A program made the translations under genes and the position numbers. Below are positions 1-64,000 of a DNA stretch of 64,000 nt, in pieces. The notes beneath the pieces are model-generated. The model ran no database searches, was not told the DNA's origin, and was given only the letters and a program-made list of their open reading frames with translations. Every line of letters begins with the position of its first letter. Within the stretch, counting starts at the first letter, position 1. Origin of the DNA: Octopus sinensis (taxonomy: Eukaryota); NCBI RefSeq assembly GCF_006345805.1, contig NC_043018.1, positions 15,066,001 to 15,130,000 on the forward strand. The letters run 5' to 3'.

Positions 1-2161
1 ATGGTAATATTTTGTCCGCAAGACTTTCCACAATCTATTACAGAGGCATGTAAAAAAGTGGAGGGTATTTGACTGTTTTGCGAACGTCGAAGGTGCTTTT
101 TATGTTCCATATAAGAAAGACAGAGAGGCATCACTGGAAGTTAAGTGAAGTGTCTTTTATTGAGAGGAGGAAAGCATGTGGTACCATGTGGCACGAGAGG
201 CGTACCACATGAGAGGCGATAAGGTCAAAGCACAAGTTCAAATTTTATTTGACATACCTGCCCATAGACTAGTTCCACAATAAATGGGAAGATGAAATAC
301 AAGGCTCGCCGTCAAAGACATTGTTTGTAACGTCGACTCTGGGGTTCGAGGTACAGTAAGGGCAGGTGAAACCTTCAGTGATTAGGGGTCAGATGGAGCC
401 ACCATACACTAACAGGTCCTCATGACATCACAAAAGCACAAAACAACTGCAGAGTTGTGGGGGGTGCTGAGAGGAAAACCCATAAAACTCAGTAACCAGA
501 GCAGAATTTCCAGATGTGAAGGCTTAGAAGGGCAACGACAACTCTGGCATCGCCAAAAGAGATCACTCCAGCTTTATTCCCAAGGTTTACAAGAAACCTG
601 GTCGAGATCAACTTTATCTTTCATCCATCCAAGATCGATAGGATAAAATACTAATCAAGTATTGGGATTCGTTTGTTCCCTTTCGCCAATATTTCTGACC
701 CTATTCCTATGTCAATATAATATCTATATTAAATTAATATGAAGATAAAATCTGTATTATTTAGCAATTGATACCCTCATAACTAACAATTCGAATCCTG
801 ATCTCCCAGCAAATAATGGACGGAGCAACATTTTGGGTTAGCACAAAGATTAAAGAATTGATAGCTGAGCTAATGAGATAAGCAAAGGCTGGACAGTCAA
901 GGTTGGGATGCCTTTGGTCATAGGCCTCTTCATTCATAGCGACTAAACAACAAAGAATTTGGAGCAAAACGGAAAATAACTAAGCAATCGTAAATAAATT
1001 ACATAAATAAACAATTGAATAAATAAAGAAAAGAGAAATAAATAAATTAAAGATTTGATGGAAAGAGAGACACGTTATGAGAGGTTGTATTAGGAAGGTA
1101 TGTCTTCTGTTTTAATTCTTATCACGAATGTTTTGTTGAGGTGAAGACTCGATGCTTGTTAGAACATTCTAGGTATTGACAAGTCTTCGTTGGCGAGATA
1201 AAAATCAAAGTGTGGCGTGATATGAGGAGTTTTATTCGGTGACATGAAACGTGGGCGTTTTATTCGTTCTTCGGTGAAAGTCAGAAGACAAAAAACTGTT
1301 GTCTTCTTTTCCTCTGACACAAATAACAGGGTTGTTTGTTGAAACGGTGGAGGGGGCCTTTACAGAGTCGCTCCAATTACTAGAAATAGCAGCTAATTCT
1401 TACTTGAAACACACTTCACACTCTTAAAACAAAGAATTAAACGTTGGATAATACAGTTTGGGTGCATGCATTCTTTAGAAAGCAAGAGGGTGGTGGTCAC
1501 GGCTGGAATGGCTTTGATTATTAGTTTATATAGCAAGGGTTGATTTGAAGCTGAACTGATATAACAATTCAATAATGGTGTCAGCAATAGTAGTGGTAGC
1601 AGCAGTAGCAGTAGCAGCAGCAGCAGTGGTAGCAGCCGTAGGAGGAACGGGGCTGTTTGATTCGAGAATTCTTTATCTTACCTTATTAGTTTCAGTCATT
1701 AGACTGCGGTCAAGCTGGAGCACCGCCTCGAAGAATGAATTGACCCCCAGTACTTCTTTTAAGCCTAGTACTTATTCTATCGCTCTCCGTTGCAGAATCG
1801 CTAAGTTACGCGACATAAAAAAACCAACACCGGTCGTCATGCCTGGTCATAAAATAATATTATAAAAGCATCATAGAGAGAATTAAGTGAAAAGGGCCCA
1901 GAATGGTTTACTTGTATGTGCTCTCTTGAACGGCAAGAAATAGTCGCCACGTTCTTAAATTCCATCTTTCACGTCTTTAAAAACGGTAAGGACTTCTTTA
2001 TTAATTTTAATCTGAGACGGTAACGGATAGGCACGGCATTGGTTATGGCTATTCAGTCATGTCTGAGACTAGACAAGACTTCGGTAGATAGAAACAGTGC
2101 CTGTTGATTGATAGATAAATACATACATAGCTGTCTGCCTACTGACCAACATACATATGTA

Positions 2162-2195
<34 letters not shown>

Positions 2196-2516
2196 CAGTA
2201 TATATATATATATATTATATATATATATATATATATAAGAATAATTGAGATTCAGTTGAATTAGGTACTTAAGTTGAAGCACCAAGTCGAGAAAAATTAT
2301 ATTAATGTATTCAACTGATTAAAATTCTATTTATTTGATGTAATGATTGCATTGTTCAATTAAATGGAGCCGCTTGAAACGGTCGTACTGCATCACTTCT
2401 TGATATCCTGTTGCTTATTTTGATATCTATCTATCTATCTATCTATCTATCTCTCTATCTCTGTATATATGTATATATACACACACATCTTTACACACAC
2501 ACTCACACACACACAA

Positions 2517-2547
<31 letters not shown>

Positions 2548-3624
2548 TATATATATATAGAAAAGTATTGGTTATAGAACAAACATTTAATCATTTATAA
2601 AAATCACCATGGTTTTCAAACACTTAAAAAATAATGCATATACATAAAATCACAGAAAGTAAAAATATATAATCGAATAAAATACAAATAGAACGGCCTA
2701 TCAAAAAGTTAAATATACACGACTAAAAATCCATAAAATACCAAAAAAAACTAATAGACAAATATAGAATAAATAAAGATAAGAATAAAAGGAAAGAAAA
2801 TAAATGCCCACCGGTGAGGATGTATGCGAGTGCACGTGTAAATTGAACAATGGTTGGAAAATAGGAAAATATGGAGTTGGTTATAGGAAAGAATACAAGA
2901 CTAAACTATTGAAGAATAATGGCGGTCTTTTGACCGAAACAATGATATGAAGACAGATTTTGAAAAGGATGAGAAAGATGGAGAATGAGTAGAAAACAGT
3001 AATAAAAATATATGTTGACTTACGATTTAACAATAAACTCAAGATGGAAAAATTGCAAAATAAAGCAGAGATAATAATATAAATTGTCTTTCAGCCTTGA
3101 CAGTAAATAGGGGACAATTGTGCAAGTAACGTATGGAGGAAAGTGGAATGCTTTCGAAGCTTTGAAAGCAAACCAGGAAAGAGAGAAAGACTCTTGTAGA
3201 TGAGTAAAATGATTGGGTGTTTGCAGGTTTGGGGAAAAAGGTAGGGAAAAGTTGAAAGTAGAAATAAGGAAGTCGTGAAGGAAAAGAAGTACATCAAAGA
3301 ACTGGACTAGAAGGGTGGTAATAGTAGTAGTAGTAGTAGTAGTAGTAGTAGAGAGAGAGAGAGAGAGAATGGGAGAAAGAACTTTCTCTTTCTCTCACTT
3401 TCTTTCTGTGTTTGTCTTTTGTCAAATACGTTGTAGGTACAGCTGGAATAAACGTTATTGTCTTAGGTGCCGAAATTATGATGAGTGATTATGATGAATT
3501 ATGATGAATTGGCTACTGATGAAGGGATCAGACTTGCACACGTCCGCTTCAACTGGCTTTTCGTTGTTCCTGTAAATTTATACACGCACACACATACACG
3601 GATGTGTGTGTGTTTGTATACACG

Positions 3625-3655
<31 letters not shown>

Positions 3656-3725
3656 TCACACACGCACACACATATTTATATGTGTATGTATATATATATA
3701 TACATATATGTATGCATGTATGTGC

Positions 3726-3752
<27 letters not shown>

Positions 3753-3756
<4 letters not shown>

Positions 3757-4380
3757 CCGAATATACTCGAGTAATAGTCGATTTTGAGTAAAAGTCGACC
3801 CCCTATTTTGGGCCCAAAAATTGGGAATTTTTCCATAAATCCCATATAAAAGTTGACCCTAGTATTTCACGAACAATAGGAAAATATTTGTGGGTCAAGG
3901 TACCGTATTATCCTGTACGGACAAATAACACTGTTACAAAATTGAGTGGCTGCCTTATTGTAGCCTGCTCTACAGGTGAAATGCTCGGTGCTTATAGGAA
4001 GACACTATGTAATAGCGATCAGTACACATCTGTTGATGGGTGCTACATCATTATTACTAAAATGTATGCACAGGATGCGCTGCAAGTCTGCATACATCTT
4101 GAAGCGCAATAAACATATGCGTCAAACACTCGTTGTTTACATGGTGAGAAACAGTACTATTGGCGAACACTGGTAAACGCCACTGTCTGAATTCGTACAA
4201 AGCATGACTTTGGTAAGCCTAAAAACTGTCAATTAATCTCTAGGTCAGTGGTTCCCACGCGACCTTTACATTTTCCCTATCTCCAAATACAGTAAACACA
4301 TGCGTCATACGTTCGTCTGTTTACATGGTGAGAAATGTGTTTCACAGACAGCACAATCGGCGAACAACGTAAAGCTATTT
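3753..4380. mobile_element. One end of a Tc1/mariner-pogo(Tc2)-like DNA transposon or MITE
   Basis: Begins TA-CCGAATATACTCGAGTAATAGTCGA...AAAAGTCGACCCC, resembling Tc2/pogo-type termini. Carries an internal ~60-bp imperfect direct repeat (4111-4175, 4295-4370). No matching second TIR was found. Confidence 0.4.
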
Positions 4381-4980
4381 TGGCGAGCTGGCAGAAACGT
4401 TAACACGCCGGCCAAAATGCGTAGCCGTATTTCGCCTGCCGTTACGTTCTGAGTTCAAATTCCGCCGAGGTCGACTTTGCTTTTCATCCTTTCGGGGTCG
4501 ATAAATTAAGTACCAGTTACGCACTGGGGTCGATGTAATCGACTTGATCCGTTTGTCTGTCTTTGTTTGTCCCCTCTGTGTTTAGCCCCTTGTGGGTAGT
4601 AAAGAAATAGGTATTTCGTCTGCCGTTACGTTCTGAGTTCAAATTCCGCCGAGGTCGACTTTGCCTTTCAATCCTTTCGGGGTCGATAAATTAAGTACCA
4701 GTTACGCACTGGGGTCGATGTAATCGACTTGATCCGTTTGTCTGTCTTTGTTTGTCCCCTCTGTGTTTAGCCCCTTGTGGGTAGTAAAGAAATAGGTATT
4801 TCGTCTGCCGTTACGTTCTGAGTTCAAATTCCGCCGAGGTCGACTTTGCCTTTCATCCTTTCGGGGTCGATAAATTAAGTACCAGTTACGCACTGGGGTC
4901 GATGTAATCGACTTGATCCGTTTGTCTGTCTTTGTTGTTGTTCCCCTCTGTGTTTAGCCCCTTGTGGGTAGTAAAGAAAT
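4381..4980 (+). mobile_element. tRNA-derived SINE family A: one head plus three head-to-tail ~181-bp body units
   Basis: Head ggcgagctggcagaaacgttaacacgcc, B-box-like gagttcaaattcc. Body cctttcatcctttcggggtcgataaattaagtacc is repeated three times, with junction aaagaaatag|gtatttcgtc. Confidence 0.85.
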
Positions 4981-5714
4981 ATATTTTCTTGATTAGACAA
5001 GTCTGTTAATATTTTGGAAGTGTAAGAGTTAATATTGGTCTCAAATTTTAGGACAAGGTTAGTACTTTTAGGACAAGGTTAGTCCTTTTGGGAAGGGGCT
5101 GAGTCGATTACATCGATCTCAGTGCTCGACTGCTACTTATTTTATCGACCCCGAAATGATGAAAGCCAAATTCGTCCTCGGCGGCATTTGAACTCAGAAC
5201 GTTAATACGGACGAAATGCGTGCTAACAATTCAGCCGGTGGCAGTTAAACATTGGGAGGTGAGGGGTCAATGTAATCGTCTTATCCCCTCCCTTGAAATT
5301 GCTGGCCTGGTGCCAAAATTTGAAACCAATATCAATTTTAGTAATGTCCGTCTTTTGAACTCTGCGTGTTGATACATTTTAGAAAGTTCATTTATTGTTA
5401 TTCTTCGTGCAAAACGTGTTTTGTTCATTATTTCCTCGGTGGTCAAGTTCACTTGTTGTTGTTCAAGGTGTCATTGCTTAAAACCTCTGAAGAGATAACG
5501 AAAAAAATTCCAAATGCAAACAAAATGACTTTGAAAGTATCAACCTTCCTCGTTTGTTTCGGTAAATAAACTTCGCGCGTTTGAAGATCCATTCTGTCTC
5601 TTAATGTCACGGAGAAGTAAATGAATCAGTCTGAAACGGTAAAGGATACAGAAATTATATGTCAGGAGCTGTCACGGGATAGCATCTTATCATGGTAAGA
5701 TACAACGACAATAA

Positions 5715-5945
5715 GGTGGTGAGCTGGCAGAATCATTAGCGCACTGGACGAAGTGCTTAACGGTATTTCGTCTGCCGCTACGTTTTGAGTTCAAATTCCG
5801 CCGAGGTCGACTTTGCCTTTCATCCTTTCGGGGTCGATAAATTAAGTACCAGTTACGCACTGGGGTCGATGTAATCGACTTAATCCGTTTGTCTGTCCTT
5901 GTTTGTCCTCTCTGTGTTTAGCCTCTTGTGGGTAATAAAGAAATA
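5715..5945 (+). mobile_element. SINE family A, full copy with 19-bp TSD
   Basis: TSD ggtaagatacaac(g/a)acaat at 5694-5712 and 5946-5964. Confidence 0.9.
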
Positions 5946-8329
5946 GGTAAGATACAACAACAATCATTGGTTTTCTGTATCATCCACAAGAGCTAACAAG
6001 AGAGTTATAACAACAATTTCCAATGAACATTAAAAACATGGTTTCCCGTCCATGTGGAGCTGGACTTAGACGAGGGGAGCCGAGCGAAGTCATTATACAA
6101 CAGACGGATTCAAAATTTAATAAAATAAAGGACAGAATAATCAGAAAAACATATAAAATAGATAATTAAAATAATATATAATTGTAATAATGACACACAA
6201 CCATTTATGGTCACCCATACAGAAACGGATGGGAACCGACTTGTTGGGTCCAGTCGAAGCGTCCCATGTTTCTGCTCACCCATCAAATATTGTGTATTTT
6301 TTTCGTCGATCTTCAGAATCACCCCACGATATGTCTTGATTTGTTTTCTCCAGAAACGAACCTACATCTTCCGTGTAGAAATATTTTACTCGTTCATAAA
6401 CTTTTCTTGTGGTCTTCACCAACATTCGACCTATTGAACACTCTACGTTGTACTGATTTAACTCTTGTCCCACCCAAACCCCCATATTGGTCGGTTTACA
6501 TTCCTTCGTTTATCAATTCGATCAATAGTCCCTTGTTTCAAATAGTTTCCAAAATATAGTACTAAACGCAAAAAGCCTGCTGCTGACCCTAAAGAGGTTG
6601 TGGGGTATTAAATTTCTTTACTGAGTGTCAATACTATTCACCTCTGATAAGAGAGAAGAGCAGCTAAAGGTTGACGGCTGGAACACAGGTGACTTAGTTC
6701 TGTATCAGAGCCACACTGACCAAATTCGATCCCCTTTTCTTTTCTTTCTTTGGCTGTTGATTTGTTTTGGTTCTGAGGAAGAAATCATTGTGCAGTGTCC
6801 CTATATGTTCAGTCAATCAATCGATCGAATTGAACCATGAATGCATCCAAATGAGTCTATAATAGATAAAGAAATAGATGTATATAACCCATTATTTTTT
6901 ACTTTTACATATAGATAGACAGATAAAACTTTAAATGCAGATTCTTTAACCTTGTACAAGTGACATTCTAAAGCAAAATCTATAAATACTGTATAATATT
7001 TTATCTTCTGGCAGACTGTATGGTGCAGAGTGAAGACGTCTTAGTAATTCTGTATATTCAAGAGGTTACCAACCAAGAGAAGGAGAGAGAGAGAGAAGGA
7101 GAAAGAAAGAAAGCGAGAGAGAGAGAAAGTACTTTTATCACTTTCCGTTGTTACAGCTCTGACACAGTCACGATTTATGCAAATATCTTCAGCTCTGATA
7201 GCATGTCACTGATCTGAACCTATTTCGTACCTTGCTTATATAATCTTTAAAATGTTGGATCGTTGTAACACCAGCTTCGGTATACAGTATACTTAGTAAA
7301 ACCGGAATTTAAATTATTTCTGAGATTTACTGAGATGATATTTTATGTGGAATAAAACACTGGAAATAAGGCAGAAGGCATGAGACACCAGGAATAAATC
7401 ACCAGAAATATGGCAGCTTCATGAAGACATCCCAAAAGAATCATACACGATACTGATTTTCAAGTAATGTCGATGTAAATATTTCAAAATAATGTATGAC
7501 CTCTGGGAGTGTTAAAAGTCCTCAAAATGATTTTATGAATAGCAAATTATGTCGAATGAATGGGTCGCGTCACATTGTTATAATGGCTGTTGTACATGGA
7601 CGCAGCCATACAATTACGTGGCACTTGGGGGCGTTTACTGCTTCTGGTCAGCAAAAGCTGTGTAAATGCATGTGTGTAGCGGAAGCTGTGCGATATCACC
7701 GGAAGTACTGTAAATGTAATTCAAATAACAAGTTTGACACACAACAACGTCAGGTTGAATCTGACCGGAGATTGGATTAAGGGCTCTAATATATACGGAA
7801 TACTCAGCCATATCTAAACACAGTAATCATCGAAAGCGACGGAGGATCAAAAAACTCAAATGTCTAGATGCACTGAAAATTTTAAAATAAAATGAGAATT
7901 AAATTGATTTCGTTTCTTCTTATTTAAGATTTCAAAAGTTTGGCGTCACAGAAGAACCAATTCCTTTCTTGTTCTAGTTGAAAGAAACAGTTCCTGTTCG
8001 CCCCAGTGTGTCTGTGGAATGGTGGATTTTAATAAAATTCTTAATACTTTCAAACAACACCATCCGACAGACACGCAGTCATTTCTATTCGGGTCTTGCG
8101 ACTGGCGTTGCCTTATTGTGCTATCGCTTTTGTTTTCACTTTAATAAACAGGAAATTTGTCGAGAGAAAAACTAGAATGATGTGTTTGCATAAGTTTGAA
8201 AGATTTCGCAGCAGGACTCAATATGAAGCTTTTAATGTCTCTTGTTGCTAAGCATTCTTAACTGAGTGCCGAACAAATAGATTATTTCTATAAACTAAAC
8301 CAAACTTCACAATCGACTATTATTATTAT

Positions 8330-8475
8330 GGCAGAATCGTTAGCACGTCGGGCGAAATGCTTACCGGTTTTTCGTCTGCCGCTACGTTCTGAGTTCAAAT
8401 GCCGCCAAAGTTGACTTTGCTTTTCATCCTTTCGGAGTCGACAAATTAAGAACTAGTCAAGCACTGGGGTTTGAT
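8330..8475 (+). mobile_element. SINE family A, partial
   Basis: Head and core motif similar to the copies at 5715 and 51920. Confidence 0.75.
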
Positions 8476-8489
8476 GTGATCTCCAAAAT

Positions 8490-8810
8490 GTCCAATGCCA
8501 TTCCCTGCAAATCTGGTTCTATATCAGAGTGACCTTCCCCTAGAGACATGCTTCAACAGAAGGTGAGGGGTGTCTCACTCCCAGTGGTCTTTCAGCACGC
8601 CGGACACCATCCCGGGATTTCTGCGTACCTGTGCTATTTATTGCTAGATAGCCGTTGAGCCTGCATTAGGGTCATCCCACCTTTCAACAGGTCTTGCTTT
8701 TATTCCTGCTGGGTTTCTAGCAACCCTCCTCACCAGGATAGCTTGGTGGGGGTGCCAGTTTAGTCACCAGCAACGGGACCATGCAACAGGTTGTACTGGA
8801 TTTAATGTTA
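8490..8810 (-). mobile_element. Probable LINE (RTE-type) 5' end fragment
   Basis: GC-richer block that reads like an RTE 5' UTR on the minus strand. No protein motif to confirm it. Confidence 0.3.
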
Positions 8811-9158
8811 CTAGTAGCACTTATAAGTAACCTCACATAACATACATACATACCTACATACACACATATACACACACACACGCGCTCGCACACACACATA
8901 TATTTGTATGTGAATATGTATGCGTATTTTATTATCTCCATTGCATTGAGTTCAGTCGAAGTGGATTACTTGCATATTCAGTATTCAATACAGGATACGA
9001 GAGTAGAGTTTACACACACACACATACATACACACATACACACATGCCTACATACACACATACATACACACACATACATACATGCATGCATATATACATA
9101 CGTACAACTATTCACATACATACATACATACATACATACATACAACATACATCATACA

Positions 9159-9190
<32 letters not shown>

Positions 9191-10544
9191 CACATATATA
9201 TCCTGTGTGTAACAGCTGGGTGTACGACAGCTACTGGTGTGTTTAGAGCTCCACGTAGATTATTATCGTTCGATCTACTTTCAATAAAGTGATGTCTCGC
9301 TCAGCAGTATGACTAGTTATGAAATATAGTGCAAATTTTGGAGAAATTTAGATAAACACAAGTTTATATTATCAGTTCTTATTTATGTTTCCCTATTCTG
9401 GTTGCTTGGAACCCTGCATCGTTAAATCATCCAAGTGCATTTGGATGCTTAACCAGAATGGATCGTCAGAGAACATTTTATTGCATGATTTACCGTGGAC
9501 CGCTTGTTTTTAAATTGATTTGGAATCGATAGAAACCAGTTTATACTGATTTGTCGCACATAAGACATTAGCTCGAATATTGATTTGTCTAAATTTATGA
9601 CCCCAACAAACCGGAAATCAAAACCTGAAGCATCCTCATCAAATTTGACAAATAATAAACTGGTCAGTTTCTAATTTCATTCTTCAATTCAAGCAGCAGT
9701 ATTTCTTTTCTTTTCTTTTTTTTATATCAGTCACTTCTTCTCATTTAATCTTCACCTTCCACTGAAATTAATACAAATCTTTTTTTATTCTCTCGGATAA
9801 AGCAATGGAATCGATACAAATAACTTATTTCATCGGTAAAGCTTCGCAGTTTTAGACAGAAGTGTGAGCGAGCTGCAGTAGATTTAATTACTATTGGATA
9901 ACACAGTTCTAGGAGTCGGGGTTGGGGGTTGTAAAGTCTTTGATTATTGGTCTTCTCTATCAAGATCAATCAGAGGGGTTGTTTGGGGTTACACAGCAAC
10001 AATATGAAGTCCATTATATATTCTTTATTGGTTTTATTTTCCATCGTTATATCCTTGATTCTTAGCATTATATTTCTCCGGGAAAATCAGTGCATTGGGC
10101 CCTATAGTTTTAATTTATTGACAGCAAGCCATGGCATACATAACTCAGAATTGGGTCCGTAGACCCGTGTGGTCCCTGGACAACCTCTCGGTGTACTTTT
10201 GTCTTCGGACGGTACTGCCTTGATACCATCAGCTTCAAAGACTTCCAAACCTGCGAGTCATGTTGAGCTTCAGGTGTGAACATTTTCAAAGAATATCGAA
10301 GGACTTGTCCGGAAATAGCTGAGATTTTTGGAATAATGTTGTATGGAGGGTGACAGCTGAGAATCACCCGAGTCTTGGCAAGTCTATTTTTCTGTGTTTT
10401 AAACTTTCAATTTCTACTGGGGCGAGTTTTGCATCTCAAATTGTAAAACAGCCAAAAACAGACGGATAGCAACAACAACAACAACAAAAACAGCAGCAGC
10501 AGCAGCAACAACAACAACAACAATAATGATAATAATAATATCAG

Positions 10545-10903
10545 TAAATATAAATTGAAAAAAATGTGGCATCTCAAGGCGACTACAGTACCAGTGGTTG
10601 TAGGATCTCTAGGAATGATAAAAAAAGGTACTGAAACCTATTTGAAAATGATTCCAGGCTTACCATCCCTACAGGAAGTGCAAAAAATCGTATTAACTGG
10701 AACGGCTCATGTACTGAGAAGAGCATTATCGCTGTGAAAACAACATCCATTCATGAATTTATTTGTTTATTAAATTTTTAAATACATATTTTACCTGTGA
10801 ATTTGCGTGTGTAATCTGGGAATGCATACAATGCCCTTCTCTGCAGGTGTACGGAAAACATTCGGGGAGAAATGGAAGAAAATTTGAAGAAAGAAGGAAA
10901 AAC

Positions 10904-10905
<2 letters not shown>
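10545..10905 (+). mobile_element. 5'-truncated R4/Dong-clade (RLE-type) non-LTR retrotransposon, 3' end
   Basis: IEKMWHLKATTVPVVVGSLGMIKKG...LQEVQKIVLTGTAHVLRRALS matches the C-terminus after the restriction-like endonuclease. It is followed by a 3' UTR and (TAA)n. Confidence 0.75.
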
Positions 10906-10961
<56 letters not shown>

Positions 10962-11030
10962 TAATAATAATAATAATAATAGTAATAATATAATAATAAT
11001 AATAATAACAACAACAATAATAATAATGGA
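10906..11030 (+). repeat. (TAA)n microsatellite / element tail
   Basis: Seen directly. Confidence 0.95.
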
Positions 11031-11127
11031 CTCTCCCGTCGAAGACGGCGTATGAGTGTTCAGCTGTTTACCGAACGACCTGTACAAATGATTTGTTTAA
11101 AGTGATGAAATGTATGTACTGCATATC

Positions 11128-11174
<47 letters not shown>

Positions 11175-11336
11175 ACCTCTCTCCTTCAAATTGACATTGT
11201 CTGAACAGGTGCAAGGTTTACCACGCGTCAGGTGTCAAAGTGACAACAGAGCAATGTGAGATGAAGTGTTTTGCTCAAGAACACACTACGCATCATCCAA
11301 CCTAGGAATTGAAACCACGATCTCGCGAACGTAAGT

Positions 11337-11436
11337 NNNNNNNNNNNNNNNNNNNNNNNNNNNNNNNNNNNNNNNNNNNNNNNNNNNNNNNNNNNNNNNN
11401 NNNNNNNNNNNNNNNNNNNNNNNNNNNNNNNNNNNN
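11337..11436. other. Assembly gap (100 N)
   Basis: Run of 100 n. Confidence 1.
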
Positions 11437-11585
11437 TATATATATTAATATATTATTATATATAATAATATATATATAATACAAAAATGGGACTAGAACG
11501 CAAAACATCCGCGACAGTTAGGTGATACAAAATGGGTCAACAAAACATCCAGATAGACGATACAAAGCCACTCCTGCGCCTATAC

Positions 11586-11681
<96 letters not shown>

Positions 11682-13214
11682 GTGGTACAGGACACCAAAA
11701 AACGTAGAACACAATCAGAAACGAAAACATAAAAACAAAAACATGGAAACGGACTTTTTTTCGAGTACAAGACATACAACACAAAGAACATTCCCCTTCT
11801 TCAGTTGCCCCTGTTTCGACTGCTCCGTGTTTCGAAGGCTTCTTTCAGTTTCCGTCTACTAAATCTACTCACGAGGCTTTGGTCAGTCTGAGGCTATTGT
11901 AGAAGACACGTGCCCGAGGTGCCACATAGTGGAACTGAATCTCGAAGCATGTGGTTGGGAAGCAAGCCTCTTACCACATGGCCACATGTAAATGCTCCAT
12001 TATTGGCTCGTGATGATCGTTGTTGTCGTTTAGCCCCTGGTCTGCTTTGATTGTGTATGATGAAAGTCATTCCAGTCGTGACCACCCCATCATTTTTCTG
12101 TGTACAAGGAACGCTGGGCCCTGTGTCCTGTTTCATCGCATATATTAAAAAAAAAACGGTATGGTACGGTTGTGAATGGTTGGTTGACCGGATTTGAATG
12201 TCGATCACAATGGAACGATTCTTTAGATTATGTCGATCACAATGGGAATTCTAGTAGTGGTATCGGTGGTGTGGTGGTTAAGTAATTGTTGGTGACCAAG
12301 TGGTGGTGAATCTCGTAGCGATGGTGACATTCGTATCGAGAGTAAAGTGGGAAGGCTAAAGGAGTAGTGGTCACAGTGGTAGAGAAATTACTTTTGGAGG
12401 TGCCCCCACCCTTGTGTCAACATGACTGAGCAGTCCTAACACAAGAACAGTTAAACAACGAGGGGTATCCTATTATAGATCTACCTACCAGGACATATCA
12501 TGTCTCCGCTTAAGTGAGGGCCGTACTGTACAATCCTGCATACCAAGATGAATTATTATAGGTGTAGTGTGACTGTGTCCGGTACTTTCACCACTGCTCG
12601 GCCTACTGCTGTACTCCTGTCTTTATGCAGAATATAGACACCCTTGCGGGTAACCATCACCCAAATACGATATGAACGATTCAATCTTAAACACTTTGTG
12701 TGCATAGGCAGAAGCACACGGCTTTGTGAGGCCGTTGTTCGGATGTTCCCTGAAATTAAGTATCCTTTGAGTATTTTGAGTTTTTCCAAATCCTAAATCT
12801 TGTGCTTAAAAACTCTCTGTTAACAGGGAAAGCAAGAGTCCTACTGGATTTTGACCCTGCTATTACATGTTCACTGTAACCATGGATTTTATGCAAGAAT
12901 TAATCTACTAAGCTACCTCAGGACTCACAAAATGTAAAGCTACTAATCCGTTCAAATATATTTCATATAAGAATTGCAGGCCATTGGGGGACAGACTTCA
13001 CCATTTGTTTTTATAAAAGGAAAACAATTCGAGGCTGTTTTAAACACAATTTCGCATTTTTGGGAGGTTCCATTTACCGTTCAATTGTTCTCCTTGAAAC
13101 CTTTGATCTCAGTTTTCTTCTTAATCTTATTATGACTTACTTTCATTTCCTTCCAATCTTATTCAACTCTCACATAAATCTATTTTTCTTTGATTCATAA
13201 AGTTTCAAAGAGAC

Positions 13215-13498
13215 TGGCTGTATGGTTTTGAAGCTTGCTTCCCGACCATGCGGTCTTGGGCACAGTCCCGCTTCACGGCACCTTAGGCAAGTGTCTTCTA
13301 CTTTAGCCCCGGGCTCACCAAAGCCTTGTCAATGGATTTGGTTGGCGGAAACCGAAAGAAACTCAAGAAACTTGTCGTGTGTGTATCGTGCTATATATTC
13401 TATGTTCTGTAGAATGATACATTAAGGAGCCTTTTTTATGAGTTCCACCGGGTTAGTTGACTCCATGTATTGTGACTTAAGTATGTTTGTGTGTTTGT

Positions 13499-13529
<31 letters not shown>

Positions 13530-13705
13530 CCATTGGCAACTGGTGTTTATTTGCTTACGTCCCCGTAACCTAGTAGTTCGGCAAAAGGTTCCGATAGAAA
13601 AAATACCAAACTTTAAAAAAAAAAACTGCTGGGATCGATTTGCTCGACCAAACTCTTTAAGTTAGTACCCCAGCATGGCCGCAGTCCAATGAGTGAAACA
13701 AGTGA
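13215..13705 (+). mobile_element. SINE family B, diverged copy
   Basis: Contains ggcaagtgtcttcta...ggatttggttggcggaaacc...gttcggcaaaa...cagcatggccgcagtc, shared with younger copies. Confidence 0.7.
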
Positions 13706-14069
13706 AATGGGAAAGATAATTGTGGGGTGGTCGTGGGTTTAAGTGTTGGCTTATTTCCGGTCAGCCCTCATTAGACTGACCAATTAAGACATCGATGAGG
13801 TCACACTGACTGTGTAGTGGCTGTGGTGGTGGAGATGGTGTACGGGCTGCAGTTGTTATAGTTGCTCAACTCCAGGTCAGGCCTGATCGAACTGACACAA
13901 GATCAAATGCATACTAGCCGTCCGTGGCTATCCCGTCTTTTTATTCAGATAGTTTGACAGGGAATAGATAGACTGTGTACTGACTTTTTCCCCAGATGGT
14001 TAGGTGCTATTTGGCTGTTATTTCTAGCAGACTAAATAAGGGTTCCTTCTTGACACGAGATGACGGACA

Positions 14070-14220
14070 CGATAGTGGTGTTGGTGGTGGTGTCGGTGGT
14101 GGTTGTGGTGGTGGTGGTTGTAGTCTATGTATGAGTGTTGATATAAGTTTAATAATGGTGAATATAGTATTGATTATTGATAATTTTGTAGCCGAGTTGT
14201 TGGCGTGGTTGTAATAGTTT

Positions 14221-14294
<74 letters not shown>

Positions 14295-14700
14295 TGTTGT
14301 TGTTGTTGTTGTTGATGCTGTTGATGCTGTTGATGCTGTTGATACTGATGGCTGCAGTACTGGTGGTGGTGGTGGTTGTGGTGGTGGTTGTGGTGTTGGT
14401 GGTGGTGGTGGTGGTTTTGGTGGTGGTGGTTGTGTGGTGGTGGGTGGTGGTGGTGGTGGTGGTTGTGGTGGTGGTTGTGGCGGTGGTTGTGGTTGTGGTG
14501 GTGGGGTGGTGTGGGGTTGTGGTGGTGGTGGTGGTGGTGGTGGTTGTGGTGGTGGTTGTGGTGGTGGTGGTGGTTGGTGTGGGTGTGGTGGTGGTTGTGG
14601 TTGTGGGGGTGTGGTGGTGGTGGTGGTGGTTGTGGTAGTGGTGGTGGTGGTGGTGGTTGTGGTGGTGGTGGTGGTGGTGGTGGTGGTGCCGCTGCCCCTA
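14070..14700. repeat. Compound trinucleotide microsatellite (GGT)n/(TAG)n/(GTT)n/(GAT-GCT)n
   Basis: Seen directly. It explains the poly-P/T/H/G/V/W ORFs in the track. Confidence 0.95.
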
Positions 14701-15239
14701 CTGTGGCCCTTACTGCAGATCTTGATATTTCGCCCAGGGTCAACCTTGATCAAGAAAACCTTTGGTCAAATAAATTCCAGCAGTGACCATCAATGGTTTT
14801 CTCCTTCCATCAGGAAACATAGCGCCGCATAAGGCCAAAGTGTCCTTCGGCTGTATTAGCCAGTAAGACATAATTTGAGTTAGATTTCATTGCTATTTCG
14901 AGCAGGTGGTGCGACCACGTAGAGGCTCCTCGTTAGGTGATGGTCCTCCTTGGTGGGATGCGGTGAGTGCAGACGAAGCAATTTCGTAGTGGTGATAGGG
15001 GGGAGGGGGGTGTCGTGACTTCCGGCCACTCTCGCATCCAACCCACCCCCTTTCACTCCCCTCCCTTCTCACATCTTCAGCTGCGTCAATGTTTCGGATC
15101 ATAAAGCCCAAAGAATTCTACTCTATACCAAACAACAACCAACACATTATAAGGAATAGGCATGTCGTAGTCGTCGTCGTCGTCGTCATCGTAATCATCA
15201 TCATCGACAACAGCAGCAGCAATAACAGAGACCAAAGTT

Positions 15240-15566
15240 ACACACACACACACACATATATGGTGTGGTGTGCGTGCATATATAATATATATATATATAT
15301 ATATTATATTAATATATATATATAGTCACACACACACGCATACATATGTGTATATATACACACATGTATGTATACAGTATATATATGTATATATGGTATG
15401 TATATATATGTATGCATTTATGTATACTTATATGTATGCGTGTGTATGTGTGTGTGTATATATATATATATATGTATATATATATGTATATATATTTTAT
15501 ATGTATGTATATGTATATATATATGGATATGTATATATGTATATGTATATATGTATATGTATATAT

Positions 15567-15597
<31 letters not shown>

Positions 15598-15696
15598 ACA
15601 CATATTATATATGTACACATTTATATATATATGTACACCACACACATATATAATATTATAATATAATATATATAATATATATATATATAGATATAT

Positions 15697-15728
<32 letters not shown>

Positions 15729-15750
15729 CATATATATATGTATGTATATA
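15240..15750. repeat. (AT)/(AC)/(GT) compound microsatellite
   Basis: Seen directly. Confidence 0.95.
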
Positions 15751-15919
15751 TTCTCGTCCTCCTGCCTAAATTTATTTAGACATTCTGTCATCGAGAGTAA
15801 AGATCAGTGATAAGACATTTCTCTGTATGTTGTTGTTGTTGTTGCTGCTGCTGCTGCTGTGTGTGTGTGTATTAGCGTATATGTGTGTTTTTTACATTTG
15901 CATATACTTACATAGATGC

Positions 15920-16445
15920 AAGCGTGGCAATGTGGTAGAAGTTTGCTTCTCAGCCACATGCTTCTGGGTTCAATCCCACTGTGGGGCACCTGGGCACCTT
16001 GGGCACTTTGGCGCAAATGTCTTCTGCTATAGCCTCGGCTGACCATAGTCTTCTGAGTGCAGCTTTAGACTGAAATTGAATGAAGCCCGTCGTATATATA
16101 TAATATATATATATAATAATATATATATATATAATATATATACACACACAGTGTGTATGTGTGTAGTGTGTATGTGTGTGTATGTGTGTGTGTGTATGTG
16201 TGTGTGTGTGTGTGTTGTGTTGTGTGTGTGGTGTGTGTGTGTGTATGTGTGTGTTTGCTTGCCCCCGCTCCTGCTTGACAACTGGTGTTGAGGTGTTTAG
16301 GTCCACATAACCAAGCGGTTCGGCAAAGAACCCGACAGAATAAGTACTAAGCTTATATATAAAAAAAGGACTGGGGTGGATGCATTCGACTAAAAATTCT
16401 CGAAGGCGTTGCCCCAGCATGGCCACAGTCTAATGACTGAAACAA
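15920..16445 (+). mobile_element. SINE family B with an expanded internal (AT/GT)n tract
   Basis: tRNA-like head, ggcaaatgtcttctgctatagcctcgg, and tail cagcatggccacagtctaatgactgaaacaa. Confidence 0.75.
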
Positions 16446-16744
16446 ATAAAAGGCAAAAGGTAATACGTAGACACATAAAGACATATAAAAGTATATTGAA
16501 TACGAATTTTTTTGATTTACTGAAATTTTCTCCTGCTTCCAAAGAAGGTCAAACAATCGCCTGGTGGCAGCTGGGATGAACTACAAATAGGAACGGGAGA
16601 TAATATCAAGTATTAGGAAATAACGGACATACCATTAAAGGAAAAAAAATTCTCGTGTCTTGAGACAAGAGGACAACTAAGGTCTGCATCAGAAGGCGTC
16701 ATCAGCTGCCTTTACTTTGACTTCAACAGACCAAGAACGGGCGC

Positions 16745-18065
16745 TTGGAACCTGAAGGGTCAGCAAGTGAAGTGAAGGTGGTCCCTTAGACTAGTCGCTG
16801 TTTACGCCTTCACGAGAGAGGGGCAGCCAGATTTCTTCAGAGGTTTGGAGGTTTTCCTTGGGACGTTATGCTCTTTAATGTTAGTTGATGACTGGAACGC
16901 CATCTTGGACGCACACCTGGATAGGGTGGGACTAGCTAATAGGAGTGGGGAATAAGAGCCCCACAAACCTGCTCAGCCACTTCCAGTTGGCTGACAGGTA
17001 CCGACTAAATTTCCCGAATGCGCCAATGTGGACATGGGCGAACTGCATCGGGTGTTCCAGTTTGTATCTAGATACAGTAGTTTGTAGGCCTGTAAATAGA
17101 AGTAGTATGCATTGCCCACGTTTTAAATTGTCGGCTACACGGACCATAAATTTGTGATCTGTACGGTCGACATAGATAAGATTCATATACAGGGCCCCGG
17201 ATATTAGAAGCTGAACGCGTCGTTCCAGGCGCGCCAAGCTTTCAGAGTCCGGGTTAGCAAGTTAGTCCATTGAGAGTTGGCGGGCGCAATGGTCGACAAC
17301 CGTTTGTGGATCGTCCTGAAAATGGCTATTAGAGTAGAAGCGGTAAGTTTTAGTAAGGAAATAGCGTTAGAGGAATCTAGGGTAGAGGGAGACCTAGTTA
17401 GGAAGTTAGAAGAGGCGCTTAGGAAAGGCATAGCGACCGACGTGCTAGCAGCAAGATTGGCTCTTGATCAATTCTTCAATGCCAAGCACGAAGGTTGCGT
17501 TGTCAGAGTTAGGGCGCGTGCACTGAGACAGGAGGAGACAAAAGCCATTCGATGATCCGGGTGACAGAGGCGCTACGTGGAAACAAAACAACAATTCAGT
17601 TTTTGGCGAGCTGTGATGGGCGCATGATAACCGAGTCCAAGCAGACGTGTGCGGAATTTCAGCGGTACTTCGTTGAACTGTATTGAGGCACGCGGTGGTT
17701 TCTGGGACAGTGGTAGATTTCACCTCCTAGCTCAGTGGCATGCCGCGCCTCTCGCCAGCAATGCGGAGTTCCGCGAAATGTCGATAACAGCCGAGGATAT
17801 ATGGGACGCGATGAATGCCTGCGCGAGAGAGGTTTCCGGGGCGGGATGGTCTGCCCTTTGAACTTTATTTTCATATGCCAGACTTCTTTGGTGGTCTGTT
17901 GGCAGACGCCTACCACAACTGGCAGCAGAATGGGAGAATTGCCAGTGTTCTGAGCCGTGGAGTGGCGGTGCTGTTGAGGAAGGACCCGAACAAAGGGGGG
18001 CCAAATTGATAATCTTTGGATTATAACTTTCCCGAGAGGGAAAGGCAATTTTCCTCTGCCTGGTG
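16745..18065 (+). mobile_element. Decayed Tx1/L1-clade LINE ORF2 fragment (AP endonuclease to start of RT)
   Basis: RLVAVYA...DDWNAILDAHLDRVG, LADRYRLNFPNAPMWTW, YLDTVVCR, GYTDHKF, LAARLALDQFFNAKHEGCVVRVRARA, GRDGLPFELY...GVAVLLRKDPNKG. Multiple frameshifts. Confidence 0.8.
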
Positions 18066-18102
18066 GCTATAGCGAAAAAGATAGAGTGGTGGGAGGGGAT
18101 GG

Positions 18103-18255
18103 GACGAGTTCACCGACCCTGTCCTTCAACTGGTACTCGTTTTATCGAGCCCCAAAAGAATAAAAAGTAAAGTCGACCTCGGCGGAATTTGAACTCAGAA
18201 CGTAAGGACGGACGAAATGCCGCCTTGTATTTTCCCCGACGTGCCAACGATTCTC
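18103..18255 (-). mobile_element. SINE family A, partial
   Basis: Reverse complement of the head and core. Confidence 0.75.
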
Positions 18256-20059
18256 TGCGTGTGTGTGTTTGTGTGTGTGTGTAGTGTTGTGTGTGTGTAT
18301 GTGTGTGTAGTGTGTGTGTGTATGTGTGTGTAGTGTGTGTGTGTATGTGTGTGTGTATGTGTATGTGTGTGTGTGTATATGTCCATCTGTGTGTGCGCGT
18401 GCACTCGTGACGGAAGTGGATGATGAACGCTAAAGATGTGTTAGTCATATTGACGATTCATTGAGGACTGTCAGCTGTTGCTGCTGTTGCTCATGATGAT
18501 GATGATGATGATGAGGATGATGAGGATGAGGATGATGATGATGAGGATGATGATGATGATGAAGGGGGAGAAGAAAGATGATAAACATTTGATGCAGTGT
18601 CTTTCGTCACCTGTCCGTCACTTGAGCCGGAAAATAGTAGAGCGTGGCTAAGTAAACAGATTAGGTGTGTGTGGAGGGGCGAGTTGGAAGGTGGTAGTAG
18701 TAGTAGTAGGAGGAGGAGGAGGAGGAGTGGTGGTGGTGGTAGTGGTAGACAGCAGCAGCAGCAATAGTTGTTCTTGTTGAGTTGATGATCTCTAATTAAG
18801 CAGGCGTATAATCACAAGCGTTCCGGTCGTGACCATGCTGCTGATTCGTTAAGCCATCCAGTAACTCGTGCATCTTTATTTTCGATGTAGTCCGAGATAA
18901 AACCTTGTTTTTTTTAAAAAAGACATTGGGGAATGATTTGAGGAATGACTGGGTGTTGTTTCTAGCAGGCCGAGCTAAACATAGAGAAGCCCACATCAGA
19001 ATTTGACTAATAGTAGTAGTAGTAGCAGCAGCAACAATATCATCATCATCAGCAGCAGCAGCGCAGCAGCAGCAGCAGCAGCAATAAACTGTTTCTTAAT
19101 GAGCCACAAGAACTCAAAGACAATGGAGGTGGATACAAAACAAGAAGGGTTTACATAAGAAATATTTTAATCAGAATGGGAGGCAGTGCCCAATAAACTT
19201 TGCCAAGGTCTCTGACACTCGTGGGAGGTAGGAAAGTATCTTGGCTCGAATGCTTGCAAGAGTAGTCTCTGTTAAAAGCACTCAAGGAGCCAGGGTGACG
19301 CATTAAGTCTACCGCCCAACTGGAAGGATTCGAACAGAAGGATTCCATGAAAGGATTCGAAATTAGAACTCGAAGAGATGAGACAAACCTGATCACCTCA
19401 ACAAAAGATCTGCTGTCTTATTTGTAATCACAAAAAAAAGATTGCGTTTGTTTGGGCCCAGAATTATGAGTTGTGCATCAGTTAGTTTTAAGAGGAGAAG
19501 AATTTGTGCAATATCATCATCTGCATTCTTTTGCGCTGATTCTTTTGGATCCAGAAGTAAGACAAGCGTGAAAACGGTTGGAGATAAAACTGGAAGTTGG
19601 TGTGGCCAGAGACTTTGCGAAAACAGTTCACGAAGATTCTCTCCGATATTTCTGTCAGAGATGATTCCCTTAGCAATCTTCTAGTTTTTACCACTTTGAC
19701 AATGAGATTATGTGGACCTTATCTGTCAACAATGAGAACAACAGAACTAACAGAAAAGTATTCCCTACACAAAAAGGATACTTTTCCCATATAGAAAGAA
19801 CACTTTGGGCAATCGCTGGCAAAAATACGATGAAAATGTCAGAGACAAGACTGATATCCTCTCCAGAAGGGAAGCTATTGAAAACTGCCTGGAGGAAGAC
19901 CACGTACAAGCAGTTTTGAATGGTGTAGACCCTAAGCCAGGGCAGACGGAGGAGTTCTTTAAAGACATATGAGACATCGCGTAGTATGTTGAGACGGGCA
20001 AACAGCACGGCACAGTGGGGCTTAAGTGTCACATCAAAGGGAAGGAGAGGAAAACTACC

Positions 20060-20790
20060 ACTTTCACGAGCTGTCAGAGGACTTCACCTTTTTACCAACT
20101 TGAATCGAACACCGAATGACTGGAATGCCACAATGGGTGCCATCAAGTGGTGATGGCAGCGGAGAAATATTGAGAAGTGTCCAGAACCAAAACCCCCTTT
20201 AATTGCGAACTGAGCCGGGATAACCCTCGAGATCCAACTGTCGACATCTATGACCCTACTACGTCGCCCTTTTGCTTTGAGGGTGGGATGTCGATTTGTG
20301 TGACGGTGCCAACAGAGACTCGAATATACTGATCCAGAAGTGTCTCGATAGAGTATTTGTTTGCACAACAGGAAGGAATGGTGTGGAGCATCCACAGTTT
20401 CGGTTGTTGTTCTTCACAGCCAATTTAAGAAAAAATCACAGAGAGAAACCTCGCTATTAGAAACTAAATACATCATTCATCGATGAGGAAAGCCGAATTC
20501 AGGAACTGCTGAAGAAAGAATTGATGGGGAAGATCGTCCAAAGCTAGTGGTGACACTGTCTGAAGAGAGTGGAGTTGATAAAGCTTAGTTGAACAAAAGA
20601 AGTGATTAGAAAAGGAACCGTCGCAGACGGCCTTGCAGCGAAAATAGCATTTGGACGTTTCTTCGGCGTGAAATACGAAGGTTGCGTTGTCGTAATAAAC
20701 CTGTGCAGTCTTCCAAGTGGGGAAGCGAAAGTTAATTGATGCGTCCTGGCGGAAGAGATGCGATGTGGCAACTAAAACTTCGGTGTTTTA
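20060..20790 (+). mobile_element. Second, more degenerate Tx1/L1-like ORF2 fragment
   Basis: NDWNA, KCLDRVFVC...HPQFR and GLAAKIAFGRFFGVKYEGCVV are collinear with the 16745-18065 element. Confidence 0.6.
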
Positions 20791-20799
20791 CGACCGACG

Positions 20800-21345
20800 C
20801 GTATCATTCAACTGCAGACAGAAGTTTCCCAGTTGTGGGGAGGCTCTGGAAGCGGATCTATAATGGTCTTCCAAGAGCTTCTTTTGCATTTCTTTAGGAG
20901 GATTGCCGAGAATTCTTCAGGGCCTGTGGCTGAGTTCAAGCTCATTTCATTAATGGCTGATACTACATCAGTTTCCACTGTTTTAAAGTAATCAATAATT
21001 ACCATTTCTTTGTGTAGAGCTGTGGTAGCGAAGACCGTATCAGGCACAGCTAGCGTCCCAACGGGGATGTAAAAACCATATTTGTTTTGTACATTCAGTA
21101 TTTCACTGAACCTCTGGGAGTTTAAAGTCGGTGAACCATCTTCCTCGAACAGTGGCCATGTATTAAAGCAGACTCTATATACGGCTTTAAGGTTTGTCTT
21201 TACATTTTTGACAGCCCTGGCTTCTTTCTCCGTTTTGTCCTTTTCATGGAAGTGTTTGAGTTCATTTTTGACCTCAAGCAATGTTTGTTTGGGTTAGGAT
21301 CCTTTGCTATTCTTTAGAGACCCATTTAGACGGTTTAAGATTTTG
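20800..21345 (-). mobile_element. CR1/L2-group LINE ORF2 fragment (pre-RT region)
   Basis: KEARAVKNVKTNLKAVYR...DGSPTLNSQRFSEILN...ETDVVSAINEMSLNSATGPEEFSAILLKKCK resembles the S(A/P)GPD segment preceding RT. Confidence 0.75.
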
Positions 21346-22011
21346 ATCATCGTCTCATGGGAATTACATCGTCCCATGGGAATTACATTTTTCTATTGGT
21401 ACGACGTTCACTCTGGATCCAACACCTGAAAGACTTATTGACATATAATTAAGTAATATGCATAATACGAACAGAAACACATCAGATTCTGTGTGTGTGT
21501 GTGTGTCTGTGTGCGTGTATCAGAGTTAATGGAAATGGCTAAGTGTAACCATCCAACTACAAACGGGAATACTTCGGATAACGGCGGCGGGTTAACTAAC
21601 CCGGTGATATATATGTAAAAAATAGGAATTTTTATTTTTAGCGATTTCTGCAAATTTTTAAAATTTCCATCCGGTTACATTATATTTGTCGTTTTCATTG
21701 TAATCACACTATGTGTTCGCTTGTCTGTCCTTGTAATGTCCCCTCTGTGTTAGGCCCTGTGTGGCCAATAAAAGAAATCGTGACAACAAGGTCAAGGTGA
21801 GCTCTGATTGGTTGTATGCAAATGAGTTCATTACTGGGGTCCGGAACTCTCGTGGGAAAAAATTTCGTGTCCCTGCATGACTACAGTCTAATGAATGAAT
21901 GAAACAAATAAAGTAAAAAAAAAAAAAAACTAAAACAATAATATGAATATGTATTCATGGTGAATACTACCTGCATCTGTTCGTGGTGGAGCACGTCCTT
22001 TAAAATACCTT

Positions 22012-22240
22012 TTTCTTTACTGCCCACAAGGGGCTATACACAGAGAGGACAAACAAGGACAGACAAACGGATTAAGTCGATTGAATCGACCCCAGTGCGT
22101 AACTGGTACTGATTTAATCGATCCCGAAAGGATGAAAGGCAAAGTCGACCTCGGCAGAATTTGAACTCAGAACGTAGCCGCAGACGAAATACCGCTAAGC
22201 ATTTCGGCCGGCGTGCTAACGATTCTGCCAGCTCACCGCC
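22012..22240 (-). mobile_element. SINE family A, full copy
   Basis: Reverse complement of the family consensus, with an imperfect TSD containing ctttaaaata. Confidence 0.85.
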
Positions 22241-22728
22241 TTTCTTTAAAATATCGAAGTGGAATGTAGCCGTAAAAAGGCTGAAAAAGATTGTCTCGGG
22301 ACGATTGTGTGGTGCACCTGAGCACTGTATACAATAATTTCATTATTATCAAATGGCGAAAAGAAATGCTTACTTTAATGCAGAAAGCCCACTTAACTTC
22401 AAGACAAGTTCCATTAAAGTAAATGGGAGTAAACTTTAACTCTTTCACTCAAGGACCCGACCCATTATTACTGACAATAAATGCCAGGTTGAGAAGAAAT
22501 AACTTCATTTTTATCTGTTGTCAACACTTTTGATTCATAAAACAAAACGCAGAGGTAGGCAGTTACTTCCCTTTAATTTAAGGACTTATTGAGTTTTCTC
22601 CCTTACAACAGTCCCCATTTAATAATTTTCATTTCCTACGTCATGTCAGGATATGTTGAAATATTCTTCTTGCTGTCATACAGACGTGCATTCAGTCATT
22701 CATTTATACATACATACAAGTAAATATA

Positions 22729-23120
22729 CGTGTGGCTGAGTGGTAAGTAGCTTGCTTACCAACCTCATGGATCTGGGTTCAGTCCCACTGTGTGGCACCT
22801 TGGGCAAGTGTCTTCTATTATAGCCTCGGGTCAACCAAAACCTTGTGAGTGGATTTGGTAGATGGAAACTGAAAGAAGCCCGTCGTATATATGTGTATAT
22901 ATATATGCGTGTCTGTGTTTTTCCCCCACAACATCGCTTAACAACCGATGGTGGTATGTTTACGTCCCCGTAACTTAGCAGTTCGGCAAAAGAGACCGAT
23001 AGAATAAGTACTAGGCTTACAAAGAATAAGTCCTGGGGTCGATTTGCTCGACTAAAGGCGGTGATCCAGCATGGCCGCAGTCAAATGACTGAAACAAGTA
23101 AAAGAGTAAAGAGCAAAGAG
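22729..23120 (+). mobile_element. SINE family B (~400 bp, tRNA head, internal AT/GT tract, (GTAAAAGA) tail)
   Basis: Collinear with the copy at 59873-60284. Confidence 0.85.
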
Positions 23121-23524
23121 AGTATCTTTTATACTCATTTTGAATGTGAAATGATAGAGTTACAAAAAGACTCACCAACACTTTACAACCTTTGACCTTC
23201 AAATGATGCTGTCTCCTTTCTCTACCTTTCTAGCACTATTTCTATGGCTTGAACTTGCTAGATACAATACAGTGCTCACCCACAGCAACCTTCAAACACA
23301 TACCTATTCTATTCTTATTACTTCTACAGGGTCTCACCTGACGAATTTAACTACCAGGTGCAATCTTTTCTTCTCAGCACATTAACCCTTCTCATCAACA
23401 TTTTTTCCTGTCAGGTGTTGGCTTATGATATTTAAACTGAACAGTCATATCAACCTCAAAGGGTCTGCATAGCTTGTAACCCGTTGGACGCTTCCTCCTC
23501 AATATCCTCATCACTGAAAAGAAT

Positions 23525-23670
23525 TCATCATCATCATCATTGTTTAACGTCAGCTTTCCATGCTAGCATGGGTTGGACGATTTGACTGAGGTCTGGCAAA
23601 CCAGATGGCTGCACCAGGCTCCAATCTGATCTGGCAGAGTTTCTAACTTCTGGATGCCCTTCCTAATACC
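23525..23670 (-). mobile_element. Family C: RTE-type 3' end / short element with (GAT)n tail
   Basis: catcatcatc-gtttaacgtc-gctttccatgctagcatggg motif, also at 24622-24745 (-), 57868-58063 (+), 60885-61345 (+) and 62690-62950 (+). Confidence 0.7.
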
Positions 23671-25148
23671 AAATTAAAGAACATGTTGCAGCAAACCAAT
23701 AGTTATTTACCTAGTTTTAAGAACAATAACCCAAATTTCATGGTTTTGAAGCCATGGAAACAGCATAAGAAAATAACCGCATTGCCTTAATATCTCAACA
23801 CACACATACAAACACATATTGAATAAAAACAATAAAACAAAACAAAAGAATATTCAAATTTTTAATAAAATACATTTCATTCATGCAGAAGAAATATTTC
23901 AGGACTTGGAATGAAGCCATTTTAATAAGGGCCCAGATACTGGACAGACAGGAATTACATGATCAAGTCAAACACCTTTACTCAGATTTTGGATGTTCTT
24001 GGGGGCTGATTTTTTTTTACCTCATTACTTTACAGAAAAATCTCTTTCACAACAGAATTTCTGACATCCTTGTCATGTATAATTTGGGGAGTAGGTTATT
24101 TTATATTTTAATGGTGCAGTCAGAAGAAATAGGGTAGCACAATGATTTTTACCACAGACCAGTGACTGGAGAAGAGAGGAGGAGGAAAGAAATGTGAATG
24201 AAGCTTGCTGCTGAAGGAACAAGTTTGACAAAGATATTGAATTTTCTATTGTCAGACTGAAGAATTCATCTGAATAAGTTGCAATAGACTGGATTCTACT
24301 AAAAGTATCCAATGGGTTTCCGGCAGAATTAACCTGGGTGGCACATTGGGTATACTACCCAAGAGCAGATACAAATCACCTAATGGGATTCTGCACAGTT
24401 TTTGTCTGCCGAGTTTCACTTCTCAGGTGTTATTCGACTCAAAGCAATGAGAGAAGACATTTACTGAAAGGGCCAAGTGGTTGAAACAAACATACAACCA
24501 CATATGTATATATGTATGTAATATATGCACATATATATACACACATGTATACATATATATGTATGTGTGTGTGTATGCGCATATGTATATATGCATATAT
24601 ATACATGTATACACACACACATATCATCATCATCATCATCGTTTAACGTCCGTTTTCCATGCTAGCATGGGTCGGATGGTTCGACCGGGGTCTGGGAAGC
24701 CAGGAGGCTGCACCAGGCTCCAGTCTGATCTGGCAATGTTTCAATGTTGACTTTAAAGAGACTTGTCAAACTTAAGAATTCATCATCAAAATTATTAGGA
24801 GTAGCAATTGAACTAGTTTTCTAAATATTTCTGCTCTGAATTCAATACTCTTACATTAAATTACCAATAACTATGTGTGCACATGTACATATTTATAAAT
24901 ATCATATACACACATATATACATAAACATGTATATACATTAATTCATATAAAATGCAGAGTTTTATTTTGAGATTACTAGTATTAACAATACTCGCCAAA
25001 AATCCAGACTGGAGTTGTAGTGCTCCAAGTGTGCATAGAGTGTGGATCCGGAGGAAGACACTAGAGTGTGTTCCTCTAGTTTCTGCTTGCATTGCCTCCG
25101 TTCAAATTAAGAAGTGAAATACATTAATACATATTCATATATATACTT

Positions 25149-25184
<36 letters not shown>

Positions 25185-26729
25185 GATGCAGCACGGATTT
25201 TTGTCAGTGAACAGGTCGCAGTGTTATAGCAACGAAAATATTTTGACAAATTAAACTTAAATGTTGAAGTGAATCGAACGGCTTTTGTGTGTTTCTTAAA
25301 TGGCTTACAAACACCTTCCACGCTGCAATTGTTTTCGTTCCAGCACACGATCTCAGATCAAATCACTTGCTATGCAAGTACATCTCCGTAATATATATAT
25401 ATATATATATATATACATACATCTACATACACATGCACATACAAATACATATATATATATATATGTTCATTTCGCTTAGATATTGCAAGACTAATGACCT
25501 GATGTAGGACTCAATACATGTATGTTTCAGAACATAGTGTTCGATAGAGTTTAAAGTATAGAATAAGAAAAAGAAACGATATAGGGAAAACAATGGCTAT
25601 CTTATGAACTTCATAGGCTTACAGCTGGGGGGGGGGGGGGGACACATACGCCACGAAACTGGGAAACCGGGCCCATGAACCTGGCTAGGCTTTAAAAAGG
25701 GGACATTTATTATATTTTTATTATAAGTTTGTAGTTGGAGGATGGGGTGGGGACAATCAATTAAATAAATACCAGCGAAGGTAAGATTCCCTTTTTATTA
25801 ACCCCAGAACAAAAACAAGCAAAGTAGGCCTCTGTGTAATTTGATCTCAGAGCGTAGGGGTTAGGAGGGAATAACGACGAATACAATAAGGCAATACTTT
25901 ACTATCTTTGACTTCTCTGCCTCTTTAACAAAATTACTAATACTACTTATAATAATAGTAATAAACTACTAATACTACTACTTTTAAAAATAATTGTACT
26001 AGATTAAATATTTTTCTAATATAGACACACAAAGCCATAAATATTGGTTGAGGGGTAGGTACAGTCGAACAAATACATAAGGTGGGCCATATGACCCAGA
26101 AATGGATGATAGCAACATTTGTATATTTTTAGGGGATTTAATTATGACACCCTGAGTGCAAGACACCAAGAACAAGAAAGCTATTGACCCAGTATACTAA
26201 TAGGCTGCTTTAGTACTTTTTTTGTATTATAGTTTGAATATCGATTTTTGATTTTCTTTTGGTGACAGACATTGGATGTGCCATGGGTGACGTAAAAAGA
26301 AAATAGTCTAGGCAAAGGCAGAAAATGTTGATTGACCCATCACTGTTTTAGATGAACCTCCAAAATGTGATTGATGCTTCTATTTTTTTGATTCCAGGAG
26401 GATGTAAAAGATAAAGTTGGCCTCAGCAGAATTTGAACTCAGATTGTAAAGTGAGCAAACTAAATGTAGCAGAGCATTTTGTCCTGTGCGTTGCTGATTT
26501 TTTCCACCTCGACTGCCTTACTACTGACAGAGGCCTTTCAAGCATTGCCACAAAACCAAATACTTGTAAAGGAGGAAGACAGTCAACTGAATGTTTTCTC
26601 CTTATATTACTGGTATTTCTTTTAATTTGTTTTATCAACCTCAGAAGGTTAAAATGAGTCAAATTTGACAGGGTTGGGGTTCAGCATTTATACAATGTAA
26701 GGTACTTTGTTTAACAATTTATAGTTTCT

Positions 26730-27133
26730 TATTTCTTTATTGCCCACAAGGGGCTAAACATAGAGGGGACAGACAAAGGGACTAAGTCGATTACATCGAC
26801 TCCAGTGCGTAACTGGTGCTTAATTTATCGACCCCGGAAGGATGAAAGGCAAAGTTGACCTTGGTGGAATTTGAACTAGTAACGTAACGGCAGATGAAAT
26901 ACCTATTTCTTTGCTACCCACAAGGGGGTAAATATATAGGGGACAAACAAGGACAGACACACGGATTAAGTCGATTACATTGACCCCAGTGCATAACTGT
27001 ACTTGATTTATCAACCCTGAAAGGATGAAAGGCAAAGTCGACCTCGGCGGAATTTGAACTCAGAACGTAACGGCAGACGAAATACCGCTATGCATTTCGC
27101 CTGACATGCTAATGCTTCAGCCAGCTCGCTGCC
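26730..27133 (-). mobile_element. SINE family A dimer (one head, two bodies)
   Basis: Same body-body junction as the trimer at 4381-4980, with an imperfect ~16-bp TSD aaca(a)tttatagt(t/c)tct. Confidence 0.85.
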
Positions 27134-27501
27134 GTAACATTTTATAGTCTCTGCCACTCAGTCAACCTAATAATAAAAATAACAATAACTCAAAAATTAT
27201 TTGCATCATTCACACAGAATCATGACAAAAATAAAAAAAGAAAAAAAATGGTGACTTCACTCAGAATAAATAAAATTACAAAAGAAGGATTATCTCAATA
27301 TTTTCTACAAAATCTGTTTTTATGACAAAAGAGCAGGTTTAACTTTGATAAATATCATTTCATATCTACACTGAAAAATGAATATGTTTTGTTTTTTTGT
27401 TTAAATCTGAATTTTAAAAGAAATCATATGAAAAATGTTTTTTCACAGCCAAGAGGAGAATATCAAAAAGAGGGGATAGGAAAAAAAAAGAAAAATCTCC
27501 C

Positions 27502-27507
27502 TTTATT
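27502..27507 (-). terminator. Candidate AATAAA polyadenylation signal of the BTB gene
   Basis: AATAAA on the minus strand ~430 nt after the stop codon, just beyond the (AT/AC)n tract. The hexamer is common in AT-rich DNA. Confidence 0.2.
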
Positions 27508-27539
27508 TTGTTTCAATTATTTAGTTTCTTTTGTTACAC

Positions 27540-27594
27540 ACATACACACATACATACATGCATACATATGTATATGTGTGTATTTATGTATATA

Positions 27595-27638
<44 letters not shown>

Positions 27639-27735
27639 CATATATACATATATATATACATATATATATACATATATATATACATATATATATACATATA
27701 TACATATATATATATACATATATACATATATATAT

Positions 27736-27766
<31 letters not shown>

Positions 27767-27801
27767 TGCATACATACACACATATATATGCATATATGTA
27801 A

Positions 27802-27866
<65 letters not shown>

Positions 27867-27890
27867 AACACATACACACATGTTATTCTG
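27540..27890. repeat. (AT/ACAT/AC)n microsatellite in the putative 3' UTR of the BTB gene
   Basis: Seen directly, starting ~50 nt after the stop codon. Confidence 0.95.
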
Positions 27891-27937
27891 TCACAATACA
27901 TGAAAGGTATCTCAGCAAAGCATAGGCAAATGTATCT

Positions 27938-29033
27938 CTAGTTATTAAAATTCTGTGAGGTCTGTATAACCTTCTGTACTTTTATAAAAATACTTCCTAC
28001 TAAATTTCCATCGATGAGATACACAGAATCCTTTTGCGTCAACAATTTCAAGGGTATCACATTCTCAACCACAGCCCCGCAGCTGTCTCGACTAAATGTG
28101 TGGGCCCCGTGGTAGGTGTACACGACATACTCCAAGTCTTTCTTTTTACCATAGAATACTATTGTGAACTCTACTTTAAGGGCCAGATCTGGTGTCACCG
28201 TACAGTCTATGTTCATCATGGTCATGTCTGTCTGACGACCAAGATAACGTCCGTATAACGAGTACGCACTGAAGTAGCCCTTTGAGAAGAATTCCACACG
28301 GAAAGTAAATTTCTTAACAACTGATCGAGAGGGAGCAGCATAAACAATTGGAACGTCAAACATAGCATCGATTTTGCTGTTAATTTTGGTTACTTCCCGG
28401 TACTTCTGAAGACCAATTTTGCAACAAATTGAATATGAGTCATCCGTGTAATTTCGGTAAGGTTCTTTGCCTATATCAGTAAGAACATCAGACGAAAGTG
28501 AATGGTAGCGATAAGCTGCGTTTAATGGTGGACTGAAAATGTCTGGGTTATTACGACACAAATTGGAAGACTCAATGTCCAAGAGTTGGCGTGGTGTCAT
28601 CATACTAAAGCGTAACAGCGGAATTATTTTTGCCAAATTATCTTCAGTTTTTTCTAGTCGGCTTTCAGAAACCACCAGCCATTTCTCAACCTCCTTCCAG
28701 AGAGCAGCTTCACTGCTAACAAGAAGCTCAGAGTTTTTCAAGAACTCTTCAACTTCAGAGTCAGAAACGTCCAGCCAATCAGCTGTGCGAAGAATAAGGT
28801 CAAAGTTTGATGTGATGAATTTCAAGCAGTTGGCTGCCAACTCATCCTGGTTAGTCATTTTGGCATACTGGTACCACGTCAGAGTCCTGTTAGTGTCTGG
28901 TGATTCCACAATGTGTCGCAGCATATAATCCACACAAGACTTACGCAAACTAGACAGAGAGTATTTATCCGCAAGCAAGAGAATTGGAAGGGTCGTGTCT
29001 GTTGTAAGTTCCACTTTGCCACAATAAATATAC
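27938..29033 (-). CDS. BTBD17-like: Terminal coding exon of BTB/POZ-BACK protein: end of BTB, BACK domain and C-terminal beta-rich domain
   Basis: Long open frame [33 protein letters not shown]...[33 protein letters not shown]...[10 protein letters not shown] (BTB/BACK signatures), then PYRNYT and FRVEFFSKG motifs. Acceptor ttttccatgttttccag at 29034 is phase 2, TAG stop at 27940-27938. The first ~35 aa of the track ORF (29137-29034) are intron. Confidence 0.93.
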
Positions 29034-29489
29034 CTGGAAAACATGGAAAATAAAAGAGATGATAAAACGAAACTGAGACGTATCAATGACAATAACAACA
29101 ACATCATCAACAAGGGAACAGAAGTGGGAAACTTCAATTTATTTCAATTGAATTTAAACTTAATTGTAATTCGAATTTAATTATAGCCATGAAACGTACG
29201 TAGTGCTTTTACTTATTATATTATATTTATCATTCTTTTTATACTTTCTGAAAAAAAAAAATCTATATATTATATATTATATTAATTATATTTATATTAT
29301 TTGTTATTTATGTATTGGTTTATTGTCTATCACTGTTTGAGTTGCCTAATAGTGGTTTTATCTCTAATTCATATTTTATATATCTATACTGTGAAATTTG
29401 ATTTATTACTAAATCTAATTTTCCATGTAAGTTTGGAGCCATACTCCCTAATATTATTATATATATATAAAGTTAATCCAAACATGAAA

Positions 29490-29665
29490 ACACAACAACG
29501 CGAGGACGTGGAACAAATATAGTATTATTGGACGCTCAGGAAAGAAGGAAAGAAGGAGGGTTTAACGTTTCGAGCCGAGCTCTTCGTCGGAAACATAGGA
29601 GAAGGAAAGATCCAGAGAAGGGAAGACAGAGGAAAAAAAATCGCCAACGGTACACACGCGGTCAC
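29490..29665 (-). mobile_element. Penelope-like element terminal fragment
   Basis: gacgaagagctcggctcgaaacgttaaa motif on the minus strand. Related motifs occur at 47690-47720 and 31265-31380. Confidence 0.4.
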
Positions 29666-30068
29666 ACATACATATATACATACATATATATATATATATT
29701 TGGCTTTATTACTAGATATACATCATACATCAACCTACTGCTGGTCACTCATCTGTAAAGTAAAAATAAAAGTTGTTTGTGGCAGACAGTAAGAAACGAA
29801 GCAGTCAGAGTTATCTCCCTTGTATAAGAGCATATTTTCCACATCTGCGGTGTTATGTGACTCGAATGGATGATTACGTGGTCTGCCGTCCACCGACATC
29901 AGAAATACATCGACACCAGAAATACATCGACACGTCAAGGACAGAACTTCTGTATGGTTACTCAGCCTTTTAGAGTTATTAGCCAAATCTCCATCACATT
30001 ACGCTTTAGCTTCTTCAAAAAAGAAAAAAGCGCATTGGATAGTTCTAGATACACTATATCCTCAAACA

Positions 30069-30299
30069 GGCGGTGAGCTGGCAGAAACGTTAGCGCGCAG
30101 GGCGAAATGCTTAGTGGTATTTCGTCTGTCGTTACGTTATGAGTTCGAATTACGCCGAGGTTGACTTTGTCTTTCATCCTTTCGGGGTCGATAAATAAAG
30201 TACCAGTTTCGCACTGGGGTCGATGTAATCGACTTAATCCCTTTGTCTGTCCTTGTTTGTCCCCTCTATGTTTAGCCCCTTGTGGGTAGTAAAGAAATA
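30069..30299 (+). mobile_element. SINE family A, full copy with 14-bp TSD, in an intron of the BTB gene
   Basis: TSD tatatcctcaaaca at 30055-30068 and 30300-30313. Confidence 0.9.
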
Positions 30300-30438
30300 T
30301 ATATCCTCAAACAGATTGTTCATGTCTGACTGGGGGAAGGAGCTAAAAAAAAAACATCAACAATGCTAAGACATCTGCTAACAAGGATAAAATGGGAGAC
30401 CCTATTTGATGTATTCAATCAAGGTTTTACTTATTTAC

Positions 30439-30537
30439 TTCAAGAATTGGCCAAAAACTGGAATACACTCATCAGTTTCATTTAATTCGATCTCAGGTTG
30501 ACGAGATTCTCTCCATCGCTCTTCGTTTAACATTGCA
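30439..30537 (-). CDS. BTBD17-like: Internal 99-nt exon of the BTB gene (AMLNEERWRESRQPEIELNETDECIPVFGQFL)
   Basis: Polypyrimidine acceptor ttttccctttttctttctctttcag and donor AA|gtaaat. Phase 2/2 links SEVF(N) upstream to FL(K)YIYCG downstream, the classic BTB core. Too short for the ORF track. Confidence 0.92.
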
Positions 30538-30599
30538 CTGAAAGAGAAAGAAAAAGGGAAAATTAACACCAAATACAATAACACTGTGAGGTACTGAGT

Positions 30600-30912
30600 A
30601 TTTTATGTTTTTTTAGTCTGTTGGTTCGAGGAGCACAACTATTCAACTCCATTCCGGTACATGTCAGAAATCTATCAGGATGCAGTGTGGAATCATTCAA
30701 ATTGCAGCTGGATAGATACTTAAGCACCATTAGAGACGAACACCATCTCCCAGGATATACACAACGAGCACAAACTGACTCAAACTCACTCCTACACATG
30801 TCAAAATTAAACAGAGAATACAACCTGGCAACCACACCAGACTCTGAGGGTGGAGTCTTCGACTTGGCCTGAGCATGGACTCAAACTCAAATGAAATGAA
30901 ATGAAAATGTAA
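30600..30912 (+). mobile_element. CR1/L2-group LINE 3' end with (TGAAA)n tail
   Basis: SLLVRGAQLFNSIPVHVRNLSGCSVESFKLQLDRYLSTIRDE..LPGY...SNSLLHM is a typical ORF2 C-terminus. Confidence 0.75.
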
Positions 30913-31034
30913 TAACACATGTAGATGCATTCAGGGTGTCTTAGAGGATAATAACATCATTTTTCTCAGTTGAGAAATAATCCTGGCAAGTTAGTAGAAT
31001 CCAGTTTGATAATATGAATATAATAATAATAATA

Positions 31035-31225
31035 ATGAAATTATTGTATACAGTGCTCAGGTGCACCACAACTTGTCGAAAGTGCATATAAAGTGAGATG
31101 CATGTGCCTGGTGTACCCTTATCAGACGGGTAGTCATGATGGGTATACTGGGCTTTGAATATTTTACTCCAGTGTCACTTTGATGGCATGCACTGCTCTC
31201 TCACTCAATTATAATAATAATAATA
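31035..31225 (+). mobile_element. Family F interspersed repeat embedded in (TAA)n
   Basis: gcatgtgcctggtgtacccttatcagacgggtagtcatgatggg...ccagtgtcactttgatggcatgcactgctct is shared with 37390-37615, 39070-39290 and 62085-62612. Confidence 0.7.
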
Positions 31226-31402
31226 ATAATAACATTGAAAAATACTTTGGGATGAGAACCCAAGTTCGAAATTTCCCCAAGACACCCGAAGAAGGCTGGA
31301 GGGTATATCAGCTGAAACATTGTGTTAACAACCAGCAAGATGAGGACAAATATCTGTCGAATGTAAATAATGTAAATAATGAACAAATTACTCGTTACTT
31401 AC

Positions 31403-31652
31403 TTGAAGACTTCACTTGCTGTAACTAACAGAAATTTGTGGGCATAATAAACATCACCACAGATGTTCAACCGAATGTCACTGAAATGAGGACTATTGAA
31501 GAGTTCTTCAAAACGGTTGGCCACTGCACATTCATCTTTTACCATTTCTGCAGTAGGGTTCACCAACTCATCGCAGATTTTGTCATCACAGCGTGCAGAC
31601 TTATGAGGTGATGACGACATTTTAACTTTTCGCAACCTAAGCAGCCAATTAC
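31403..31652 (-). CDS. BTBD17-like: Exon encoding the N-terminal half of the BTB domain (FSDIRLNICGDVYYAHKFLLVTASEVF); in-frame ATG at 31620
   Basis: Acceptor ttcttgattttattttacag at 31653, donor AA|gtaagt at 31402. The frame is open from the exon start (phase 1). From ATG 31620 the spliced CDS is 218+99+1096 = 1413 nt, or 470 aa. Confidence 0.9.
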
Positions 31653-31974
31653 CTGTAAAATAAAATCAAGAAACAAAGGTTTATCTTTTGTTAAACAAAT
31701 CGTGAAAAAAAAAAAAAAAAGAGAGAAAAAATTAAAAACTGTCATCAAATGAAAAGGAAATATAGCACCATGATCTGTTTATTTTACACACATACATAAG
31801 GGATGGCTGGTGTTAAGAAGGGCATCCAGATGTACACACCATATGTAAACACCAGATGTAAACACCATGCCAAAAACAGACACTGAAGCCTATTGCAGTC
31901 AAACCATCCAACTCACGCTAACATGGAAAGTGGACATTAAACAGTGATGATGACCACAACGACGTTGATGATGA

Positions 31975-32037
<63 letters not shown>

Positions 32038-33120
32038 TATATATATATACATCTTCATCATTAATATCAGTTTTTTTTCTCCCATGCTGGGTGATTAGCC
32101 AAAACTGTACTTATCAGAGTGGCAGTATGGAAAGTGTTGCAACAGCTTCCTACCGTCAGTACGCTTTCCATACAAGCCACTCTGACGATCACAGACTTAC
32201 ACAATCACCTAATTGCTTAATTTGTGTGTAAAGCTGAGTGTTAAGATCAGCTGAAATGGATCTATAATACTGCGTCCTACATAGATTAACATACTCTCTT
32301 GAGAAACGAGTTCCTAAAAGGGTAATTCTGTCAACAAATCTAAGTTTTTCAACTCACTGTATGTGTGTAAGGGTCAGCTTTATGCTGTTCCCTGTAAGGA
32401 ACATTCCCCTGAGGGTTTTCTCTCTATTGTGAATGGTCACATACACACACGCACATTAAATGCGTGTATGTGTGTGTGTAGGTGTGTGTGCATGTTGTTG
32501 TTGTTTAACCCCAGGTTAAACCAAATTAAACTAATTTATGATCAAAGTCATTCTACCCAAGACGATCATATAAATTTTTTTTTTCAGGCATAATATATCA
32601 TGGATTACATCAATGAATGTGTCCATTAATTTTTCAAGGCAGAAATACGTGATTTGAGTGAGACAAAGATGCAATCTTTAGCAGGCTGAGTGACCACATT
32701 GAGGCTCTCTCTCCTTGGCTTATGGCCATGAGAAGGATGCCTCATTGGCCTTCAGAAAATTAAGACATCTATGTATGTGAGAGTATATAAATGTACTACA
32801 GTGTGTATGTCTACATATGTGTGTGTGTGTGTGTGTATGTGCACATGTGTGTTCCATTTTGCTAGATAGTTGGTGCATGTAGGCTGTAAGCCGAATCATG
32901 GCTCTTGATCATAGGAGGAACAGTAACAACAACAATTTGGTGATAGAAAGGTTAAGGGTGGTCAGCTACTTAGAAGAGAATCCTACCCATAACAGACTAT
33001 GAATACATAACATGTAATAAACATGTTCATTCAGTTGGCAGAGAAGAGCAAGTGCTTAATTAGGAGTTATTGCTCCTGAAAGATTAAGTGACAAAGAGAG
33101 AATGTAAGAGGAAGGAGTGG

Positions 33121-33164
<44 letters not shown>

Positions 33165-33984
33165 CATGTAAGAGTGGCTGAACAATACAATACAATATTT
33201 AAATATATCATAAACAGACCGGTCCATTTAGCTAAAGCTTGTGCATATAAAGGCTGAAATAAATATATTATAAATTGACTGGTCTATTCGACTAAGTGTA
33301 GCGCTGAAATAAATTGCTTGTTGAAATACCTGGTGGGGGGCCTGGAAAGACTCACAGGCTGAACATGGAAAAGTAATTTACTTAAAATTACAGCAAGGCT
33401 TCCTCCTCATTAATAATGTTCTTTGTTTTATTTTATGGAGATTACATAACGAGGTTGTTTTATGCTCTGACTCACGAGGCACAAACGTATAATTAACCAA
33501 GGGGAAAAAAACAAAAAAACAGGGGATCTTGTAGTTGTAATACAGCTTTTGTTAATGTTTACTCTTCTCTCTCTTCTCTTCAGCTTGTTTCAGCCATTTG
33601 ACTGTGGCCATGCTGGAGCACCGCCTTTAGTCGAGCAAATCGACCCCACCAGGACTTAGTCTTTGTAAGCCTAGTACTTATTCTATTAGTCTCTTTTGCC
33701 GAACCACTAAGTTACGGGGACGTAAACACACCAGCATCGGTTGTCAAGCGATGTTGGGGAGGGGGGACAAACACAGACACACACACACACATACATAAAT
33801 ATATATATATATATTTGAACTCAGGATGTGAAGACAGACTAGATGCTGCTAAGCATTTTGCCCTTCATGCTAATGGTTCTGCCAGTTCACTGCCTTAGTT
33901 TCTAAGAATAATTATTAGGAATCCTTGATGTATTTCACAATTTGTTTGGCATCAAAAAGAATATCTACAGACTTATTAAGAGCT

Positions 33985-34305
33985 GCTTTGGTCATGAATG
34001 ACCATGGGATTGCGCCTAGAAAATTTCCCTCTGAGGCACAAGTCGGGGCAAGGTTGTTTATGGAAGACCAGCATTTTCCCATGCATATCAGCCTCCGCTC
34101 TTCGTGCCACTGATGTTATCCAAAGGAAAGACAAACACCGATACAGCTTGGTGCCAGTGACGTCGCAGCTCATTTCTACAGCTGAGTGAACTGGAGCAAC
34201 ATGAAATAAAAGGTCTTGCTCAAGAACGCAACACACAGCCCCGTCTGAGAAATGAACTCACTACCTCGTGATTGTGAGCCGGACGCTCTAACCACTGAGC
34301 CATGC
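33985..34305 (-). mobile_element. tRNA-derived SINE family D
   Basis: Reverse complement of the 53395-53725 copy. Confidence 0.8.
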
Positions 34306-36317
34306 ATCACTATGCAGCAGTTGCAAAATGTGTTTATTGATTATATTAACAAACTTATTGGTTGGGGTAGAAATTGCTCTTTCACAGAGCTATTTGTGAT
34401 TATGGTGTTGCATTTTAGCGAAGATGTTAGTTTTTAGGTTGCCAACTGATGATATCAAGGAACCAATCTTGATCAAAGATATGTCCCTGTTCTAATTAGG
34501 TAAAAGAACTCCTCTAACTTTCAGAAGTCTTGCAGTGCTGCTATAAACTACCGGCTGTGATCTAGGCCACCACACCCCACCCACACATGCAGATAACAAA
34601 TATACAAAGGGAGAAAGAGACCAGTCTATTGCATCCTAACTGGTGTGATAAAACTGGAATAGTATGTTATAAATAGATAGATTCATCCGTTTAGCTACAA
34701 CTGGTGTGTTAGAGCAGAAATGACGTTATAAACAGACAAGTTCATTTAGCTGTGACTGGGGTGTTAAAAATCTGAAAAAATCTGAAAGACCAGTCCATTT
34801 AGCTACAGCTGACATATGAAAGCTGCATTTTAAAATGGGAATATATTGTTTTTCAGCCTATGTCTACCATGGGGTAACTTCGTTCTCAACACTAACTCAT
34901 GACTTGGTTATATTTGACAACTAATAAAGGCACACCTTTACATTGCAAACACTTCTGAAAACTGGACACCTCGTATATAAATAAAAAAGTTCATTATGGT
35001 TTGGATACCAAAACATCCAGTCTGAGGGTAGAGTAGAAACAAAAGCATTCTTTATAAAAGAGCAGGTTGTGACCACTTGGTAATGTTGCAAGGAATATCT
35101 ATATGACAAATGCCACCAAAGTCAGTGTTTATCACAGGGAAACAGATGGTAAGGGTTAGAGTTAGGCCATAGCGATGATTAAAGAAAGACACACAAACAA
35201 AATTCAAATGGTTTGCAACTTTTATAACTTAACCCTTTCGTTACTGTTTTTATTTTGAGATGTTCTTTGTTTCTTTGAATTACTTTAAATATAACAAAGA
35301 ATTTAGTAAATAACTTAGTTATAATTAAGCTAGTGTTAAGCACATAAATTGTGACTAAGGGTTGGTGGAAGATATTAATACAAAACTTATGAAAACAAGA
35401 CATTTGCACTCAGGGCCAGAGCCGGTTTCAGCCGGGTTGGTAACGAAAGGCTTAACATTATGGTAAAGAAAGAAGAATTAATTATGCGAATGTAAACTGT
35501 ACCTTCTCGTAAAGCGGGTGGTGTGATTACCTAACGTTTTGGTAGGGTACTGGTATGTGTCAGTTCATAGCCACTATGCAAATGTATTTACAGAAACAAA
35601 GGATGTTTAACATTGACTCCTACGAACAATAATATGCAATAACAAAGCCTGGAAACCCAGCTGAACAGCTTAGAGACAAAACACTGAGATATTCATGAGC
35701 CGCTGTCTAGTTTGGTAACTGACAATGTGAAAATACTATGGAACTTTAAAACACACAGACACCAAGATAGCAAACGATAAATCTGCCACTGTTTTCCATG
35801 ACAATAGTGCATTAATATTCCACCTGGTAATTCTAAAGAAGAACAATATCAAATAAAAGCAAGCTCAGCTGCTAAGAAATTACACTGACTTAGTTGTCTG
35901 AATATAAATAATACGGAAGCTAAGGAATGTGTCATCATTCGTCACATTTGTAAGTGGTACAACTGGAATAATAACATAACCAATGACACTGACAAATAAG
36001 ATTGACCTATGAATGTTACTGAAAATAGCAACACTAGTGTCTCTAAAACTATTTAGTGCATCTTCACTTAGTATTTGTTCACTATGAATAAACTAGATTA
36101 ATTTATAACTGAGGTACAAGGCCAGAAATTTTGGTACAGGAGGAGTCATGTAACCACGTGACTGACTAGGCTATTACACATCGTTACACATCGCTGGTCA
36201 CAAAGTACTTTTGCATTGTTTTAGCCTTCAGGTGGTGCAACCCTCTGCTGGCTGGGCGAGCAGGCCCAAAGTCCCCCCCCACCCCGATCAAAAGGGGACC
36301 GGAGCAATGTGAAATTA

Positions 36318-37290
36318 AGTGTTTTGCTCAAGAACACAATGTGTTGCCCAGTCAAGGAACTGAACCCATTATCTAGCAATCATGAATGCAGAAAGGCTGA
36401 AGACGCTCGACCTTTATTCTCTAGAAAAACGCCAACGCCGTGGTGATCTCATTCTTGCTCACAACATCATAAGCGGAAAGTGTAACCTCTTGAAGGAGCT
36501 GTTCTTTACTCCTGCTCCAGAGCGTCGGCTGCGGGGTCATTCCGAAAAGCTCTATCTGCAACGATTTCATCTCAATCGAAGAAGAGGGGCTTTCTCCGTC
36601 CGGGTTGTGGATCCGTGGAATAAGATGCCGGACGAGATGGTGAAGATGCCGACGACCGTTCGGTTCAAAGTCTCCCTTGACCACAAGTGGCCTGAACTCT
36701 TTATATGAACACCACCCTGTACATAACTCCATGTCCCCCTACATGGCCTTGCTTTTTGCTTTTTGAGCCAAAAAATTAACTAACTAACCTAACAACTAGG
36801 CCATCATCATCATCACCAAATGTCCTCCTTCCATTCTGGCATGGGTTGGACGCTTTGACCAGGGCTGGCAAGCTGGAAGGCTGCACCAGACTCCAGTCCA
36901 CTAAGCATTTTGCTCCACAAGCCGATGGTTCTGCCAGCTTGCTGCCTAAATCTTCCACCACAGCATATGATTGAGAAGGAAAGGGTGTGATAGATGAATA
37001 AGGAAGGAAGGTGTGATGGCCATCTTGGGAGTGGGAGCATTTCAACTCTGTGTGAGTATATGTGAGTATGTTTGTGTGTGTACCAGGGAAGTATGTGAAT
37101 GTATGTGAACATTGACAAGAGTATTAATTTGATTTACCATCCACATTTATATACAAAATACTTCAATTAGCCATCATTTTTGATGGCACAAGGCCAGCTG
37201 GTAATAACAACAACAACAACAACAATGATAATAACAATAATAATAATAATAATGATAATGACAATAACAATAATAATAATAATAATAATG

Positions 37291-37348
<58 letters not shown>

Positions 37349-38995
37349 TAATAATAATAATAATAATGATAATAATAATGATAATGGGATGGGCTACTCC
37401 ACCTGAAGAAAATTCTAACTGGGCCCCACCAGCAAGGTCATGCGCTATTTATCTTGATATGAGATCACCATGTCGCGCACATATGGTTGTGATGCATGTC
37501 CCTGGTGTACCCTTATCAGACGTGTAGTCATGATGGGTATACTGGGCACCGTATATTTTACCCCAGTGTCACTTTGAGGGCATGCACTGCTCTTTCAATA
37601 AATAATAACCCTTTCTATTAAAGGCACAAGGATTGAAATTTGGGGGGAAGGGGACTAGTCGTTAACATTGACCCCAGCGTTTCACTGGTACTTAATTCAT
37701 CGACCCTGAAAGGATGAAAGGCAAAGTCCACCTCAGCAGAATTTGAACTCAGAACATAAAGATGGACAAAATGCTGCTAAATATTTGGCCTGGCATGCTA
37801 ACGGTTCTGCCAGTTCGCCCAATAAAAGATATATTCTGCTTTACCATAATAAAATAATAAATGCACCCTTTTCAAGCCTAGCCAGGCTCACGGGCCTGGT
37901 TTCCCGGTTTCTATGGCGTATGTGTTCCCCAGCTGGACGGGACGCCAGTCCATTGCAGCGTTACTCATTTTTGCCAGTTGAGTGGACTTGGAGCAACATG
38001 AAACGAAGTGTTTTTGCTCAGAACACAATGTGTTGCCCAGTCAAGGAACTGAACCCATTATCTAGCAATCATGATGCAGAAAGGCTGAAGACGCTCGACC
38101 TTTATTCTCTAGAAAAACGCCAACGCCGTGGTGATCTCATTCTTGCTCACAACATCATAAGCGGAAAGTGTAACCTCTTGAAGGAGCTGTTCTTTACTCC
38201 TGCTCCAGAGCGTCGGCTGCGGGGTCATTCCGAAAAGCTCTATCTGCAACGATTTCATCTCAATCGAAGAAGAGGGGCTTTCTCCGTCCGGGTTGTGGAT
38301 CCGTGGAATAAGATGCCGGACGAGATGGTGAAGATGCCGACGACCGTTCGGTTCAAAGTCTCCCTTGACCACAAGTGGCCTGAACTCTTTATATGAACAC
38401 CACCCTGTACATAACTCCATGTCCCCCTACATGGCCTTGCTTTTTGCTTTTTGAGCCAAAAAATTAACTAACTAACCTAACAACTAGGCCATCATCATCA
38501 TCACCAAATGTCCTCCTTCCATTCTGGCATGGGTTGGACGCTTTGACCAGGGCTGGCAAGCTGGAAGGCTGCACCAGACTCCAGTCCACTAAGCATTTTG
38601 CTCCACAAGCCGATGGTTCTGCCAGCTTGCTGCCTAAATCTTCCACCACAGCATATGATTGAGAAAGGAAAGGGTGATAGATGAATAAGGAAGGAAGGTG
38701 TGATGGCCATCTTGGGAGTGGGAGCATTTCAACTCTGTGTGAGTATATGTGAGTATGTTTGTGTGTGTACCAGGGAAGTATGTGAATGTATGTGAACATT
38801 GACAAGAGTATTAATTTGATTTACCATCCACATTTATATACAAAATACTTCAATTAGCCATCATTTTTGATGGCACAAGGCCAGCTGGTAATAACAACAA
38901 CAACAACAACAATGATAATAACAATAATAATAATAATAATGATAATGACAATAACAATAATAATAATAATAATAATGATAATAATAATGATATAA

Positions 38996-39026
<31 letters not shown>

Positions 39027-39712
39027 TAATATGATAATAATAATAATAATTAATAATAATAATGATAATGGGATGGGCTACTCCACCTGAAGAAAATTCT
39101 AACTGGGCCCCACCAGCAAAGTCATGCGCTATTTATCTTGATATGAGATCACCATGTCGCGCACATATGGTTGTGATGCATGTGCCTGGTATACCCTTAT
39201 CAGACGTGTAGTCATGATGGGTATACTGGGCACCGTATATTTTACCCCAGTGTCACTTTGAGGGCATGCACTGCTCTTTCAATAAATAATAACCCTTTCT
39301 ATTAAAGGCACAAGGATTGAAATTTGGGGGGAAGGGGACTAGTCGTTAACATTGACCCCAGCGTTTCACTGGTACTTAATTCATCGACCCTGAAAGGATG
39401 AAAGGCAAAGTCCACCTCAGCAGAATTTGAACTCAGAACATAAAGATGGACAAAATGCTGCTAAATATTTGGCCTGGCATGCTAACGGTTCTGCCAGTTC
39501 GCCCAATAAAAGATATATTCTGCTTTACCATAATAAAATAATAAATGCACCCTTTTCAAGCCTAGCCAGGCTCACGGGCCTGGTTTCCCGGTTTCTATGG
39601 CGTATGTGTTCCCCAGCTGGACGGGACGCCAGTCCATTGCAGCGTTACTCATTTTTGCCAGTTGAGTGGACTTGGAGCAACATGAAACGAAGTGTTTTGC
39701 TCAAGAACACAA
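36318..39712. repeat. Tandem direct duplication, unit ~1.69 kb (36318-38006, 38007-39690)
   Basis: Near-identical units, each containing a CR1 3' end, family C/F/A/D fragments and (TAA)n. Boundaries fall in the shared agtgttttgctcaagaacacaa. Confidence 0.9.
36386..36800 (+). mobile_element. 5'-truncated CR1-clade LINE 3' end with (TAAC)n tail; duplicated at ~38073-38485
   Basis: ERLKTLDLYSLEKRQRRGDLI...RLRGHSEKL...FSVRVVDPWNKMP is the canonical CR1 ORF2 C-terminus. Confidence 0.85.
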
Positions 39713-40429
39713 CACGTCGCCTGGTCCAGGAATCGAAACCACAATCTTACAATCATGATGCTGACACCCTAACCACTAAGCCACCACTCTGCTTTACCAT
39801 AGCAGTATTAATAACCATTCATTAAAACTATATTCATAAATTGACATAGTTTTTAATTCTCACAGTACCAGATAACCCTTTATTGTTCAAATCATAATTT
39901 TATGTCTGTACTAATTTTCAAGTTATTTTTTTTTTCTGTTAGAAACTGGTTCTTCCTCCAAGTAAAATAGTTACTATGGTTATATCTGACACAGTCAGTA
40001 CATTTAGAGCAGTGACGGAGATGTTGGGGTGGAGGGGAAACGCACCTCTCTTTACCTAGATTTTCAAACTGTGGCCACCACATTACACTTCCGACCCCTT
40101 CCCCACCTCAACATCCTCCCACACACCATGCAGTCACTCACAATTCAAGTTACAGTGGGCCAAAGAGAAAGAAGGGGTCACTGTAGAGTGGTGGGTGGGT
40201 GAGTGAGGAGGGGGAGGAGGGGGTAGTGATCCCTTAGTGTGAGTGTGAGTGTGAAACAGGGGTTAGAGCTTAGAACTGGAACTGACTAAGAAGCAAACAG
40301 CTGGGGCACAAGGGGGTGGTGTTGATAGGGAGCACAAGTATTGGTACATAAGCAGGAGGGACGGGGGGGGGCACGAGAGAAATTCTTGATGAGGAAGATA
40401 GCATGAGAGGGAGTCAGAGAGAGAGAGAG

Positions 40430-40462
<33 letters not shown>

Positions 40463-41121
40463 GGGAGAGAGAGAGAGACCTGTGTTAGGATAAAAGTGTG
40501 TTGGCAGTGGTGATGACCACAGGACAAAGAAGCTGTTGCTGGTTTGTCACAGATCAACTCTGTGCAAATAAAGATCTTATGATCAAAAGTCGTTCCCGAT
40601 GCGACTACCCCCTTTTTTTTTTGCTAGGAACTACGTAACTAGGACCACATCTACCCTTTCTTTTACAGACAGTGTGACATGAGGGTGATTCTCGGCAGCT
40701 ATTTCTTGTGGCACAAATAACTTCCGCGGAGGTTCGTTCATTGGCTCATGAGACTGAGGGGGAAGGGGGGAGAGCAAGGGGAAGGGGGGAGAGCAGGGGT
40801 AGAGAGAGAGAGTGGAGTAAGTGGACTGGAATGAGAAATGGATGGTCATGAAAACACAGGGAGATAAAGAGAAGAAATCACTGGCAGTGACTCATGGTTT
40901 CTACATGTAGGCACACACACACATACAAGCGCACTCCACCCGAGCCCCCCACCCCGTACACGTGCCTGTGAGAGAGAGAGAGAGAGAGAGAGAGTGCATA
41001 TATGCTACAAGCTTAGTCAGTGACTAGACAAACAGAAATAGACCAGCATTGACTGGTGATGGCAGTAAAGCAGAGACGTTGAGAAAGTGATGTGTGTATA
41101 TGTATATATATATATATATAT

Positions 41122-41513
41122 ACTCTTTACTCTTTTATTTGTTTCAGTCATTTGACTGCGGCCATGCTGGAGCACCGCCTTTAATCGAGCAACTCGACCC
41201 CGGAACTTATTCTTTGTATGCCCAGTACTTATTCTATCGGTCTCTTTTGCCGAACCGCTAAGTGACGGGGACGTAGACACACCAGCATCGGTTGTCAAGC
41301 AATGCTAGGGGGACAAACACACACACACACATATATATATACATATACATATATACGACAGGCTTCTTTCAGTTTCCGTCTACCAAATCCACTCACAAGG
41401 CATTGGTCGGCCCGGGGCTATAGCAGAAGACACTTGCCCAAGATGCCACGCAGTGGGACTGAACCCGGAACCATGTGGTTGGTTAGCAAGCTACTTACCA
41501 CACAGCCACTCCT
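41122..41513 (-). mobile_element. SINE family B, young subfamily
   Basis: Near-identical to the copies at 45784-46179, 54833-55227 and 59873-60284. Confidence 0.9.
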
Positions 41514-41732
41514 ATATATATATAATGTGATAAATGAAAATATATGCATACATACAAACATATATGTACGTACCTACATCTACATGTATATATACATGCA
41601 TATATAAATATATATACGTGAGTACAGGACACCACAATAAGACGTAGAAACGGGAAAAACAAAAAAAAACAAAAAACAAGAAAACGAAAAAAAAAACACA
41701 GTTACAGGACGTGCTACACAAGGAAAAAACCC

Positions 41733-41787
<55 letters not shown>

Positions 41788-42018
41788 CAGAAGCAGAGAG
41801 GGGGGAAATGACGGTGCAGTGTAACAGTGAAATTGAGGGAGGTAACTGTGTTTAAAGATGCTAAACTAACATCCACGTCATTTGCTACGACTCTAGCAAC
41901 TTGTGTTATGAGCCATCGAGGGAGCCTCCACATGGACAAACGACATACTAGAAAGAACACCCAAACTGCCCTACAATCACACCCTCCCCTATTAAAGGAA
42001 AAGAAAGACTACATAGGA

Positions 42019-42197
42019 CAGTGGTTTTCAACCAGGGTTCCGCAAGAAGTTACAAAACTGCTAAAATCGGCAGTAATTTTTAATTCACCTGTGCAGATAT
42101 GTGTGCATAAGACTATTAAATTATTGCACAGGGGTTCCTCGAGCCAGTGGAATGTTTCCTTGGGGTTCCGCTCCAGCAAAAAGTTTGAAAAGCACTG
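42019..42197. mobile_element. hAT (Charlie-like) MITE, 179 bp
   Basis: Imperfect TIRs CAGTGGTTTTCAACC / GTTTGAAAAGCACTG and an 8-bp TSD (a/g)catagga at 42011-42018 and 42198-42205. Confidence 0.8.
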
Positions 42198-43194
42198 GCA
42201 TAGGATAATGTGGTTCTAAAAGATAAGGGGATAGGGGTTAGAAAGTCCTTGGTCAAGTCTCTTGGATCCGAATTGATTAGGGGACTTAACGACAAAAAAG
42301 AAAGGAAGCAAAATAAAATATGGACAAGCAGTGGCTTATGATATCAAAGCATTTATAAAATACTTATTATAAAGACGTGTATTTAAATATAATTAACCAA
42401 AAGGAGTGGCTGTGTGGTAAGTAGCTTGGTTACGAACCACATGGTTCCGGGTTCAGTCCCCACTGCGTGGCACCTTGGGCAAGTGTCTTCTACGATAGCC
42501 TCAGGCCGATCAAAGCCAGCATCAGAAAGATGAAGACAAAGGCTACGTTTGTGGTGCATGAACTCAGAATGTAATTGGTTGTTACTAGAAACTGTTAAGT
42601 CCACCTTGGTACTACTACTCCTCAGTAGGAAATCGCAGGCTACTTTGGAAGAGATGGGTAAAATAGTTTTGGTACATCAGTAGTTCTTATTTTATCAATT
42701 CAGGAAAAATGAATGTCAAAGTTGACCATAGCAGGATTAGAACTCAAACATGCAAAGTCAAAACAACTACACACTGTTTGCATTAAACCTAATTACAGCT
42801 CAAGTCCCCCAAGATCCTTTGATCTCCAGTGTATGAGTTATTAATTAAGCATTTCTGGATAATGAACTTCACATCACATGCAGGCTTAATTCATCCTAAC
42901 TTAAAATAAACACACACACACACACACACACAATTAAATTAGGCAGTAGTTTAGCAATGTATCACCAAAAAAGGAAAACTATAATTATCATTAAATAAGA
43001 GTTAGAATGCTACAAATAAGAGCTAAAGTCCTCTGATGCTGCAGTCAATGTGTTGTTAACACACCCGTCTTCATCTTTTGTCTGTTTTTTTTTTGTAAAT
43101 TCCAATATATATATATATATATGTACATATTATTGAAAAGTAGCAGAAATATAACTCTTCTGAAGCTCATATTCTTAGCACCCCTACAATCAAT

Positions 43195-43625
43195 AGTAGC
43201 ACAACAAATGGCCAGTCCAGTGTGACTGGCGAAATGCTACAGCAGAAGCATATAGATATGCAGTGTGCAAGAGGTAGGATGGAGGGAAGCCTCTACTAGA
43301 CTCATCATGAGCAAGGAACAAACTCTTTTGGGTATGTAGCAGATGGCATGGGTGGTGTAGGTATATTTTTGACTGAGAAATGGCCAGATAAAGTGATTGA
43401 GGTTATCAGAGTGTGTGATAGGATTGTTAAGCTAAGACTAGTGTTAGATTAAACAACAATATCATATATCTCAGATCAATTTGGACTGGCAGATCAACAG
43501 AAGACCCATTTCTATGAGGCCTTCTGTAGATCACCTTGATGACAGATGACAATGTCCTTTGAGTAGCTGGTGATTTCAAAAGACATATAGGGCAGCACCC
43601 CAAGAAATTTCATAGTGTGCATGGC
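43195..43625 (+). mobile_element. Decayed RTE-clade LINE endonuclease fragment
   Basis: VQEVGWRE, GVGIFLTEKWPDKVIEVIRVCDRIVKLRLVL, VAGDFKRHIG. Confidence 0.75.
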
Positions 43626-45746
43626 AGTTATGTGTTTTGTTCTAGAAATGGAAGGAATGAAGGTGTTGGAATTCTGTGATGCAAATTACATTTTCACAAC
43701 TTTTTTTTTTATCTTAACACGTTATACACTTCCTTTCCCCATACAACATGATGATAATTTGGAAACAGCTGAATTTCTTATGTTCTTGAGAAACTAATAA
43801 AAATGTTACAAAAGATTTAAAGATGAAAATATTTAAGGAAAGAAAACAACAAATTAACGCTTGCAATGAAATTTTGCTATACACTGCAAGCCCTCACACT
43901 AGGTCTAAACTTGGTCCAATACCCTAAGCTCCAAGAGGGTTTCAATACGTTGCTATGGGAACAGACACAAATAGCATCGCCAGCTGGATGGGCTGTTCAG
44001 AATGGATAAATCTGATTGGCTAAAATTACAAAAAAAAAAAAGAAAAAATTTAAAGATTCATTAATTTCTCCCAAAATAGCTGTGATTTTCGTAATTGGCA
44101 TTAAAAAAAAAAACTACACGTGTAGAAATTCTCAATAAAACCGAAAGAATGGTGTTAACGCAAAAAGATCCAATTAAAAATTGAACTCGTAATTTTTTTT
44201 TTTAATGTGTCTAAAACATAATTTGGAAAACGTTTTCGGAGGAAAAATAAATACAAAATGTCAAAAGTGAAAAAGTTATATCCGGGTTGTATTCGGAAAA
44301 GAAGAAGTTTAAAGTTTAAGAAAGGAAAAACAATCAATCTCTGATGAAAACAGAAACAGAAAGAAATCGGCCGAAATATGCAAAAATAAATAAATTTTAA
44401 AAGTGCCACGGGGTGGGGTCAGGAGGGGTGCTTATTGCCATGGAGATTGTAATGTTCTTAGGGTCTTAGACCGTTTACAACGGAGTCCAGAAAAGAAGAA
44501 AAATAGGTCGACATTCGGTCAATGTAAAATTCTTGTGGTTAGTAATGGTGATGGTGATGATGATGATGATGAAAAGTTAAAGAATAACACTGATTACGAA
44601 AAGACTTGATACTTTTTGGTGCCATTTGGAACAGATTGCCGATATAATCCCTCTTCGATAAAAAATCAAACGAACACTAACATATGTGTAAGCATATTCC
44701 CCCCACCACACAGTTCATCTTTGAATATAAATATAAATATAAATGTATATGTGTATATATATGCTTGTGTGTATGTGAGTGTGTGTGTGTGTATGTGTGT
44801 ATGTATGTGTGTGTGTGTGTGTGTGCATATGTTGCCGACGTAAACGGTTTGCTTGTATGACGTATATTACAGGAACTTATTACAGAAAAAGGAAAAAAAC
44901 AACCAACAACAACAAAAAAAAACCCATAAGAAACAATTTCGGACACAGAATACAATGGTGTGCACATTCGTGTATGTGGCCGAAATTGTTTCTTGTTTAG
45001 GGAGAGAAATTTAAGGGCTTAAAAACCTGTGTGTGTGCAGACATACACATCGCTAATATTTAATGAAACACACACACACACACATCACACATACACAACA
45101 CACATACACACATCACACAAACACACAACACACACACACACAACACAACACACATACACACAACATAAACACACACACAACACACATACACACAACACAC
45201 ACACACATAACACACCTCACACACACACAACACAAACACACACACATATCCAGTCGCTCATCGAAATACGCATACATTAATATTGTAGTAATTGTTTCTT
45301 TTTACCAATATTGTCAATCAGACGAACGAATCCCCACCCACCCAAACAAAAAACGGAAAACGACAAACAAAAGAACACCCCCACCACCACCCTCGCCACC
45401 AGTCAAAAACTTTAAAAAATGTGGATAACACAAATATGAACACAGACAAAAAAAAGGTTTTTAAGTTTATATTTTGCAGTGCTTTGAGTTTTCCTTTTGT
45501 CGCTTTCGTTTCTTGAAAATTACGTCAACCAATCTGTAAATTCACATTTCGAATAAATAGACACATCGTACATTTGTATTCGCGTAAAATAAGTATTGGT
45601 TCCGTAGACATTTGGAAAAGTTTATAAACAATAAATATTCGGGATTTCGTAATATTCTTTAAATGCAATTGGAATTCTTTACATAAGTACGCACGTACGT
45701 ACGTGTGTGCGTACTTACGTACGTGCGTACGTACTACATGCATACA

Positions 45747-45779
<33 letters not shown>

Positions 45780-45783
45780 GTAT

Positions 45784-46179
45784 ACTCTTTTACTCTTTTA
45801 CTTGTTTCAGTCATTTGACTGCGGCCATGCTGGAGCACCGCCTTTAGTCGAGCAAATCGACCCCGGCACTTATTCTTTGTAAGCCCAGTACTTATTCTAT
45901 CGGTCTCTTTTGCCGAACCGCTAAGTGACGGGGACGTAAACACACCAGCATCGGTTGTCAAGCAATGCTAGGGGGACAAACACAGACACACACACTTATA
46001 TATATATATATATATATATACATATATACGACAGGCTTCTTTCAGTTTCCGTCTACCAAATCCACTCACAAGGCATTGGTCGACCCGGGGCTATAGCAGA
46101 AGACACTTGCCCAAGATGCCACGCAGTGGGACTGAACCCGGAACCATGGTTGGTTAGCAAGCTACTTACCACACAGCCA
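45784..46179 (-). mobile_element. SINE family B, young subfamily
   Basis: Collinear with 41122-41513. Confidence 0.9.
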
Positions 46180-46574
46180 TGTATATATCCATTAATAATT
46201 CACAGAACGTAATACATTCAGAATATAAACATGCCCTCTCTCTCCAGACACACACACACACACACACACTGCAGGTACCCATACAATGAGATAAAAAAAA
46301 AATATGATCAACAGAGATTATCCAAGTAATTAGCAAATAAAAACTCCCTCCGGAAGTGTTTGAAATCTGTAGAAAAAGTCAGGGAGGTAACTCCAATAAT
46401 TCGTTCAAAACTTTTGGGACAAACAATGCAGATTAGAGTGAATTTGATTTTAAAGAAACTGGTAAACAAAACAAACATGTTCCGGCTTTTATCAGACCTC
46501 CTCAGCAAATCATTTTATATTTAGTTAAAAGACTAAAAGTGATCAATCAATATGCACAAACAAGCATATATATA

Positions 46575-46870
46575 TATATAGCACGTGATCAACCAGACTA
46601 TCAGATGTTGCTACACATCGCTGGTCACAATGCGTTTCGCATTGTCTTAGCCTTCAAATGACGCCACCCCACTGGATAAGCGAGCAGACCAACAGAAGAA
46701 AGAGTGAGAGAAAGAGTACAGCAGGGATCGCCCCCATTCCCTGCCGGAGCCACGTGGGGCTTTAGGTGTTTTCTCTCAATAAACACTCACAACGCCCGGT
46801 TTGGGAACTGAAACCGTGATCCTACGACCGCGAGTCCGCTGCCTTAACCACTGGGCCACTGCACCTCCGC
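46575..46870 (-). mobile_element. tRNA-derived SINE family E (tail type 1)
   Basis: Reverse complement of the 52981-53285 copy. Confidence 0.8.
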
Positions 46871-47809
46871 ACAAACATATGTCTATACGGGGGATGTAGT
46901 GACGGTTATAACGAATATATGATATAGCTGGTGGAAAGTACTTCCGAAGAGCGTTCTGCCTACTAAACACAAATATGTTTGAGTCAGACTTTGTTCATAT
47001 ATATTCATAATTAGAGTCACCACGCTTCGCTGAGAAAGGTTAATGACACCGAAACATGTCAGCCGCATTTACCGGTTGCCTTTAAAAATCAGACACACAC
47101 TGTAAACACCTGCATCGTCCTATATTGCTCTAAATTTCGATCGGTTGGTCTTTTGGCAGAAATTTCCCGTATTGCTTTTCCTTAAAAAAATTTTAATTTT
47201 AAACACATCTAAAGAAAGCATTTATCTTTTAATTGTTTGGATAAACTCAATTTATCGAAACAAAAGCGTATTGAAATATGCGGGACATTTTTGTACTTAA
47301 TATGCAGAATGCCCTCGCCTACCCCCGATCATCTTCATTGAACTTTTACAAATACCACACATTTTTATTTTAAAAAATAAAAGGTGTTGGCAATGGACCG
47401 TGAAAACTTATAAAGTCTGTAATATTTGTGTGCGTATAAGTGCATGTACGCAATCGGCGTGTCTGTTGTGGTTAAGAAGATTGTTTCCCAACCAAATTGT
47501 CTTGGGTTCAGCTCCAATGAGTGATACCTTAGGCAAGTGTCCTCTCCTACAGACCCAGACTCACACAAAGCCTTGTGAGTGGATTTAGTAGACGGAAACT
47601 GAAAGAATTGTCATATATATATAGATATATATATATAATCCTGACACGTTTTTTTCTCTCTCCCCATTTTTTACTCTCATCTCATTCTATCGAAGAGCGT
47701 AGGCTCGAAGCGTCAAAGACTTTTCCCCAGCTTCAAACTAATACACCTGCTTGTTGTTCCTTCACCTGTCTGTCTTTTCTTTTCTGCGTATGTATGTATG
47801 TACATATAT

Positions 47810-48049
47810 ATATTCTGTTGTGTCTGGGGAGAGTCATTTTCTTTTTATGCCTTATAATTTAACACACTCACCGGTAAAATTTCCATTTATTTCTTATTTT
47901 TATTTTCCTAAAATTTTCGTTGCGTCTTGCAACCTTTTCAATAGTCTTTAGGGAAATAAAAATAAGAAATAAGTGGAAATTTTACCGGTGAGTGTGTTAA
48001 ATTATATGACACAAAAAGAAAATGACTCTCCCCAAACACAACAGAATAT
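47810..48049. repeat. Inverted repeat with 103-bp arms (6 mismatches) and a 34-nt loop
   Basis: 47810-47912 aligned by eye to the reverse complement of 47947-48049. Confidence 0.9.
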
Positions 48050-48895
48050 GCTTCAACACACGAACTCATATAAAGAATCTTGCAAACCAAATCCCAAAAC
48101 GATATATATATATACACCTTTTCCTTGTATTACTCATTAGACTGTGGCCATACGAGGGCGCTGCTTTGAAGAATTTTTAGTCGAATGAATCGACCTCAGT
48201 ACTTTTTTTTTTTAAGACTGATACTTATTCAATCAACATCTTTTGCCGAACTGCTAAATTACGGGGACGTAAACACACCAACAGCTGTTGTCAAGCGGTG
48301 GTGAGGGTAAACACACACACACACTTTCCCTTGAATTTGATTAATCTCTCACAGTTTAAAGTTGGGACTTTATCCCCTCTTCAAACTGAATATTTCGAAA
48401 TTACCTCAGCAGAATTCGGACTCGCAATCGAAATAAAACTGAATACTGCCATACATCCGTACAAAGAACACCAATTTCTCTATTATCATAGATTGAGAGA
48501 CACGTATAACGAGATGTGATGTTTGTGCCTTCATCAAACTTGTTTCTGACGCAACTAGAATTGGTAGCAGTGGGTTCTTTCATTATCACCGAATATGATG
48601 GGGATTAGAACGACTCCCCTAAGTTACTTGCTTTTATTTAATTGACCCTCGATGGACGAAAGACAAAACCATTCTGCGGACGAATTAAACTCACAACAGA
48701 ACCGAAACTAAAAAAAATAATAAAATACTGCAACGTTTTATTATTTCTGTTAATAATAAACGATTCCTTTTGACTAAGCGAACCTAAGTTACGTGAGAGG
48801 GAAACTGTAAGTGGTGGATTTCATGGCTTTCCAAACGACCGGAATGATAACAATAAGAGCAAGAATAAATATAATGGTAATAAACTGGATCTTAC

Positions 48896-48899
48896 CCAT
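48896..48899 (-). CDS. BTBD17-like: Putative first coding micro-segment ATGG|gtaaga of the BTB gene, giving MGNWLLRLRKVKMSSSP... (482 aa)
   Basis: Good donor GTAAGA directly after ATG-G. Phase 1 matches the phase-1 start of exon 31652. It is preceded by ~300 nt of non-repetitive UTR-like sequence. Linkage across the 17-kb intron is inferred. Confidence 0.45.
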
Positions 48900-49450
48900 A
48901 GAATACGGCAGCTTTGGGACGGCGACATAGATGCACACTTGCTCTCGTAGATAGTCACACGGACACAAACTGACTACCCGAGAGAGAACGAACACTAAAC
49001 ACTAAACACCCACATAGATATTGTATGGAAACACCCAGTCGGCTCTGAACTGGAAGATGTCTCCTCTTCGTATCCGCAAAAGATAGTTTTGCTCTTCGCG
49101 AACTTCCGACATTTCAGGAAAGAGATATATATCCACACACACACACACACGGAGATAAAAGTAAACAGACAGAAACAATTACAGATGAATAGAAGAGACA
49201 GAAATAGCAAAACGAGGACAGCAGGAATTCTATTAGAGGACGGTCAGAAGAAAGAGAAAGGCTGAGTGTTAGAGAGAGGGGGAAGAGAAATCAAAATAGA
49301 CGGGGAGAGAGAGAGAGAGAAGATAATAGAACATAAGCTAGATGTGGAGAGGGAAGGAGAGAGAAAGTAAGAGAGAGAAGAGAAAGAGAAAAAGGGTAGG
49401 CTTGATTGAGAGAGAGAAGTACTAATGCAGACAGGTTTTAATTCAGCAGA
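48900..49450 (-). promoter_or_regulatory. Candidate 5' UTR/promoter of the BTB gene
   Basis: Unique, CpG-containing block upstream of ATG 48899, with an ETS-like CGGAAGT near 49105 and a GA/CT-rich tract at 49250-49420. Position-based inference only. Confidence 0.3.
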
Positions 49451-50499
49451 CACCAGCTGGGAAGTAAGTTAACCAGCTTAGTTAATATATTAAATACTTC
49501 GACAATTAAAAGGCAAGAAAAGAATTGATAGTAGAAAAAAAAAAGAGCAAAGCAGCTTTCTTTGTTGTTGCTTAGCCCCAGGCCTGCCCCAGTCGAGCAA
49601 AACCCATGATCAAAGGAGCTTCTATCGTAGCGATCATCGTAACTTCTTTACAGACTTTGGTGTATCTAGAACTTCGTCTGCCTCTCTTAAAATAGAAAGA
49701 AGGGTGTGATTAGAGGAAGATTTAGCTACAGTTTCTAGGTGAAGTCACCAGGGTGTGATTAGAGGAAGATTTAGCTACTGTTTCTAGGTGAAGTCACCTC
49801 ACAGAGGCTGTCTCATTTGATTGTCTTTGTTACTTGTTAATTTTCTATTTCTTAAGTTATTTTTATCTCGCTTTCTCTCTCGTATATTTTTGTCATATCT
49901 CGTTATTCAGTAAAGCAGGAACTAAATATATAAATATATGAAACGTGCAAAAACAAAAAAAAGAGGGTAAAATAAGATTAATTGGTGAATGGAAGTGTGT
50001 CCTAAATTTTCGAGTAGGGTCAGAGGAGGCTATCGTCTTCATTGACCAGATGTAAACTGATATCAAGAAACTATTTTATATCTTCAAATATTCTTACTAT
50101 TTTGAGTTCAAACCACCCAGCTTATCTTTTCCTTTCATCCTTTAAGGGTCGATAAATAAGCACTAACCATGTATTGAGGCCGATATAAACAGCTGTTCAT
50201 CCCGCCCTCCCCAACCAAATTAATTTGTAGCCTTGTGTCAATGTGGACAGCGATGAGATCCATATGGTTAACAAATTCGCTTCACAATCAGGTTCCGCAT
50301 TCAATTCCTCTTGACACCTTGAGCAAATGTCTCCAATAACATCAGGTCGACTCCAGCTTGGTGAGTGGAACTGATTTACTATCAACTGCGAGGAAGTTTG
50401 TTTGATAGACTAGAAACGTTTTGCAGCGAATCCATCTTCCGGTTTAACACAACTTGGTCCTTGATTGTTTGTAGCAGAGTCTACAAATGTTGCAAGGGC

Positions 50500-51180
50500 T
50501 GGAAGCAGGGATCCGGTTTGGGAATAACTAGATTTCTTTATGCGACTCTTCTACAAGTACACCGATTTGTGTACTCGGCATCTGCGTACGTAGCTTTCAT
50601 CCTCCATTCGCATTATATGCCCCAACCATCGCAGTCTCTTCTCTTTCATACTACAACCGATTCTCCCCTTTCAGTTCATTTACCCTTCGTTCATGAACAC
50701 TAGCATGGCGCATCCAGTGAAAAAAAGGGCCTGCCTTTGTATTTCGGCATATGTTTCGCTACCGGGCAGCAGCAAACTTCACACACAAGCATCGAACAAT
50801 CTACCATTGACTTCGAGGGAGAAGCCCTTTGTTGCTACCTGGACTTTCTCAACCTTTTATTCATTCTGCCTGTCATACTTTCGGAACGTCCGCTCCAAAT
50901 GCTAATTTGGGTCTCTAGGCAGCAAAGGTTATCTTCTAGGAAACCGTCCAGACACCTGAGAACATCTATTCTCTAAGTACGTTAATGCTTATTGCTCTTG
51001 CGCACCCAGTTCATACGAAATACACCTCTGATGGCCTGCCTCTGGTCTCACTACATATCTTGTGTGTCCATTGTTTACTATGGGCACTCGTAGAATGCTT
51101 CCTGACTTCTTTTCTGGTAACGAAGCACAACGGTTTCCCTGATGCTAGAAAGAATTTGTCTTACTTTCTTCCTACTTAGC
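50500..51180 (-). mobile_element. Decayed RTE-clade LINE ORF C-terminal fragment
   Basis: KGFSLEVNGRLFDACV..LLPGSET and EKRLRWLGHIMRMEDES on the minus strand. Confidence 0.75.
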
Positions 51181-51258
51181 AAACTTTTGGTTTTCAATAT
51201 GTTTACTTCAATTCTAGGTTGTGCTTCCTTGTTTGGAATTTTTATTTCAATTCTTCCA

Positions 51259-51685
51259 CAGATTCTGCGGCGGACGTAAAGAATGTGATCCGCAACCCCC
51301 CCCCCCCCCTTCGTTATTTTTATTATTATTTTTTTTTACAGAACCCACCATTTTTGAGTACGGAGATTCTGATTCTGCAAAAAAAAAAAATAAAGCATTT
51401 AAAAATTTTAATACTCCCACCCCCAAATTTCCATTTATTTCAAAAAAAGTTTTTTTTAGATTCATAATCTTCGTATTTTTCTACGTATTTCGCAAAAAGA
51501 AATTTCTGAAAAAAAGTGAAAATTGAAGAATTGGAAGGGGTGGGGGTGGAATTAAAATTTTAAAATGCCTTTTTTTGTAGCAGAATCAGAACCTCCGTAC
51601 TCGAAAATGGGGGGGAGTCTGTAAAAAAACAAATAATAATAACGAAATGGGGTGCGGTCCACGTTCTTTACGTCCGCTAATTCTG
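51259..51685. mobile_element. Fold-back/MITE-like element with ~170-bp imperfect terminal inverted repeats
   Basis: 51259-51430 matches the reverse complement of 51525-51685 (gcggacgtaaagaa, gagtacggag.ttctgattctgc and aaaattttaat motifs). No TSD identified. Confidence 0.7.
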
Positions 51686-51919
51686 TTATAAGGGGTAAGT
51701 TATCAGCATACAATAATTTCGAAGACAGCCGATTCCTCTGTTATGGCTTAGAGGAACATGATAAATAGGAGGGAACAGAAAAGAGAATTCTGAAGAACAC
51801 TATCTATAGATGTCCATTTAACGCAAAGAACCCAATTTTGAAGAGAGTTTCTACCGCAAAGAACCCAATTTTGAAGAGAGTTTCATGTTATAGTTTACAA
51901 GGGTATAGTTTTTCATTAA

Positions 51920-52149
51920 GGCGGCGAGCTGGCAGAAACGTTAGCACGCCGGGCGAAATGCTTTGCGGTATTTCGTCTGCGTTACGTTGTGAGTTCAAAT
52001 TCCGCCGAGGTCGACTTTGCCTTTCATCCTTTCGGGGTCGATAAATTAAGTACCAGTTACGCACTGGGGTCGATGTAATCGACTTAATACCTATGTCTGT
52101 CCTTGTTTGTCCCCTCTGTGTTTAGCCCCTTGTGGGTAATAAAGAAATA
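51920..52149 (+). mobile_element. SINE family A, full copy with 15-bp TSD
   Basis: TSD ggtatagtttttcat at 51902-51916 and 52150-52164. Confidence 0.9.
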
Positions 52150-52980
52150 GGTATAGTTTTTCATGTCAAATGCATTGCTTGTGATGGAGACTTTATTGAG
52201 TACTACCTTTGTATGGAGAAAGAGTTACTCTGCTGACAAGCAGAATTTGAATTACCTGTGTCAGTTAATTAAAAAATTATGTCCACTTTTGTATCACCTT
52301 CAGTTCAGACCTGTATTTGCTACTGTCATATTATGCAGTAATGACTGATGCTCTTGTAGTTGTTAATGGTGATGATGATGATGATGATGATTAAGAGAAG
52401 GAGGAATAAAGGAGAAAGAGGGGTAAAATAGGGAGAAGGTGCTGACTAATCCCACAGGTGCAAATTTGTATTAGAAAAAAAATAATACAATCAAAACAAC
52501 AACACAACAACAACAGCAGCAAAAAGGATTACAATTGGACAATGTGGCAAAAGTGTTCCAACCAGTTTTCTGAGTTGGTAGTGATTTTGTTAATGTTGTA
52601 TGAGGGGGGAATGGGGGTGGAGGGTGTCGGGTGGCCGAGGGTGGGTGCTGGGGTGGATGCAGAGAAAAAAAAGATGAGCAGCTGTAGGGAAGGCAATGAA
52701 AAGACCAGTTCCACACATCAATGGACGCACCAGAGCACTGAGAAGGTGATTGTGGTAATAGAGTCAGTCATAGATGGTGGTGGTGGTGGTGGTGGTGGGA
52801 GTGATCACGAGGGGGCAGCTAGAGGCCTTTATTTCACAGGACAGAAATAAGACCATCACTCCCCAAAAACCATCTGAGATCCACTAGCTGCACTTCCCTC
52901 CACATCTACCTCCAACTCCTGCCTCCTGCCTTTCACCTTTCTTACACTGACTGACCGCACAGTCATATATATATGTATAT

Positions 52981-53285
52981 GTGGAGGCGCAATGGCCCAG
53001 TGGTTAGGGCAGCAGACTTGCGGTCGTAGGATCGCGGTTTCGATTTCCAGACCAGGCGTTGTGAGTGTTTATTGAGCGAAAACACCTAAAGCTCCATGAG
53101 GCTCCAGCAGGGGTGTTGGCGATCCCTGCTGTACTCTTTCACCACAACTTTCTCTCACTCTTTCTTCTGTTGGCCTGCTCGCTTAGCCAGCAGGGTGGCG
53201 TCATTTGAAGGCTAAAACAATGCAAAAAGCGCATTGTGACCAGCGATGTGTAGCAACATCTGATACCCTGGTCAGTCATGGTGAT
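52981..53285 (+). mobile_element. tRNA-derived SINE family E (tail type 1)
   Basis: A-box tggcccagtggtt and B-box ggtttcgatttcc in the head gtggaggcgcaatggcccagtgg. Confidence 0.8.
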
Positions 53286-53394
53286 ATATATATATATAGA
53301 GAGAGAGAGAGAGCATGAATAGGCAGATGTTCAGAAAAAAATTGATGTATAAAGCCTCTACTAAGGGTTTATGTTTGCGTACGTATATCAAATG

Positions 53395-53725
53395 TGAAGG
53401 CACGTGGCTCAGTGGTTAGAGCGTCAGGCTCAAAATCATGAGGTAGTGTGTTCAATTCCCGGACCGGGCTGTGTGTTGTGTTCTTGAGCAAGACACTTTA
53501 TTTCACGTTGCTCCAGTTCGTTCAGTTGTAGAAATGAGTTGCAGCGTCACTGGTGCCAAGCTGTATCGGCCCCTTTGCCTTTCCTTGGGTAACATCAGTG
53601 GCATGGAGAGAGGAGGCTAGTATGCATGGGTGACTGCTGGTCTTCCATAAACAACCTTGCCCAGACTTGTGCCTCAGAGGGGAACTATGTGCAATGCCAT
53701 GATCATTCGTGACCGAAGGGGGTCC
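53395..53725 (+). mobile_element. tRNA-derived SINE family D
   Basis: A-box tggctcagtggtt, B-box gttcaattcc, and core gtgttcttgagcaagacactt. Confidence 0.8.
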
Positions 53726-53968
53726 TTTTATGTATACACATATCGTTGTTGTTGTCATCATCATTGTTTAATGTCTGCTTTTGTATGCTTGCGTGGGTCA
53801 GATGGAATTTGATGAGGCAGAATTTCTGGAGCTTTCTGTTACCAAGCCTCACCTGTTTACAAGCAGAGTAATATTTGCCTGTTTTTGGTAGATTGGATAT
53901 GAAGACTCAATTTGTATGGCAACGACACTCATCTACAATTCTCATGCAATGTCAACACATAGATACAA

Positions 53969-54007
<39 letters not shown>

Positions 54008-54832
54008 CAAAACGCCCCTCGTCCAATGGACGGTGCTCAGTTGTCAAACATTTAAACCGACTTTTCTCAAAACAACTTGTCCGACCGTCCCATAGGCCCC
54101 CTCCTTTGAGAAACACTGATTTAACCTAAATTTGAGACACCAGCAAAAGAAAAAATAAAGATAGACTTTTTTGCTATTCCAAAGAAAAACGATTTTATTC
54201 ACACAAATATGCAACCGAAGAGTTTAAAGTACCAGTAATGTACCAGGCTGTTGACTGGGAGAACACAAACATGGTTTAAACAGTAAGCTTGGCAGGAAAG
54301 AAACGTGCCTTTAAGCAGTACAAAAACAAGAAAAAATGGAAGGTGCAGTTATGTACAGGTTGACGGAAGAAAAGCAGGACAAAAACGATGCCTGCAAATG
54401 GGTTAGCTGGAGGTAAATCTAGATGGAAAAGCATGATGAATTTATGAGAATGTACCTGGGATAATAATAAGTTTATCCGATAAAACATGTAGGAAATCAG
54501 CATGGGGCATTTTTTGATGAAAAGCAATGACCTAGGGAACTAAGTAACTAATTTTAAGCTAACTTACTTTACGGGATGTTCAAGGGCATGGAAAAGCTAG
54601 CAGCAACAGCTGATGTACGTGTGCATACAAATGCACGTTCCCATGGCTTTATCGATTGCATTCTCACCTGGAATCGATTTTTGTAATTTTTTCAAGACTT
54701 AAAAACGCCGATACCGTCGGTATCTACATATCAAATTTGAGCACAATTGGATGGAGGATGCCTGAGATCCTTGAAGACACACACACAGACAGACAGAGCG
54801 GATTTTATATAATATATATATATATTTTTTTT

Positions 54833-55227
54833 TTTTACTTGTTTCAGTCATTTGACTGCGGCCATGCTGGAGCACCGCCTTTAGTCGAGCAAATCGACCC
54901 CGGGACTTATTCTTTGTAAGCCCAGTACTTATTCTATCGGTCTCTTTTGCCGAACCGCTAAGTGACGGGGACGTAAACACACCAGCATCGGTTGTCAAGC
55001 AATGCTAGGGGGACAAACACAGACACACAAACACACACACACATACATACATATATATATATATATACATATATACGACACGCTTGTTTCCATCTACCAA
55101 ATCCACTCACAAGGCTTTGGTCGGCCCGGGGCTATAGCAGAAGACACTTGCCCAAGATGCCACGCAGTGGGACAGAACCTGGAACCATGTGGTTGGTTAG
55201 CAAGCTACTTACCACACAGCCACTCCT
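54833..55227 (-). mobile_element. SINE family B, young subfamily
   Basis: Collinear with 41122-41513. Confidence 0.9.
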
Positions 55228-55334
55228 GCGCCTATATATAATACAAAAAGCAAAAGACAAAAGCAGGTGAGAGAACAACAAGGTGTATTAGTTTGATGCT
55301 CAGGAGGAATAAAAGCTTTTGCCATTTCCAGACT

Positions 55335-56130
55335 ATACATGTGATCATTTATCTAGTAGTTAGTGACTTCAGGATCAGGGCTGAATGGATGACCAGAAGA
55401 CGACCAGCATGGAGAAGAAGGGTCTGAAAGCTTAAGGATCCTGAAAATGGACAGAGATTTAGGAATGTATTACTCAAAGCTTATGATGAAATAAAGGAGG
55501 ATATGGCATCACATGATGTGGAAGACAACTGGAGTTTCCTACGGGACAACCTGTTGAGGGCTACTGACCAGATCTGTGGATGGTGCAAAGTCCCCTCTTG
55601 ACCCAAGGTAACGTGTCGGTGGAACAATGTAGTTGACAGGGCCATTAGGGAAAGAAGGACTGGAAGAACAGTTGTAGCAAGGAACTGCCAAAAGGGAAGC
55701 TAGGAGACAGGTTTACTTAGCCAGAGAGGAAGCAGATAAGAAAAAATTTGCCAATGTTCTGCACCATGAGGACTAAAGACTCAAAGTGTTTAGTGTTACA
55801 AGACAGTGTGTGTGAGAGGATTGTGATGTCATAGAGAAATATGTCTGCATGGATGATGGTTCACTTGCATTTAATGATGCTGCAAGAAGAGAGACTTGGA
55901 GACGCCACTATAAAAAGTTGCTAAACGAAGAGAGTCTGCTGAATGTCGACCCAACAGAGGGACCAGTTATCCGAATTGACAGTACCTTGATAGATAAAGC
56001 AATTAAGAGTATGAAGACAGGGAAAGCCCTCGGCCCATCAGGAATCACCGCAGAGATGCTTAAAATATCTAGCGGTGTTGACTATAGTCTAGTCACCTGT
56101 CTAGTCAATCAAGTGATACATGAAGAAGTC
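55335..56130 (+). mobile_element. Decayed RTE-clade LINE fragment (pre-RT)
   Basis: DVEDNWSFLRDNLLRATDQICGW, WNNVVDRAIRE, IDKAIKSMKTGKALGPSGITAEMLK. Confidence 0.85.
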
Positions 56131-56149
56131 CAAGGGAGGCTACTGTCCT

Positions 56150-56710
56150 ATCAATGTTACTAGCATTCTTTAGCCGGCAGTACATGTACTCATGCAAGAC
56201 TTTCCACTGGTATGATGAGTATTTCTCTTCCAAGCCTCTGTTTAAGGAAGTCAGTCCAGCCAATCATGATTCACATAGAACAACTATGCCTTCAGCGTAC
56301 TTGGTCAGCACTTCTTATCTAATCTCATGATGCTATTACTTTCACTTTTGAGTATATGTGTGATGTATTAATTTCTTTCTTTATTGTTTAGATGTTGTCT
56401 AAGTGACACAAGGCAGACAGCTCTGACTTCCACATCCTCTGATGTCTGCTGATGCATTCTTTTGTCACTCATGCTTTATTTACAGTATCAAAATATGTAA
56501 TATTCTTGTCAATACCATGTGATACTGGTAACATTCATCTGTGGTGATGGGAGAGAGAGACAGGCTATTGATATCCATATTCCTTGCCTGGTCAACAAAC
56601 TTTCCTTATCTGAACACTTCTCCTGACCAAACTCCATTCCTATGTCCCATGAAAATGTTGTGACCAGGTGTAACTGTCTCTCAGCATCATGAATACTGCA
56701 CAAACAGCAA
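56150..56710 (-). mobile_element. Decayed R4/Dong-like RT fragment
   Basis: ERQLHLVTTFSWDIGMEFGQEKC resembles the FS.DIGMEFGL.KC motif that follows the YxDD region in RLE-type elements. Confidence 0.6.
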
Positions 56711-56779
56711 GAAAATTGAGATGTTGTGGGAGAGAAATGTGTGCAGAAGGACAAAGAAGGAGGCTTAGAAGTGCTAGAA

Positions 56780-59135
56780 TGAAACGTTATTAAATGTGGC
56801 GAATGCATGGGAGAAAGAGAGTTTCCCTAATGTAAACCTGACAAAGTTTCCAGCCACTCACGTTGGAGGTAGTGCTATAGATAAAGTGATTAAGAAAATG
56901 AAGACAGGGAAAGCCCCTGGTCCACCAGGAATTACTTCTGAAATGCTTAAAATATCTGGCTGTGTAGGATATGGTGAAGTTACTCATAGAATTAATCAGG
57001 TTGTACAGGAAGGCATGATGCCCAGTGACTGTGATAAAAGCATCATAGTCAACGCTTACAAGGGTAAAGGAGATGCCATAGAAAGAAGTAATGGTAGAGG
57101 TATCAAAATTACTGGACCAGGTTATGAAAGTCACAGAAAGAATCATAACCCAGTTAATTAGAAAGAGAGTTAACCTAGATGAGATGCAGTTTGGTTTTGT
57201 GTCAGGGAAAAGTACCAACTGATGCCCCCTTTTATAGCTCACCAACTACAGAAGTATTTAGCAAAAATAAACCACTGTACTTAGTATTCATTGAGCTGGA
57301 GAAAGCCTTTCGCAGGGTGCCTCAATTCTTCACCTGGTGGTTACTGTGAAAACCAAGAGTAAATGAATGGCCCTAGCGAGGGCCATTCAAGCCATATAAA
57401 GGGATGCTGTTAGCAAAATGTGAGGTAACAATGAGTAAGGTGATGAAATTAGTGTGCAGGTAGATGTTCATCAAGGTTTGGTTATCATTCCCCTCATATT
57501 TATCACAATCCTCCAGGACATAATGGAAGAATTTAAGATCAGTTGCCCACAGGAGCTCCACTATGGTGATGACCTTGTTTTTATAACTGAAAGTGTATAA
57601 AAATTAGAATTAAAATGGCAGGTGTAGAAACAAAACTTGGAATCGAAGGGTCTTTAGCAAGAATTAGCAAGAAGACAATCAGAAACACTAAACCATTCTT
57701 TCAAGTAAATTGCCTTGTTTCATATGTAGACAAGGTGTAGGTACAAATTCTATACAGAGTGGCTTAGTGCAAACTATGGACACACTAGAGGTGCAGTGAA
57801 ATTACAGAAGGTTAACAGAGAAAGTAGAATTTGTTTGTGGCAGATGTGTAGGAGCAATAAATAAGGGTACATGCAGGTGGCACGTAAAAAGCACCCACTA
57901 CACTCATGGAGTGGTTGGCGTTAGGAAAGGCATCCAGCTGTAGAAACTCTGCCAGATCAAGATTGGAGCCTGGTGCAGCCTTCTGGCTTCCCAGATCCCC
58001 GGTCGAACCGTCTGACCCATGCTAGCATGGAGAACGGACGTTAAACGATGATGATGATGATGATGGGAAATAGATGTTCTGAAATGCTCAGGAGGCTCCT
58101 TAGAAGTAGCAGACAGTTTCAGTTATCTAGGGGACCTAATTAGCAGTGAGGAAGATCCTCTGAAAGTATAGTTGCTAGAATACGAATTGGTTGGAAGTTG
58201 AGAGAACTTTTACCTCTGTTGGTAACAAAAAGCCCTTTCTCTTAGAATGGAAAGCAGATTGTATAATGCCAGTGTGGAAGCACTCCGTCGGTTACGACGA
58301 TGAGGGTTCCGGTTGATCCGAATCAACGGAACAGCCTGCTCGTGAAATTAACGTGTAAGTGGCTGAGCACTCCACAGACACGTGCACCCTTAACGTAGTT
58401 CTCAGGGATATTCAGCGTGACACAGAGAGTGACAAGGCCGGCCCCTTGAAATACAGGTACAACAGAAACAGGAAGTAAGAGTGGAGTGAGAGAAAGTTGA
58501 GGCGAAAGAGTACAACAGGGGTTGCCACCACCCCCTGCCGGAGCCTCGTGGAGCTTTAGGTGTTTTCGCTCAATAAACACACACAACGCCCAGTTTGGGA
58601 ATCGAAACCGCGATCCTCCGACCGCGAGTCTGCTGCTCTAACCACTGGGCCATTGCGCCTCCACTAATGCCGGTGTACGAACAACAATGCTACTTGGCTG
58701 TGAAACTTGGGCTGTGAATGCAGCATACAGGTTGAAGACTTGAATGAAGTGGAACAAGTAAGCTCTGATGAATGTGCAATGTCGTCAGCATGCAAGCATG
58801 ACAAAGCGCACTTAAACATTGGGCCTAAGTTATCAGATACGGTGTGCAGGAGGGAAAACTGTGCAAATAGGATCATGTGATGCGGATGCAATGAAGACAG
58901 CTGTATAAAGAAATGCTGATCACTGAATGTGGAAAGAACATACAGAAGAAGTACACTTAGGAAGACATGAGATGAAGTGGTGAAGAGTGACTTCAAGATG
59001 TTCAACCTCTCAGAGGAAATGACAGGAGACTGACCAGACTGGAGCCTGGTGCAGCCGCTGGCTCTCCAGACCTCAGTCAAACCGTCCAACCCATGCCAGC
59101 ATGGAAAACAGACGTTAATCGATGATGATGATGAT
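56780..59135 (+). mobile_element. Decayed RTE-clade LINE (RT to 3' end), interrupted by two short elements
   Basis: KMKTGKAPGPPGITSEMLK, LDEMQFGFVSGKST, VFIELEKAF, YGDDL, FSYLGDLISS, and a (GAT)n tail. Confidence 0.85.
58276..58664 (-). mobile_element. SINE family E (tail type 2) inserted into the RTE, with 12-bp TSD
   Basis: TSD taatgcc(a/g)gtgt at 58264-58275 and 58665-58676. Confidence 0.9.
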
Positions 59136-59344
59136 ACATATATATATATACACACATGTGTGTCTGTGTTTGTCCTCCCACCGATGTTGGTCTGTTTACA
59201 TCTCCATAACTTAGCCATTCAGCAAAACAGACCGATAGAATAAGTACTAGACTTACAAAGAATAAGTCCTTATGTTGATTTGTTTGACTAAAGGCAGTGC
59301 TCCAGCATGGCCACAGTTAAATGACTAAAACAAGTAAAAAAAAT

Positions 59345-59385
<41 letters not shown>

Positions 59386-59872
59386 CATGTATATACAAAC
59401 ATATATAAATTGGGTCATCCCATAAATAATGTGGGGGTTTTTTTTAATTGCATGAACTAAAAGTCAAAAGGTGATGGGATAAACTACCTGCATCAACTTG
59501 CTATAAAAGAAGGCAGTAAATTTACCTTGTTCTTATTCTTAGTGCAAGTTCTGAAGAGTTCGATTTTAACAGTTATTATTTCAATCCATAACATTACATG
59601 ACATGTCAGATTAATCAGAGGGGGAGACTGTTGAGAAAAGTATTTTGATATTTGGTGGATGAAAATTGAGCAGAAGTCCATCGAAGGAACCATAAATGGT
59701 CTTGGATGTGAAATTTCTATCAGTTGTGTGATTTAACACAACTACTTGGCCCTTGAGTGTAAACTAGGTTTTAGGCATTTGGTTAGGTCTTTGGTGCGAA
59801 GAATTCCTCACACTTGTCTTGGAAAGAATGGTTACGGCCCTTCTTCCTCAAAGTGATATGAGAATATATATC

Positions 59873-60284
59873 AGGAGTGGCTGTGTGGTAAGTAGCTTGC
59901 TAACCAACCACATGGTTCCGGGTTCAGTCCCACTGCGTGGCATCTTGGGCAAGTGTCTTCTGCTATAGCCCCGGGCCGACCAATGCCTTGTGAGTGGATT
60001 TGGTAGACGGAAACTGAAAGAAGCCTGTCGTATATATGTATATATATATATATATGTGTATGTGTGTTTGTGTGTCTGTGTTTGTCCCCCTAGCATTGCT
60101 TGACGACCGATGCTGGTGTGTTTACGTCCCCGTCTCTTAGCGGTTCGGCAAAAGAGACCGATAGAATAAGTACTGGGCTTACAAAGAATAAGTCCTGGGG
60201 TCGATTTGTTCGACTAAAGGCGGTGCTCCAGCATGGCCGCAGTCAAAATGATTGAAACAAGTAAAAGAGTAAAAGAGTAAAGAG
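59873..60284 (+). mobile_element. SINE family B, young subfamily, full length
   Basis: Head aggagtggctgtgtggtaagtagc...gggttcagtccc, with tail gtaaaagagtaaaagag. Confidence 0.9.
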
Positions 60285-61940
60285 TATATATTAATAAAAG
60301 GAATTCTAATCTTGTCTGATTTTCATGTTTTATTTACAATCTTATAATGATATAATATAATATAATATAATGGAATAAAATAAAATAATAGAATGTTAAA
60401 TGTTCATTCTGATTGAACTAGTACTTTCATGCATTAAATTCTGCAATCTTCAGGTTCATGTAGTAGTGGTGACAGTCATGCTTCACAATTTGTGACTGTA
60501 GCGAGATGATTGAATCTGTGCCTTAAATACAGCTGTGTAGGCTCCGGATTGCTAGGTTTTGCAAACTGTATTCTGACCAATCAGTGTGTAGTATCACTCA
60601 ATTACTTAAGCTGATATATATATATATATATGTAAATGTTTGCAATTTAAATAAACTTGTAAAAGGGAAATATGCATAATTTATGAATGAACCCTTGCTA
60701 TGAGATAATGCATGATTAATTCAAAACAATATAAATAAATAAGCATTACACTGTGTAACTGCTTTTAAATAGTTTTATCTAAAATATGTGTGTCTGTTGT
60801 TACTATTAAATATCATCTTCATCATTGTTGTATCTTATCCAGAAATTTCTTTCTTTGTGGGAAGGGGTGGATTTCATTTTGCTAGGCATCCGTGCTAGTG
60901 GAGTGCTAAGGGTACCATACAAGCGTGATCATTGCCAGAGCAACAAGCTGGCCTCCATGATGGTGGCACGTAAAGAACACCATTTGAGTGTGATCTATAC
61001 CAGTGTCGCCTTACTGGGCACTTGTGCTGGTGGCACATGAAAAATCATTCAAGCGAGATTGTTGCCAGTGCCGCTGGACTGGCTCCTGTGCAGGTGGCAC
61101 ATAAAAAGCACCATTTGGGCGTGGCCGTTGCCGGTACCATCTGACTGGCCCTCGTGCTGGTGGCATGTAAAAGCACCCATTACACTCTCAGAGTGGTTGG
61201 CGTTAGGAAGGTCATCCAGCTGTAGAAACTCTGCCAGATCAGACTGGAGTCTGGTGCAGCCATCTGGTTTGCCAGACCTCAGTCAAATAGTCCAACCCAT
61301 GCCAGCATGGAAAGCAGACGTTAAACGATGATGATGATGATGATAAATTGTCAAATAATCTGAATGGTAAAAGATTAAAGGTAGTGAACAAACAGAAGGT
61401 GGTTGGATATTTGAGATGACAACCAATGTGACTGCAGATGCATCAGAAATGTGGTGTGAGCGAGTGCATGTATGGACGATAGCCGTTGATTGAAAATATT
61501 GACATCTGCCATCAGCAAAAGAAGCAAGCAGGAACCGTAAAATGGTGGGAATCTCAGGATTTTGAGTTTCACATACATAAGACAGAAAGAAAGTGGCATA
61601 GAAATAGAGAGATATGTGAGAATATGTCTACAGTTCATACGCATCTCATCATTCCAGCAGGTTGAAACCACGATCGTGATGATGACAATGATAGCGATAA
61701 CGACGAAGATGGTGACCGAGGAGGAAGCAATGATGAATATTTTGGAAAATATCATAATGGAGATTATATATTATTTCATAATGCCAAGTATTTTTGTTAA
61801 ACTCCTTTTAATTTCTGAATTCAAATCTGGTCTAAGTTCATTTTATCTTTCATCTTTCTAACGCTAACATTGGTTAATTTAAATATTTCATGATCTGACT
61901 GAGCAGTTTTTTTCCCCTTCAAAACAGTTTATGAATCCTT

Positions 61941-61943
<3 letters not shown>

Positions 61944-62009
<66 letters not shown>

Positions 62010-62036
62010 CATAATAATAATCATAATAATAATAAC

Positions 62037-62088
<52 letters not shown>

Positions 62089-62612
62089 GCCCTAGTGCAG
62101 TACCAGGCAGTGGCTCTCGTGGCTTCTGATCTTAACTGATTGGAAGTGTTATCATGTACGTTGGTTTGTCTTGGTATAAAAGATGGCCTACAGCAAATAT
62201 TCTGCTCAGTACCACAAATTTGCTTGTCACTTGTTTGACATTAACCAGTTAAGCATGTCCCTTAGTGGCTGACGATATGTGCATCTCTGATCACGAGCAG
62301 AAGTAGTGGGGGAGCATCATAGCCATGTGTTGGGAGGGATTCTTTGGGGTTTGAATAATTCACCTCTGGAAACATGGGTGGTTCTTTCAACATCCTTAAA
62401 CAACCCTTATTCAGGGACCATTTGAACGGGAATTTTCTTCTCGACCAGAAGAAAATTCTAACTGGGCCCCACCTGCAAGGTCATGTGCTGTTTATCTTGA
62501 TATAAGATCACCATGTCGTGCACATATGGTTGTGATGCATGTACCTAGTGTACCCTTATCCGACGGGTAGTCATGATGGGCATACTGGGCTGCTGCTATA
62601 GCTTCAGGCCGA
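61944..62612 (+). mobile_element. (TAA)n tract followed by the longest family F copy
   Basis: ~140 bp of (TAA)n, then ~525 bp whose 3' part matches the shorter family F copies. Confidence 0.7.
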
Positions 62613-63384
62613 CCAAAGCCTTGTGAGTGAATATAGTAGATGGAAACTGAAAGCCTGTCGTATATATGTATATATATATATATATATGTATCGTGGCCGT
62701 TGCCAGCCTTGCCTGGCCTCTGTGCCAGTGGCACGTAAAAAGCACTATCCAATCGTGGCCGTTTGCCAGCCTCATCTGGCACGTAAAAAGCACCCACTAC
62801 ACTCATGGAGTGGTTGGCATTAGGAAGGGCATCCAGCTGTAGAAACATTGCCAGATCAGACTGGGCCTGGTGCAGCCTTCTGGCTTCCCCAGTTGAACCG
62901 TCCAACCCATACCAGCATGGAAAGCGGACGCTAAACGATGATGATGATGATGTATGTGTGTGTGTATATGTTTGAGTGTCTGTGTTTGTCCAACACCGCT
63001 TGACAACTGATGGTGGTGTGTTTACATCCCTGTAACTTAGCAGTTCGGCAAAAGAGACTGATAGAATAACTACTGTCCACAGTCAAATGACTGAAACAAG
63101 TAAAAGAATATTGTATACTTGAAAAGACATCCTTTACCTTACTCTCCTTTATTAGACTCACTCACTCTATCACTTCTGCTTTTATTCTCTTAGTCTTTCT
63201 TTCATCTCTCCCTATATTTCACTATCTGTTTGCTCAACAAACTGGCTATCTCTCTTTCTCTTTCCCCACTTATCTATATCTTCAATAATTTGTTTCCCTG
63301 TCCATTTCCGCCCCCCCCCCCCGGCTAGCATGGGTTGGACAATGTGTCATTGATGCACTGTTTACAACTCAATGCCCTGCTTTT

Positions 63385-63768
63385 CTCTTTTACTTGTTTC
63401 AGTCATTTGACTGTGGCCATGCTGGAGCACTGCCTTTAGTCGAGCAAATCAACCCCAGGACTTATTCTTTGTAAGCCTAGTACTTATTCTATCGGTCTCT
63501 TTTGCCGAACGGCTAAGTTACGGGGACGTAAACACGCCACCATCGGTTGTCAAGCGATGTTGGGGGGACAAACACAGACACACAAACATATATGTATATA
63601 TACATATACACGACGGGCTTCTTTCAGTTTCCGTCTACCAAATCCACTCACAAGGCTTTGGTCGGCCCGAAGCTATAGTAGAAGACACTTGCCCAAGGTG
63701 CCATGCAATGGGACTGAACCCGGAGCCATGTGGTTCGTAAGCAAACTACTTACCACACAGCCACTCCT
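63385..63768 (-). mobile_element. SINE family B
   Basis: Collinear with the other family B copies but lacks several of the young-subfamily variants. Confidence 0.88.
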
Positions 63769-64000
63769 ACGCCTTTTGCTAACTTTTACAAAATTTTCAA
63801 GTTACAGGTATATACACACGAACACAGATCCACAAATGTACTTTTTCCCTCCAAACCTGTACAAACCAACAGCCTCCTCATACACAGGAAACAGACAAAC
63901 AGACACAGTTGAACACACATTTTGTAAACATATGGCTAACAAAGAAAATAATAACTCTCACCAGGAGCCCCCCCAAACCACTGGTTACAATCTCTCTCCT

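Follow-up and report, generated by a model that had tools for sequence, protein, structure and literature searches.

The minus strand of a 64,000-nt stretch of the Octopus sinensis genome (CM016880.1:15066001-15130000; hereafter, the window) carries, at positions 48899-48897, an ATG that is followed after a single G by a splice donor in phase 1 (G/gtaaga; here and below, a slash marks a splice junction). The reading frame that stays open past this donor encodes a hydrophobic segment and runs into a second, donor-like site. A sequence-only reading of the locus, which described this start correctly, took the arrangement for a switch whereby one ATG and two donors would give rise to a cytosolic BTB adaptor, to an isoform anchored by a signal peptide or transmembrane (TM) segment, or to a 36-aa micropeptide. 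The question raised by the locus is which of these products the ATG at 48899 serves.

A 22,688-base locus taken from CM016880.1 aligns to the window without a single mismatch. The gene lies on the minus strand of the window. Its 470-aa product, translated from an internal ATG at 31620, is identical to the BTBD17-like protein of O. vulgaris and O. sinensis, and the O. bimaculoides protein differs from it at 2 residues. Comparison with Pfam revealed in this product a BTB/POZ domain (PF00651, E = 4.6e-19, residues 37-145), followed by a BACK domain (PF07707, E = 2.8e-16, residues 157-258) and by TRAF_BTBD17, a C-terminal TRAF-like domain of the BTBD17 type (PF23651, E = 6.2e-31, residues 297-464). 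The exon at 48899 belongs to this BTBD17-like gene, the domain order of which is BTB, BACK, TRAF-like. The coding part of this exon (exon 1a) consists of the four nucleotides ATGG (48896..48899), that is, the Met codon and the first base of a Gly codon, and is annotated as a 4-nt CDS piece; the 5′ flank of the start codon (48900..49100) is presumed to comprise the 5′ UTR and core promoter of exon 1a. Donor 1 (TGG/GTAAGA, 48890..48895, with a G at both -1 and +5) is identical in three Octopus species and opens a first intron of 17,243 nt (31653..48895), within which lie both the read-through ORF and an alternative first exon, exon 1b (44598..44625), known from annotated isoforms. Exon 2 (31403..31652), entered through an acceptor (ttttacag/) that is common to all isoforms, contributes the residues NWLLRLRKVK and the first third of the BTB domain, and also contains the internal ATG at 31620. 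The middle of the BTB domain is encoded by exon 3 (30439..30537), and the last coding exon (27938..29033) supplies the end of BTB, BACK, TRAF_BTBD17 and the stop codon (27940-27938). A scan of the whole window against Rfam returned no match.

Splicing of donor 1 to exon 2 at 31652 is in frame, as had been claimed, and yields a protein beginning with MGNWLLRLRKVKMSSSP that comprises the full BTB, BACK and C-terminal domains and has no signal peptide. The same product is on record as XP_029649436.1 (482 aa, P0049), the 4-nt CDS piece of which (L005:3001-3004) corresponds to window positions 48899..48896. Identical 482-aa products are found in O. sinensis (XP_036368039.1), O. vulgaris (CAI9738777.1) and O. 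bimaculoides (XP_014775743.1), and the product of the junction between donor 1 and exon 2 is RefSeq isoform X3 in the first two species and X4 in the third. The orthologous ATGG likewise opens the gene ranges of O. vulgaris (L004) and O. bimaculoides (L001:10001). The gene ranges used here are CDS extents; treating the start of a range as a transcription start was rejected since the O. sinensis range of P0051, which begins at 44625, extends exactly from the ATG of exon 1b to the stop codon. The transcript basis of donor 1 in Octopus consists of NCBI models and one O. vulgaris annotation, which may derive from them, and the Logan set held no full-length Octopus transcript contig. The ATGG at 48899-48896 is a real 4-nt coding start, and its joining to exon 2 is already public annotation in three Octopus genomes. 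We consider it very likely that ATGG is the start exon of the BTBD17-like gene and that the 36-codon frame and the GTAACT behind it are by-products of the intron. Donor 1 spliced to exon 2 would then produce the 482-aa isoform devoid of a signal peptide, which is presumably cytosolic.

The DNA in front of the start codon is well preserved. Compared to O. vulgaris, the 5′ flank shows 0 substitutions and 1 indel event in 200 nt, the background between O. sinensis and O. vulgaris being ~3.2 substitutions and 0.6-0.9 indel events per 100 nt; compared to O. bimaculoides, it is 90-93% identical and nearly gap-free. A TATATAT sequence is located at ~49125-49132. Farther out, at 49760-50360, O. sinensis and O. 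bimaculoides align without gaps and at 90-98% identity in a block lying ~0.9-1.5 kb ahead of the start codon. Its longest ORF does not exceed 62 aa, it has no Rfam match, and it may represent an untranslated exon or a regulatory element that has been conserved.

The junction between ATGG and exon 2 can be followed well beyond Octopus. Decapodiform mRNA contigs display 156-469 nt of 5′ UTR followed by ATGG-GTAAYTGGCTG; their uninterrupted 1449-nt ORF identifies them as spliced mRNA, and their similarity to octopod genomic DNA breaks off precisely at the boundary of exon 2. Since the decapod 5′ UTRs do not resemble the window to a significant degree, the orthology of exon 1a in these animals rests on the ATGG-exon 2 junction. 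At the Argonauta hians locus (L003), the 10 kb in front of exon 2 yielded neither an ATGGGTA nor any similarity to the exon 1a region of Octopus, and Argonauta was left out of the comparison. Among gastropods, the gene starts with ATGG/gtgaga in Haliotis asinina and ATGG/gtaaga in Biomphalaria glabrata, in both cases with a phase-1 intron, and an AG acceptor introduces exon 2 after 5.2 kb in the former and 4.1 kb in the latter; exon 2 of both species also completes the Gly codon and continues with Asn. N-termini starting with MGN are present in five gastropod lineages and in every cephalopod group sampled. Because gastropods and cephalopods share both ATGG/gt and MGN, the 4-nt coding start and its phase-1 intron are probably older than the split between the two lineages.

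The frames proposed for donor 2 are correct as far as the O. sinensis assembly goes. Reading through donor 1 gives 36 residues, MGKIQFITIIFILALIVIIPVVWKAMKSTTYSFPLT, followed by a stop (48899..48789), codons 2-36 and the TAA (48789..48895) falling within the intron in a frame that is not conserved. The donor-2-like site, CAC/GTAACT (48787..48795), would end an exon at 48793 in phase 2; joined to exon 2 it creates ACG TAA and so the 36-aa peptide that unspliced RNA would also encode, and joined to exon 3 at 30537 it is in frame and predicts a protein of 433 aa. The latter matches positions 38-108 only of the 110 positions of the BTB profile, together with BACK and TRAF_BTBD17 (Pfam), and would thus miss about one third of the BTB domain (profile positions 1-37).

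Conservation of the hydrophobic frame, the lack of which the sequence-only reading had itself listed among the grounds for refutation, did not hold among the three Octopus species. In their alignment, the 5′ flank and ATGGGTAAG are unchanged. Farther along the read-through, a 19-nt indel in O. bimaculoides places a TGA after codon 22, followed by two in-frame TAA codons; in O. vulgaris, 9 nt are duplicated, the frame is shifted by 1 nt, and 12 nt (GTAACTTAGGTT) are deleted, and with them both the GT of donor 2 and the stop codon. Translated, the read-through comes to 36 aa in O. sinensis and to 22 aa in O. bimaculoides; that of O. vulgaris exceeds 50 aa and ends in a shifted tail. O. sinensis and O. 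bimaculoides both have a donor-2-like site, and the frame at donor 2 hangs on a single C found, among the three species, in O. sinensis only. Window positions 48800-48812 (minus strand) read TTTCCCTCTC in O. sinensis versus TTTCCTCTC in O. vulgaris (L004) and O. bimaculoides (L001). This extra C could be a 1-nt insertion specific to O. sinensis or a long-read assembly error. Over its 107 nt, the read-through differs from that of O. vulgaris by 2 substitutions and 3 indel events. The corresponding read-throughs of the two gastropods (15 aa and 38 aa) are neither hydrophobic nor TM-like. Over the initial 66 nt of the intron, those encoding the hydrophobic core, O. sinensis and O. bimaculoides share 92% identity, compared to a regional average of ~83%; the differences amount to 3 synonymous and 2 conservative changes, and the level of identity matches that of the 5′ flank. 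This core might be under some constraint, be it regulatory or other. Our preferred reading is that the 107 nt following ATGG are the start of the 17.2-kb intron, and that the hydrophobic reading and the GTAACT (48792) would both have come out of T-rich sequence.

How unusual such a hydrophobic frame is can be gauged from the window itself. With an ORF of at least 36 aa scored as TM-like when its Kyte-Doolittle mean reached at least 1.6 in a 19-residue window, 143 of the 2509 ATGs in the window open a TM-like ORF, and 19 ORFs of the window are at least as hydrophobic as the value observed here (3.04). The strongest of the window's hydrophobic ORFs are mostly simple repeat or microsatellite, with 3 or 4 comparable non-repeat cases, and a null model based on composition only gives ~1e-4 for this hydrophobicity. 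The hydrophobic stretch is a mild outlier, not a typical draw. Its composition is T-rich (38% T, 14% G). A decayed (ATT)n microsatellite was considered as the source of the Ile/Leu run and rejected, Tandem Repeats Finder finding nothing in 48789-48899; T-richness and a visible NTT periodicity are what remains as an explanation. As to donor 2, it scores 7/9 against the consensus CAG/GTAAGT, a score shared by 15 of the 1208 GT sites of intron 1. Dismissal of this site as too weak was also rejected: several annotated donors of the gene equally lack a G at -1 and +5 and, these being no better than donor 2, site strength cannot dismiss it. The case against donor 2 is comparative, built on the alignments with other species and not on strength.

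The proposal that both donors are used from the one ATG, with a 433-aa anchored protein or a 36-aa micropeptide as outcome and a splice-controlled change of topology as consequence, draws on frames that work in the O. sinensis assembly, on the 7/9 score of donor 2, on the signal-anchor-like core of the peptide (17-19 residues, Kyte-Doolittle mean of 3.0) and on the signal peptide of the vertebrate relative LGALS3BP (PMC5015019). Set against these are the TGA and the two TAA codons ahead of donor 2 in O. bimaculoides, the loss of the GT in O. vulgaris, the dependence of the frame on a C seen in O. sinensis only, the missing BTB profile positions 1-37 and the non-hydrophobic gastropod read-throughs. 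Family-wide, a signal-like N-terminus, defined by hydropathy as a proxy (Kyte-Doolittle of at least 2.0 in an 11-residue window within the first 40 aa), was found in 0 of 46 full-length close relatives and in none of the annotated Octopus isoforms. Of 94 full-length representatives farther away, a single one, 578 aa long and 26% identical, has such an N-terminus; none of the invertebrate relatives does. No use of donor 2 was found among the annotated isoforms (470, 482, 485, 490 and 498 aa). The AG/GT at the start of exon 2, which had been put forward as a route to exon 3, turned out to spell the Gly-Asn codons (G/GT AAY): exon 2 begins AG/GTAAYT in cephalopods, AG/GCAAC in Haliotis and AG/GAAAT in Biomphalaria, and no recursive-splice motif of the AG/GTAAGT type conserved apart from coding was seen in cephalopods, Haliotis or Biomphalaria. 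A topology switch through donor 2 and a signal- or TM-anchored isoform thus both go unsupported, and we regard the two-donor model as highly improbable.

A micropeptide specific to Octopus might alternatively be translated from unspliced or intron-retaining exon 1a RNA, with a core of ~22 aa (MGKIQF[IV]TIIFI[LV]ALIVII[PL]VV). No stop interrupts codons 1-22 in any of the three Octopus species, and of the 5 substitutions that separate O. sinensis from O. bimaculoides there, 3 are synonymous, an excess that is not significant (p ~0.13 by our own estimate, on the assumption that ~27% of random changes are synonymous). The C-terminal half is wholly different in each species, and the 36-aa peptide itself goes unsupported; the ATG sits in a weak context with a T at -3, nothing comparable exists in gastropods, and a regulatory or promoter-proximal constraint is the likelier cause, given that the non-coding 5′ flank is conserved to a similar degree. 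Such a micropeptide appears very unlikely to us. The chances are slimmer still, to the point of being negligible, that the 48899 exon is part of another gene, or that the hydrophobic leader is spliced to the full BTB domain by way of an unseen phase 2-to-1 exon; no support for either was found beyond logical possibility, and both are contradicted by the CDS piece being recorded for the BTBD17-like product itself, by the MGN-NWL junction in decapod mRNAs and gastropod gene models, and by the closure of the frame between ATG and donor 2 in O. bimaculoides. The 4-nt start exon followed by intron remains our reading of the locus, which illustrates that a hydrophobic read-through past a true donor can be pure intron.

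N-terminal diversity does exist in this gene, and would stem from alternative first exons 1a (48899, MG...) and 1b (44625), to which the ATG at 31620 probably adds. The 90% protein cluster includes five N-terminal variants. MGNWLL... (482 aa) starts from exon 1a at 48899 in O. sinensis, O. vulgaris and O. bimaculoides; MAPKS/NWLL (485 aa) and MAPKSIKSF[RC]/NWLL (490 aa; MAPKSIKSFR in O. sinensis) start from exon 1b through donors A/gtatca after 44613 and C/gtaatc after 44598, respectively, both on the minus strand; MLKHHLYESNRPQDVFFC/NWLL (498 aa) is restricted to O. bimaculoides, where it is isoform X1; and MSSSP... (470 aa) corresponds to the internal ATG at 31620 (minus strand). The first exons differ only in the first 1-18 residues, and all splice to the common exon 2. 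The true case of one ATG with two donors is exon 1b, located 4.3 kb downstream of 48899: its single ATG (44625) is followed by two annotated phase-1 donors, AAA/GTATCA and TTC/GTAATC, neither of which has a G at -1 or +5. The MLKHHLYESNRPQDVFFC first exon (L001:18888) sits inside a ~1.5-kb O. bimaculoides stretch (L001:17690-19208) that is absent from O. sinensis, its insertion point in the window being 42516/42517. This stretch resembles dispersed repeats at window positions 60279-59889 and at L001 4412-4755 and 30684-31028, and the exon looks like a lineage-specific, transposon-derived first exon, judging by this resemblance.

Other repeats are scattered over the same DNA. Copies of a ~390-nt dispersed repeat, probably a SINE-like element, occur at window positions 63386-63774, 54817-55240, 45790-46179, 41128-41524 and 33584-33801, and in O. 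bimaculoides at L001 ~6110-6500, 21362-21745 and 26906-27291. Intron 1 further contains two identical ORF-bearing segments ~1.7 kb apart (36382-36708 and 38070-38396; also 36421-36732 and 38109-38420), as if a retroelement-like fragment had recently been duplicated in tandem.

The choice of initiation codon may be a further source of N-terminal variants. The first ATG lies in a weak context (tattctATGg, 48896-48902, with a T at -3), as it does, with the same T at -3, in decapod mRNAs and Biomphalaria; the context of the internal ATG at 31620 (gttaaaATGt, 31617-31623) is strong, with an A at -3, and the internal Met is conserved 11-15 residues past MGN. From the weak and strong contexts and the conserved internal Met, leaky scanning past the first ATG to the ATG at 31620 is a reasonable inference.

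An MG start, and thus a Gly at position 2, characterizes octopods, decapodiforms and five gastropods, and from gastropods to cephalopods this Gly2 is followed by hydrophobic and then by basic residues (MGNWLLRLRKVK, MGNVFSRVKRRL). Myristoyl-electrostatic membrane anchors are found in "MG" proteins with a basic patch, such as the N-termini of Src or Arf. The MGN and hydrophobic/basic N-terminus of the family (MGNWLLRLRKVK) might likewise constitute an N-myristoyl/electrostatic anchor, with the BTB adaptor toggling between membrane-targeted and soluble forms, an idea that we put forward tentatively and hold to be rather doubtful. The 4-nt exon would on this account serve to put Gly at position 2 and would have been kept since the gastropod-cephalopod ancestor, and the toggle would operate through the choice of first exon (1a, MG..., versus 1b, MAPKS...) and through leaky scanning to the internal Met. 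Compared to the motif for N-myristoyltransferase, here the crude pattern PROSITE PS00008 (G-{EDRKHPFYW}-x(2)-[STAGCN]-{P}), matches were obtained only in Babylonia, Nucella and Biomphalaria; the cephalopod N-termini, GNWLLR and GNWLRR, do not match, having L or R at position 6. The mismatch makes N-myristoylation in cephalopods less probable, though no more than that. If true, the anchor would amount to a localization switch like the one originally suspected, achieved by lipidation instead of a signal peptide. The conserved MG-basic N-terminus in any event yields a testable membrane-targeting hypothesis for an uncharacterized family of BTB adaptors.

The octopus protein shares with vertebrate LGALS3BP (M2BP/90K) and BTBD17 the same architecture of BTB, BACK and a C-terminal TRAF-like domain of the BTBD17 type. 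Vertebrate BTBD17 is annotated as secreted. LGALS3BP, a secreted protein, carries an SRCR domain in addition to its signal peptide (PMC5015019). In contrast, the octopus protein, in which Pfam detected no SRCR domain, is devoid of both this domain and a signal-like N-terminus, LGALS3BP belonging to a remote branch in vertebrates. Among solved structures, the BTB-BACK regions of SPOP (E = 2e-15) and KLHL11 (E = 1.6e-14) come nearest in sequence, which suggests a role akin to that of a Cul3 adaptor. As in the SPOP and KLHL adaptors of Cul3, BTB and BACK are present and the TRAF/MATH-like domain could bind substrate; compared to SPOP, the domain order is reversed, the TRAF-like domain being C-terminal in the octopus protein, and Cul3 binding is a prediction. 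In nervous tissues of O. vulgaris, a gene named Ov-BTBD17, which may be the present one, was one of the candidate reference genes with the steadier expression (PMC10230085). With N-myristoylated MG proteins, the octopus family has in common Gly2 and the basic residues that follow, whereas its cephalopod members deviate from PS00008, and lipidation is here putative. Finally, the generation of N-terminal proteoforms by alternative first exons or promoters is a common mechanism (PMC13082882), and the octopus gene conforms to it in that several first exons feed one exon 2. Exon 1a is unusual in this respect only by its size and age, four nucleotides that are shared with gastropods.
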